Part shown: in pieces, positions 1 through 64,000 of the stretch | Numbering within the stretch: position 1 is the stretch's first letter | Layout: the number at the start of each line of letters is the position of its first letter | Assembly: GCA_973895155.1 (NCBI GenBank) | Contig: OZ316896.1 | Coordinates: forward strand, 22,277,722-22,341,721 | Source: Marsupella aquatica | Lineage: Eukaryota > Plantae > Marchantiophyta | Direction: 5' to 3' | Length of the DNA: 64,000 nt | The notes under the pieces: model-generated | Seen by the model: only the letters and a program-made list of their open reading frames with translations | Database searches by the model: none | Told to the model about the DNA's origin: nothing | Position numbers and translations under genes: made by a program

Positions 1-355
1 AGACTCGCACTTAACCATAACTGCAACCCTAAGTGCACAACTGGATAACTGCATCACCAATACAAAGGAATCCTAAAATACACGATATAATGTGCAGTTA
101 TACATTTACAAAGGAAACGTAACCAGAAGTGCAAAACCCTAAAAAAAGAGTCATTTTTGCTTACCCCTAATCACAAAAGGCCTTGCAACTTTTGGGCATA
201 ACCTCAACCATCCATTTGCTACCTACTTACTAAGAACCTGCAATAAATCTGTCATAAATGTGCTCCTTCAATTCCTATTACCTATGGCTATTACTACATA
301 AGCCCTAATTACCATCCAAAAGAAGCTTAGTACACTAGTGCCATAGTAACCCTAG

Positions 356-3300
356 ATGGCCAACCTGGAGAAATTGACTTTCTCAGCTTTAGAAATCGAC
401 GGGAACAATTACCTCGAGTGGTCCATGAACCTCAAGGAGAACCTGACCTCTTTAACCCTTCTCCCAACTATAGGGATAGCCCAACCCATACTAGCAGCGA
501 ACCCCAACCAGACCCGTTAACCAAGGCCAATGAATCAAAGGCCCTAGTATTTCTTCGATGCCATATCTATAGGTTCTTGTAGAGACAGTACATGCACCTC
601 TCCACCCCTCGCGAGCTATGGACAACGCTTAAGACCCGATTCGACCACCAGACATTGGTCGAACTACCCAGAGCACGCCAAGAATGGCTAAACTTACAGG
701 TCCAGGACTTTACATCCATCTCAACCTACAATAGTGAGCTATTTAGAATCACCTCAACCCTTGCACTCTATGGCGAGCCAGTCGTAGACAAGGACTTGCT
801 AGAAAAAACCTTGTCCACGTTCCACTTTTCGAACGTGCTACTATCAACCCAGTACCGGAACATGAAGTTTGGACAATACTCAGAGCTCATCGCCACCTCC
901 TAGTAACAGAAAGGAACCAAGAACTTCTTTTAGTTAGCTCTAGGAAACGTCCTGCGGGCACGCTAACCCCAGGACCACAGAGAGAAACCCATCACATAGA
1001 CAACGCTGGACCCTCCACATCAAGGCAGGGTACCAAGGCGGCAAGAATGGTAATAGGAGAAACACCCTCAATAGGGGAAGTTTCTTCAACCAACGCCCGC
1101 AGCGCGAGCACTTAGACGGGCCTTCAGAGGTCTCCCAAATGGGCGCCCACAACAACAGAGTTCCCACAACAACTTCATACGTACGCAGTCGAGGACGCGG
1201 ACGCGGTGGAAGGAGATACCAGAACGACTGCCGAAGCGATCGGCCTCAATCTTGACCACAACGAGAACGACCAAGATGCCATGAATGTGGCATGACCAAC
1301 CATCTGGCCTACAACTGTAGGATTCCACAGTATCTTAGAGACCTATACTAACAGTCTCTAAAGGATGGCCAAACCTCTAGGCCACCACGTACCCCGTGAG
1401 ACCCACGGGGCGTTTATGGAATCCAGAGACTTATTTCAAGATTTTGCAGACACACATGTGCAACCTGAGGCACCCTAAACCCTAAACCCCAGACCTAAAT
1501 AGCCCCAACACATGCATTATTGATAGCGCGACTACTCATACTATCCTTCGGGATAGAACTCTTTTCCACAAGATCACACCTTCAAGTAGATCACTGACCA
1601 CTATCAATGGTCCTAGACAGATAGAAGAGGGCTTCAGCCCAGCTTCTATTAGACTTCCGCAGGGTACAAAAATCCAGATAGAATTAGCTATCTTCGCCCC
1701 GAATGCAACCCGTAATCTCCTAAGTTTTAGGGATATACGAGCAAATGGACTCCATGTCCAGAAAGGCAATACAAAAGACCAGGAAGTAATCCATTTGGTT
1801 GAAAATACCCCTATGGGGAAAATCATTAAAGAGACTCTTTTCTCTACCCATGCGGGTTTTACGTAACTCAAATTGAATGTTTGCATAACAATGCACAACC
1901 AAGCGAATTGCCCGCGCTTGGCATGCACGCCTTGGCCACCCCGGTCAATCCATGCTAAGCAAAATTATTAAGAATTCACGAGGCATTCCAACCAACATAC
2001 GCCACATTCCAGCTAGCACTCCATGCACTGCATGCTCACACGGCAAACTAATAACAAGGCCCACGGCATCAAAATTACCAACCAAGATACCAAAATTCTT
2101 GGACATCATACATGCGGATGTTTGCGGGCCAATTAACCCACAGAGCGGACCATTCCGCTACTTTATGGTACTGATCGATACATCAACCAAATGGTCAAAT
2201 GTGACCCTGCTTTCGATGCGGAACATGGTTATGCCTCGCATCTTGGCGCAAATCTTGCGCGTGAAGGCACAATTCCCGATTACCCCATTAAGACACTAAG
2301 GGTGGATAATGCAAGGGAATTCACATCCGAAACCTTTGACAACTTTTGTACATCACTAGGTATTGATGTACAATATCCCGTACCCCACGTGCATTTCTAG
2401 AATGGATTAGCTGAAGCTGTCATTAAATGCCTTCAATTAATTGCACGCCCACTACTAACACAGTCGAAGCTCCCCGTCTCAGCCTAGGGACATGCCATAT
2501 TACAGGCTAACGCATTAATTCAATACCGCCCATCGGCTTTTAATACTTATAGTCCATACCAAATTGCTAACGGTATCAAACCCGATCTATCCCACCTTCG
2601 TTCATTTTGATGTCAAGTAATGGTTCCCATTACTCCACCCAAACAAACCAAGATGGGACCCCAACGACAGTTGGGGATATACATCGGATTTGACTCACCG
2701 TCCATAATCCGATATATGGAGCCTACAACAGGCGACATTTTTAAAGCCAGATTTTTAGATTGCCATTCTGATGAGCATATTTATCCACCACTCATAACCC
2801 CTGAACACCCACTACCACCTTTGGAGTGGGAGAGACATTTGCCATTTTGGGAAGACCTTAGAACAAATCAGGGGGAGAAAGAAGTTCAGCAAATTTTGCA
2901 ATTCCACAAGATTGTGGAGGAACTTCCCGACGCTTTTGTCGATACATCACAAGTTACACGCTCACACATTCCAGTTGCGAGAGCATCCGCTCGCATCGAA
3001 TTATCAAGTGAGCCAGCAAGTACATCCCAACCTCGTTCCAAACGTGGTAGACCATTGGGATCAAAAGATAAACAACCAAGAAATCGTGGTTCATCTATCC
3101 CTCCTCCACTTGATGTAGATCATATTGACTCTACAACTCATGAAAAGATCTCTATCCACTACGCACACATCGGTGCGATGTGAGATAGAAATACTACCTC
3201 AATAGATGATGCTTTTGCATTAATGGTGGTAACTCATATCAATGACGATACATCTGAACCAATCTTCATCTTAGAATGCCAAAATAGACCAGATTGGCCT

Positions 3301-5037
3301 GAATGGCAAAAAGCTATCAATAGAGAATTAGATTCCCTACTAAGCAAACACACTTTTGACCCAATTGAGCCAACATCGAGAGACGTACACCTCATTGGCT
3401 ACAAGTGGACCTTCGTCCGCAAAAGAAATGATAAAGGCCTGGTTGTACGCTACAAAGCACGTCTGGTAGGGAAAGGATTTACCCAACAACCGGGAATTCA
3501 TTACAATGAAACTTACTCACCGGTTATGGACAGCACAACATTCTGATATCTTATTGGATTTACCATTTTCCACAAACTTAAGATGCAACAACTGAAACTC
3601 AATATGCAACAACAAACTCTATATGGAACTTTAGACACTTGTCTATACATGCGATCACCTCCTGAGTTGGAGGAACGTCATCGAGCTCTAGCTCAAGGCG
3701 CTACATTGCATATTCCATATTTACATAAGATTATCAACCAATCATCTCAAGTTACACTTCATGTGTCATCTACACATGTAACTCATCACAATGACACCCC
3801 TGTGTCAGCCGTATGTCATACTCGCCGCGGACTAGCTATCCGCGTGTTGAAGGTATTATATGGCCTGAAACAAAGTGGTAGAGTATGGCATCAAAGATTC
3901 ACCGATGAGATGATTTCCATGGGGTTTTCCCATGATGTAATTATTCCATGTTTATTTATTAAACATGTGGATGACGAATATGTCATTGTTTCTATTTATG
4001 TCGACGATTTAAACATATTTGGGACACACCAAATTACAGAAGATACTATTACCCGTCTCAAAACAACATTTGAGATGAAAGACCTTGGCCATACAAACTT
4101 TTGCTTAGGCTTACAACTGGAGATCTTACCTACTGGCATGATGCTCCATCAGACAACACAAACTGAAAAGATCCTATTTAAAACAGTTCAATATGAACTT
4201 AGCACACTCATTAACGTCTCCAATGGTGGTACGTTCATTAGAAAACAATACTGATGTTTTTCGCAAGCGCGAAGAACACAAACCACTATTAGGACCGGAA
4301 ACTCCATATCTTTCCGCAATAGGAGCATTAATGTACTTAGCAAACCAGACCTGATCAAATATTGCTTTTGCAGTTAACTTACTAGCTAGGCACAGTGCAA
4401 CTCCCACAGCCAGACACTGGAATAGAGTTAAGCACGTATTTAGGTACCTGCGTGGCACCACTGATACCGGGTTATTTTACCCATTCGGCGCAAACCACAA
4501 ACTCACAGGATATGCGAACATTGGATACCTTTCCGACACTGACACCGCAAAATCCCAAACCATATATGTTTTTACTATAGGGGGTACCGCTTTTTCTTGG
4601 AAAAGCGTGAAACAGACCTTAACAGCAACCTCATCGAATCACTAAGAGATTTTAGCTCTACATAAAGTTAGTCGCGAAGCCGTTTAGTTATGATCTTTTA
4701 TAAATTACATCAATACTAAATGCGGCCTACCAACACCGGGACCAACACTAACGAAGCCTACTAATATCTTTGAGGATAATGCAACATGTATACAACAGAT
4801 CACAAAAGGATTCATCAAAGGTGATCGCATGAAGCACATAGCTCCAAATTTCTTCTACACCCACAAGTTACATGAAACAGAGATCAACATTTTACAGATT
4901 TCTAGTGCAGACAACTGTGCGGATCTCTTCACCAAATCACTATCGCCGGCCGTTTATCACCAACACTGCCAGACAATTGGATTACAGAGCGTGCGCCGCA
5001 TGATGACCGTGGAGGCTGCTGCTCCACATGGCGATTG
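356..5037 (+). mobile_element. Ty1/copia LTR retrotransposon internal region (Bianca-like lineage), gag-pol decayed by stops and frameshifts
   Basis: Gag starts MANLEKLTFSALEIDGNNYLEW (ATG 356) and continues FDHQTLVELPRARQEWLNLQVQDF...LEKTLSTFHFSNVLL. Protease-like CIIDSATTH lies near 1515. Integrase HARLGHPG...IHADVCGPINPQSGPFRYFMVLID...RVDNAREF, RT YKARLVGKGFTQ, LYGLKQSGR, YVDDLNIFG and RNase H KHIAPNFFYTH follow. The order IN-RT-RH is copia-type. Confidence 0.93.
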
Positions 5038-5340
5038 ATACTACTGCTGACATGATACTGAAGACTTATTGTTGAGACAGATGTTGAAGCTAGATTTCCT
5101 ATAGCATCTGATTTTATTTAGTATTGACATTTATTACGACGAGGACTGTTAGGCTGCATTCGTTTTCCTTTAGCACTCAGACTTTTTCTATGCTACACCA
5201 ATAGAGTTTTTATTTAGCTAGAGTTGATAAACGTTTTTTAACGAGGCAGTCTACCTCGCTTGTACTCATATCATGTATACTCTATTAGCATGGTATGATA
5301 GGCCTAGTCTATGTTGTCTATATAGTTATCACTATATAGA

Positions 5341-5470
5341 CAAGGGGGAGTGTTACACTCCACTTGTAGACTCCACCTGTTGACTGGACCAACCGGTCAC
5401 CCGACACACCTATATGTATCATGACATTCCACATTCTATATACGGTGATTATCATTTCTCCATCACAATA
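5341..5470 (+). mobile_element. Polypurine tract and start of the 3' LTR of the copia element (right boundary uncertain)
   Basis: CAAGGGGGAG is followed directly by TGTTA at 5351, about 300 bp after RNase H. No matching 5' LTR was found in the window. Confidence 0.7.
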
Positions 5471-5689
5471 ATGTAATAGAAAAAATCAAACAAAAATAGT
5501 ACAAAAGGCCTAAAAGAGGGGGTGGTCCAAGTTAAAAGTTTTCAAGGAATTAAAAAATGAAAAATACAAAGACAAAAATCATTCTTGATTAGTGATACTT
5601 TATAGTTGGTGTTACTCATTTTTTGAGCCCTTTTTGCTCCAGCCTTTTTCTTAAATAAAAACATCTTGGGTGACACAACATTTGTTTTT

Positions 5690-5830
5690 CTTTATGACAT
5701 CTTTTGTTCTCGACGATTTCTTGGCCGACACGACATCTTCCTTCTTAACGACCTCTTGGCTGACACGACATCTTTCTTTTCAACGACCTCTTGGCCAACA
5801 CGACATGTTATTTCTCAACGACATCTTGGC
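5690..5830. repeat. Short degenerate tandem repeat (about 39 bp, about 3.5 copies)
   Basis: Recurring cgacatctt...caacgacctcttggccgaca units. Confidence 0.6.
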
Positions 5831-6149
5831 CTACACCCAATCTTCTGTGGCTATGGCAAGTGGAAGCGAAACTCAGTCTCCGTATGTTAACACGTTGTCT
5901 GAGTCCAATCCATCCATTCAAGGCACGCGGCCAATGACCACAAGGCTACGACACATTGAGAGTGATGGATACAGCCCTTGCGCAAACTCAATTGGTCAAA
6001 TCCTCTTAAACAACTGCGAATGAAGTTCAAATTGAAGCAACCTATTGGTATTGCTTCATGAAACGCAATTCCCACTCCTTCCTGAGTTCGAGTGGGTTAG
6101 TGTAATTGCGCAGCCTGGTCACTCTGCCCCTCTCCCTCTCCCTCGCATT

Positions 6150-6316
6150 CTCAGTGCTGCTCAAACAGCCACCAGCCTGCCACAGGTTGCACGGTATCGT
6201 CCTTCCCGTCATGATCTCTAGCTCTGACGCCACTGCTGGTAATCTCCATCCCAACGAGGCCAGCTACCATTACGGTGTTGAACTTAGCTCCGTTGTCGTC
6301 CAGTTTGACATTCACC
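6150..6316 (-). pseudogene. 3' remnant of the DUF4419 gene (copy A); most of the coding region is deleted
   Basis: Near-identical to 21445-21601 ([29 protein letters not shown]...QPVAGWWLF). It is joined directly to the upstream repeat sequence of the unit. Confidence 0.85.
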
Positions 6317-9300
6317 CTAAACTATTGCAATGATTGTCCAATGTGAGGTAATTCGGATTGAGGAGAATCACGAAATCAACCGGGTTTTCTGGACTCGATC
6401 TACGGAGCTTCGAAGGCGAGATTTGAAGGCCGCGAGTGCTTCTCTTCAACTACTGCTACAATTGTTGTCGAATGTGAGAAAATTCGGATCCAGGTCTCCT
6501 CCTGTTGAGTTGCAGAATGTTCACTGGAAGAGAGTTCAACCGCTGCTGATCACCGATTCCCGCACCTCCACAATACGTGCCTCAAAATCAGCAAATTGGA
6601 GAAAATTCTGGGAGGACCGGGAGGATCATAGCGACAGTCCACGAACGAGCTGTCACTCGTGCTTGTAGGCTAGCATAATTTGTCAATCGCCTGACGGTAA
6701 TTGCATTGCATATCAAAAAGCAGTGTACTCAGCTAAGTGGCAAGCATCCACAGGTTGAATATTGTTTTCCATACCAATGAGAGTTCTTTTTCATCAACGA
6801 GAGTTATTCTTTACTTCTACTATGATAAATCCAATTGTTCTTTCATATCAATGAGTGTTATTCTTTCTGCGTATCCAGCTGCTCCGTTTTGATGTGCAGT
6901 TACCGCGACCCCAAGCAATCCAGGAGACACGCAAACCAGAAAAGACTACAAAACAATCGATGACTCCAAGGGGGATTGTAGACCATCTCCAATCCATTGG
7001 GAACAACGCCTTGTCTTGACTACGATTGTGGAACAGAATCATTTTGTTGTGCTAAAAATTAGCTACATTCAACCTCTCCAAAACGTTTTCGCCGCTTTTG
7101 GTTAAAATTCGCTAGATTTTCTGTCTCCCATTAGCCAGATTCCCACCAAGCCACCGACCCAATTAGCCAGAATTGAACAATAATCCAACAATAATCCTTA
7201 AGTCGAGGGAGATCTAACAATCATAACATGAATGAGGAAAACAGAGAAGGACCAGTTTCCCACCTAGCCAAAGACCCTCTTAGCCAGAATCGAACAATAA
7301 TCCTTAAATCTAGGGAGATCTAACAATTAACATGAATGAGTAAAAACAGATAAGGAATATTCCTAGCAGTTTCTCCTTCACAGAAAGCTGACATTACCAC
7401 ACTGGCGAGAAGGAAAACCTCAAAGATTGTGTCGTGGAATGCAACATGTGATGTCCAACCCATAGTGTCTGACTCACCCACTAACTAAAATGCAAAAAGT
7501 CATGTCCAGCCCATCGAGATAACAAGTCTATGGAATTTTCAGGGTTCTTTGGTTTTTGGATCTATATTTGGATGACAGATATTTTGACTGTGCGTGGGCT
7601 TCGTTCTGGTGGCGGGGCATAGGACCTATGCCACTCGGAAATCCGTTGTAGGCCACCATTCCTCTTCCTTAGGATTATATCCTTCACACATGTTTCAATA
7701 TCCTCACCTCCAACCATTATCACGCCAATTTCATCTGCCGTCAGTTTATTGTAGCGCCTGGGGTCTGTATCTCGCTCCGCTACAATACATAGCGATACGT
7801 CTGGCACCTCAGTGTCGTCAATGCGGCTCCCTGCATTTTTGAAGACCTTCACATACGGATTGTATGTATGGAGCATGTCTTGCAAGGAAGCCAACACCGC
7901 CTGATCCAATTGTGGCATCCTATTCATCCTGGAACCCAAGAAAAAATCATAAGACACAACTTATTGCAAAGATCATGTAACATCAAAGGAATATAAAATA
8001 AGTTGCACATGTTAATTACCTGTTCCCCAACTCATTCCCTGTGTCATGGATATAGAGTTGAGCAAATTTTGGCCCTGCTCCATCAAGAGGCAAGAGGCTA
8101 CCGGCACGATGATATAATGCTCCTTGGATACGAAAGGAGTATGGGCCACGATTGCCACCCCTTTCGTCAATTTTAACACCTAGGGAGGTAAATGCTAGGG
8201 CATTGTTGTAGCCTTGAATATTCTTCCGGAATGCTATTGCTGCGGCATTGGTACCAATGAGCAAGCCTCGAAGCGGCTAAGGGGGAGCACCAAGCGGGGG
8301 CAATCTCACTTTCCCTTCGGCGCGACACATGGTGAAGCACGGGTTGCGTTGTGTTCCTGACTTGCACTCTTCCATCCAATGAAGCGCTTTACATTGTCGG
8401 CACTTGATGTTCATTTGCCCCAAAAGATGTCGACCCATTGTAGGGTCCAAAGGTTGCCTTGCCTTTGGCAACCGTTGGATCTCTTCCAATCTTTGATGCT
8501 CCCGCAATACGTCATTTGGATTGAGTTGAGCTGGGGTAATTGGTGCCAGGTTTGTGCCTCCCATTTCCTCTGGGAGGTTATGGTCTATCTCGTCATCCTC
8601 ATATTCGTTTGGCAAATCCAAGGTGCCCTGAACAAATGTGTCAAATTGACCTCCTCCGTCATCCAGGATAGGATTTTCCCCCACGTGCAGAGCACCATCA
8701 ATGAGCCAATCTTCATCAAAGTGGTGGCCCTCCCACCACGTGCCCGTTCAAACTCGTTTCTCAGCCTTGAAACAAGTCGAACCTTGCACTAACACGGAAT
8801 GTTGGGGCAAGTTCTCCCCGACTATACTCCTTGTCGTTAGCGACCCCTCCCATACGAAGCCGCACTTGCCCTCGTCAGCACAACCGTCGCTCAACGGTCT
8901 TTGCTATCTGCACAAGCAACCAACCAACCGGTAAGAACTTGTCTTGATCTTGGAACTCCCAAGACCATTGTCTTGCCTCAAGCTCAACAGTCGTTAGTAA
9001 GTAGGTCAGCGGATAGAGCCTCCCAGGCCCGCATGGCCTTGCCATAAGCTGAAACTAAGGTCGACATCACTGTTCGTCCAGAACAGTCTATCTACCGGAT
9101 GTCGCCCAAGCTTCCCCACTTTCTACCCGTCAATGGCTGACCGCCTTGCCTCCAAGACATGCCCATGGCCCAAACTCAGTTTGTCACAAACTAGTAGTAA
9201 CATGCCGGGACCATTCAGTTTCTAGATCTTAGCCACCTCTCTGCGAAACCGGGTTCCGCTCAACCTCTCACCATGCATCAGGACCAGATCTCAATGGCAG

Positions 9301-9869
9301 CCCCCAGAGTCTACTTGGTTCTACCTCTCCAACATCAGGTCTCCGTGGGAACCAAATGCGGTTTGGTCACTGTTCGACTTCGGATCGGCAAGAGAGACTC
9401 CCCCATTGCAAGCCTCAAAACCAAAATCATCCAATGCACAATCAGAGAGCACCATGAGGTAGCTTTCTTCATTAGCTTTCCAACGAGCCCAAGAACTCCC
9501 CCAATGGAGATCCGGTCGTCGAGTTATGTTTGTTTCTGCTTCAAAACTCGAAACGACGTATCTTCGTTGATCGCGATCAGCTCGAACTCAAACTTGAGAG
9601 GACCACTCCCCTCATATATGCTTCTGGGGACCTGCCACCCCCGACCAGCTTTGGTTCCCTATCTTTGGCCCCCTACCCGATGGTCCGTGGGCCCCGCCAC
9701 TTAGCTCGAAACGAAGATAATTGAAAACCTTCTGTAACTTGGCCTCGAGCGCAAATTGTGGCATAAGGGGCTAAAAGTTACGGCCCTAACCCCGCTCTGG
9801 TCCAGGCAACCCCCCTGTCCAGGCAACCCCCTCTTGGTCCATCGATGCGCGGAGACTCTAATCGAGTCT

Positions 9870-10495
9870 AAATCGGCCATAACTTTTGGCCCCTAGGTCC
9901 GTTGGCCAAAACATATGCGGCCCCATGATCGGGCTCATGTGGGGCTTCTCAGGCCCCTATGGTGATCCGTTGGAAAAATAGTTCATTTTTCCATGATCGG
10001 CAACGGGCCCAAACTGCAAGCATGCGGCTTGAGTCGGCCATAACTTTTGGTCCCTGGGTCCGTTGGCCTAGAAATATGCGGCCCCATGATCGGGCTGATG
10101 TGGGGCTTCTTGGGCCCCTATGGTGATCCGTTAGAAAAATAGTTCATTTTTCCATGATCGGTAACGGGCCCAAACTACAAGCATGCGGCTTGAGTCGGCC
10201 ATAACTTTTGGCCCCTGGGTCCGTTGACCGAGAAATATGCGGCCCCATGATCGGGCTCATGTAGGGCTTCTTGGGCCCCTATGGTGATCCGTTGGAAAAA
10301 TAGTTCATTTTTCCATGATCGGCAACGGGCCCAAACTACAAGCATGCGGCTTGAGTCGGCCATAACTTTTGGCCCTTGGGTCCGTTGGCCGAGAAATATG
10401 CGGCCCCATGATCGGGCTCATGTGGGGCTTCTCGGGCCCCTATGGTGATCCGTCAGAAAAATAGTTCATATTTCCGTGATCGGCAATGGGCCCAA
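9870..10495. repeat. 161-bp tandem repeat, about 4 near-identical copies, inside the Helitron
   Basis: gagtcggccataacttttggcccc... recurs at about 9870, 10031, 10192 and 10353. Confidence 0.95.
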
Positions 10496-10635
10496 TAAAG
10501 TTAAGTGGAGCGCGCTTTTCTCAAGTCTTGTCCTTGCTCTTACTAGCCTCCTCTTTGTTAATCGCATCCCTAATGGCCATGATGGTAGCAAATCTAAGAG
10601 GGGCTCAATGCTGGAGTTAGGCAACGCCGGAGCAA

Positions 10636-11415
10636 TTACAAGTAGGTGAAAGTTGTATTCGCGACTATCAAAGATGTTAGGGTCAGATCGTTCATTGTTT
10701 GGTATGGATTCACAGGGTAGGGACGGGGGTAGGGGGGCGACCAAAGAGGCAACCCATCTTCTAAAGCACCATGAATGAGCCAATCCTCATCAAAGACATG
10801 TAGATGTTCTGACACAGTGTTGGTTATGGGCTCACAGGGTGGGGGAATGGCAAATTCCTCTGGAGGCTGGTCAACCCTACATGCGTCCAAGGCACCATGA
10901 ATGAGCCAACCTTCATCGAACATGGGAGGGTCGGATGAACCGCTCATAGGCGTCACTAGATGAATGGAAATAACACTTGGGGCTGCCTCTCGGCTATTAT
11001 TGATAGCAATGGATCTGGCCAATGCTTGTTGAGTAGCCCTTGCTTCACGACGAAGCTCCCTTCCACTATTTGCTCGGCCAGATGCTATAGTTGGTCCTAA
11101 ACTTGCCCCCTCAAGGGAGGTTGTTGGAATTCTCCGCAGTGCCCTTGCTTCGCGGCGCAATTGTCGGCCACTAACAGTAGGGGAAGGTGGCACACTTGAT
11201 TCTGGTATCAAAAGTGCCATACTTGGTGTAATGCTTGCCACCATTACCGGAGGTCCCACACTTGGTGTGGAGCTTGGTTGTGGCACCGCACAAACTTCAG
11301 CCGCCTGTTGCAGACGTTGCTCGGCATATCGCTGGCGACGCCTTGCATTTATGGCTGCCCTATTTTGGGCATGCCACTCGCGATCAACTTCCAATATTTC
11401 GCCTGGTGTTCTCAT
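10636..11415 (-). CDS. Probable 5' coding exon of the Helitron protein (Arg-rich, low complexity, internal repeats)
   Basis: 259-aa ORF with NARRRQRYAE, two G(R/N)xLRREARA repeats and two FDE(G/D)WLIHGAL repeats. A third FDEDWLIDGAL copy at about 8690-8720 is in frame with the RepHel N-terminal ORF. Confidence 0.55.
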   Translation of the reverse strand: MRTPGEILEVDREWHAQNRAAINARRRQRYAEQRLQQAAEVCAVPQPSSTPSVGPPVMVASITPSMALLIPESSVPPSPTVSGRQLRREARALRRIPTTSLEGASLGPTIASGRANSGRELRREARATQQALARSIAINNSREAAPSVISIHLVTPMSGSSDPPMFDEGWLIHGALDACRVDQPPEEFAIPPPCEPITNTVSEHLHVFDEDWLIHGALEDGLPLWSPPYPRPYPVNPYQTMNDLTLTSLIVANTTFTYL

Positions 11416-12049
11416 GGTGCAAAAACTCTCAAAACCCCTTCATCATCTGCATCCAACCCACACAACATATGAGAATTTTGTATGAGCTTACAATGAAGCT
11501 CGACAGACCCCTAAGTAAATACTACGTTGAACGCCAGTTGGGCCACACCTTTGCAAGAGACCCGAGACTGTGAGGAGATCCAATATCTGGCGACGATACT
11601 GCTTACCACAATCCCTCATCTCCCCCTCCCAACCTTGGTGGCGATCATCCTGCTCCCGGGATGTCTCTTGCCCCTATGGTATCCCCTGGTATTCACTATG
11701 CCAAAATGTCACCCATCCCTATGTCCGTCACCCATCCCTGTGTCCATCACCCATGGGTGGTGTCGGTCCATTCCATTCCATTTGTCCAAAAAAAATATGG
11801 GGGGCCCTATAAAAATACTCCATCCCTGTGTGAGGGTTGCCCATTGCCATTGTCGTCACCCATGGGTCGTCACTGCCGAGAGTTCCCATCATTGCCAATA
11901 TGCATCTCATTGCCTTGAAAGCCTTAGTCCCCTTATATATACTTCTGGGGTCCTGCCACCCCCGGACCACATTTGGCATACCAATTTCTGGCCCATAACC
12001 CAAAAAGTACTCGTATTCCCGTAAGCGGAGTGGCACCCGGCAAGGTAGT

Positions 12050-13580
12050 ACTGATGAACTCAAGCGAGTGCTGACCAAGATATGGGGTTCAGGCAAGGGC
12101 CGTGGCCAGTTTGGGCCAGTTGACGCCACGGCTGACCTCAGTCCAGGCACGTCGGCATGGGAGAGCAAGCGCCGTGGCAGGAAAAAGCTGTCGCGGCTGG
12201 CCTTAGTCCAGGCGCGCCGGCGTGGGAGGGCAAGCAAGGGGCTGATAGGGTCGCGGGGGTGGTCCAGGCGCAAGGTGTGGCGGATTGCAATGGGGCAAGG
12301 GCGAGCGGTGGTTGGGGCTGGGGCTGGTCGGGGCTGAGGAGCGTCGCGCGTGGACGGAGGAGGGAGGGCTGGGGCAACAGCTAGCCATGGGCGCAGGGCG
12401 CACGGTGAGCACTGCCGCGCCTGGACTGGCAAGCGAGTCAGCCACAGGAGCGACTGAGGGCCACTGGGGTGCGGCACGGCCAGCGGTCATCGGGGCTGGG
12501 GCTGGTCGGGGCTGGGAGGTGCCATGCCTGGACCAAGGGTGGAGGGCAGGGGGCGAGTGAGGCCTGAGGTAGGCGAGTCAGCCACAGGCAAGCGAGTCAG
12601 GGCCGCGGCAAGGGGGCAGGGGCGATCAGTGGCAGCATGGTCGTCGGGGGCTGCCCTGGCGCGGATGCAATAATGGGGAAATCGGTGGCACCGTGTGGCA
12701 GGGCGTCTGGGCTGGTCGGGGCGGCATTTAGCGTGGGCGCGCCTAGACCAAGGGTGGAGGGCAGGGGAGGATGGGAGAGTCGCGGAGGGGCAAAGGGCGC
12801 CCAGAGGCAGGGTTTAGCGCGGCCGCGCCTGGACCAAGGGCGGTACGGGCGGAGAGGAGAGTCAAGGAGGAGCGGAGGGCAGGGTCGCAACCCATGGGCG
12901 AGGCAACGCTCACCCAGGCGTGGGGGGTGTCAGTGGAGGCATTGCAAGGGCGAGGGGCAGCCTCAGGTCCCCTTGGTCCAGGCGCGCAAGGGGGATGGCA
13001 AGCGGTGGCACAGGGGCGAGCGGGGGTGAGGCGGAGGGAAGACCCTCTGACGCGCCTGGACCGGAGGTGAGTGAGCGGCGGGAAGCCGGCGGCAGAGGCA
13101 GGCGATGACGGCCGCGCCTGGACTGGCAGGGCACGCTCGCTTGGAGTGAGGGGCCTTGGCAGGGCGGGGCAAGCAAGCCAGGTTGAGGGCGAGAACGGCC
13201 GCGCCTGGACTGGCACGGCACGCCTGGACCAAGGGGCCATGGCACGGTTGCAGGGCGCGAGCTACCCAGGCACAGCGAGCGAGGGTGAGCAAGGGAGTGG
13301 CAGCGAGGGAGTGACCTAGGCGCGGCAAGCGAGGGGAGGCAGGGAGGCCGTGAGAGGGGGAGGCAGGGAGGCCGAGCAAGGGCATGGCAGCTCGGGCCCT
13401 AAGAGGCAGCCACACTCCACAGCGAGTGAGGCAGTACCTCGCTTGGTCCAGGCGTGCGTGGGGGTACAGTGGGCAAACCGTCAGCGAGGCCTGCAGGGCG
13501 AGTGGCGACAGCCGCAGCAGGGGCGTACAGGGAAGGGAGGGCCTGGCCGGATGCGATGGCAACGGCTTGGTCGCCACAGT
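12050..13580. repeat. GC-rich island with dispersed GCGCCTGGAC(CAAGG) motifs in both orientations, near the Helitron 5' end
   Basis: Visibly very GC-rich against AT-rich flanks. The motif or its reverse complement occurs at about 12142, 12206, 12261, 12417, 12525, 12739, 12826, 12974, 13052, 13114, 13201, 13221 and 13444. Confidence 0.75.
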
Positions 13581-14052
13581 GTTTCCATTTGTCATTGGAC
13601 GATTTAAAAAAAACCCAAAACGATCTAATGGCCATACTTTCTTCCCGCCCTATCGACATTTTGTAAACGAATGAAAGCCCAAATTTGGCGGCATCCAATA
13701 TTATAGTGTTAGATTAAAAATGGACCATATGCATATATAGTCTGCTAGCCAAAGTTTTTGCCAGGGCGGTAACTGGATAGACACATGCTGTCAATAAGCG
13801 CAGTAAAATATGTTTTATCAGTGTTTGACAACCTAAACATAATACTAAGGCCGGGCCACTCATCCCATTATGGGATACTTAGTTCCCCTATACAGTCTCC
13901 CCACATACGCGGGTTGCCTGTATATGGTCGACTTCTCCATGGACTCCTCTTTTAAGGCAGGTGTTGTGAGAATTGGTTTGAATACTTTGATTTTTCACTC
14001 CACTTACGAGTTGAAATGAATGGGGTGGACCTGCAATTACCGTAGTCCAAAG

Positions 14053-14390
14053 ATCCTAACATCCTCTGTTGGATTGATGTGGACCACAGATGGCTTATAC
14101 TAAATTCCTTGTCCATGGACGAGCTCCATTGCATTGTGTTGAAATTGATCCTAACATCCTCTGTTGGATTGATGTGGACCACAGATGGCTTATACTAAAT
14201 TCCTTGTCCATGGACGAGCTCCATTGCATTGTGTTGAAATTGATCCTAACATCCTCTGTTGGATTGATGTGGACCACAGATGGCTTTTACTAAATTTCTT
14301 GTCCATGGACGAGCTCCTTTGCATTGTGTTGAAATTTCCTTGGACTTGGTCTCGCTTTCCTCTGTTGGATTGATGTGGACTATAGATGGC
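14053..14390. repeat. 95-bp tandem repeat, 3 copies plus a degenerate fourth
   Basis: atcctaacatcctctgttggattgatgtggacc at 14053, 14148 and 14243. Confidence 0.95.
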
Positions 14391-15192
14391 TGTTACTAAA
14401 CTCCTTTTCCATGGACGAACGCAGAAGCCTCACCAACTGCTCCACTCCGGGATGAAGGCAAGTAGCCAAATTCCGTCCCAGCAAACCAATTTAAGGACCC
14501 ATTCCAAGGATGTGGCATGGCACCAAGAAGTAGCTCGGCGAACATGGACATTTTGGGTTGGCCCATTCCAGGCCCAGAGGGGTCGAACATAATAGTAGGT
14601 GTGCGTCAATTAAGCTATCTATTGGTCTCCCAGATTCCTCTGTTGATCTCTACTTAATGTCACGAGGAGATCACTGTTGATTATGCTCAATTATACATTG
14701 GGATAGAATCTGCTCCCACACCAGCTGTGGCTCAATACGAGCAAATGCTCTTCCCTCTTCTCCAGTGCACTGGCTCCTTAGCTGACAACTCCAGGCCTTG
14801 GACCACAGTCGGTGATTTTATTGCACACAGACGGCTGCATTCCACGCAAATTGGTCAGCTCTACTCCTCTCTCAAACATGGTATCCAGTACCTGCAGGGA
14901 CCACATCCCAATCCCTCTGTTCCTCGCAGCGTTTAGGAGCACTTGGTGCTTAATTAGGTTCAATTCACCCAATCTTATGTGGCTCTGGCAAGTGGACGCG
15001 AAACTCAGTCTCCATGTGTTAACACGTTGTCTCAGTCCAATCCATTCATTCAAGGCACGCGGCCAATGACCACAAGGCTACGACACATTTGGAGTGATGG
15101 ATACAACCCTTCGCGCAAACTCAATTGGTCAAATCCTCTAAAGCAAACTGCGAATGAAGATCAAATTGAACCAACCTATTGGTATCGCTTTA

Positions 15193-16487
15193 TCAAACGG
15201 AATTCCACTTCTTCGTGGTTTCCTGTGGGTTAGTGTAATTGCGCAGCCTGGTCACTCTGCGTTTCCCCCTCTCCCCCGCATTCTCTCTCTGCTCCTCAAA
15301 CAGCCACCAGCCTGCCACAGGTTGCACGGTATCATCCTTCCCGTCATGATCTCTAGCTCTCACGCCACTGCTGGTAATCTCCATCCCAACGAGGCCAGCT
15401 ACCATTACGGTATTGAACTCAGCTCCGTTGTCGACAAGTTTTACATTCACCTCCGCATAAGCAGGCGGTATTGTCTTCGTGTCGACTCGATGATAGCCCA
15501 CCCCATCCATTGTCAAACTCGCAAGCTCACTACCGTCCCAGTTTATCGTCTCCCCCATTGTTTCTTCCGAGTACAGCGGCTTTCCTTCTTTGTCGAAAAG
15601 CAGAACGCCGTGATCCAGCCAGACAGGTACGTCGGCCCACTCCCTCCACCAGAATGGTGCGCGATTTTCTGCCAGAAATCCTTAATTTCTTCTGAATCTG
15701 GTTCCTCGAACGACCGCACGAATCCAGCCAGGACAGGCCTGAGGAGGGAATGCCACCGCGCCGTCTGTTCACCATACGAAGCAAGCTTCTCGGCTCTGAG
15801 AACAAGTTTCTCCCAGTCAGTCCTTTTGCCCAGGAGAGTCACAGCCGGTAGGCCGCATAACAATTCAAACTCATAGCTGAAGTAAGCCTTCAGCGTGGCC
15901 ATCATAACGACCGAGGAGACAATCACATCATTGACGGTCGTCGTGCTGAAATTCGGGATGATCCATTCGCGCAGCTCCGGATCCTTGACTTTCCGCTGGA
16001 TTTCGTGCCCCATCTGCTCCGCCATGGCGCCGAAATTAACATCATAGCGAGAACCCACGGCTGAGACGACTAGATGTTCCTGCCCTTCGTGTTCGACGAA
16101 GAGGTGACGAAGCGTTTCAGCGTTCGCATTCACGTAGAGGTTAAACTGAGTGAGGATGGCGATCCAGACATCGTCGGGCCGGAGGACGAGGTGATGGTGG
16201 TAGCTGTACGCCCCCACGGCAGTGTTCACGAGGCCGTTCATGTCCGGGCATACAGAAGACTTCGAGAGGTCAGTAGTAGCAAAGCGTTCAGCCCATTTAG
16301 AGACGCTTGATGATGAGTTTGAGCTGCGTGCCGCGAACGAGCTCTGGAAGATCTCTCTGCATTTCTCGGAGATGGGTGTGCAGCAGGCCCGCTCGAGCAG
16401 ATCCCTTGCGTCCCTAGCCGCTGTCTTGTACCCCGTGCTGCTCACCCTAGAGAGCGGCTTCGTCGAGGGATGCACTGTAATCGTCAT
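15193..16487 (-). pseudogene. DUF4419 family gene, copy B, frameshifted
   Basis: Near-identical to copy C, but has an A4 run instead of A5 at about 15596-15599 (tgtcgaaaag vs tgtcgaaaaag). This splits it into ORFs 15543-16487 and 15193-15558. Confidence 0.9.
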
Positions 16488-19400
16488 GACGAAATTCTAG
16501 CCGGGTTTTCTCGATGCGATCAGCGAAGCTTCGAAGACGAGATATGGAGGCTACGATCTCTTCTCTTCAAACAACTATGATTCACTACTGTGAGGTAATT
16601 TGGATTCAGAAGGCTACGAGTGCTTCTCTTCAACTACTTCAATGATTGAACAACGTGAGGTAATTCGGATTTCAGGACTTCCACGACATTCAAGCCGGGT
16701 TTTCTCGACGCAATCAAACGGAGCTATGTGGAGGCTACGAGTACTTCTCTTCAACTACTTCACTGATTGAGCAACGTGAGCTAATTCGGATTCAGGAATC
16801 CCACGATATTCAAGCCGGGTTTTCTCGAAGCGATCAATGCAGCTTCGAAGGCAAAATTTCCAATGTGCGAAAATTCAGATTCGGGACTCGTACTGGAAGA
16901 GAAAGATATAGCTCGACAGCTGCTGATCACCGATTCCCGCATGTCCTCAAAAACGTGCCTCAAAATTAGCAATTGGACAGAATTGGACAGAAATTAGCAT
17001 TTTCCCGAAGCCATTGCCTGACGGTAATTGCATACCGTAAACACTTTCGTGCATTATATCCCACCATAAACACTTTCAGTGCATTATATCCCACCATGCC
17101 CTCTAACCAGGACATTATCCTATTCATATTTCAGTGCATTATATCCCACCATGTCCTCTAACTAGGTCATTATCCTATTCATAAAGTAGTGTGCTAATGC
17201 TAAGTGGCAACGCGGCAAGCACCCACAGGTTCAATGTATTGTTCATGGTGGTAATTGCGAGTTATTTGTTTGGTCGACCCCCAAAATGAAACTTGTTACT
17301 TGATCGACCCCTGAGGTCTATCAACGGTCCAGATTTGGTGACAGAGCCAAATCCCAGCTCCATGATTTAACGCTTCCATCAAGAATTGGAATGACGATCA
17401 TCATGTATGTTCATCAAGTCGTGCTGGCTTTGTGGTGTGTGTAAGTTTCATTGGACTTTGTCTCTCCTCTGTTGGATTGATGTGGACTACACATGACTTT
17501 TACTAAATTCCTTGTCCATGGACGAGCTCCTTTGCATTGTGTTGAAATTACTTTAGACTTGGTCTCGCTTTCCTCTGTTGGATTGATGTGGATTATAGTT
17601 TGCTGTTACTAAATTCCTTTTCCATGGACGAACGCAGAAGCCTCACCATGGTCCACTCCGGCTGAAGGCAAGTAGCTAAATTCCGTCTCAGCAAACCTAT
17701 TCAAGGACCCATTCGATGGATGTGGCATGTCACCAAGAAGTAACTCAGCGGACATCGACATATTGGGTTGGTCACCGTCTTGCAGGCCCAGAGAGTCAAA
17801 TATAATGATGAGTGTAAGTGTGTCCGCCAATTAAGTTTTCTAATTGGTCTCCCAGATTCCCTATGTTGATCTCTACTTCAATGGCACAAGGAGATCGCCG
17901 TTGGGTATGCCAAATTATACTGCGCCCAAACGAGCTCTGGCTCAATGAGAGAAAATACTCTTCTCCAGTGCACTGAGGAGAGCTCCGTAGCTGACAACTC
18001 CAGGGCTTGGACCACAGTCGGTGATTTTATAGCACACAGACGGCAGCAGCCCTTGCACCTGTCTTTGCACAAGCACTAAGGGCTGCATTCCAGGCAAATT
18101 GGTCAGCTCTGTTCCTCTATCAGTACCTGCAGGGCGTATATCCCAATCCCTTTCTTCCTTCTAGCGTTTAGGAGCACTTGGGGCTTAATTAGGTCCGATT
18201 CACCCAATCTTCTGTGGCTATGGCAAGTGGAACCGAAACTCAGTGTCCCTATGTTAACACGTTGTCTCAGTCCAATCCATTCATTCAAGGCACGCGGCCA
18301 ATGACCAGAAGGCTACGACACATTTGGCGTGATGGATACAGCCCGTAGCTCAAACTCAATTGGTGAAATCCTCTCAAGCAACGGCGAATGAAGTTCAAAC
18401 TGAACCAATCTATTGATATTGCTTTACCGAACGAATTTCGACCCTGAACCATGCTTGCTTTACATTGCAAGTGAACAGTGTCACATCGTACATTGAATGT
18501 ATGACTGAACGCTGGTCAACAATACATGAGTTTAGTGCTCCCAGCGCACGCAATCTATTGCTGGGACAGAATACTACTGGTACCTAGAAAGTTAAGGCAG
18601 TCTCGGCAAAACTGTTGGTTCACTCATAGGCTTATACACAACCACTTTTTTTTTTTAGATTTATATCTTATTAAAAATGGACCGTATACATATATGGTCT
18701 GCTAGGCAATTGTTTTTGCCAGGGGGGTAGCTGGGGTATACACGATGCTGTCAATAAGCTCAGTAAAATATGTTTTATCAGTGTTTGACAACCTTAAATT
18801 TATACTAAGGCCGGGCCACTCATCCCATTCTGGGATATTTAGTTCCCCTACAGAGTCTCCCCGCATACCCGAGTAGTCTGTATATGGTCGACTTCTCCAT
18901 GGACTCCTCTTTTAAGGTAGGGGGTTTGATTACTTTGGATTTTCACTCCCCCTACGAGTTGAAATGAATGGGGTGGACCTGCAATTACCGTACTCCAAAG
19001 ATCCTAATATTTTTTCTGTTACGAGTTTATCTTTGGATCATCTTCTTGCATCACCATGAAGAAATACTTCATGTTTAAATGGAATTTTCATTAACACCTG
19101 ATTTGCATCCAAATGAAATCTAAATTACCGTGACAATGTATCTTCATGAGTTCATGAAGAGGATTGGTATATAATTGTTTAGTCATTTGATGTCATCAGT
19201 TGTTTTGTGCAGGATGTTTTTGAGAATGTAGTTGTGGAGGAGGCATCTTCCTCAAGATATGGCGATGCAATGGCCCTAGCGGATCACATTATCGTTTGCA
19301 AGCCAATGTGCAAAATCTCTCACCAGTTTTACAGCTTGACGAGATTTCTTCTTGAATGTTTGGACAGACTTGAGTGAGCACTTCTCGCAACATGTCATTT

Positions 19401-21381
19401 TTTCGTTCCCTTAGCAAACTTCCTTTGATTGCAGACTCAGACTCCTCAGCTCAAGGAGGACTCTCCCTTCCAACATTTGTTTCGTGTAAGTCTGCACTCA
19501 TACCTTCCGGAGACCACGGCACGGTCAGAAGGTGACCCAAGACCGATACTTCAGTCCCCTGCCGTTTGGACGAGGAGATTGAAAACTCTGGGTCTTCATA
19601 GTGAAGTTTGGATTGCTCGACCGACTGGTAGATTCAGCGAGCTCATACATCTGAAACTAAATCTTTTCAGTAAAAAAGTAAACTACGCACAACATGTTGA
19701 CAGATCTCCCCAAGCGTCCATGGAAGACTGATGGAGACTGATGTACAAGTGTGCATAGCAGTGTTTTGTCTTGGTACATCATGAGAGTAGTACAGAAGAC
19801 CGCCCAGTCTCATCCCATGCTTATTCTCGTGTACACCAAGCAAAACCGGGAATCACAATTTCGCCGGATGAAATTTTGAGGGACTCAAAAGAGAGAATAT
19901 GAAATGCTGATGCCAAATGGAACTCACACTGCTAAAAATGTCAGAGATTGCTACGTGACCTGTGTATTTCAGACCGCTCTGATATGGTTTGAAAAATGAG
20001 CGCCACCTTTTTGCCAGTCCAGATTATCGAATGTTCAATTTGACAAATTCAAGTTCAAATTCAAGCACAAATTTGACAATCTGGGTTTCTTAATCTAGAA
20101 AAGTCGAGCTTGTCCAGCCCGAGCGCACATGGAGCTCCATGACAACGTACCTGTCAACTGTTTGAAATTGAGGCTCATGGCTAGAGATTTCGCCCGAGTT
20201 TCTGGACATGCTTTTCCCGAAGTATCACCGTTGTGGTGAGCCAATTCAAATTGTGCATCTCAGCTCCGTAATTGAACCCCATCAAGATTTGGAATGACCA
20301 TCATCATGAATGTTCATCAAGTTACGCTCTCTTTGTATTGTATTGAAATTTATTTGGAGTTTGTCTCTCCTCTGTTGGATTGATGTGGACTAGAGATGAC
20401 TTTTACTAAATTCCTTGGCGATGGACGAGGTCCTTGGCATTGTATTCCAATTTCATTAGACTTGGTCTCGCTTTCCTCTGTTGGATTGATTTGGACTATA
20501 GATGGCTCTTACTGAATTCCTTTTCCATTGACGAACGCAGAAGCCTCACCAACTGATCCACTCCGGCTGAAGGCAAGTAGCCAAATTCCGACCCAGCAAA
20601 CCAATTCAAGGACCCATTCGAACGAAGGATGTGGCATGTCGCCAAGAAGTAACTCAGCGGACATAAACATATTGGGTTGGTCACCATCTATGACCTATTG
20701 CAAGCCCAGAGAATCAGATATAATGGTAAGTAAAGTGTTCCCGTCAATGAAGTTTTCTAATTGGTCTCCCAGATTCCCTACGTTGACCTCTACTTTAATG
20801 GCACAACGAGATCACCGTTAGGTATGCTAAATTATGCATTGGGATTGAATCCCACCTTTCGCATCTGCGCCCACACGAGCTCTGGCTCAATGAGAGCAAA
20901 TACTCGTCTCCAGTGCACTGAGGAGAGCTCCGCAGCTGACAACAGTCGGTGATTTTATAGCACACATACGGCAGCAGCCCTTGCAACTGTCTTTGCACAA
21001 GCAATAAGGGCTGCATTGCAGGCAAATTGGTCAGCTCTACTCCTCTGTCAGTACCTGCAAGGCGCACATCCCAATCCCTCTCTTCCTTCTAGCGTTTAGG
21101 AGCACTTGGGGCTCAATGAGGTCCAATTCACCCAATCTTCTGTGGCTATGGCAAGTGGAAGCGAAACTCAGTCTCCATACGCTAACACGTTGTCTCATTC
21201 CAATCCAATCATTCAAGGCACGCGGCCAATGACCAGAAGGCTACGACACATTTGGCGTGCCCTTAGCTCAAACTCAATTGGTGAAATCCTCTCAAGCAAC
21301 TTCGAATGAAGTTCAAACTGAATCAATCTATTGATATTGCTTTATCAAACGAATTTCCACTCCTTTGTGATTTCCTTCAGG

Positions 21382-22635
21382 TTAGTGCAATTGCGCAGCC
21401 TGGTCACTCTGCCTTTCTCCCTCTCCCTTGCATTCTCTCTGCTCCTCAAACAGCCACCAGCCTGCCACAGGTTGCACGGTATCATCCTTCCCGTCATGAT
21501 CTCTAGCTCTCACGCCACTGCTGGTAATCTCCATCCCAACGAGGCCAGCTACCATTACGGTGTTGAACTTAGCTCCGTTGTCGTCCAGTTTGACATTCAC
21601 CTCGGCATAAGCAGGCGGTATTGTCTTCGTGTCGACTCGATGATAGCCCACCCCATCCATTGTCAAACTCCCAAGCTCACTACGGTCCCAGTTTTTCTTC
21701 TCCCCCACTGTTTGATCCGAGTACAGCGGCTTTCCTTCTTTGTCGAAAAAGCAGAACGCCGTGATCCAGCCGGACAGGTACCTCGGCCCACTCCCTCCAC
21801 CAGAACGGTGCGCGATTTTCTGCCAGAAATCCTTAATTTCTTCTGAATCTGGTTCCTCGAACGACCGCACGAATCCAGCCAGGACAGGCCTGAGGAGGGA
21901 ATGCCACCGCGCCGTCTGTTCACCATACGAAGGAAGCTTCTCGGCTCTGCGAACAAGTTTCTCCCAGTCAGTCTTTTCGCCCAGGAGAGTCACAGCCGGT
22001 AGGCCGCATACCAATTCAAACTCATAGCTGAAGTAAGCCTTCAGCGTGGCCATCATAACGACCGAGGAGACAATCACATCATTGACGGTCGTCGTGCTGA
22101 AATTCGGGATGATCCACTCTCGCAGCTCCGGATCCTTGACCTTCCGCTGGATTTCGTGCCCCATCTGCTCCGCCATGGCGCCGAAATTAACATCATAGCG
22201 AGAACCCACGGCTGAGACGACCAGATGTTCCTGCCCTTCGTGTTCGACGAAGAGGTGTCGAAGCGTTTCCGCGTTCGCATTCACGTAGAGGTTAAACTGA
22301 GTGAGGATGGCGATCCAGACATCGTCGGGCCGGAGGACGAGGTGATGGTGGTAGCTGTACGCCCCCACGGCAGTGTTCACGAGGCCGTTCATGTCCGGGC
22401 AGACAGCAGACTTCGAGAGGTCAGTAGCAGCGAAGCGTTCAGCCCATTTAGAGACGCTTGATGATGAGTTTGAGGTGCCTGCCGCGAACGAGCTCTGGAA
22501 GATCTCTCTGCATTTCTCGGAGACGGGTGTGCAGGCCCGTTCGAGCAGATCCTTTGCGTCCCTAGCTGCTCTCTTGTACCCCGTGCTGCTCACGCTAGAG
22601 AGCGGCTTCGTCGACGGATGCACTGTAATCGTCAT
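21382..22635 (-). CDS. Intronless DUF4419-domain protein, copy C (417 aa from ATG 22635)
   Basis: Open frame containing NGLVNTAVGAYSYHHHLVLRPDDVWIAILTQF..YVNANAETLRHLFVEHEGQ, PNFSTTT, YFSYEFELVCGLPAVTLLGEKTDW, FWQKIAH..GGGSGPRYLSGWITAFCFF. These motifs are recognised as DUF4419 (PF14388). Confidence 0.85.
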   Translation of the reverse strand: MTITVHPSTKPLSSVSSTGYKRAARDAKDLLERACTPVSEKCREIFQSSFAAGTSNSSSSVSKWAERFAATDLSKSAVCPDMNGLVNTAVGAYSYHHHLVLRPDDVWIAILTQFNLYVNANAETLRHLFVEHEGQEHLVVSAVGSRYDVNFGAMAEQMGHEIQRKVKDPELREWIIPNFSTTTVNDVIVSSVVMMATLKAYFSYEFELVCGLPAVTLLGEKTDWEKLVRRAEKLPSYGEQTARWHSLLRPVLAGFVRSFEEPDSEEIKDFWQKIAHRSGGGSGPRYLSGWITAFCFFDKEGKPLYSDQTVGEKKNWDRSELGSLTMDGVGYHRVDTKTIPPAYAEVNVKLDDNGAKFNTVMVAGLVGMEITSSGVRARDHDGKDDTVQPVAGWWLFEEQRECKGEGERQSDQAAQLH

Positions 22636-24959
22636 GACGAAATTCAAGCCGGGTTTTCTCGATGCAATCAGCGAAGCTTCGAAGGCGAGATCTGAAGGCT
22701 GCGAGTGCTTCTCTTCAACTACGACAATTCACCCCAATGTAAGGTAATTCGGATTCAGGACTCCCACGAAATTCAACCGGGTTTACTCGACGCGATCAAC
22801 GGATCTTCGAAGGCGAGTGCCTCTCTTCAACTACTACAATGATTGACCAACGTGAGCTAATTCGGATTCAGGACTCCCACGACATTCAAGCAGGGTTTCT
22901 CGAAGCTATCAATGGAGCTGTCGAAGGCAAAATTCGGAGGCCACGAGAGCTTCTTTAAAAAAACTACGATGGTTGGTCCAATGTGCGAAAATTTCAGATT
23001 CGGGACTCCTACTGATGAGTTGCAGGATGTCAATTCACTGGAAGAGAAAGATATAGTTCGACAGCTGCTGATCACCGATTCCCGCATGTCCTCAAAAACG
23101 TGCCTCAAAATTAGCAATTGGACAGAATTGGACAGAAATTAGCATTTTCCCGAAGCAATTGCCTGGGTAATTACGGACCCCACTAGAGGTCCCTTCCAAA
23201 ATTCCTGGCACCACAGCGTGCCACGTCAACAACAAACAGGAACGAATTGGTCTCCACAATGAAATTATGCCCACATTCGTGTTTGCGACAAGATTTTGGT
23301 AAAACTGGGGACGCCATGCCGTAAAAATTCATGTAAACTTGTTTTACAATTAATCGTATTATTTACCTTTAGATAACAAATTATTGAAGTTGAGATAGAC
23401 AATAACCGTTTTTTCTACCCCTAAATAACGGAATGCACAACATTAAGTAATAACAATAAATAACAATAACCATTAAGTAATAAAAAAAATTAAATGTGTA
23501 ATCGAAATTAAGTAAGCACTTGTCACTAGAAACAGTTAAGTAAGTTTCTAGTGACAGTAGTGGATTAACGTCCACTACAATCCATCCCGCCCGCAATCCA
23601 AACTGTAACGAGTGCTCCTCCGCTCCACAACCTCTGCACGAATTCTCGTTGTTGATTTTGATGGTGATGGTGCGGTGAATGTGTGCATACGCAATGTTGA
23701 GAGAAACGAGAAGGTGAGAAAGAAGCTGCCCGATCGAAGATTCGATAACAAAGAAACCAGAAGTTCGATAACAAAGAAACCAGAAGAGGGATTATTCATA
23801 AGGACCGGGGTAGAGAAGAGCGGAAAACAAGCGACCTGAGCAGAAGAAAAAGGCAAAAGCAGATCGATCGAGACAAAAAGAAAAGTGAAACTGAACCCCG
23901 ATCTAAGGCCGAAAACTCACAAGCAAAAGAGAGAATTGAAGCAGCATAAGCATCGGGAGGCACTGGCGAAATAGAATTGACAAGGAGATTTGAAACGCAC
24001 AGAAAGAAACATCGAGAAACGAAATTGAAAAGAAAGAACAAAATCAAACAGACTGAAGAAGAACCGATAAGGACTTGAGCATAGAACCGAGGGCACTCGA
24101 TCAAGAAAGCTGAGAGAATCACTGAGAAAAGGCATGACTAACTAAGGCAAAAATTGAAGAACGAGAAATAGAAGCGCCGGCCCCGGAAGCAGCCCAAGAT
24201 TTTCAATTGGTGAGAGCCGATTTCCCAACTACGAACCTCTGTTATCTGATCGACCTCCAAACAGTACCTACAATACTGCTTTGAATTCATCACTGCTAGT
24301 TCTCAACTGCGCTGATCGAGAAGGAACACAGTTACACTGGTAGGAGTTCTAGGGGAAGATCGAGATGTGGGGAAGATCGAGATGTGGGCAAATTATTCGA
24401 CAGCAGATAGCACGACAATCACCCCATATCTATCATTTGGAGAGAGAACTCGAGGCACGCACAACGACCCACTGGATATACTAACAATGTAGACCTGTTT
24501 GTCTTCATTTGGTGAATTATCCATAGTTTTCCACCTTATCCTAATTGTCTACATTTGCCAAGGGACTAGATGTCTGTACAGATAAGAACTGTGCAAGATT
24601 ACAAATAATTGAGTAGCTAAGAAAATCCCTATAGAAGGAAGAACTTGGGAAGAGCGTACTGATTCCATTCGATAATGGAAATTCGGCGACAAGAAGCATC
24701 TTCTGTCTAATTGTCAGTTCAATGGACTTATTGGATGCAAGTGCGGTTTGAAAATGACTTGTGCTATCTCTTTCGGGTTTATCCAGGTTAATCGATACTG
24801 CGAAGAGGCTTGCATAAGAGATGAATTTTGAAAGTGGAGAATTGTAGCAAACAACAATGTCGTGAAGACAAACTACGAGGACTTAAGCTGGAAGCAAAAT
24901 GATGTCGAAGGTAAACTCCTGCTGCTGCGTGTTCTTCATAAGTACAGAGTAGGAACGAA

Positions 24960-25969
24960 AAGACAACACTAATCTAAGGACTTGAGTCATCGATATTGCC
25001 ACTCTTTGCGTACATGTGAACCAGTGCATTGGCCACACGCAATTCCGACTCCAGTCCGGCTTTGCTAGCATGGCCATGGACCTCCTTCAGCCAAACCAAA
25101 GCCCCAACACTTGCAGATGAATTCAGAATGCACAGATAAGTGATTGCATTTGGTTCTTAACATTCCCGTCTCATTTGGCGAAACAGTCGATATGCTTCCT
25201 GACCGCAACCACGTTCTGCATACGCGCCAATCATGGTATTAAACGTGATTACATTGGTCTTCAATTTATCAAAACTCAATCGGGCATCATCAATGCTACC
25301 ACTTTTCGCGTACATGTGAACAAGAGCATTGCCCACACGCAAATCCGACTCCAGTCCTGCTTTGCTAGCATGGCCATGAACCGCCTTCACCCACGCCAAA
25401 GCCCCTGCACTTGCAGATGCATTCAGAATGTTCGCATAAGTGATTGCATTGGGCTCCAAGCCTTCCCTCCTCATGTCGAGAAATAGTCGATATGCTTCCA
25501 AACCAAGACCACTTGCTGCGTATGCTCCAATCATTATGTTCCAGGTAATTAGATCTCGTCTTTTCATTCTATCAAACAATAGTCGGGCATCATCTATATT
25601 ACCACTTGCGGCATAGGCATCAATCATCACACTCCAGGTGATGAAATTTTGATGAGTCAAGTTGTCAAAAGCTCGCCTTGCCTCCGTGATGCACCCACAA
25701 TTTGCATACATCTGAAGGAGGGCAGTCCCTACACGCACATCTGATTCAAGACCGGCATGTCGAATACACACATGAACTTCTTTTCCCCATTCTGGAGCTA
25801 ATGGACTAGCACATGCCTTCAGGATGCACATATATTTGATGTCATTAGGCGGTCTACCTTCTTTGCGCATCAGTTTGAAAATTTGCAGTGTTGATTCAGC
25901 GTGATCACTCTTAGCATATCCTGCAATCATCATATTCCAAGTGACAGACAAAAAGAAAATGATCACCAC
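24960..25969 (-). pseudogene. PLS-class pentatricopeptide repeat (PPR) gene fragment
   Basis: P-L-S repeats: VTWNMMIAGYAK..PNDIKYMCILKACAS..GKEVH..SDVRVGTALLQMYANCG..DLITWNIMIGAYA..PNAITYANIL..SDLRVGNALVHMYAKSG. Degenerate repeats continue to about 24960. No N-terminus or E/DYW domain. Confidence 0.92.
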
Positions 25970-26224
25970 AAGCTCTCCGTTTCATCTGCGCAGCTCCCCT
26001 GAGAAAGAAACAGCCACTCTTCCATTTTTGAAATTGAAGGACAGGAAAAGATATGCATCTGGCACGAGTTAATTTTTAGCAATTTGGGTAGTCGATGATT
26101 GAAACAAGGCTGACAATCCCAGGCTCTGCTCTTCTCCCCCGAATCTGTCTATGGATATGTCTATGGAGCAGAAGAAGGTCGGGAGTGGGGGACTGAGGGA
26201 GTGGGGACTGAAGGAGTGATGAGT

Positions 26225-26470
26225 ATTGAGACTTGCTTGCAATGCGCTACCCGCTTGTATGGCTCGACGGTCACGGAGGGCAATATCATCAGCGTGTCTG
26301 GTGTTGTGCCCGATGAGCTGATGACCGGCCTACTCTCCGCTTGCCGGAGCGGCCAATTCAATCGGGCCCAGGCTGTGGTGACCAATGTTATTGCGGAGGG
26401 GCACCTTGTGTCGCAGATTTTGAGCCAGTTGTTCGGTTTGGTTATTAAAGCGCCAAAAATCACCGATGGA
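26225..26470 (+). pseudogene. Internal fragment of a replication factor C small subunit (human RFC4/yeast Rfc2-like)
   Basis: IETCLQCATRLYGSTVTEGNIISVSGVVPDELMTGLLSACRSGQFNRAQAVVTNVIAEGHLVSQILSQLF matches the RFC lid/collar region. It lacks the AAA+ core and the C-terminus. Confidence 0.8.
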
Positions 26471-29400
26471 GGTGAAAGACAGTCAGTCAAGCCATTAGGT
26501 TCACATGATTTCCAAAATCCTGTGAGGAAGGATTGTGTCCTCCATGGTTCATGCGATTGTTGCCCTGTCAAATTCAGTCTGTTCGGTATCTCTGAAATAG
26601 TTGTGAGGAATCGCAACTCTTCAAAAAGATACCTTGTACTTTTGGATACAGTGAAATAGTCGTGAACTCTAAACCTTTTGGGTTCTTTCGAATTAGGTCG
26701 AAAGTAAAAAAGTTTTGGAAGAGGGTTCTTATAATATCCGAATCAAGGGAGGTTCGGTTTGCAAACATTCTTTCCTTGGCGGTCCCGTAAGTTGTCGGGC
26801 TCCTAACTACGTTAATCAGTTCGTTACTATGCTGACAGTCTTCAAGAACCGTAAAGTCAGGAAGATACATCGCATTATTTAGGATGCAAGTATTCTCTTG
26901 AAAAGAAATCCCAATGCTGCTTCGAATGTGCAGGATAGTCTCCATTGTTTAATATGAAGGCCAAGGAAACAATTTTGCTAGCGCCTAGGTCCAACTCAGA
27001 ATATCTTGGATTGATAAAGTCAAATGCTTGAAATCTGTCAATTATTACGGATGGAGGGGCCAAAGTGAGCCTCGTTATTCTGTAGGGTGCTGAAACGTAT
27101 CTTACTGTTGCCATCACCGTAGTTTGATCCATCATGGTTTGCATACTCTCGACTTGTGTAATACTGTTCCTGCATCCTGGAGTGAGGGTTGTCCAAGTGC
27201 TGGAGAAGGGTCTTCGTTCAGCTGGTAGACATCCTGTGGCCGAATGAAATTGTCGGTAGTAAACAAACTGGAACCCTTGTGATGGGACATTTCGAATCGG
27301 CAATATAGAGGCAGATGCCAGAAAATACCTCATTGTCTCCCGAGTTCTATGTGAGAAAAGCGACGCCATCACAGAACCTGAATGTCTTCCTGTCAGTGTT
27401 CAGTAGAGGGAATAAGAAGTGTAATTCTATGAACTTCTACGGTAATTAGTCAAATGAGCTCCTCATGTTTGAGCTGTCTCATAACTGATGTAAGATTTTC
27501 CACGTAATTGAGTCTTGGTGTCCCAATCTCCAGCAATAAAAGACAGCACGCTTGGTCCTTCGTAAGATTGTCTCAATTGAAACTCAATTGAAACTCCATC
27601 CTTCCAGTGACCCTGTGAACAGTTCTTGGATCCGCTTCAGACAGGGAAACATGTTTAAGACACCATATTACAGTGCCGGGACCAAAGCAAAGAATTGGTG
27701 GTCGTTATCCCATTTTGATACATATCATCAATGTAATGTATGCTTCTCATTTGCAAATGTCCTCACGACATCCATCCCCTGCAAGTGAGCTAAAGGCATA
27801 GCTGGCATCCTTGCTCATGATAACTTCAATCCTCGGGCAGATCTTGACCTGACTAAACTGAGAAATTGATCATTAGTCACCAGATCAAGTAGTAACCAGA
27901 TTACAGGGTAGTTTCACTTGTGAAAGTTTTGGCCAGTCAGGGAAAGCATCTCGGCGGACCTTCATTTAAGGATTGACACTGGTGAACGTGTTCTCGAGAG
28001 CAAAATGCCCCACAAGCTGAAACAAGGTCAGCAGAATTATCCATAGTGGGAATACGACGTCGAAGATTTAAACACAGGAATTTCATGATTTCGAATCTGG
28101 GTACAGTACATCAGGTGCTAATTCTTTCGCTAGATTAGATTTGATTATTGCACTCCATTCAAAAATTCCGCTGTGAAGTTATACAACGCAGGAAACAGTG
28201 AAATAGCATCCTTGTACCTTGTACACACTAACCAAAAAGAAATTTCAATGCGTTGTGCAATGAATCACGTGCCCGCCTATTGGTGAGAAGGTCAGACTTG
28301 AGATGTTCTGACGAATAGTAATCCAGTCAAATCTCTATGATCTTCAAAGTAGGTAGGCATTCTGTCGGGACAAAAGTGAAAATTAGAAGATGATCTCGGA
28401 ACAAAAAAGGGCCATTTACAAAGAAAATGGAAAACAAAGTTTATACAACACTGCGAAAGAGCAAATAATGCCAAACAGGGAGACAGGATCCCAGAGGCAC
28501 GAGATCCACTAAAGGGGAGAAAACATGGAAAAAGTTCAGTAAGAACAAAAACTAAAGTGTAAAAAAGCGCCGAGTGAGGCACATATTAAGAATTCAGGGA
28601 TACTGGGGAATCAGACGGATACTGGTGTCCCTTCTTGCTTGTCATAACTAAATTAGAGAGACACCTTAAATAAAGTGAGTCATGCAACCTATACTTAGAG
28701 CCTATAACTAGACTGAAAATTATAATTAGGTTGACACCTGAAATAAACTTAAGTGAGTCACAATTTTATGTGAGATGTTTTTTATAGGCTAAGCTATCTT
28801 ACTAATAATTTGCAAAGCTACTTAAGGCCTATTTTCTAGAGTTGGCAACTCCCAATAAAGACAAAACTGATAATGAGTCTTTAATAATTACACAACTTAA
28901 AAAATGAAGATAAACCAAAAAAACAGTATGGGGGAGGGTGGACAAAGAACTAGATGGACAAAGATGAACTCAAATTAAAGCATACTTAGAATTGTTTCAA
29001 GGAATCTTGGGTAAGAGGCCTAGTTAGTGTAACTTACTAGAGATGGACACTTTATCTAATGGAACGTTTGTTTGGTACTCACACAATTTTTGCAGAAAGG
29101 GCATGGTGTGTCGGCCGATTTACTTAATGGTGTTCGGGAAGTTGGACATGAGTTTTCAAGTTACCTAGAGAAGAGAAGCTCCAAATAATTTAGACAGCGC
29201 TTCTACATACAGGTTTGATGTCTCCTGACTTTCAAAAAAACAGAATGGGGGAGGGTGAACAAAGAAGTTCTAGATGGGCAAAGATGAACCCAAATTAAAG
29301 CATACTTAGAATTGTTTCTGTGCAAGCCTTTTCTTTCTTCATATCTCTACTTTTGGTTATTTAATTTGGCATTTACTCTGTTGCGGTCCTTTAAGACGGT

Positions 29401-29639
29401 TTATTGTGCTTCGAATCCGGACCAACTCCGAATCATAGCCAGGTTTGAATTGCTTTTTGTCATTACAATTTTGAATTGCAACAAAGATCCTCACTTTGTA
29501 AAGAACATGAAGAAAATAATTTTAATATATACATATATATATACAAATATATCTTTATATTGACTGAGTATTAAACCTATATAATTCATTAGATTAGATT
29601 ACAAGTTTCTATAGTTGCCTGTACCAATTCACAAACTAA

Positions 29640-29790
29640 GGCGGTAGGCCGCTTGCTTACAATAGCTTCCAAAGATCTCTGAGGCATTACCCAAATTTTC
29701 TTCCGGTTGCCAATTATTCTCGGCCTGGTCATAACTAGCCCACTTCACCAAATACTCTAAGATTTGCCTTCCCAACTTGCATTTGTAACT
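29640..29790 (-). pseudogene. Chromodomain fragment (chromovirus integrase-type)
   Basis: KCKLGRQILEYLVKWASYDQAENNWQPEENLGNASEIF is a chromodomain signature (YLVKW..Y....W.P..NL). Confidence 0.75.
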
Positions 29791-30089
29791 CCTCAACGTC
29801 CTCCACCTCAAACTCCTCAACGTCCTCCACCAGCATAGCGTACAAACGCAAGACTTGATCCCGGTTGGGGTCATCGTCTTGGACAAATTTCTTGATTCAG
29901 CTAACATGGTAGCTTTTGCCCACTCCCATTTACTTGCGGGTTTACTTGGGTGTCTCCAACACCATCTAAACCGTATTATCTTTGTGGGCCTATCGTGTGA
30001 ATGATGCGATAGGGTTTCGCATACCAAGGAGAACTATACCTTGATTGGTAACTATACCTTAATGTAAGTATTGCTCTAACCGAAATACC

Positions 30090-30445
30090 TGGGAGAACTA
30101 TGCCTTGACTTGGTACAAGTCTTGGAAGAAGTTGCAAGAGGACTCTTCCTTGCCGTTAACTTGGAAAACCTAGTTGAGGGTCTTCGTGCTCATGTCACCA
30201 CTAAGTACCTACAGCGGCACGCTTAGAGATGTGTAACGTAAATGAGCTTTAGGGGTGATACCCAAAACTGGGAGAACTATGCCTTGACTTGGTACAAGTC
30301 TTGGAAGAAGTCGCAAGAGGACTCCTCCTTGCCGTGAACTTGGGAAAATCTAGTTGAGGGTCTTCGTGCTCATGTCACCACTAAGTACCTAGAGCTGCAC
30401 GGTTAGAGATGTGTAGCGTAAATGAGCTTTAGGGGTGATATCCAA
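30090..30445. repeat. 180-bp tandem duplication upstream of RepHel; a separate 27-bp x3 repeat lies at 30835-30906
   Basis: gggagaactatgccttgacttggtacaagtcttggaagaag occurs at about 30090 and 30270. Confidence 0.9.
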
Positions 30446-31071
30446 ATGATCATCACTTATTATCAAAACCATTTGGTGTGTATCCCGACGGGGCAAGAGA
30501 CACTACATACACAACTGCACAACTTTATAGTGAATCACGTGTGGCGCCATGGGTCATCATTGAAGTAAGGATTGTTCCACCAAAGGTGGCGAGCCGAGCG
30601 AAGATGGAGGGCAAAAGGGCAATAATGTAAGTATTGCTCTGACCGAACCCTTAGTAGTTGATGAGGTCCCTGTAGGGGATATGCCTGTCGGAGAGAAGGT
30701 GTTGTTGCGAGAGAAATTACGTAAGGTTATGACTATAAATCCTGACAAGCCAATTTTTGTGAATGTCACAAGTTCTAACGATAATTTGGGTGTTGCGTTG
30801 GTGGATACAAGCGCGACCGCCTGCTTCATGAGTGGCATGACCTTCGAGTAGTGTTTATGGCATGACCTTTGAGTAGTGTTTATGGCATGACTTTCGAGTA
30901 GTGTTTGGCGCTCTGCTAACTTGAGTTGGAGCCAAGCAACCAACTCTTCTTGGTAACTACGAGATCGTGATAAGCAAGACTCATTTCTGAAATTTCATTG
31001 ATCGAATTTTGGATGGACCCTAGCTAAGAAAACTGACGAGTTCATAATCCTTTGCATAGGGATCCCCAAAA

Positions 31072-34000
31072 ATGTCACGGCGTACAATGTCCGAGAAGAG
31101 ACATGCCGCACGAAGGCGTGCAATGAACACCTGTGCCGAGTCACTAAGTCCGTTATGTCAAGGATGGGCCTCAGCCCCATTGTATCTCCAAGAATGGAGA
31201 GAAGTTTGCCAAAAGACAATCCAAGGCATGAAGGTGTGCGGGATGTGCGGACTAGTTCGATACGGAAACACTCCGAGGATCGACAAGACATTCACCACCG
31301 TACCAAAGGTGAACATGACGCCGTACGGCATATGCAACGCATTTGTCAACCAGTACATTGAGAACCAAGATGGAACAATCAACGTGTGCATGACTTGCGT
31401 GCGAAACCCCGCCCGTATCCAGATAAACTCCTTCATATCTCCGCAATATGCGATCGACATCCTAGCCGCGAAGCCATTGTACATGCAATTGCTCTCGCTA
31501 ATCGACTGTCGACTAGGCATCATACAAAAGTACAATGGCTTCCACTCTGGCTTCTACAAAAAGGAAAGCCTCCTTGACAACCCGCTCATATCCTGGAATC
31601 TCGACACGCTAGAGTGCAATAATCGAGAGGAGATCATGCGACAGATATACAAAGTCATGGAACTCAATTTGACGACCAACCAACTTTTCAAAAGATACGT
31701 TTCATTGGTCGAACTACCAGACCCGTCACTGGGACTGTGCATCCTAAGTTCCGACGGAGTAGAGAACATCATCAAAGACAAGAGGGCAAAGGGAATAACC
31801 ACGAGATCCATGAACTTTGACCCATTCGACCCCGACCTGCACATCCTCCAAGATGTGCATTACCGGATCCCGACTTCACACAAGCGCAAGTACCAGGTCT
31901 TTCGTTCTGGCACCGTGTACGACCGCAAAAGAATGTGCTTCGAAGAGAGCGTCAACACCGATGCAGAAGGACTGTCGAACGATCCACAATTGACATTGGA
32001 AAATGCAATGTTCCCGTTCTTGTTCGTCCACTCGAGGGGTTTCCATCGAGGACAACTCAGCTTGATCGACTACATGAAACGGAGGACACAACAGTTGTTC
32101 AGCATATTCACTTTGTACAAGCCGTACATGCTTATCATGTACCAATTGCGACAGGCCAGCCAAGTAGCAAGCATGAGCAGGATGATAGTAATCGACAAGG
32201 AATACATGCAGATCAAGGAGAGGTGCCCCCACTTTAGCGAGAAGGAAATATACAAAATGCTGATAAAAAAGACAATCATGCAGGCCGTTCCTGGGAGTCC
32301 GGCGTGGCACGGAAGACACCTCGACGACCTCAAGTGCATGGTGAGAAAATGGGGACTGCCCCACTTCTTTCTCACGCTCACTTGCGATGAGCTCAGCGAC
32401 ACCCGTTGGCCTGAGATCGCCGACCTCGAGAACCTTGTGAAGAGGATGAATCCGACCTTCTCATGGAAAGATTGTCTTGTCGAATGCGCCGTGCTCTTCC
32501 ACGAATGAATCCAACGTTTTTTCAAGGATTATATTTTGTCAAAACGCGCCATAATCAGAAATGTGATCCACTACGTCATCAGGTACGAGTTGCAGGGCCG
32601 CGGATCACTCCACGCCCACACGGTGCTATGGGTCAAGGATTGCGACGTCGATCGAGTCATGAACGAAATTTCCGCATTCATCCGTGGCAGATTCGACTCG
32701 ACATCCGTCAGATTCGAAGAGCCGAATGGACTCGAAGAAAAGACCCTGTATCGCAACGTGGTGACGAAACAACTTCACTACTGCAAGGAGGGCTTGTGCT
32801 TGCAAAGGCACTCCCAAACCGGCCTCAAGTACTGCAAGTTGGGTTTCCCCCAAGAAACTTACCTCGACAAAGATGCAGCCATCGACCCCGCCACGGGGAA
32901 ATGGAGGTACCACAGGCCAAGCGACCACCATCGAAATGTCGAGCCATACCATCCGCTCGTGTTGCTGTTGTGGGGCGCGCACATGAACCTGCAGCGTGTC
33001 ACAAACGCGGCATGGTCATTCTATTTGCTCAAGTACGCGATCAAATGCGAGCCCCTAGGATCACTCCAGCTCAATGCAAACGATGTGCGCACTCTAGGAC
33101 TCGAGGACCTGTCTGAAGTCCAACTCAAGCTCGTCAGCGGAGCCGTCCTGTCTCGGAGCGTGTGCGCCACGGAGGCGGCCTTGACGTGCCTCAAAATCAG
33201 CATCATCCATCGCTCGGAGACAGTAATGTTCATGGACTCGTCGCCTCCGGAACTGAGGTCCGCCATCTACCGTAAGTCCTCGGGGATATATTTGCATCCC
33301 ACCAGACTCTACGCACAGAGGCCCGAGGACATGTTTGCAATGTCCTTCTACGACTACTTCACCAACCATGAGGTCCTCACCAATAAGAAAAGCACCACCA
33401 AAGACTACGTCGGCAGGGATTTGCAAGGCAATTTTGTGTATCGGACGGATCGGCTCGTGCGATTTTCAGAGTATCATCCAGTATACAAGATGAACGGCTT
33501 CTTCTACAACTACCTCCTGAAGGTCGTGAGATTCCGTGCAGAAGGCGAGATTCTCCTCAGGCCCATAAGCGAGACGTGGAGCTACTTGCACGAGTGCATA
33601 TACCGCAAGTTGATAACCAGCGTCGACAACGTGCACAAGTTGGTGCTTGAGTATTGTGCATCGCACCTCTACTCCACCCACCACACATCCCACCTGCTCC
33701 AGGAGCTGAACGAAAAGCTTCCCCACCAAATTTTCAACGACGCGGCCACATTCCAAGTGGTCCCCGCCGTCGCCGTAGAGAAACTGATCAGCGCGGTGCT
33801 CAACGACAAAACTCTCCCGACTGTCAACTTGACTCCGGACCAAATCAGAGTGTTTGAGGCACTCAAGGATGTCAAGAGCGGTCTGTTCATGATTGATGGA
33901 AATCCAGGATCCGGCAAGACTTTCTTCATCTCTTTCATGAACAAATACTGGACATATAAAGGGAGGAAGGTGAAGATGTGTGCCACCACGGGCGCGGCTG

Positions 34001-35196
34001 CCATAAACCTTAACGCCAACGCGGTGACAATGCATTCCTTGTTCAGCATTCCAATACACTGAGAGCTCAGGCCTCTGCACATCACCAGTCCCCAATACCA
34101 CATCTTGAGGAACAATGACGTGTTCGTCATAGACGAGGCGAGCATGCTGACACCCAAACTGTTGCGTTGCGTCTCCACAAGACTACACGAGACACTCCAA
34201 GACGAGGACCGCTCGTCCGACCCGTTCCAAAATAAGACGGTCATCCTGGTCGGAGACATGTGCCAATTGCCTCCGGTTTGCACCCACCACACCAATGACA
34301 TATGCAAGTCGTGCCACCTCTCGTCGTCGCCATATTTTGAGACCATGCGGAAATTTCACCTCAGCACTGTGCTCAGACAGAGCACAGACCCGGAGTTCAT
34401 GGAGTTCCTTAACAACATCCGCACGGGCCTCCCTACCCAAGAATCGATCGATGAGTGCTTGGGACGATGTTACGTGTCCAAACCAGAAGCCCATGATTTC
34501 ATCGACGCCTCGACAACCATGATATGCACACATAGAGAAATAGTCAACAACTACAACGAACGGGCATTACAGAGATATTTTCCACGCCAAGAGATCGTGC
34601 CCGTCCCAATACTCACCAATGCCCCTTCAGATGAATCCATCCGGCCTTGGATACAAGATCCCTCCTTCCACACACTGACGAACATTGCAATCGGATGCAA
34701 AGTGATTCTCACACACAACATCGACCTCTCCAAGCAGGCCGTGAACGGCAACGGAGGAATCGTGGAGAAAATCACTATAGAAGCCGAAGGCAAAATGTTG
34801 ATTTTTGTGAGAATGTCTTCCAACCACTGCCTCGTAAAGATCAACCGCACGGTTCACGAGAACAAGTTCATCTCGGGACAGCAAATCCATCGGAAATCCA
34901 CTTTCCCTCTCATGCTCGGATACGCCATAACAGGTCACAAGAGCCAAGGATGCACACTAGCGGGCAAGGTCGTGCTAGAAATAAAGAGTGCATTCACACC
35001 GGGACTGGTGTACGTTATGTTGAGTAGGGTCACAAATAGAGCATCCATGCGCATTGTTGGAGATCTTACGCCGCCGGACTTCAAAGTGTTCCACTTACCA
35101 ATTCGTCGTGTTCAACAAGCAGATGTCGACCACCAAAGGCAACAAGGCAGCGAAGGCATCACAACAACAACGAGAAACGATGACAGGCACAAATAG
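31072..35196 (+). pseudogene. RepHel transposase (HUH Y2 Rep + Pif1-family SF1B helicase), HLE2-type; one 1375-codon frame with two in-frame TGA codons
   Basis: ORFs 31072-32508, 32536-34062 and 34105-35196 share one frame. Motifs: N-terminal CxxC...CxxC; LENAMFPFLF; PGSPAW..DLKCMVRKWGLPHFFLTLT..WPEI; YELQGRGSLHAHTVLW (HUH); YLLKYAIK (Y2); GNPGSGKT; IDEASML; GDMCQLPPV; LRQSTD; FPLMLGYAITGHKSQGCTL; YVMLSRV. Confidence 0.95.
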
Positions 35197-35992
35197 CAAT
35201 ACGACAAGCGCTACTCCTACAACAGTTCAGGTAAACAGTGTCCACTTCATACTTCACATTGTTGATGCAAGCGATATATAATGAAATGATGATACGAAAG
35301 TTGCACGATTCATTAACATTGACGGGCAGTATTGTTCTAACACATTGTTCATGTCTTTCCTGTGCAGCCCATGACAGCCGTGGAGATGGCAAGGATGATC
35401 ATGAGAGAGCTGCCGTCAGATGACTTCCGGACTGACAAGGAAGTAACAGCTAAACAAATTGCTTTCGGCAACGGTCTCAGAATCGAGACAACTGAGATGG
35501 TGAACGGGATCAAGAGGAGAGATCTGTCGAAGATGATCGAGGAGAGGAAAGTGTTCAAGGCCGACTTCTACGATCATTACGGAGATAAACCGGCGACTGG
35601 TAAGCACAAAGATAAAACCCCCAATAAAAAATGACTTAAACCATCTCATGCACACATTAAGCACTAACTCCGTGTTGAAAACAAATGCAGGAGTCATGAA
35701 GGAGATTCTTAGGTACATGGCAGTTCCGTTCGAGGAAGACCAGCTCACTTACAAGGACGGGATGCGTGAGTACATCCAGGTCACAAAGGGAGCTCGTCTG
35801 GAGCAACTGACCAGATTGAGGCATGATTTCAAGATGCCACTTGATATGTTGGTAGGGCTGACACATCATCAATCCCAGTCCCTGATCGACAGGCTGAGGA
35901 GGAGCAATGACGAGGGGCTGCTATCTGACGTCCCTGCCCAAACAGCAACGGAACAACCCACCACATCCAAGCGGAAATTCAACGCGATGTGA
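35123..35992 (+). CDS. Predicted 3-exon accessory gene of the HLE2 element (exons 35123-35230, 35368-35599, 35691-35992; 213 aa), function unknown
   Basis: Intron 1 is CAG|gtaaac...ttctaac...tgtgcag|CCC (phase 0). Intron 2 is G|gtaagc...cactaac...atgcag|GA (phase 1). Splicing gives one uninterrupted frame ending KRKFNAM. Confidence 0.75.
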
Positions 35993-37252
35993 CAGTTGTT
36001 TCCATGATGTAGTACAAGTTTCATTTTTCAGAACAATGTGGTGTCTCATGCAAAAACAAATGACGAGTCCCAATAAAGATACCCATTGTGGGAAACATAT
36101 TTATCTATATCAATAACTGTCTACTTTTTAACACATTTTTTATCTGTATCAATAACTATCCAATTTTCAATCTCAATCGAATAAAAACAGGTGGGGGTCC
36201 ACGAACTAATTGGATACCATTAAGCCGTGTACTATGCTAAGTGGCAAGCGCCCACAGGTTCAATTTATTGTTCATGGTGGTAATTGCATATGAAAAAGCC
36301 ACTGTACACTAAGGAGCTGTCGCTCGTGCTTTTGTGGTACCATTTTCCCGAAGCAATTGCATATCAAAAAGCAGTGTACTATGCTAAGTGGCAAGTGCCC
36401 AGAGGTTGAATTTATTGCATACCAGAAAGCGGTGTACTGCGCTAAGTGGCAAGAGCCCACAGGTTGAATGTGCTTCTCATGGTCATAATTGCATATCAAA
36501 AAGCACGCTGAGGTCTTTTGAGGTTTGTGGTTAAATTTCTTGTTTGATTTCCTTTTCTAGGACCCCTGCTTCTCTCCTGGTTGGATCCTCTCTTGACTTT
36601 TTAGCTTCTATTTAGCAATTCTATTAACCTCTATTTAGCAATTCTACCATTTCTGCTTGGATTTTGACTCTGCATCGAGTTTGTTGCTAGGTACTCAAGA
36701 CTTCGTGTGAAAGTGGTTTCTGATGTGGGGGAGTAAAACTCTCTCCTATCGTTTAGGGCTAGTTTCATTGGACCCTGACTACTACTCAGAGTAAACTAAA
36801 TAAAAGGGTGTTGTCAGACCAGGTGTTGCTCCTTACATTCATAGCCAAACCCTACTTTGGAGATGATCTTACAAGAACCACCTAATATCAGATGACTGGT
36901 CCTTCCAAGATTTTGCTTTAGATTTCATCAAAGAACCATTTCATCAGAGAAAACCTCTCATAGCAAGGGAATTGTCCATTTTGACACCACACTAAAGAGG
37001 TCACTTGTACAAGAGATCTCTTAATCCTACATGGACAGGAGTGGGTCTCCCAAAAGGCTTATGTGGACAGCGGAGTTCTGGCCAAAGTTTGGGCCACCTG
37101 TGGAGGTGGTACCTTGAAAGCACCTCTTGGTCTTTTCTCATTCTATCACTAGAGTGGACTGCTTGACCACCTTTTGGGGTCAGGACAAAGTACATCCATA
37201 TGGACTTGTGACATGGTAAAACACAAGTGAGTGCTCGTTGTTGGTTGGTCAT

Positions 37253-38735
37253 TACGGACCCCCATGAGAGGTCTCTTGCAAATTCCCTGCCACGAGGTTG
37301 CGCCACATCACCACAACCAGCCACAAACAGGAATGATCCTTCTTTTAACAATAACAAATGTGCACATTCCTGTTTGTGGCAAAAGCAACGTAATTTTTGG
37401 GACGCCATGCCGTAAATATTAAACGTAAAAAAAACAAAATACAAAGGGAGATATGTCATTTAGTAAAATAAAGTTACCATTTTGATGTTTGTCAAAGATA
37501 TATCAGTGTTTTATATCAAAATGCTTATATTTTTTAACTGTTTGCAAGTTTGAAAAAACCAACCAATAGAAATGTACATAGTTAAAACCCCTTCGGCTTC
37601 ACATTGTAAAATTAAATAATCAATCTCCTTAGTACTTGATAAAATTTGTCAATGTTTGATTCATTGGAAAACTCAAGATCAAGATTTAGAAACTCGTGAC
37701 CTCTTTAGTAGTGTCTTGATAAAATCTCTCAATGTCACACTCATTGGAAAACTAAAGTAAATTCAAAACTCATCATCTCCTTAGTACTTGACAAAATCTA
37801 TCAATGTTAGGTTCATTGGAAAGCTAGAGAAATTTAGATACTCAAGATCTCTCTAATTCTTGACGAATAATCTCAATGTCACACATTAGAAAACCAAAGA
37901 GATTAAAAACCTCATGATCTCTTTAGTATCGTGACAAAATCTGACATGAAATTTGTCAATGTCGGACTCAATGTTGGAAAGCTAAGAGAATTCATGGACT
38001 CATGATCAAAATTTCTTATACTCACACTCATTGGAAAGGCAAAAAAATTCAAAAACTCATTTGGAACTTGACAAAATTTGTCAATCTGAGTCTCATTGGA
38101 AACCCTTTCTTGATTAAGAGATATCACAATCTCATCACCGTCACAAACTTAGCCGTTGAAATTGATTTCTTTGATTACATCGTCATCCCTTGTCCACAAT
38201 GCTTGCTTCCCGGCTTGAATTGTTTGCATTCCTCTAGTCTTTAACTGAAGCTCACTTTGAACATAGGTTGATGCCAAATACAGCCTCTATGTCAAAGAAA
38301 CAATTGTTGGTCTCCCCCTCACACCATAGCTTTCTTAAATAAAAAAAACTACAAATCCTTCATGTGAAGCAATGGCTTGCTTGTTTTGTCTGTTCTTGCC
38401 ATCGAATCGGCAAGCGCTCTTTTGCGAATAGCTAAGTGTTGTCCTCCAGTCTGTCTTGTGGCGGTAATGCTCAATGTAACTCACAAATGACCAATCAGGA
38501 ATGATAGAAACATGATTTTTCCAATGTGTAAGCAAAAATCGTCAAAAAACTCAATTCCTCCATATTTGCCCTTACGTTGATAAATCTCCTCTATGTTTTG
38601 AGCGTTTTATTTTGTACGAGCACACACCAAGACCATCGGGAGACTCAAAACCTTCGATTACCGCCTTGTTGAGAATTGATTTCACTTTATCAAACACACA
38701 TTCCTTGGATGAACATAGGGGGTCCACGGATTAAT
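37253..38735 (+). mobile_element. Non-autonomous relative of the HLE2 element (about 1.48 kb)
   Basis: Left end TACGGACCCCCATGAGAGGTC, with about 150 bp similar to 23172-23325 (including gggacgccatgccgtaaa). Right end AGGGGGTCCACGGATTAAT. It is flanked by T on both sides. Confidence 0.75.
37620..38100. repeat. Degenerate ~70-bp tandem repeat (about 6-7 copies) inside the non-autonomous element
   Basis: Recurring atctc.ttagtacttgacaaaat..tcaatgt...tcattggaaa. Confidence 0.8.
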
Positions 38736-38839
38736 TCTTGTTAAGCACCCTTGGAAGTGACTAAATTTTAGTATCAACACTTATAAAAACTAATATGTCA
38801 TCCCAGCCTAAAAAAGACTAAGAGGACATGACACACAAG

Positions 38840-38985
38840 CACAGAAAAGAAAAGAAATATACACAAACTTTATATAAAAAGGGCCAAACAGAGTACAAAA
38901 GAAGAAACAAAAGAGGTCCCAAGTGGGCAAAACCAAGATCAAAAGGAACCCTCTAAGAACCAAGAAAGGGGAACTAAAAAGACCG
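38840..38985 (-). mobile_element. 3'-UTR fragment of the RLE-type non-LTR retroelement family
   Basis: Its reverse complement aligns with 51710-51895 (ttggttttg.ccacttgggacctc..ttttgtactct.tttggcc). Confidence 0.65.
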
Positions 38986-40163
38986 CACAGGGAGACAAAA
39001 AGCTTGGGCAGGGCCCATTTCAATCGGGACCATGCAAGTGGGCATGATGCATATGCACGAGGAGACAGAAAGCCTAGGCCCCATTTACATGCTGACCAAG
39101 TGGATATAACACTTAAGCACGAGGAGAGTGCTTAAGGAGGCTAAAAGCCCACTGCTCATTTAGATTTAAACCACATATTAAGCACAACGAGAGAAAGTAT
39201 ATGACTCATCTGGGATCAGTCAACTTTCACACACTCAGAGCAAACTTTCTATTTTAATGTCAACCTTAGCCAAAAATCACAAATCTACAGTGGAGATTGA
39301 GAGATGCAAAGAAAAATGCACTGGTTGTCATTATTTTTCTTGTAAAGCCAGCTTCACCTGCAATAAGAAAGCTAGCCAGCCCAAGCCAAGCCAGAGGGTT
39401 GCTCTGGCAAATTTGATGGAGCCAAATCCAGACCATGCTCCGCCACAAGCAACATTTACAAATAGATTAAAGTAAAAGGAAACGAGATAAGTCACGAGGG
39501 TTCACTGTATAGGCTGGCCAGCTCCTCCAAAGACATTGTTGGCCTGGCTACAGTAGCCAGTGTACTCACACATAAATGTCCCTGATGGCCGCCTCCTCCT
39601 CACATACCTGTGTACTTGGTAACCCCTCTGGTAACCAGCTGCTTGGGAGTTTGTGTCATAGATGGGTTCAATTCCCCAGCAAAAAGTTGCTTCACATTGT
39701 TGAATTTGGTTAAGTAACAGTGATTTATAATTTAGTTTCATTGCATCTTAGATGACATTATTTTTCCTCACTTGGCTAACATTGATTTATGATTTAGTTT
39801 AGCTATTCTACATGGCCTTTTCTTCCTCACTTGTTCTTCTTACAGGCCTGGTTCCAACTTGCCAAATCTTCGTATAGACACCCTAGACTTGTTGCCACCC
39901 TGTCTTTGCAGACTGACCTGACTGCTCGCCAAAAACACACCTTGGGTGGACAAGAAATCGCCACCTCTCCTGAGGCCGGTATGGATCCATGAGGTTGCCA
40001 CCTCTTCTTAAGCATCCCAATGGGCAGTTGCCATAGTGGCAACTTGCCCCAAACCTTAAAATAAATATTTTTTATTTCCATGACAATCCCTACCTCACTC
40101 CCACCCAGGCATTTAAAGCTGGCCTGTTTCCGCCCTCTCCTCATCCTAGTTTTTGCAGTTATT

Positions 40164-40167
<4 letters not shown>

Positions 40168-40212
<45 letters not shown>
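40168..40212. repeat. (CT)n microsatellite, about 22 units
   Basis: Perfect TC dinucleotide run. Confidence 0.98.
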
Positions 40213-40217
<5 letters not shown>

Positions 40218-42123
40218 TTTTTAACTAACTTTGTCAGTCTTAGCATTAGGACCTGGTTACATAAGCTGTGTATTTGGGGGTTGGATTGCTCTGATTATTA
40301 TGGCCAGATTTTGGATTTTCCAGAGAAACTATGGGTTGGTAATAGCACAAGGGAGTGTAAAAAACTTCACTCTGTAGCCAAGAAAAGGAGGGCAATTAGT
40401 CTTCTTGTGAACAAATCACTCATTGGTCACAGGCCTGGTTCACATGGTTCTTCATTTACTCACTAACTCCAGGTGAGCTTCCTGCACAGGGAGGGACCTG
40501 GAGTGACAGGGGGTGAGGCAAGGATGGTCAACCCACCAGGGGAGTGGGTCCACGAATTCACCACCCTACTAACAGAAGACAAGGGGCTCTTGCCACATGG
40601 GTACTGGCTACTATAGCACCCCCAAACACTGACTAGCCAGTATTTTTCCTACTAGTTTGGGGTAAAGTAAAGTTTTGGAACCTTTGACTTAGAGATATAT
40701 ACTTGATGGACCCATAAATTGAAAATGTTACTTCTTCATCGGGTACTTGATGGACCCCATGAGGCCTTTCCAATGACCCACATGCCATATGACAAATTTT
40801 TATGCCAAATAATTATGCATCCTGAATCTGGTAGTCCATAACTTTATCCATAACTTTATCTGTCTGTAAATTTAGCTATAACAACTAAGTTAAAGTTTAT
40901 CTTTGGGACCCCTATTGATAAATGCAAATTCCAATTGTTTGCACTTATGGCTAGTGCAAACCCTCATAAACGCTGGAGCCTTCTTTTGGGGGAGTGTGCA
41001 CTTAGAGAGAACTGGGGTCGTCCGAAGTCCCCTAGTCGGTCGTGTGTCGAATTCTTTGACCGAGCTGGTCTTGAGGAAGTCACCGCGATGCCTCCTCCTC
41101 CTCCACCTTTCTGCAGAATGATGGACAACTTGTCGCCGCTTTGCCTCGGATTCCGGAGCGGGTCTGCGCTCTGCACACTGTTGTTGATTTTTAGAACTTG
41201 AGATGGCCGGCATTGAGCAGGTCCTGGCAAATCCTCTAGCTTGAATGGCGGAGTGGAGAGAGTGGCTTCGTGCTTGAGGCAGCTGATCTGCAGCAGCGGT
41301 GATCGTTCACAGTTTCAATCGGCCATGCACTTGTGCTTCTGGAGATGGGATTTCTACGAAATTGCAGATTCCTTGTAGTAAGAATTCGCCTTCCCCCGTC
41401 ACCACTTCGTCACCATTGCTTTGCAGCGTTAAGGGGAGAGTTGAATCTCGCGACATTGCCCGTCAATGGCTTCCTCGCTTCGGCTTCCGCGTGATTACTT
41501 GGTTTCTCGTACCTGGTAGTTTCCGACCTTGCACACGTTATGTACAGTCACGAGATTGTCAATTTTTTTCTCCTGGCTACGCGGGTTCTCTCAGTTAAGT
41601 TTAGTGCAGCTATAGGTTGGTCGATCAGCATTCTGAATGAGAACAAGTTATCTGCCTGTAGGGTCTTTGGAGAAAATGATGTTCGGGCTAGATGCCGTCA
41701 CTGCATATTGAGTGCCAGACTGTCCACATTGTCCGTAGATGTGACCGTTGTTTGCAAAGAGCCCTGAGGTTTGGTCATTGCAATTAGACGATTGCAATTT
41801 GTACCGGGAGGACCTTGCTCTGGCGACTGCTAGCAGCATTCAACATTTTTATGAGGCTGTCGCGTGCTGCTGGTGAAGGTTTATGCATTCCTCGTCACGA
41901 TATGTCCGTTGTGAGAGACAGCTTGGACTTCAGCGTCTCCATAGTTATCTTCGTTGAGAATATGGCGTCCTATGTTGTGTCTCCTGATGATCCAGCTTGC
42001 CCCCAAGTTGTCGCCTTTGTTACAGTTTTAGTCAAGTGAATTGCTTTCGTGTTTAAGCTGGAGAGAGATACTGGCTTTCAGTGGTTGAGCTCTGGTTGAG
42101 GTCTTCTGAGAAGTGGATTCTTT

Positions 42124-44088
42124 TTGAAACTGGATCAAGGACAATTTAGGCATTCGCTTTGGGAGAAGATGTCACCGCCTTTCTTCTTCGTGAGCCTTTT
42201 GTCCATCTTGATGATATGGATGATCACCATCGTGGGACTGCCATCCTACTGCTGGACTTACTTTGTGGTGCCTTGTGTCTCGGTCTACTGTTTCTGTGAC
42301 CGGCAGAAGTTGTCGGAAGGAGTAGTGGGAGAGTTCACCAAGTCTTTCAGGGGAGCGAGTATTTCTGTTGCAATTCTCGCTTCCTTGTACGTGGGTTACC
42401 TTCCTTGGAAGTCGGTCATTCTGCTTTGTTGCATTTTCTGTCTGATCAAAGCTTTCAGCTCCGAGAAGATGATGTTCTCAGGGGACTACTGCGGGGAGTT
42501 AGCTAAATTTGCATGGTGGAGAGTAGCTAAAAAATTAGTTCCCAATCAATTTGACCGAATGGGTTGGAGAGGGGATTGGTCCTATTGTAGTCCCTACAGC
42601 AGAGCACCGCATCGCAGAAGTATAGATTCCTATTACGTCTTGTCGGAACAAGTGTCACGGGAGGAGCGGATTCCAGGTCGATTTGAACTCTCATTCGCCA
42701 TCGAGGACTGTAAAGTAAAGTGCGAGTATTTTCCAACTTGTGGGGATGTTAGGAGCCCAGAGAACATCATCGGCAGAATAACCGCAGAGTCAGAGATAAC
42801 ACAGGAGCCCGTGGTACCCATCGTTTGTGACGATGAGGCAGGAACATCATCTTCTCAAAGACCAGACGAGGCAGGAACGTTATCTTCTCGAAGATCAGAA
42901 GGGGCAGGAACGTCATCTTCTCAAGGACGAGAAGTCGCAGGGCCGTCATCTTCTCAAAGACCAGTTGGGGCAGCGGCAGCAGATGGATGCCCATTGCCAC
43001 AAACTAGGGTTGTGGAGGGACCGGTTCAAATTGAGGCTCAGGCCAACAAGCTTGAGGTGACTTTATGTTTACTACAAGGGGGTGAAGAAATTGACAGCTT
43101 CACATTCTTTCAAATTGATGGCAGCAGGGTCATGGAAATCAAGCGAGCAATGGAGGTGTTGAGAAATCACGGGAACCTTATTTTTTCCAGTTTCCATCGG
43201 GACATCGGCTCTCGTACCCCCAGAGCCCACGCAGGGTGTTATGAGTTTGAGGAGATTTTCTACTTCATCCTAATCAAGGGCTACACGGTCCAAAAGGTCA
43301 AATTGAGTAGCCAGCACGCGTGCTCAATCTCTGGAACGACGATTATGAAAGTTTTACAAACATTAGTGGTAGCTTGGATGCAATATTATCAACTGTCCTC
43401 AGCACCAATGCCTAGCATCTTCACTATGCTGTTTTTTTTCATCTTCGTTCAAGTGTTCTTTGTAATCTTGGAGACTACACTTGCAGAGAAGGATTTCGCC
43501 AAAAGACTGTTGCACTCACTTATCAAGCGTACAATGCCCAATCGAGTCGACGGTTGGTATAAGTATTTTCAAGTGGAGTGCCCATGGTTGACATTTTGCA
43601 ACCAGAGTTATGGTCATCCCTGTACTTTCGAGAATTTCAGGGTTATGTGCTGCTTTGATAGAACCGAAGGACATGTTGCTTCGACTGGGCATCAGCATGA
43701 GTATCTCACCGGGGACTATATGTTTGACATTGGTGAAACATTCTATGATCTCCGAAATGTCAACTTGCGGCTGGAGATTAGGAAGGATGAAAAGGATGAT
43801 GAAGTGGAAGCATTAGTTGTTTATGTCACCTGCATGTGGACAATAAATCGTGAGCAGTTCTATCAAAACATCTTCCGCATTATTGATAGTAGGAAAATTT
43901 CCAATTTGATTGCTGTATTAAATTGGTTGCGTGCCAACAATTGGCAAGGAGTATGCAGAAGATGGAAGAAAAATACAATGCATGTCTTCACTTATGAAGA
44001 GCTTATTGGCAAGATATTGGACGAGGAACATTATTATCTTCCTTGGCTGATTCACGTCAACAATGGTATGACTGTACACGTGGAATGA
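42124..44088 (+). CDS. Hypothetical intronless membrane protein with two related modules; may be the open core of a longer decaying gene
   Basis: 654-codon open frame (first ATG 42169) with hydrophobic segments near the N-terminus and around residues 410-450. A 33-bp x4 repeat (EAGTSSSQR) lies at 42835-42965. The same frame is open upstream at 41815-42039, separated by TGA codons. No family recognised. Confidence 0.6.
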   Translation: MKLDQGQFRHSLWEKMSPPFFFVSLLSILMIWMITIVGLPSYCWTYFVVPCVSVYCFCDRQKLSEGVVGEFTKSFRGASISVAILASLYVGYLPWKSVILLCCIFCLIKAFSSEKMMFSGDYCGELAKFAWWRVAKKLVPNQFDRMGWRGDWSYCSPYSRAPHRRSIDSYYVLSEQVSREERIPGRFELSFAIEDCKVKCEYFPTCGDVRSPENIIGRITAESEITQEPVVPIVCDDEAGTSSSQRPDEAGTLSSRRSEGAGTSSSQGREVAGPSSSQRPVGAAAADGCPLPQTRVVEGPVQIEAQANKLEVTLCLLQGGEEIDSFTFFQIDGSRVMEIKRAMEVLRNHGNLIFSSFHRDIGSRTPRAHAGCYEFEEIFYFILIKGYTVQKVKLSSQHACSISGTTIMKVLQTLVVAWMQYYQLSSAPMPSIFTMLFFFIFVQVFFVILETTLAEKDFAKRLLHSLIKRTMPNRVDGWYKYFQVECPWLTFCNQSYGHPCTFENFRVMCCFDRTEGHVASTGHQHEYLTGDYMFDIGETFYDLRNVNLRLEIRKDEKDDEVEALVVYVTCMWTINREQFYQNIFRIIDSRKISNLIAVLNWLRANNWQGVCRRWKKNTMHVFTYEELIGKILDEEHYYLPWLIHVNNGMTVHVE

Positions 44089-45497
44089 CAGACAGACCAG
44101 AGCACATATTACCATTCCACATCGAGGTGATTGCGTCGAAGAAGTGGCCAATTGGTGACGTAAGCTTGGAGGAGGGAGCTGATGAACTTCTGATAGTGCT
44201 GCTGGACGCTTATTAGGGACGGAAGGGTGAGTCTAAGTTTTTTTGCGGATTGCTGCTTCTGTGTTGGAGGTCATCAACAGGGAGCTCAGGAGAAATCGTC
44301 CACATGCATAAACCACAACTCGGAGCCATGGAGAAGGAGCTTACCATTCACTTCAACCGACCAGTCATCCTGCTTGAAGGTATCTTGCTCGAGGCCAGAT
44401 TTCCGTTTAAACTTGCCTCCTCTCAATTTGTAGGATGGCTATGACTCAGAATCGACATGAAGCCCAAGAAATCTTCTAGCCATTCGCTTCTCATGGATTG
44501 ATCGCGTTCATTGTTCATAAGAATGCCAGTAATCCACAATTCGGGCTCCAGAAGAGGTAGGATCGCGTTAGTCAAGTTTGTAGAAAACTTATGGAAGTGT
44601 TCGCCTTCCTGATAGTCTATTGGTTTTTGTAAGTACGGCTGTTCCTCGGTTCAAAGTGTTTGGATCTATCATGCAGTCCTGGATTTCGTGAGCAATTAAG
44701 TGCGAACTAGTTGAGGGCAACAATTGTCAGATTACGAGTGTCTGGCTTGCAACGGTTTCGTCATAGAAAGCACAAATGCCACTCTAACGTTATCCAACAT
44801 CAACACAGATCTTATGAACTCCTCTGTATATCACTCTACGTTTTTATCTCACCCCAGTAAGGATGTTTCATCGTACAAACTTCGATTTTGAGAGAAGACT
44901 TCTGTTCCTAGCAGAGATTTATACTGCCATTAAAGGTTGAACTATCGCTGTTGTAGGGTGACAGTCTGAATAATCATTTCAATCAAGGGTTTCTGACAGT
45001 CTTTTTGACTCTCTCCGAAACCACGGCTACCACGAATCCAATTGTAAGTAGGGTCATTTTCAAACCTCATTTTCCATCGGGGTGGTCAGGCCCAAGACAG
45101 GTTTGAATAGCTCCTTGGATTTTCTAAATTGTTACGCGCTTGAAAGTTGGAGTAGGACATCGCAGGGGCTTTCTGATTTGTGTGCCCCTCGGTAAAGGAA
45201 GATAGCTTGAGGTTCCACAATACTGGAACAGCAATTCGGTAGTTTGATATCTTATTAGCAAACAAGATGATCATTCCTGATCGTCACGAAATTATTCAAT
45301 CATAAAATCCTATCAAGTGAATCTCTCAACATGAGCCTGGCGGTGATGGATCTGCATGTGACTAAACACCGCACGGGTCTTGTAGTTATGAAAAACTAGA
45401 TTGCGATGAAAACAAGAACACCAAGAAGGCGAACAATCAACCTCCCCTATTCTTAATTCTAGCTCCTACCGCATCATCGTGCGAAGAGGCACTTGTA

Positions 45498-47474
45498 TTA
45501 ACGTCGCTGCTCAAGAAGATCTAGAACTTTAGCCCGCTCATTTTGACATTCTGGATCTCGAGGACTCCACTGAAGGACGTTGTTCAGCTTCTCGATCGCA
45601 TCCTGAAGCTCGACTGGATCAGCACGCGCGTGCCGCAGTGCCTCCTCTCGATGTTTGTTTCGACGGAAACGAAATTTTGATGTTTGCTCTGGAAAGACCT
45701 TAAATAATATCGACCTTATAGTGATGTCGTCACAAGAGATAACAAGTTTCAGGTTCCTGTCATATGGAGATCTTCTCATTCCATTGTCGATAATGGTCCA
45801 TCTACAGTATGTCCTGCCATCAGAGCACTTTACAGGGTCGCACATGATATCCATCGTGATCGGGTCTGTGCATAAATCTTCCAAGTCATCTGCAAACATT
45901 CGATATTTCCCAATTAATGTTTCCACTGATAATAGCCTGGGGGATGCTCATGGGCAATTGCAGCACACATAGCATTGGACTTGAACTGTGCAGTGGATAA
46001 AAACTACATGACGGAAAGTGCAAAACAAATAACATGTAGAGCCGAATCAATTCGAGTCTCTCAATCCCACTGAACTTCAAAATGACAATCATCAGAGCGT
46101 TCGGTTGAAACATACCCTGCACTGGACTTAGAGGAGATTCCACTTCCTTGACGGATTCCTTGACGGATTGCTTGACGGATTCAGCACGCAACCTTTTAGA
46201 ATTGTCCTCAATGGGAGTAACATGCCTAGATGTCTTTCCTTTGGGGATATCGGAAGGGGAAGTAGCCAACATTATTGGATTGATGAGTTCAATGAGCCAC
46301 CTGAAGCGGGTATCTATCATATTTTGAGGCTTGCAAACACTAAAATGATTACATTGACTGACTGTATAGAAGGCATCAATATCATGACGAGCTGATGCTT
46401 CCTCCACCAAATGTCCATACCAACAACCCTGCACATAAGGGACCAGTAAATGTCAGTAGTTCCTCATCAGTGAAGCTCTACAGCAAAAATCCTAACATTT
46501 ACCTCTGAATAATTTTTTTCAGCAGCGAAATGCATCGTACCACTTTAGTTGGACGTCCTGGCATAATCATTTTTGTCGCGCAATTATGATTTCTCCGCCA
46601 CGTGGCGAACCATTCATTTAGTCGAGAGATGTCTGTGCTTAGTACTTTTAAAGGATCCAACATTGAACTTGCATGAGGTAAGGACATTGACTCCACTAGT
46701 TTTGAGCCCAAGAAAGGTGTGGCATAGTACAAAATACCCTTTACATTCTTCAAGAAACTCTCCAACCTGCAAAACTCTTCTCCATTTTTTGACTCGTTGC
46801 TAGACTCAAATCTAGCCAAGGCATCTCGTCTCGCTTGCATTTCTTGGATAAGGGCCTTAATTACAAGCCCTCCAAGACCATGTCCAACAAGGAAAACCGG
46901 ACAATCTATTCTATAAAGGGGAAGTATATCATGCCGTAAGTTCTCTCTGAGTTTATACAAATCCATGTGACCTGTCGTTTTTCCCTTCCAAATGCCAGCA
47001 TCATAATGAGCAGATAAGATTTGAGCTTCTGGATATGCAGTACTAAGCCAGGTTTCAGGCCAAATAACAGGGGGCTCACTACTTGACATCCAGGTTGACT
47101 TATGTAATTGTTGGTCCTTTCCATCCCAAAGGATATCGTGAAAAAAGATAATTAGTGCCTTTGGATTGGCTGGGTCTTGAAACTTGTAGATGGGCTCATG
47201 ATGATCTTCATCCTGCAACCAAGAGGCACACACGTATGATAAAGGAATAGGAAGCCTTCAACGAAAGGGAGATAGACCTTCTCTATAATGTTTAACCCAA
47301 AAGCAACCTACCAAAGATTGAAGAAGTTCTATTATCGAATGAAAACTAACATTAAATAAGATATATGAATCGGATGAAAAACATGGAAGAACAGTGACCA
47401 GTACAATATGTGTGACTCACAGTTGGGGTTGAGCTTGTTGCAGAAAAACCGAGAAAGCCCAAAACATAATTCAT
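45498..47474 (-). CDS. Spliced alpha/beta-hydrolase (SERAC1/PGAP1-like) + U-box + TPR-like helix gene, possibly a young pseudogene (exons 47474-47421, 47212-46541, 46428-46116, 45985 or 45925-45498)
   Basis: Hydrolase motifs IIFFHD, WPETWL..YPEAQILSAHYDA, PVFLVGHGLGGLVIKAL, YYATPFLGS, LVEEASAR..NHFSVCKP. U-box DLCTDPITMDIMCDPVKCSDGRTYCRWTI. The GT-AG introns are phase-compatible (0, 0, 1). Confidence 0.75.
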
Positions 47475-50199
47475 GATGAAGCTAGAGATACCCTTTGGCC
47501 TCCAAGCCGAATGTCGCTGAAATTCCTTGCACAGAAGAGTAGGCAGTCTTGTGATTTAAGAATCCAAAAATCTACATACCCAAACTACAGAATTTAGAAG
47601 ATCGATGGAGCTGAGCAAGAGTCAAACAAACGACAAAATCGGACCAAACTTTGTCAGTTTTAGTTAGAGTACTACGCAATCTAAGTAAGACGAGTAGGAT
47701 GGGTTGCAATGCAATACCTGATGCTTGCTTCGATGATGAGCGGATCAGTAGGGTTCGCGTGATGAGAGAGATTTCTGGACTCAAAGTCACACGTTATGGA
47801 AGATGGCAGCACTGGGTGAGCTTCTCCTGTGAAAATGTGTACTACTTTTCGCTCGACGTTGATAGCTGCACTGCTTTCATTGGGAGGATCCGGCAACACT
47901 CTCCGGATGCTTTCCCCCGTCACAAAAGAGAACTTGAAGACGGCTCCCTGCAATCGCACTTCTTAGATCATCTTCAGCGTGTGCCCCAGTGGACTGCGGT
48001 AATCAAACAATGAAACGAAACATCAGAAACCTTCAACATATTCTAAGCAGCTCTGCAAATCCTTGAAACTATGGTAAGCAGTTCATCGAGATGTTGGGTT
48101 CTGTCAACGGGTGACATAGACTACAATATGTCCAACAGTCACTTAACTTATTACCCATTCTGGAAGAAAGCAAAGTAGACTAGGGTTTGCACCCTTCTTG
48201 AAAGACACAGGTGCCTACACTGGCGACGGCAAACTCTGGCTCGCCCGATCTATCAGCGCCAATCTTCGAATTCTCAACACAATTGTAGCAAGCTCCGCTT
48301 CGAAAACCAAGTGTTCGATGGAAAGGCTCTTGGGTTTGTAAGCCGATCTATTGAAATTCAATCTTCAAAATCACAACACAATTGTAGCAAGCTCCTCTTC
48401 GAAAAGCAATTGTTCGTTGGATAGGGTCTTGGGTTTGGAAGCCGATCTCATGAAATTCCCAAGCTCACGACAGTGGTGTACTTCGCCACATTCTCATCAA
48501 CTTAATCCATTCCACACGAAGGCTTCCGACTGTGTCTGTTCCAATTTGCGTGAGACAACGAAAAACTTATCAGCTTCATAGAGGTAATCTCTATCCGCTC
48601 ACTCTCCTCCTGTCAGGCTACAATAAATTGTTGTAGCCCACATAATTATACACGCAAAGACAATATATTGTTGTATCCTTTTGTGCACGCAAATACTACT
48701 GGCGGTGATTATAAGGGGGCCGTGTAATACGGTCCCACTAGGTGGTCTTGCATGTGGGCAGACTTTCCTGCCCTCACCTTAGCTAAAGAATGACATTCAA
48801 ACAATGACTTGAGAATTTTGTGCCTTTCCCTCTACCCTCGACTTTAAGGTAGTGGATGAGATTCAAATTGACTGAGAATTCTATGTCTCAACCTCATGTC
48901 TCAACCTCCCCTGAAACAAGACCTGATTGCACGTGTGGTGGAGAACCAAGAAACTTTGTGGTCTTTGAGGTCCTGAACTCTCAAAAGGCTTGGGCAATCT
49001 TATATATAAAGTCCCAAGAGAAACTAAAGTTGAGGTCTAGGCTTCTAGAGTGAAGAATCTAAGATAGTGATTCTAGTATCTAACCATAAAATATGTGCAC
49101 AGAAAGGAGTATGTTGTGATATGTATGACTAGCCCTATGCCAGTGCATTGCACTGTGCAAGGAGGGCCGGTCCATAGGGAGTCGGGCCAGGGCAATTATG
49201 GGGCAACAGGAAGCACATATGTGCCAAGGGTACACATTTCTTCCATCAATGATCGGGGAAAACAGTGAATCGAATTCAACAGCTGTGGAGCTTTCCCGCC
49301 CAGGAGCTTTTTTGTATTGGGACGAAGGACGAAAAAAGGCGGGATCCCTTATTATAGTTGTAGATTGTAAAAATGATGGGGCCCAGCCTGATAGGTTTTT
49401 TATCACTTCATTAACCTTCAGAGAATGATAATAGTAAATATATTTTGTTTACACTTTTATTGTACTCTCTTCTATTCATGTTCAAAGAACGGGTAGCTAG
49501 GGCTAGTTCATACTTAAAAGGGCAGCAAGTACCGCCAAATATTGAGATCTGTTTTTTCCTGACCGTTTAGGAAGTGTTATTAGGGGGCCATATATTGAGG
49601 GCTACCTGTATGCAAGACTACCCTAATTGACTGAACCAAGTGGAGTTAATTGGTATAATCCTATCCTATCCTACCCTATGCTGATATAATATAATATGAA
49701 ATATGAACCAGGTTTTCCCTGCCTGCACGTTAGTGGCCCAGCTTGTTCGGCAGTTATCCTTGGAAAGAAAGATAAGAAAAATATAAAGTTTGGTGGAATG
49801 TGAAAACTAGAACCTACCTTAGTTAGAGTTTAAAAGCAGTTTCTCTTTGAAAGAAAAACAAAAATGTGGTGGAATCTGAAAAGTAGAACTGACCTGTATT
49901 CCAAGGTAGCGCAGTACAGAATATAACATAAGATTCTAAACTGCTGTAATTGACTAAACAAGTCTGCTATGTTTTTAGAATCGCAGAATTGAAACATACA
50001 TGTATTCTTAAAGTAGGATAACTCGGAATATTAATTACAAATTCTTCAAAATAACAAACTGTAAAAGTATAAAGATGGGAAGGTATAAAGTACATCATGA
50101 ACAATCAAGGTAGAATAATTCAAGGTTTACTGATAGGTTGGGATAGGTTTTTGTGTCCTTGGTTCTTCTTGTGCTAGGCTTTTGCTCGGTTCCTTTTGG

Positions 50200-51900
50200 C
50201 CGTTTGGTTATCCCCCAGTCGGTAGTGTCTCCTTTTGCTCATCTTTCATTGCTGACGCTCTCCAGGCTGCCTTAGCCCCTATTCCTATGCTCCCTAAGTT
50301 AGCAGACTCTCAGGCAGCATTTGGGTTGTTGTTGAGATGCATCCACCCTCGTGCGTCCTATTTGGCTCGGACACATCCCCCTACCGAGGATCTTTATCTA
50401 CACCTCTGAGCATTTGATCTCTCCATTCGTGAGACTTTGGCCTCTCTTTTAGGGCCAGGTACTTTGCTCTCATCTCCGTGGCTTTATCAACAGCTCAGTC
50501 TTCCTATTTCTCACGGTGGTTTTGGGCTTACTTCCACTGAGCGCCTTGCACCTTTGGCCTTCTTGGGCGCGTGGGCGGCCGCCTTCTCATTGTTGGCTGA
50601 TCGTTTCCTTGCTGAGGATCGACCTTTTTTACTTTTGTCTCTCATGGAGGTCGAGGAGGGTTCCCTCCCATTTCAGGTTCATTTGCGCACGGCGCGGTCA
50701 TCATTACCCGATCCTGTTCGAGCTGCGTTACCTTCATTCCAGGAGTTTTTATCCTTGGACCCCGTCCGTCTTCAGGCAGACCTTGCTGGGCGTATGCACG
50801 CTTTCACCCTCTCCAGCATCCTCACCGAGGCACCTGACACAGACCGAGCTCAGATTCTTTCTTCCGGAGGGAAGGGCGCAGGAGGCTGGCTTCAGGCCAA
50901 TCCAGTCATTCCTCACCTGCGGATGTCTTCAGCGGAGTTTGCGACAGCCATGCGTCTTCGTATGGGCTTGCCCCACCCACTTCTTGCTGGTTTATGTCCT
51001 ACTTGCACTTGTGGGAAGCCTTGTGATGCCACAGGTGTCCATCTTCTTCAATGCAGTTTGGGCGGCGAAACCATTTTTGTTCACGACGTTGTGAGAGATG
51101 CGACTGCTCAGGTTCTCTCTGGCTCTTTGGTCTGCGCGCGGCGGGAGGTGGTGCTCGAGTTACCTGGTCCTCCATCACAGCGGTTACGGGTGGATCTTAC
51201 CATGGTCCGTGAAGGTCACCGTACTTTGGCAAATGTAGTGGTGGCAAACCCATTGCGCCAAGACATCATTGGGACAACGGCAACAACGGCAGGGGCAGAA
51301 GCATCACAAGCAGCAACAACGAAGGAGGCCAAATATGTTGCACGAGCTTCATCTGATAGCTTCCTGCCCCTTGCTCTTGAGATATTTGGGCGTCTCCATC
51401 ATCAGTTCGACGGGCTTCTTTGCCAAGCTGCTCGGGATGTTCACGGCCGAATGGGTCCCACCAGGCCCCCACTATCTGTTTTGACCACGCACTTTTGCCA
51501 ACGCATTTCAGTCACCTTACAGCGTGCTCAAGCTCGGGCCGTCTATTGTCGATCTCTGAGAGTGGGTGCTAGTGTGACTCCGCAGCGGCTAGCCCCCCTA
51601 GAGGACATTCCTGTCCCACTTGCCGATCTAGTTTTGACACTTGATGTAGACCACTAGCTTGTTGCCACATTTGCTAGGTATGATGAGGACCTCGGTCCAT
51701 TTGCGGTAGTTTTAGTTCCTCTTTCTTGGTTTTTAGGGGTTTCTTTTTGCTCACTTCTTTTAGTTCCTCTTTCTTGGCTTTTAGGGTTTCCTTTTGCTCA
51801 CTTCTTTTGCGTTTGGTTTTGTCCACTTGGGACCTCTCTTGTTTATTCTTTTGTACTCTATTTGGCCTTTTTATGTAAAAAGTATGTGTATATTTTGTTG
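50200..51900 (+). mobile_element. 5'-truncated non-LTR retrotransposon with restriction-like endonuclease (CRE/NeSL-like)
   Basis: ORFs 50182-50409 and 50437-51657 are in one frame, split by a TGA. RT thumb LSLPISHGGFGL; CCHC knuckle CTCGKPCDATGVHLLQC; RLE region HDVVRD..RVDLT..KEAKY..FLPLALEIFG; T-rich 3' UTR. Confidence 0.85.
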
Positions 51901-52054
51901 GCCTTGAATAGATCTTTTATCATGTCTCCCGGATTGGGGGTCTTTTAGTTGTTGGCAGTCTGAAATATATTCAGAATACAAAGTAAAATAAGAAGAAAAA
52001 TTAAGAGAAGGACAAAGTAGTGCATTAATAAAGCATTTGGCACTGTATTCTATG

Positions 52055-52192
52055 GAGATAGACTTCATGGACCCCATAAGCTTTTGGATACTTTATATTA
52101 AGGTTGATTTAAGGTCCATCACTCGATTGGATCACTCATGGGGTCCATCAAGTTACTCCTTCTTTATTTGGGGGGTCCTTGAAGTCTATCTC
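52055..52192. mobile_element. 138-bp MITE with 21-bp terminal inverted repeats
   Basis: GAGATAGACTTCATGGACCCC (52055-52075) versus GGGGTCCTTGAAGTCTATCTC (52172-52192), 1 mismatch. No clear target-site duplication. Confidence 0.7.
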
Positions 52193-52276
52193 GTAGCCTA
52201 TAATTGAGGAAAGGCAAAATAGAAAGACAAAAAATAGTTCATTCTGGTATGCGATGCACCTACTGTACTCCGTTTT

Positions 52277-53533
52277 GAATAGGATAATGTCCTGGTTAGA
52301 GGGCATTGTGGGATATAATGCCCTGAAAAACGAGGGCAATAGCCCAAGTTTTGAGGGCATTATTTTCATAATGCCCATAACTAGGACATTAATACACCTA
52401 AAAACTTGAGTGACATTTCCATAACAAACAAGAAAAAGTGAATCCTTGAAATAGAAAATTCAATTTAAAGGGTCATCCAAGAAATGGTTGTTATGGAATT
52501 GGCCAAAAATATCCATTCTTCAGTTATATTATATTCTATTCATAGAAATTTTGTTAGCTACCATATAAGATTTGGTTATTATCTTGAGATCTTGACTAAA
52601 TTGAATTATTTCTTTGTATGGTAAAACTATATTTAATTTTTACTTTTACTATATTTATGGTGTTTTGTATAATCCCCTCCTCAAAAAAAGGGGTGCATTA
52701 TGGAGAATTAATGCACTCAAATATACAAAGAGAAAAGTCACTAAAGGCTTTACTTACTTTATTTAGCCCCTTTTTTAACACATCTATTTTTGTGAATTTT
52801 TCTCTTTGTATTTTTTAGAGTATTAATTTTCCATGCAGCCTCCTTTCTTTTGAGGAGGGATTATGCAAAACACCGTAAATGTAGAAAAAATAAAACCCAA
52901 ATATTAGTTTACTATATATAAAACAAAAAAATAAATTGTATTCAAGATCATAAGATTTGCTTATAATTTATATAATTCATGTTTTTGTCAATTGCATAGC
53001 AACCACTTCGTGCACGGCCCTTTAACTCCAATTTTATATTTAAGAGATCCATTGTTTCTTGTAGTTCACTCAAATTTGTACATCTGTTAATGTTCTGGTT
53101 ACAAGCATTATAAGGATAATGTCACTCAAAACTTGGGCTGCAACCAATTGGCTTACTTAGGTCAATTGGCTAGGGGACTTGCCTGGAACTGAGAGGTCCC
53201 AGGTTCAATCCCCCCTCCACACACTTGTGTGTGGGTGGGATAGGTTTTGTGGGTAATGGATTGGAGTTCTGATTATCTGCTCGGCCCCTGGTTGCCCACT
53301 TTGTGGCCCTGATTAATCCTCTCTCCTTCCTGGTGCGGGTCCCCGTCGGATCCGTTGGGGCTCACCCTGGTCTGGGTTCCCTACAGAAAAACTGTCACAT
53401 TGGGGTGGGGGGGGAGTCTAATTGTATTTCCTCCCCATTTCCGTTCAAGACCAAAAAAACAAAACTTGGGCTGCCACCCCCTGTTAGTGGGGCATTATAT
53501 TAATGTTCTCTAACCAAGACATTATCTTATTCA
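52277..53533. mobile_element. Foldback/MITE-like element: degenerate ~0.93-kb palindrome interrupted by a SINE
   Basis: 52277-52415 is inversely similar to 53065-53141 plus 53475-53533. 52615-52720 is inversely similar to 52818-52918. The centre is at about 52760. Confidence 0.75.
53142..53459 (+). mobile_element. tRNA-derived SINE with 15-bp target-site duplication
   Basis: A-box-like TAGGTCAATTGG (53158), B-box GGTTCAATCCC (53202) and an A-rich tail. CAAAACTTGGGCTGC is duplicated at 53127-53141 and 53460-53474. Confidence 0.9.
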
Positions 53534-56500
53534 TTATGGTTCTTTCTCCTACTAATAAATAAAACTGAAGTCCTTTTCAATAAATTGGTTCTTTGCCTCC
53601 CGTTATGGCTGTCCGGAGAAGTTTGACTTATTACTTTCTAGCACTTTACTGTTTTTGAGTGTAACTAAAGGTGGCTTTACAAAGCCTTGGGCTTAGTTCA
53701 CATACTAAATATAGTGTACTATAGCTAAAAGCTTTTCTGGAATTCTTTTATGGCCCCCAAAACTAAGTGCAACAACTCATGCTAGCGCAAAATCGCTGAA
53801 ATACAAGTAGAGAAACCACTCCACCTGAACTTCAGGGTATCCTTTGGCTAGAGTATTTCTAGCTCTGACAAGAGTCCATCTTATGATGGACATGTTGGTC
53901 CACATTTAATGCAAATGACTCAAAATAGGAATGGACCAAGGGGCAGACTAAGAGACCTCTAGGAGCCATGGTCTAAATTTGGGACAAAAATGTGCTCCAC
54001 ATAACCAAAACTGTGCCCCACTCTATTCCATGTAGGATTGGCAACAGGTCAGGTTGAAAGTGCCCCCAACCTCTTGTAAAATGAATAACAGTCTTTTTCT
54101 CCTCAATGGATGGCCCTGATCACATCTTGGAGACCAAAAAAAAGTAGAAACCGCCACCAAGTTCTTGTAAAGCCACCCTAACCTGCAAGTCCATAAAAGT
54201 TTCTAATGATCCCAGTTTTGGTCCTCACAGGCTTTTTACAACCGCAGGTGTTAGTTGCATCATAGAGGACTCATCGCACCATAGAGGAGTCAAGCATTCA
54301 CTAGTACTCTTTTTGAGCCAAGGCAGTTGGTTTCGCAGGCCTCTAGTCAAATTGTTTTTAGTGACTCTCCTAAACTATTTATTCCAAAGCTCTGCCAGGA
54401 TTTTAGATTGTTGTCAAGTAGGGCTTTAGTTCATTTTGCCATAGTTAGGACTCTTGGGCTTTTGACTCTTGTTTTTTGCCTTGTCCCCCCCCCCCCCCTT
54501 ATTGGACCTGTGCCTTTTGGATCATGTCTCTTAGTATGACACTTTTTGTTCTTTGAAAGCTTTGAATATATACGTTATATATATAGTAGCTCAAAACCCG
54601 TGCTTTGCACATGTATTGTAGGTGTCAATATAACCTCCAAAAAATGAAAATTCCCTTCTAAAGAGCAAGAACTTTTTAATGTCAATCTACTTCCCCATCA
54701 CTCCCTAGTCATAAACCTCCATTTCAGGTCAGTCTGCTCCTTTAATGCTTGATGAATGCCAAAATGTACTTGAGGTATATGTTTGATGGGCCCTATGGTG
54801 GAAGTTTCTTACCTTATGGCCCCTATGAAACTTCTTTTACCTAATAGGCCCCCTCGTAATTAGTTCGTGGACCCCTTGGCTAATAAAATCAGGGGGAAGA
54901 GTCGATCTGAGCCATCTCCATTTCTTATCTCCAGAAATCTCGTCCGTCCATCATAATCGCCAATCTATGGCTCAAAAGAAAGATCTCAAATAGATTTATG
55001 GATGGGTTCTGTCCGTTTTGCAAATGGGTTAATATTTTTCAAATGAAAAATTAAACAAACCCAAGCCTTCCTAGCCGTCAATTTTGTTGATTTTATGATC
55101 TTTGCCGTCCATTTTGTAATGCCTCTAGAAATCTTATTCATCCATGTTAGAAGGCGATCTAGGGTGCAAAAGAAAGATCTCAATGAGATCTACAACTGGG
55201 TATTTTTTGTTTTGAAAATGAGTAAATAGTTTTGAGTATAAAATTTGATGAACTTTCAAAATTCCAGCCATTCCTTCCCCGATCCTGGGTTTCTATGTGC
55301 TCTTCCCAGCCCCTGGGGAATCACTCGGCGGATTCTTCCAACTACGTGCGAACAAATAAAGGGTATTTTAAATCCCGTGCAACTAATAATTAGAATACCA
55401 TAATACTAATGAAGGCAATAACAAAAGACTGAGTTTTCATTTATAATATGTCGAAGGGTACGTTTATAATATTGAGTGCTGGGTATTATTTATTATATTA
55501 TGCAAGGGTATTAGGACACCCTTGTGTGCCAGGTGTCATGTTTTGATTGGGACACGTGTCATGTACTTAGTTTAGGGTATACGATATATGAGCACTTAGT
55601 ATGCTATAGTATGTTGGGGATGGGTTTCTAAACGCTGAAGTGGGGAGACTGAGGGGAGAGGATCATTGGGAGGGGTAGTTGCAAGGCTTGGTCCACCATC
55701 GGGGAGTGTGGAGGGAGTCCAAACCGCGACCATTTTTTTCCAAGGGTTTTGAATATGGGAATCATTGACCCAGGTTACTCTTTGGTGTCAATTTTACTCC
55801 CTATTTTCCTCAACATTTTCCAACCTTAGCAAGGGCGATGACTATGACCTTGTGCAACTAGCAAGCGCGACGGCTACAACCTTGTGCAAGAGCTGGGAGA
55901 TTGATCAAAGGGCAAGGAGAGGACTGAGTGAGCTTGGGACGGAGGACGAGGCAAGGTTGGTTGGGGATTGCTCAAGCTGCTTCCAAGCTTGAGCTACTTC
56001 AAAGCTTTTCTTGCCTCCAAGCTCGAGCTGGCGTCGAGGGTGATGCTGAGGCTCTCTGGTGGAGCCATTGCTGCCCGCACTGCTGCAAGCTATGCGTTGG
56101 GTGAGTGGTCATGTTTTGTCATTCACGACCTTCGATTCTTTAGTGCTTCTCTGGAATCATTCCGCTCTCTCCTTGCCAAAATCTTTTTGGAACTTTGCTT
56201 CTTGTTCCATTTCGGAGCAAGACGGAGAGCTTCATTCACGACTATCTTAGCTCTCAGGGCGCAAAGAGACTTGCTAAGTGGTAGCCGTGGGAGTGCGTGG
56301 GAGCGTGGGAGATCGGACAAGCTCATCATCATCTTTGGCATTCAAAGGCCTCTGCTTTCGTGCTTCAGTATGGTTTCTAACCCTTGTCCTCAATCTATTG
56401 AACAATATTGTATGTTGGGCGCCTATTGGCTGTAGAGAGTTTCCAGAGCCCACCCCGCTACAGCAGCCCGTTGCCCTAGTAAATTGTCAAGAAAAGTCAG

Positions 56501-56679
56501 AATGAAAGCTCAAGGGAGGTCGAAAGCTAGACATTGCAGTGGCTGTTGGCTTAATGAGAGGGTTGTTGTTCAAGCTGTAAGCATTCAACAGGTGCGGATG
56601 TGGCATAGAAGCGACTGTGTATAGAGTTGTGCATAGGAGTAAAGTTACATCATCAGTTATCAATCATTTCCATTAGTTG

Positions 56680-57035
56680 ACCTGATATCAGTCGCCACAT
56701 CATCTCAGAGAGGCCGCCAAGATGCAGCGCCGAAAAAAATATGAAAATTCTCAAAATTTGATGAAGAAAAAAAAACTTTTTTTGAATTTTTTTCACTATG
56801 GGTGTCCATACCGTACGGGCATCACTTCTCGGCGGGGCCAGCCGAGATGGCCAGGTGTCCGTATGGTACAGACACAAAATTTCGGCAAATTTTTTTTAAT
56901 TTTTTAATTTTTTCCGTTTTTTTTGTCCGCACGCCGATCTCGGCGAGGTCAGCTGAGATTGAGTCAATCTTAGCCGCCTAGTTGAGATGCGTGGAAGTGC
57001 AAAGTTGTCATCTTAGCTGCTCAGCTGAGATTCAA
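56680..57035. repeat. Cluster of palindromic atctcggc(N)gccgagat motifs and a ~76-bp hairpin, resembling a DNA-transposon subterminal region
   Basis: Motif variants at about 56702, 56825, 56937, 56967 and 57010. Imperfect inverted arms at 56801-56820 and 56856-56875. Confidence 0.55.
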
Positions 57036-59104
57036 AAAAAAATTGGCGGAAAAATTGATAATTGATGATCCTCGCTACCCCCGTGCATAGCATCGTTTGA
57101 ATAATGTTTGTCGTAAGCTTGTTGAATGTGAGCTTGTGGGACTTGTTGCATTCCTAGAAGAAGAGAAGTTTGTTGGTGTTGTTGCAATTGTTGTCGATCT
57201 TGTTGATTTTCTACAGAGCTCAAAGAGTTCAGCAGATTGGACATGCTGGCACTGACCATGCAATGTTACAGTAGAGTTTATAGGAGGAGAAACATTTCCG
57301 CTTTTTCTTCCCATACACAACCCCTTGAGCTTTTGCCTGCATTTTGTGCACTTCTCTAACATATAGACGGACGAGTTGAGCTCCAAATGGGTTGGACTCA
57401 GGCTTTCCTCCGTGCTCTTTGAATGCAGCTTGGAGAGGCCCTATCAGCGCATTGAGAGAACCCCAGGCCTAGCGCAGTGGGCACCGGCAAGGGTTGGGAG
57501 GGCGTCGACATCCCTCAAGTGACGTTGCTTGTTGTGCAATCCTTGTTGTGTTGTTCCTAGAGCAGCAACCATCACTCCATATACATCCGTGCGCATCCAC
57601 TGGAAGTTTTTAGACTCACTGATGATGATGAGACTTTTGAACAAACTGCTCTTGCAATCCAGTGCTTATGCGCGCATGCAGCTGTGATCAATTTTGTTGT
57701 CCAAGTGATACCAGGCCTACGGTAAAGCTACGATACTCCTCCCTCCTCCTACCCTCCACCTCTTCCTGTAGGCTGTAGCAATAGGCTGAAAGAATGTGTC
57801 CAGAGAAGACCGCAGCTCCCAGCAAATGGTTATTCTAATCCACTTGTGGAGAATTTTATACGGTACCTCTTGTGCACCTGTAGAATGTGTTTCTAGTTTA
57901 GTAAATTACTACCATGGCAGGCCAGCCTACCTTAGGCGGCTGCCTCCTCCTACAGTAGACCTCACAAACACAAATTTGACCTTCGATCAGTCTATTATGG
58001 GCCGAATGTGTTCCTTTGCGAGTCAAGAGAACTATGTTTGGCTCAAACATTTTTTATCTCTTAATCTAACCATATAATTGATTTACTCTGTGTTTGGCTG
58101 AAGCATTCTTTATTCAGCCATAATGTAACTACACAATCAGTGCTTAATAGTTTCCCTACTGTTGCAACTGCAGTAGCTGGAACACTATCTAGCCTGGCTT
58201 GGGAGAACGAGCAACACACGAGGCCCAGAACGAGCCAAGCATCGAACAAGCCAAGCATCGAGGTCTTGTTGTTGAGTTGATTGTTAGTGTGGAGGTAATT
58301 AATTTATATTTGCCTGCACAACGCTACCTTGAAAGTTCTGTGAGATAGAATGATGTTGTGTTGCTCACGAGTCTGAGTCAATGCTCTTTTGTTGGCTATT
58401 TGACATGTTTATATTGTTCGGAGTATGTATTGGAGTTCCTTGTAGATTGGCTCAATCTAGATAATTTTATTGATCAGTTTTAATTTTGCTTAATATTGGT
58501 TATTACGTACCTTGAAGGTACTAAAACAATTATTACTGGAAAGATAGTGTCCCACCAACACTCTTTGCAAATTTGGCAGAGGTAGGCCATTCATTCAACC
58601 TTCTGAATCATATCATTCTATTATCTTGTATTTTATTTTATGACTGAGGTGTTCTATGGCTATTCAATTTCATTTTTTCTATTACACCTAACGACAGGAA
58701 ATGTGCATGTTACCCAGGTGAGATTAAATTAGGAGTCATTTATTTCTTTCAGTTATTTCTTTTCCTGCACTTGCATGTGTGGGCTGGCAGGGATACTCAA
58801 ATCTAAGTAGACCCCAAGGAAGTCATGCCCTTGGTGGAGACTGTTGGAAAGTGATGCCCCAACAGCCTAGCGCTACTTGGGGAGAGGCAGGTTGCCTTTG
58901 AGGGGGAGGGGGCCTTGGAGGTGATTGCCAATGGCAGAGAGTTTAGAGCCTAGTCTTTAGATGTGGGTGGTCCAGGAGATATTCTTGGTTGTGGATTATT
59001 CAACTTACAGATTGGAAGTCTGTGAGTAAATGTCAAACAGACCCAACAACTCTGAGGAGAGGGATTGGAGTGTGGGCTTGGCCCCGACTGCACATGGATC
59101 TAGC

Positions 59105-59275
59105 ACAATTGGGACAAGCTTTATGTGGACAAGCTCAATGCGGCCATACTAGGACAAGCTACTCTGTTCCAAACAGAAAACCAGATTGGGACAAGCTACT
59201 CTGTACCAAACAAAAAACCAGATTGGGACAAGCTACACTGTTATAAACAGAGAAGGCCATACTAGGACAAGCTAA
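59105..59275. repeat. About 39-bp degenerate tandem repeat (ggacaagct core)
   Basis: ttgggacaagctactctgt.ccaaaca.aaaaccaga repeated. Confidence 0.75.
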
Positions 59276-60091
59276 TGAAGGCCATGTGCAGATCCCATAC
59301 CCTCTTGTGCTTACATTGAAGCAAGAGTCCTTGCCAGCAAAGGGTATGACCCTTCCCACCCGAACAACTTCGGAGAAAGCTGCATGGATCTTAAAACGCA
59401 AATCACCAAGAGAAATGGTCGGGATGGGCAAGGCTCTCTTGGGGTTTGTCTTGTGGATGTGGTCTCTATTGGTGAGAATCTGTAGGTCTGTGTATGTTTT
59501 TTCTCATCCTCGTATCAAACACTAATTCTTTCTCTGGTCTAGATCGAGTTAATAATTGTTTGCTTGAAAGCTTATTGAAGTCATACTAAGCAACTAAATG
59601 CAGACTTTTCTTTGGATGGTTTAAACAAATGCCTCCAATAATTCTTGTGTTCTATCCTGCTTGACATGGTCCTCCACCATATAGGCCAACTATCAGCTGT
59701 TATTGATATTCCTGATATGCTTCTGTCCAAGCATTGGGCCATTTAAAACGCCTGAAGAGACTGGATCATTCGAAAACAACCTGCCTTGGATGAGATTCAT
59801 GTAACTATCCAGCTTTGAAGAGACAAAAGACCTGTTTGTTTGCTATAGGTTGTGGCAAGAAATTGTGCTACTACAATTCAAAGGCCTTGCCTCCCCACTT
59901 GCCTCCTTAACCTGTGTGTCAATTGAATACGGATGTTAATGTAGGTGGACTCATGGTGAGCCTCTACAAAGATGATTGTTTGTTGACACATTATATTTAT
60001 TGGGTTTTTTCAACTATTAAGTCCTCTTTCTATTGTTAATGTTTGCAGGAGTGTGTGAATCATCTTTAAATTTGGATGTCTATACTGCAAC

Positions 60092-63000
60092 ATGGTGGCT
60101 GTGGTAGTCTATAAGGTCTTGAAGGAGGGCGGATCTCCACTGCTTATAGGGTCTCTTAGCTATAAATCTGGAGAAACTTTCCATGGCTTTAGAAAAACTG
60201 TTGAGGAACGTGGCCTGTTTGACTTCCCATTCCAATTTATTGACAGCCTCACAGGCTCAAGGATGCACATTCCTTGGGAGAAAGTAAATTTGGTGGAAGA
60301 TTTTGGATGATCCAGTATCTCTGTCATTCCTGTGTATGACTCTGTACCTGAAGTTTCCCAAGATAAACATGATAGACAGGAGCTGGAGTTTGATTCTTGT
60401 ACACCTCCATTCCTCAGTAGCAATGCATCTAATAGTTAGGCAGTCTCTGCAAACACTGGTTCACAAGAGCAGCCAGAGGAAGATGTGCATCCTAACCTTC
60501 TAGAGCCTGCTATAGAGGTACCCATGGAAGTAGACAATGCCCTAGAAGAAGTTTCAAAAGTAGAGTTTTTGTCAAAGCTTATGATCCCTAAACACAAAAA
60601 ATTATGGGAACGTGAAGCTAAGAGACTCCAAGAGTTAATGGCTTCTGAGACCTTCTGTGACCATCGCTGGAGAGTGAAAACTTGGGACCAGGACGATAGC
60701 CCCAGGGGCAACATTCATTGTCTTGAATGTGATGAACAGTTTCATGGATCATCCCGAGGGGGGGTCATGGAGAGAAGCACCATCAGCAATTGTTTCATCA
60801 ATTATAGAAAGAAACATTTGATAACCAACAAACACATTTCTTCTATGTTGAGGAATAGAAAACTTCCAGCAAGTGCAGAAGATGTACAGGCAACTGTGCA
60901 GAGACCAACTGTCCAGGATGACCAAGCTATTCTTGACCAGCATGTGAAAATTGTGGAGAGTGTAAATGTATCTCAAGAAGGAGAGCATGTCACTTTTGAA
61001 ATCCTCAAGTGGTGACCTTCATCGAGAACCTCTTCATTTAGACTTTTTCAAAGTCCGATGTTACTATTGTTTTGAATTGATTCGCTTGGTTCCCAAGCAA
61101 AGAAACTTGGAGTTTAATTTGTCCCAACATTGTGCAAGTTCAAAGCACATTGAAGCTTATGATAGGAGTTGTAAGAATTCCAAAGGTGCTCCTGTGTCTT
61201 CTGGAAGGACAGGACGGCCACCAAAGCCAACTGGCCCAGACAAAAGACAAAGAAAAATTGGTCTATTTTTCTTAACAGACAACTCTCAAAGTGGGCAGAG
61301 CAGCAGATCCTCAAGAGCTAACTCTCACAATGGGCAGAGTAGCAGATCATCAAGGTCTGCCCAGGAGAGAGGGAAAGGTGACCCTTCGTTAACCAATCCA
61401 ACTTCATATTTATGTTGGGGATTGTGGCATTTTTGATCCAATATTTCCAGGCAAGCCAGGCCTATCAAGGACATTTTAAAAGATTTCAAACCAGGGGGAT
61501 TTTGTATACAGAACCCTATGTAGATGAGGAGGTGTTTAATATGAGTACAGGAGAATATTGTCATGTGCAAGGGACATTCAGACACATACACTCTAGTAGA
61601 ATATCTTGTAGTAGATTTGAGGATATGACATGCCAACATTGGTGGAGTATTCAAGCAATGACAGACTTCCGATTGAGAGTTTATAGAGAATCAAATGTTG
61701 TGAGAAAGAGAGGAAGTAGAGACACAAGCGAAGGCTTGCGGTTGAGTTACATGACTGTGGATGAGATTCTGAGGCAAGCCAGACTTCACAGTGGAACTAT
61801 TCACTATTACCAACGGCGGATTAGGAGCTTGCAAGCAAGTGCTGTCATGCTCCAAGCAAGGGTACCTAAATTGCGTGATATGTGTCAGCAATTTGTGTCT
61901 CAAGGCTCTGTGTTGAAATTCTGCAACTCAATCATCATTGCACACAGGAAAGGTGCATTTGGTGGACGGAAAGCAGTGTGGGATTTGATGACAGATATAG
62001 CAAGTAATCTTAATAAGTTAGCAACAGGTCACCGATGGAAGAAAGGTTCTAGACTAATTTGTCAAGCTCTATACCAGCATGGGGGAAGAAATGTGGTTGA
62101 TTGTTTAGCAACCAACATGATTGGACCTAGTCTAATTACTTTATAGAGAGACCGTAGAGGGATGTCTGAATTTAGAGCTGGTGTCCATGCTCAGCAATTT
62201 AAATTCATTGTTGACATCTATGGCAAGATCAAGACTAGCATTGGCATGCATGGTCCATTGCCTTGCTATTTAGCAGAGGATGAAACCTGTGTGAAGAGGA
62301 CAGTTAGATGGTTGCCAAAGCATGACACACTATTGGGTTTCCGTGGAACAAAAACAGATCATGTTTGCATTCCAGGGTTGGAGATCAAGGTAGGAGAGGG
62401 TGATGTGGGTTTCAATAATGTACTGAAAGCATTTGAAAACAATGTGGTGGGATGGCAAGTCCGCTGCATTATGGTGAACCCTTTGCATAAAGAGTTTCCA
62501 AGACTAAGTATGGTGTGCATGACAACTTGCAACACATTTGATGCTCCATGGGTTAGAAAACAATGGAATGAGATTGATGCTCTCTGGACAGAGATTTGCT
62601 CTATGTCAGTTGGGCCATTGTTGGGTCATGCCAGTGATGGAGATTCACGAAGACGGAAGTTGATGTTAGAAGATTTTGTAGGGACAAATTCAAGTCCAGG
62701 AGTAACACACAGACGCCAAAATGTTGGATGGATAGGGTGGCCATTGAGCCATTCTGTATTACAGGTGGGAGACAAAGTTTATGCTCATAGATTACATGAC
62801 CAGGATTACATTCATAATGCCAAAAAGTTAATCAATCCATTGGATTCTGCTGCAAAGGTATTGAAATTGGGTGCTACACTTGTTAGCTTTAGTCATGTTG
62901 AACAGGTAAGTAAAACATACTCTATTGCAGAGCATGGTTTAACCCTAGAAGACATGTCTAGAAACGAGAGACAAAATTGGACAAGTGCTCAAAGAATCTG

Positions 63001-64000
63001 TAGCAGAAAGGTAATTCTGTGTATGAAAGAGTTGAGAAGTAGAAAGGATGCAAGATATGAGCAATGTGCCGGAACAGAGGTCTATTTGTCGCTGTGTGCA
63101 GATTATGTTGACATTTTTGCCAACAAAACACTTACTCTGAGGGAAAAAGTGGTTCTTTGTGGAAAAGTTTCATTTTTATTGAGATTGTGGCGATTATGGG
63201 TGTTCTATGGAAATCACCAAGTAGGGGGTAACAGACAGCAGATTACTATGAGCAATATGGTCTCTATGCAAACATTCTTGGATGTTCAAATGTCATTGCA
63301 CTTTGCAGTGCTTCTCATTATCCAATTTTGAGATCATTTCCCTGGTTTACCTATCCCTTTGCATTTAACCGACTCAGATAGTTGTGAGCAATTTTTCTCC
63401 AAAGTGGGGGGAATGAAAGGAACATAACGCTGTTATGATGTGGCTGAATTGGTAGATTGCGCCACATCATTAAACCGCTTAGCAGAAATGGATTTAACTG
63501 ATGGAATCCATGGTATTGGGAAGAGTCATAAAAAACATAAAAATATTTGGATGAAAATACATTTTTCAGAGGGATATCAAGATGCAGATTTCACAGATTA
63601 TAGTGGCATCAATACCAATGATGAGATAGTGATAGCATTGAAAGAAGGTTTTTCTTTGGCCCAAGATGCAGCTACTCTAGTTCAAATGAACCCCTCCACA
63701 TCATGCAGAAATTGTCTGTGGTGGACATCACCTTGGGCAGTAGAGGCAAAGGGAAGGGACCAAGGAGGTTGGTGTGACATTATAGTGGAGACTTTGCCTG
63801 TGGAAGACCAACCTGAATCAGAGCAGCAGCCACATCTTGTGGTGGGCTCCTCTGCTGCTGTTATTACAGAGGATATAGTTGAAGGAGATGGGGTGGTGGA
63901 TGAAGTTATTGCCCAAGGAGAACTCCAGGGAACTATCCGTGAATTGTGTGCTGAGTTGAATGAAGGTCCAGTAGTTCTTGGACAACCCAAATGGGTTCCC
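60092..64000 (+). pseudogene. Decayed DDE transposase with P-element-superfamily-like signature, running off the window end
   Basis: Fragments 60092-60310, 60485-61015, 60966-61436, 61412-62146 and 62162-63331, continuing past further stops. Two C2H2-like fingers (CLEC..HLITNKH; CYYC..HCASSKH), LAEDETCV, GHASDGD, QDYIHNAKKLIN, RQNWTSAQRICS, and LTDSDSCEQFFSKVGG at about 63365-63412. Confidence 0.75.

What the first reader, a model, noticed from the sequence alone, without database searches (positions are those of the whole stretch)
23172..36210. 13-kb cargo-carrying Helentron/Helitron2-like element with an empty site visible in the same window
Seen: the third DUF4419 repeat unit stops at ...gcctgggtaat (23171) and resumes 13 kb later at tggataccattaagccgtgtactatgctaagtggc (36211), while the sister units (about 6695 and 17020) are continuous there. 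The insert begins TACGGACCCCAC with a 5' hairpin (GGACC-N8-GGTCC) and ends GTGGGGGTCC-ACGAACTAAT. These are short asymmetric inverted repeats at a T|T junction, with no TC...CTRR ends. Established: asymmetric sub-terminal inverted repeats, T|T targets and an RGS-x-H-x-H Rep motif typify HLE2 (Helentron/Helitron2), which are much less described in land plants than canonical Helitrons. Inference: the whole 13 kb moved as one unit, comprising captured gene fragments, RepHel and an accessory gene. The usual 3' stem-loop after the sub-terminal repeat is absent, so the end structure may be a new variant.
Basis: partly seen in the sequence, partly recalled or inferred. Interest (0 to 1): 0.85.

Follow-up and report, generated by a model that had tools for sequence, protein, structure and literature searches.

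The report
Hairpin-less Helitron2-like plant transposon family
A broken 13-kb copy of a multi-copy plant jumping gene sits inside a repeated host unit and shares its ends with a 1.5-kb non-coding sibling; it is likely a rolling-circle transposon of the Helitron2 type that lacks the usual end hairpin and would stop copying by pairing its two ends, and most of the host-gene scraps inside it appear to be peculiar to this copy.

Summary
The insert and its ends (23172-36210) are confirmed. A sister repeat unit is continuous at the site. A 1.5-kb element (37253-38735) has matching ends and a third right end lies at 54875. Public contigs show dozens of unrelated flanks at exactly these boundaries. 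The TAATT seen on both sides is not a target duplication. RepHel (31072-35196, two stops) meets both published Helentron/HLE2 motif-2 diagnostics, but DUF6570 and the AP endonuclease are missing. Tree placement was not achieved. No conserved 3' hairpin exists; a related family keeps one before a near-identical last 7 nt. Joined ends are predicted to form a 7-bp stem with the junction in its loop. The 'cargo unit' is weakly supported: 26.2-28.3 kb lies near single-copy depth, RepHel at tens of times that. Land-plant HLE2 and hairpin-less fungal HLE2 ends are already in print. The scan noted Helitron2-type elements in other genomes before, not this family. Verdict: new variant of a known kind, moderate interest.

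The parts
23172..36210 (+). Whole element (decayed RepHel-bearing copy), boundary ambiguous by +/-1 base because TT stands at both junctions
   Evidence: many unlike flanks before 23171 and behind 36211
23172..23192 (+). 5' terminus: T start, 7-bp asymmetric inverted repeat (23175-23181), 5-bp hairpin with 8-nt loop
   Evidence: hairpin is in the minimum-energy fold but not better than shuffles, 50 of 200
23193..24550 (+). 5' non-coding region; first ~160 nt 68% like the small sibling; remainder at a few times single-copy depth
24977..25981 (-). PPR gene fragment (broken frame)
   Evidence: Pfam PPR_2 E 1.9e-44
26230..26452 (+). Fragment of a replication factor C small subunit (C-terminal domain); left limit judged by eye
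   Evidence: Pfam Rep_fac_C E 1e-05
26166..28309 (.). Internal stretch near single-copy depth, no further Pfam match; diverged paralogous contigs at 27683-27974
29400..30990 (-). High-copy repeat debris with a chromodomain (29674-29772) and short tandem duplications; likely retrotransposon-derived
   Evidence: Pfam Chromo E 3.7e-08; depth
31072..35196 (+). RepHel: C4 zinc finger, HUH Rep, Pif1 helicase; one frame, two in-frame stops
   Evidence: 48-52% identical to P0001 in all three pieces
35180..35992 (+). Predicted three-exon accessory gene (35180-35230, 35368-35599, 35691-35992; about 194 aa), splice model by eye, no family found
   Evidence: no hit; multi-copy depth like RepHel
36194..36210 (+). 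3' terminus: inverted repeat GGGGTCC, then 10 nt ending CTAAT, no hairpin after the repeat
37253..38735 (+). Non-autonomous 1.5-kb sibling with the same end design (8-bp repeat), internal tandem repeats, very high depth
54858..54875 (-). Third right end, identical over 18 nt to that of the large element; no left end found in the window
16990..17040 (+). Paralogous empty site in the sister repeat unit

Best explanation
This is a decayed copy of a multi-copy RepHel-encoding element with short asymmetric inverted repeats, T|T junctions and no conserved 3' hairpin; it likely moved by rolling-circle transposition like Helitron2/HLE2 and would end each round by pairing its 3' repeat with its 5' repeat. 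Shown: ends, empty site, absence of target duplication, sibling elements, RepHel anatomy. By analogy with Helraiser (PMC4778049): RepHel nicks at the 5' end, the helicase peels off one strand, and a second nick closes a circle that inserts at TT. Inferred here: without a local terminator hairpin, the 3' repeat pairs with the enzyme-held 5' repeat, displacing the 5' hairpin as Bao and Jurka proposed, so that the junction lies in a 13-nt loop on a 7-8-bp GC stem. The family consists of RepHel plus the downstream gene and hundreds of short derivatives. The 26-28 kb host scraps are likely specific to this copy, captured by an immediate ancestor or inserted later.
For: Empty sister site. Loose ends with low agreement (0.40-0.48): 47 contigs before 23171 in X2; 43 (X2) and 74 (X4) before 37252; 8 (X2), 16 (X3) and 15 (X4) behind 36211. 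Depth falls about 100-fold within 20 nt of the right end in 4 of 4 runs. Both Helentron diagnostics of PMC4067079 are met; 70 of 77 homologues with a readable motif 2 have S where canonical Helitrons have L, and none has L. By eye against the published alignment the zinc-finger layout, LT-x-x-E, Q-x-H and W-x-A-x-M-x-x-Q agree with Helitron2 rows. Joined ends fold with the 5' repeat paired across the junction at P 0.96-1.0 in both elements, and the repeat lengthens on both sides in the sibling, 8 against 7 bp. A related family ends in hairpin plus AACTAGT|T downstream of RepHel in 11 distinct loci, which fixes the orientation and shows what is missing here.
Against: No tree with HLE1 and HLE2 references. 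DUF6570 not found in the window or listed for 27 homologues. The Rep profile scores Helraiser (HLE1, 97.7 bits) as well as the best DUF6570-bearing protein found (96 bits), and the HMN motif is HLE1-like. The junction stem follows from any inverted repeat; it beats shuffles only in the tight window (2 and 1 of 300) and weakens with more sequence (10-51 of 300). Each of the three 3' ends can form a different weak stem overlapping the repeat, which could be the terminator. No circle was observed. Depth from contigs is not a copy number.
Confidence: 0.68

Rival explanations
1. The RepHel belongs to a separate deep lineage of green algae and seed-free plants, neither HLE1 nor typical HLE2, and the HLE2-like ends are ancestral or convergent.
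For: Compact clade: 87 clusters at E<=1e-30, named members are green algae; score drop from 200 to 128 bits to the first OTU-bearing protein; no DUF6570; profile alignment to DUF6570-bearing proteins starts only at residue ~313; HELIANO lists 202 'unclassified' elements in a lycophyte.
Against: Motif diagnostics are HLE2-type; HLE2 is known to be diverse, with four subgroups; the word-based search sampled few outside proteins.
Confidence: 0.25
2. The whole 13 kb, cargo included, is an amplified composite family that transposed repeatedly as one unit.
For: One pair of ends encloses everything and the target is an intact empty site; 23.5-24.5 kb lies at several times single-copy depth; 16-18-kb HLE2 copies exist in Sphagnum.
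Against: Near-identical contigs across 26490-28337 have depth 20-24 against 17.5 for the unique flank in X2, while RepHel bins reach 206-563. One X1 contig (27153-27615) is higher, 239 against 64.
Confidence: 0.1
3. The ends should be read as 5'-TT...CTRR-3' in N|TT, like proto-Helentron, with termination by sequence (CTRR) and the repeats only a binding site.
For: CTAA precedes TT in 2 of 3 right ends and CTAG in most ends of the related family; both left junctions in the window read A|TT; genome data cannot fix the nick.
Against: The sibling ends TTAA; at least 47 contigs lack A at that left position; repeats co-vary between the two elements.
Confidence: 0.15
4. The ends belong to a cut-and-paste transposon with a 5-bp TAATT duplication and RepHel is an independent nested insertion.
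For: TAATT stands on both sides of this copy.
Against: Sibling has TCATT left and TAATT right; TAATT is constant at right ends while left flanks vary; no terminal repeats at the very ends; no second set of ends around RepHel; multi-copy depth runs unbroken from RepHel to the right end.
Confidence: 0.02

Closest known systems
Helitron2 (Bao and Jurka 2013, PMC3627910; passages, supplement file 14 parts 1-3 of 9, file 13 part 1 of 4; Fig. 5C not held), incl. Helitron-1_CRe and Helitron-5_SMo
   Same: RepHel without endonuclease, 5' T, short asymmetric repeats, 5' hairpin built from the 5' repeat, no target duplication, RGS motif
   Different: Repeat 7-8 bp (published 8-15); 3' repeat 10-11 nt from the end (published 20-30) with no hairpin after it; RepHel lacks a detectable DUF6570
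Land-plant HLE2, e.g. HelenSM92 of Sphagnum (Li et al. 2024, PMC11417382; part 1 of 9, passages, sections 23-24, supplement term searches)
   Same: Long (13 against 16-18 kb) plant element, TT targets, extra coding cargo, short derivatives
   Different: No GIY-YIG found; repeats below that program's >11-nt limit; the one liverwort genome it sampled had HLE1 only
FoHeli3-5 / 'HLE2-reverse' of Fusarium (PMC5148889, passages; PMC11417382 section 24)
   Same: Asymmetric repeats, 5' hairpin, no 3' hairpin; TNAT|T target of FoHeli1/2 matches both left flanks in the window
   Different: There the hairpin lies upstream of the left repeat and the layout is read as reversed; here the 5' repeat is itself the hairpin arm and a relative shows the orientation is normal
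Helentron / DINE-1 (Thomas et al. 2014, PMC4067079, passages)
   Same: Motif-2 diagnostics, TT target, abundant non-autonomous partners
   Different: No AP endonuclease, OTU or RPA found; no 3' palindrome
Canonical Helitron (HLE1), Helraiser (PMC4778049, passages; PDB 7lcc)
   Same: HUH plus Pif1 enzyme; CTRR near the 3' end; compact spacing after motif 2
   Different: No 5' TC, no RGLPH, no 3' hairpin, has asymmetric repeats

Membership tests
Helitron-like elements (all) | RepHel with HUH Rep and Pif1 helicase | tested here: met
Helitron-like elements (all) | No target-site duplication | tested here: met
   left and right flanks could not be paired per copy outside the window
HLE2 (Helitron2/Helentron) | Motif-2 diagnostics F/Y-x-x-R and RGS | tested here: met
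   YVIR-YELQGRGSLHAH against PMC4067079
HLE2 (Helitron2/Helentron) | Insertion between T and T, 5' T | tested here: met
   (nick position ambiguous by one base)
Helitron2 | Asymmetric repeats of 8-15 bp, 5' one 0-2 bp from the end | tested here: inconclusive
   7 and 8 bp perfect, 9-10 with a bulge; starts 3 nt in
Helitron2 | 5' hairpin using the 5' repeat | tested here: inconclusive
   in the minimum-energy fold of the large element, not of the sibling; neither beats shuffles
Helitron2 | 3' hairpin downstream of the 3' repeat, repeat 20-30 bp from the end | tested here: not met
   10-11 nt to the end, no stem there in 3 of 3 ends
HLE2 | DUF6570 marker domain | tested here: not met
   absent; not among the 25 families listed for 27 homologues; marker is specific but not stated to be universal
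HLE2 | RepHel clusters with HLE2 in a tree | tested here: inconclusive
   no HLE1 reference set could be stored and the tree run was lost; profile scores tie
Helentron | C-terminal AP endonuclease | tested here: not met
HLE1 | 5' TC, 3' hairpin plus CTRR, RGLPH motif | tested here: not met
   5' TA, no hairpin, RGSLH; only CTAA resembles
TIR (DDE) transposons | Terminal inverted repeats and target duplication | tested here: not met
Helitron-like elements (all) | Circular intermediate | not testable with these tools
   no end-to-end joint among the rows shown (217 rows not shown); contigs only

The most novel reading that the evidence does not exclude
A green-lineage RepHel clade outside both HLE1 and DUF6570-bearing HLE2 includes a plant family whose terminator exists only when the two ends meet: the repeats close a GC stem with the nick site in a 13-nt loop, an origin-like structure recalling single-stranded DNA virus origins (recalled, no call). 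A close relative that keeps the ordinary 3' hairpin gives a natural before/after pair for testing end-pairing termination.
Probability: 0.25. Interest if true: 0.7.

Novelty: new variant of a known kind. Interest (0 to 1): 0.45.

Why it matters
The role of HLE2 asymmetric repeats is a 2013 hypothesis (PMC3627910) for which my searches found no test. A successful family that has the repeats but no 3' hairpin, beside a relative that has the hairpin, would make it testable. Repeats of 7-8 bp fall under the >11-nt limit of the current HLE2 finder, so such families are probably under-annotated in seed-free plants. The cargo shows host-gene scraps inside an element but not their spread.

Tried and rejected
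No whole genome held, so no genome-wide pairing of ends. Viral contigs: 0 of 125 candidate stretches encode a relative. Window ends not found in 80 metagenome loci; the 5' end of the related family was not identified in them. Accessory gene: no match in Pfam, longer proteins (0 of 97 candidates), loci or stored proteins; only exon 3 was searched in the large database; the Atlas gave no answer for it. No RNA holder listed. 57 further short frames of 23.2-31.1 kb gave no match at a Pfam cut-off (57 of 74 frames given, 8 others, 9 not scanned). No nested-element boundaries found in the cargo; the best inverted pair (23187/31004, 18 nt, 83%) is judged chance. TNAT as a strict target: fits both window flanks, but the largest contig classes lack A at the -2 position. 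Reverse-orientation reading rejected by the relative. Tree not obtained. In one search the sibling's 3' end was taken one base short, so its loop shows 12 rather than 13 nt; the stem is unaffected. Paper search on Helentron in seed-free plants returned only unrelated papers; Replitron paper PMC10288648 seen as listing only and not used.
Full report
Observation. The window holds three related host units; removing 23172-36210 from the third gives a sequence that aligns without a break to the unit near 17020 and to that near 6695. TAATT flanks the insert on both sides, which on its own could be a target duplication. The window holds two more ends of the same kind: a complete 1.5-kb element at 37253-38735, whose left flank is TCAT, and a right end on the minus strand at 54875. 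Three right ends at <=2 mismatches compare with 1 match in 30 simulated windows.

Ends from other copies. No genome is held, so I laid contigs of four runs (two studies, two organism labels). Loose ends with low agreement pile up before 23171 (47 contigs, X2), before 37252 (43 in X2, 74 in X4) and behind 36211 (8, 16, 15 in X2, X3, X4); the tables show only the best-supported rows. Depth drops about 100-fold just past the right end in 4 of 4 runs. So the TAAT at the right belongs to the element, TT is constant at both junctions, and there is no duplication. Genome data cannot say on which side of a T the nick falls.

Coding content. One frame from 31072 to 35196 encodes a C4 zinc finger, HUH Rep and Pif1 helicase with two stops; most other copies read a sense codon at the first stop in X3 and X4. 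Motif 2 meets both Helentron diagnostics of PMC4067079. The nearest protein, P0001, is about half identical throughout; named relatives are green algal. Read by eye against the alignment of PMC3627910, most motifs side with Helitron2 and one with HLE1. Against this, DUF6570 is not detected, the profile alignment to six DUF6570-bearing proteins omits the first 300 residues, and the Rep profile scores Helraiser and the best DUF6570-bearing hit alike. The tree run was lost. A predicted three-exon gene follows RepHel and has no recognised relative.

Cargo. Upstream lie a PPR fragment, a replication factor C fragment and a chromodomain in high-copy debris. Contig depth is no copy number, but near-identical contigs over 26490-28337 have depth 20-24 in X2 against 17.5 for the unique flank, RepHel bins 206-563, and the short sibling about 8,000; the other runs agree in order, with one X1 contig at about four times the flank. 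The family core is therefore ends, RepHel and accessory gene. Whether the scraps rode in with this copy or arrived later is open.

End structure. After the 3' repeat only 10-11 nt remain and no stem forms there; each of the three ends has a different weak stem overlapping the repeat; 10, 103 and 193 of 200 shuffles fold as well. Of 80 metagenome loci (52 distinct sites), 16 loci at 11 sites carry a shared 3' end downstream of a related RepHel: a 5-6-bp hairpin followed by AACTAGT|T. The last seven bases match the window's AACTAAT|T, so the orientation is the usual one and the hairpin is missing here; whether the window's repeat derives from one arm of it cannot be decided. When the two ends are joined, the repeats are predicted to pair across the junction at P 0.96-1.0, displacing the 5' hairpin; this follows from the repeats themselves and is significant only in a tight window.

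Mechanism. Helraiser nicks its 5' end, needs a 3' hairpin to stop, and forms circles; hairpin loss cuts transposition to about 9% and raises read-through (PMC4778049). This family has sharp 3' ends in dozens of contigs without such a hairpin, so another stop signal is likely. Pairing of the repeats, proposed in PMC3627910, is the best candidate; sequence recognition of the last bases is the rival.

Comparison. HLE2 in land plants is published, as are hairpin-less fungal ends with a different layout. Because the 3' hairpin and DUF6570 tests are not met, I file it as HLE2-like and not as a Helitron2 member. The host is a land plant by its PPR and retroelement content; earlier unchecked notes on this genome call it a liverwort, and the one liverwort in the HELIANO table had HLE1 only. 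Figures and bioRxiv supplements could not be seen, and Repbase was not searchable, so a prior description of this clade is not excluded (searches).

Verdict. Real, well-bounded, a new variant of a known kind; interest 0.45.

Noticed in passing
window 5834-23171 and 36211-36500: Three diverged host units with DUF4419 frames at 15546-16496 and 21385-22728 (minus strand); the first unit appears to lack the frame. Short repeats follow each unit.
   Followed up: partly
window 747-4254: Broken Copia-type retrotransposon (gag-pre-integrase, SH3, RVT_2 matches).
   Followed up: no
window 60440-63331: Broken long frame without Pfam match, with a zinc-finger-like start and acidic motifs that recall a transposase (recalled, not tested).
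   Followed up: no
window 42100-44088: 662-aa open frame with hydrophobic stretches and no Pfam match.
   Followed up: no
window 50410-51657: 415-aa frame with a CxC...H...H motif recalling the C-terminus of a non-LTR retrotransposon (recalled); no Pfam match.
   Followed up: no
window 54858-55233 (minus): Orphan right end of the family with a 111-nt internal duplication and no left end in the window; interior unlike the other two elements.
   Followed up: partly
L046:12012-15720: hAT transposase fragment inserted into the related RepHel element; L027 carries two 3' ends 611 nt apart.
   Followed up: no
L025:11073-11300; L033:8799: Tandem hairpins whose arm is complementary to the related family's 3' subterminal region; possible 5' ends of that family.
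   Followed up: no
X3 row at 36178: Two contigs carry a second right end directly behind a partial one, suggesting tandem 3' ends in the window's family.
   Followed up: no

What the first reader, a model, noticed from the sequence alone, without database searches (positions are those of the whole stretch)
35123..35992. Hidden intact 3-exon accessory gene overlapping the RepHel end, encoding a triple-repeat protein
Seen: three ORF-track fragments splice into one 213-aa frame through two canonical introns with CTAAC branch points and matching phases. The product has three related ~35-aa units (KEVTAKQIAFGNGLRI..KRRDLSKMIEE; KPATGVMKEILRYMAV..LTYKDGMREYIQ; KGARLEQLTRLRHDF..LTHHQSQSLIDR) and a C-terminal KRK. 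It is intact while RepHel has two stops. An AG sits directly before its ATG (35121-35122), so it could be spliced to a distant 5' leader. Established: known Helitron/Helentron companions are mainly RPA-like OB-fold proteins, AP endonuclease and OTU protease, and this resembles none of them. Inference: the units recall the small helical 'AT-x-x-Q...LT...AS-x-x-I' module of DUF3072-like and helicase C-terminal domains, so this may be a nuclear nucleic-acid-binding cofactor or anti-silencing factor of a two-gene rolling-circle system.
Basis: partly seen in the sequence, partly recalled or inferred. Interest (0 to 1): 0.8.

Follow-up and report, generated by a model that had tools for sequence, protein, structure and literature searches.

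The report
Hidden helper gene in rolling-circle transposons
A decayed copy of a much-repeated rolling-circle jumping gene (Helitron) in a land plant carries, right behind its transposase, a second small gene with no match in Pfam that sits at the same place in two very distant relatives, and its protein, predicted to be a chain of small two-helix modules, likely binds the element's DNA in the nucleus to help it move.

Summary
The gene is real. The three exons join into an open 213-aa frame through two GT-AG introns. Eleven homologues exist, four of them annotated in the liverwort Riccia sorocarpa. Spliced homologues run colinearly across intron 2, and unspliced gene calls begin at the same acceptor. 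Two metagenome Helitrons whose helicase is only 37-39% identical carry the gene directly behind RepHel: one is intronless, one has an intron at the same place and phase. The gene is not universal: 2 of 40 Helitron loci with enough downstream DNA have it. Variants among copies are mostly synonymous (9 of 15). The 'intact while RepHel is broken' argument is chance (p 0.75). Exon 1 lacks homology support, and no RNA run was listed. The 'triple repeat' is weak: units 2 and 3 are supported, unit 1 is borderline. Units 2 and 3 resemble DUF3072 in profile comparison but do not reach Pfam membership. Unit 3 overlays weakly on LEM/SAP/Rho-N two-helix folds. Most homologues end in an S/T-P-x-K/R motif beside a basic patch. 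Best reading: a new family of HLE2 accessory protein, likely a nuclear DNA-binding helper. Function is untested.

The parts
31072..35196 (+). RepHel transposase frame (HLE2-type Rep motif 2 with S; Pif1 helicase), broken by stops at 32506-32508 and 34060-34062
   Evidence: motif rule from PMC4067079 passage
31015..31059 (+). Splice-acceptor-like signal 13 nt before the RepHel ATG; suggests an upstream leader exon (inferred)
   Evidence: sequence
30836..30910 (.). Three 25-nt tandem copies at the junction with a cut, higher-copy repeat; the element's 5' terminus was not found and is probably lost in this copy
35123..35230 (+). Candidate exon 1 (36 codons, T/S/Q-rich, overlaps RepHel end in another frame); coding status unsupported by homologues; second in-frame ATG at 35180
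35231..35367 (+). Intron 1 (GT..AG, CTAAC 35337-35341, GC 0.37, phase 0)
   Evidence: the near-identical Riccia models P0017 and P0019 diverge within about two codons of this acceptor
35368..35599 (+). Exon 2: conserved N-terminal helix and unit 1 (35440-35550); in-frame ATG at 35371
   Evidence: 38% identity over 68 aa to P0010, E 5e-12
35600..35690 (+). Intron 2 (GT..AG, CTAAC 35664-35668, GC 0.36, phase 1), position shared with L011
35691..35992 (+). Exon 3: most of unit 2 (to 35782), unit 3 (35783-35899), low-confidence tail with KRK (35969-35977), stop
36100..36170 (+). Two 32-nt direct repeats (84% alike, 39 nt apart) in the 3' subterminal region; candidate binding sites (speculative)
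36191..36211 (+). 3' end of the element: weak 4-bp hairpin (36191-36202), then CTAATT; copies diverge into different flanks behind 36211
   Evidence: 9, 16 and 15 contigs with loose ends behind 36211 in X2, X3, X4; agreement 0.40-0.47

Best explanation
The stretch is a second protein-coding gene of an HLE2-type Helitron, found directly behind RepHel here and in two distant relatives, and its product, predicted to be two or three tandem two-helix modules with a basic tail, likely works in the nucleus as a DNA-binding helper of transposition. Shown: the open spliced frame, the homologues, the linkage in L011 and L012, the multi-copy element and its 3' end. Predicted: the all-helical fold, and the likeness of the modules to DUF3072 and (weakly) to LEM/SAP/Rho-N helix-extension-helix folds. 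Inferred: the modules grip duplex DNA, for instance the subterminal repeats or the circular intermediate, and hold it for RepHel or tether it to chromatin. The role would be like that of relaxase accessory proteins of rolling-circle plasmids (recalled). The S/T-P-x-K/R motif beside the basic patch would time nuclear activity to the cell cycle. This copy is probably non-autonomous (RepHel stops, 5' end probably lost).
For: Open frame and splice signals. phmmer with exon 3: 11 hits at E<=0.001, of which 9 align over the domain at 35-54% identity and 2 are repeat artefacts; two more. P0010 and P0017 continue into exon-2 homology across the intron-2 junction, while P0009, P0011 and P0016 begin with the same acceptor-encoded A-G as the unspliced window frame. 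L012 (helicase 37% identical) has an intronless 248-aa homologue about 400 nt behind RepHel: HMM E 9.9e-6 before it was in the model, leave-one-out 31.3 bits against a best shuffle of 5.3. L011 (39%) has a homologue 42 nt behind RepHel with a phase-1 intron at the same alignment position: leave-one-out 14.0 bits against 6.4. The Riccia model P0019 starts with a RepHel helicase motif (E 5e-4 among 11 homologues). Diverged contigs match the RepHel end and exon 3 but not the stretch between. Of 15 listed variants in the exons, 11 are at codon position 3 (p 0.002) and 9 are synonymous (p 0.006). AlphaFold2 gives exon-3 helices at pLDDT 92-96. Against a DUF3072 profile from 27 real sequences, unit 3 scored probability 57.5% (E 1e-4) and unit 2 22.8% (E 9e-4), each 0 of 30 shuffles as high; six control targets gave at most 1%. 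DUF3072 in turn resembles Rho_N (23%, E 9e-4). Unit 3 overlays on Rho N-terminal, emerin LEM and MANF SAP domains at 1.6-2.2 A over 35-38 residues. An S/T-P-x(1,2)-K/R motif occurs in the last 60 aa of 9 of 13 proteins, against shuffle rates of 0.06-0.42.
Against: No binding or expression data. The fold matches are not significant (best Z 4.3-4.4; Foldseek E>=0.3). Units compared directly with Rho_N score nothing (E>=0.13). The DUF3072 E-values are pairwise and would not stand out in a library-wide search. 38 of 40 Helitron loci with at least 650 nt downstream show no homologue, most from one AT-rich clade of 35 rows, so related elements exist without a detectable copy of the gene. The genomic context of 10 of the 11 database homologues is unknown. 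The variant list is the 40 best-supported of 335 rows. The window's own protein lacks the S/T-P-x-K/R motif. LEM domains bind protein rather than DNA (recalled), so the fold does not fix the ligand.
Confidence: 0.45

Rival explanations
1. The protein is an adaptor: its small helical modules bind RepHel or a host single-strand-binding or recombination protein rather than DNA, as the lambda Red-beta C-terminal domain binds exonuclease and SSB.
For: [quoted passage not shown] Their roles come from the abstract of PMC6393309. This element shows no RPA/OB domain in the frames scanned.
Against: Z values are at noise level. Unit 3 against the Red-beta C-terminal sequence gives E 0.052, no better than cro or cI controls.
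Confidence: 0.2
2. The protein is an anti-silencing factor that recognises the element's own DNA and keeps it free of methylation or repressive chromatin, like the VANC proteins of VANDAL elements (recalled).
For: Basic nuclear-type tail and candidate repeated sites. Helitron2 families of Chlamydomonas carry TET/JBP genes (bioRxiv 10.1101/2022.06.16.496473 passage). Two unreviewed earlier notes describe TET-like and methyltransferase-like cargo in other Helitrons of this genome (leads only).
Against: No catalytic or chromatin-reader domain in Pfam or the fold searches. Nothing here tests methylation.
Confidence: 0.2
3. Exons 2-3 are a C-terminal extension of the transposase, spliced in frame onto RepHel, and not a separate protein.
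For: The Riccia model P0019 joins a helicase motif to the domain. The gene always follows the helicase end on the same strand.
Against: RepHel ends in its own stop before a separate ATG-led frame in L011 and L012. No long fused protein appeared among 1.84 billion representatives. P0019 would lack most of the helicase, so it is probably a prediction artefact.
Confidence: 0.08
4. It is a captured host gene fragment carried passively.
For: Helitrons capture genes often (PMC11417382 sections 4 and 22). The gene is not detected in many relatives.
Against: The same position behind helicases that are 37-39% identical and more than 1.4 changes per site apart. Protein-level conservation, synonymous excess, and no characterised host family in Pfam or the representative search.
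Confidence: 0.07

Closest known systems
HLE2 (Helitron2/Helentron) elements with companion genes, such as HelenSM92 of Sphagnum magellanicum with GIY-YIG (PMC11417382)
   Same: HLE2-type RepHel with an extra ORF at a fixed place. L012 also carries a GIY-YIG ORF (Pfam E 1.1e-10) behind the small gene.
   Different: This gene has no Pfam family, so that Pfam-based survey could not have listed it. It matches none of the companion domains named in the sections read (RPA, OTU, EN, Ssb-like OB, B3, STPRs and others).
Orphan ORF of Fusarium FoHeli3 (PMC5148889 passage)
   Same: A Helitron2-only ORF without known domains.
   Different: That ORF is upstream and in opposite orientation, in one subgroup. 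Its sequence was not compared here.
DUF3072 (PF11272), bacterial, function unknown
   Same: Helix-loop-helix module with an LT..A..LI-like second helix; units 2 and 3 align in register. A tandem pair also occurs in a bacterial protein (L178).
   Different: No Pfam hit even at E 10. The N-terminal W-x-T-x-D part of DUF3072 lies outside the aligned stretches. Eukaryotic, intron-containing and transposon-borne.
Helix-extension-helix domains (Rho N-terminal, LEM, SAP)
   Same: Unit 3 overlays at 1.6-2.2 A over 35-38 residues.
   Different: Z 3.2-4.0 only, and no sequence-profile match to Rho_N.

Membership tests
HLE2 (Helitron2/Helentron) | Rep (HUH) domain followed by a Pif1 helicase | tested here: met
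   Helitron_like_N E 1.6e-8 and PIF1 E 1.1e-10
HLE2 (Helitron2/Helentron) | Rep motif 2 with S after RG and an R just before the motif (PMC4067079) | tested here: met
   IRYELQGRGSLHAH in the window frame; rule from passage
HLE2 (Helitron2/Helentron) | Short asymmetric terminal inverted repeats and 5' hairpin | tested here: inconclusive
   5' end not found; no inverted match over 9 nt between the 3' end and 25000-31100
HLE2 (Helitron2/Helentron) | Insertion between T and T; 3' hairpin | tested here: inconclusive
   Copies share ...CTAATT before diverging, with a weak 4-bp hairpin. No empty site was examined, and CTAA also fits the HLE1 CTRR rule.
HLE2 (Helitron2/Helentron) | Transposase groups with reference HLE2 rather than HLE1 | not tested
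   The tree held no named reference elements
Helentron in the strict sense | AP-endonuclease domain behind the helicase | tested here: not met
   No such Pfam hit in the RepHel frames or the exons
Known Helitron companions (RPA/OB fold, EN, OTU, GIY-YIG and other Pfam domains) | Pfam match over the cut-off for one of these families | tested here: not met
   0 of the 14 sequences of this family scanned pass any Pfam cut-off; the models are all-helical
DUF3072 (PF11272) | Pfam score of 27.5 bits or more | tested here: not met
   No DUF3072 row at E<=10 for 14 sequences
DUF3072 (PF11272) | Profile-level likeness of the two-helix module | tested here: inconclusive
   Unit 3 probability 57.5%, unit 2 22.8%, unit 1 1.5% (3 of 30 shuffles as high); controls at most 1%
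Helix-extension-helix (LEM/SAP/Rho_N) | Two-helix fold with extended linker | tested here: inconclusive
   Z 3.2-4.0, rmsd 1.6-2.2 A over 35-38 residues; Z 2.6-2.9 with the window's own model
Helix-extension-helix (LEM/SAP/Rho_N) | Nucleic-acid or chromatin-protein binding | not testable with these tools
   Needs a binding assay

The most novel reading that the evidence does not exclude
An old branch of HLE2 Helitrons is a true two-component rolling-circle system. RepHel is paired with a dedicated accessory protein built from bacterial-type DUF3072 modules that binds the element's ends, is gated by CDK phosphorylation next to its nuclear signal, and is made from the same promoter by a splice that skips the whole RepHel frame. 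This would be the eukaryotic counterpart of a relaxase accessory protein.
Probability: 0.2. Interest if true: 0.75.

Novelty: new variant of a known kind. Interest (0 to 1): 0.52.

Why it matters
In the HELIANO introduction, Helitron companion genes are described as fragmentary, likely non-essential captures, and that survey found them only through Pfam. This family has no Pfam match, yet it has kept its place behind RepHel across elements whose helicases share under 40% identity, and it shows signs of purifying selection. That points to a functional second gene that such surveys miss. L012 offers an intronless natural RepHel (5' end cut off by the contig) and accessory pair for an ordinary transposition or binding test. 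A function would also be a first clue to the bacterial DUF3072 family, for which the paper search found nothing.

Tried and rejected
No whole genome is held for this window, so copies could not be aligned and dN/dS could not be computed. No RNA holder was listed. The word-indexed protein search with exon 3 found nothing, while full phmmer did. P0007 and P0015 were dropped as repeat artefacts. Pattern scans with exon 3 found no close relative in metagenome or prokaryote genome contigs, and the L012 ORF gave no locus in viral contigs. P0010 had no tblastn match in phages or plasmids. Profile A4 matched 0 of 201 genomes of one bacterial phylum, without a positive control. PHROGs, solved-structure sequences and Rfam gave nothing significant. 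The ESM Atlas lead for P0017 (fungal clusters partly carrying DUF6590, score 0.86, 141-149 shared features) is below the tool's trust level and was not followed. Foldseek against PDB and viral models gave no match at E<=0.001. The complex prediction of L012 RepHel residues 400-1105 with the L012 small protein gave no verdict. Downstream DNA of the AT-rich clade showed only DNA-level similarity among close copies and no conserved frame, judged by eye. The 5' terminus was not found. The RepHel tree is the quick version, not the finished careful search. Paper searches for Helitron with SAP domain, for helix-extension-helix with transposon, and for DUF3072 returned 0 papers. Searches listed no title or abstract describing this gene. 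Repbase entries and the papers' supplements were not seen and may hold the ORF unnamed.

Full report
Setting. The window is repeat-rich eukaryotic DNA with a PPR gene, DUF4419 copies and retroelement relics. With the Riccia homologues below, this points to a land plant, probably a liverwort (inferred). One frame from 31072 to 35196 encodes a RepHel with two stops, matching Helitron_like_N and PIF1. Its Rep motif 2 has the serine that a passage of PMC4067079 gives as diagnostic for Helentron-type proteins. Contigs of four public runs (two organism labels, no RNA on record) show a multi-copy element: 168-403 contigs per run were laid on 34700-36700, and 9-16 contigs in three runs diverge into different flanks behind 36211. 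The 5' end was not found. At 30835 a higher-copy repeat is cut and joined to a 25-nt tandem array, and its continuation is not the 3' flank, so this copy is probably 5'-truncated (inference).

The gene model. The three exons give 213 codons and a stop. The introns have GT..AG ends, CTAAC branch motifs and low GC. Homology carries the case instead. phmmer with exon 3 against 1.84 billion representatives gave 11 hits; 9 align over the domain at 35-54% identity and 2 are repeat artefacts. I looked up 10 of the 11. P0013, P0017 and its cluster mate P0019 are Riccia sorocarpa gene models, and a profile search added P0020 from the same species. P0010 and P0017 carry on across the intron-2 junction into exon-2 homology (38% over 68 aa, E 5e-12; 23%, E 1e-4). 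The unspliced gene calls P0009, P0011 and P0016 begin with the acceptor-encoded A-G seen in the window's read-through frame. P0017 and P0019 are nearly identical from a point within about two codons of the intron-1 acceptor and unrelated before it, which supports an acceptor there. Exon 1 itself has no clear homologue.

Selection. Of the 40 best-supported variants listed (335 in all), 15 fall in the exons. Eleven of these are at third positions (p 0.002) and nine are synonymous (expected fraction 0.26, p 0.006). In the RepHel frame 5 of 13 were at third positions. The list is a selected subset, so this is supporting evidence only. None of the 12 listed indels (34 in all) lies in exon 2 or 3; one contig lacks a base in exon 1.

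Linkage to RepHel. A scan with a helicase alignment returned 80 metagenome loci, plus 10 viral ones. A profile of the small protein searched over all 90 in six frames hit L012 (E 9.9e-6) and L011 (E 0.051); the next best was E 5.7. L012 has an intronless 248-aa ORF about 400 nt behind RepHel, followed by a GIY-YIG ORF. L011 has a two-exon homologue 42 nt behind RepHel with a 194-nt phase-1 intron at the position of intron 2, cut by the contig end. Leave-one-out scores were 31.3 and 14.0 bits, and no shuffle of 500 reached them. P0019 begins with a helicase motif, so at least one Riccia copy lies beside a RepHel. In the quick tree, the window, L011 and L012 sit on three long separate branches. 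Against generality: of 42 Helitron-like loci that I picked by hand, 40 had at least 650 nt downstream and only these 2 carry the gene. Most of the others belong to one AT-rich clade of 35 rows. L062 (1863 nt downstream) also shows none, and L019, L022, L036, L037, L048 and L064 have too little downstream DNA to test.

The protein. No Pfam, PHROGs or PDB-sequence family matches. AlphaFold2 gives an all-helical model (P0010 mean pLDDT 72.8; window exon 3 84.6) with helix-linker-helix units and a low-confidence tail. The internal repeat is weak: unit 2 vs 3 gave E 0.0035, and unit 1 vs either about 0.05. All three units align in the same register; unit 3 scores 57.5% (E 1e-4), unit 2 22.8% (E 9e-4) and unit 1 1.5%. 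Rho_N and five lambda proteins or domains gave at most 1%. These are pairwise values for one hypothesis stated beforehand, not library-wide significance. Structure searches give only low scores. [quoted passage not shown] Nine of 13 proteins (two near-identical) end with S/T-P-x(1,2)-K/R, usually beside a basic patch; reading this as a CDK site next to a nuclear signal is recalled knowledge. The window's own protein has the basic patch but not the motif.

Mechanism. The likeliest reading (0.45) is a nuclear helper whose tandem two-helix modules bind duplex DNA of the element and present it to RepHel or tether it to chromatin. Rivals are a protein adaptor (0.2), an anti-silencing factor (0.2), a spliced RepHel extension (0.08) and a passenger (0.07). 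I put the gene's being real and element-borne at about 0.93. How it is expressed is open. RepHel's ATG follows a strong acceptor-like signal, and acceptor-like signals also precede the small gene's ATG in the window, L011 and L012 (read by eye). That fits a shared leader, but AG is common and an internal promoter fits as well.

Literature. PMC11417382 (abstract, passages, sections 4 and 22) lists 20 captured domains found by Pfam search only and reports a GIY-YIG domain in a Sphagnum HLE2. PMC5148889 (passages) notes one orphan ORF in FoHeli3. PMC3627910, PMC4067079, PMC10288648 and bioRxiv 10.1101/2022.06.16.496473 were seen as passages, and PMC6393309 as abstract. None of what I read describes this gene, and the searches turned up no description. 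Supplements and Repbase were not seen and could hold it as an unnamed ORF.

Verdict. The DUF3072 likeness is a tested lead, and the function is inferred. This is a new accessory-protein family of a known transposon group; interest 0.52.

Noticed in passing
L012:4495-4818: GIY-YIG nuclease ORF (Pfam E 1.1e-10) directly behind the small gene, giving a three-gene HLE2: RepHel, helper, GIY-YIG. A weaker GIY-YIG-like match lies on the minus strand of L043 (1418-1648).
   Followed up: partly
L012:3446-3694: Array of 8-nt-based tandem repeats between the RepHel stop and the small gene.
   Followed up: no
window 36100-36170: [quoted passage not shown]
   Followed up: no
window 36107-36211: Higher contig depth and loose ends before 36175-36180 suggest non-autonomous families sharing only the 3' tip; joints 35617>36139 and 35149>35725>36184 may be internally deleted or diverged copies.
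   Followed up: no
window 15543-16496 and 21382-22728 (minus strand), partial copy near 6149-6448: Tandemly duplicated DUF4419 genes (Pfam E 1e-96 and 1e-118) within larger repeated blocks.
   Followed up: no
window 42100-44088 (+): 662-codon open frame without Pfam match, with hydrophobic segments and an internal 33-nt repeat.
   Followed up: no
window 60440-63331 (+): Broken frames without Pfam match that look by eye like a DDE-type DNA transposase relic.
   Followed up: no
window 50410-51657 (+): 415-codon frame that looks by eye like the zinc-knuckle and restriction-like endonuclease end of a non-LTR retrotransposon; no Pfam match.
   Followed up: no
window 36194-36504 and 6690-6769: The 3' flank holds three copies of a short repeat, also present at 6690; the element appears to have inserted at its edge.
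   Followed up: no
L178: A bacterial 155-codon frame with two tandem DUF3072-like modules, showing that the module also occurs in tandem in bacteria.
   Followed up: no
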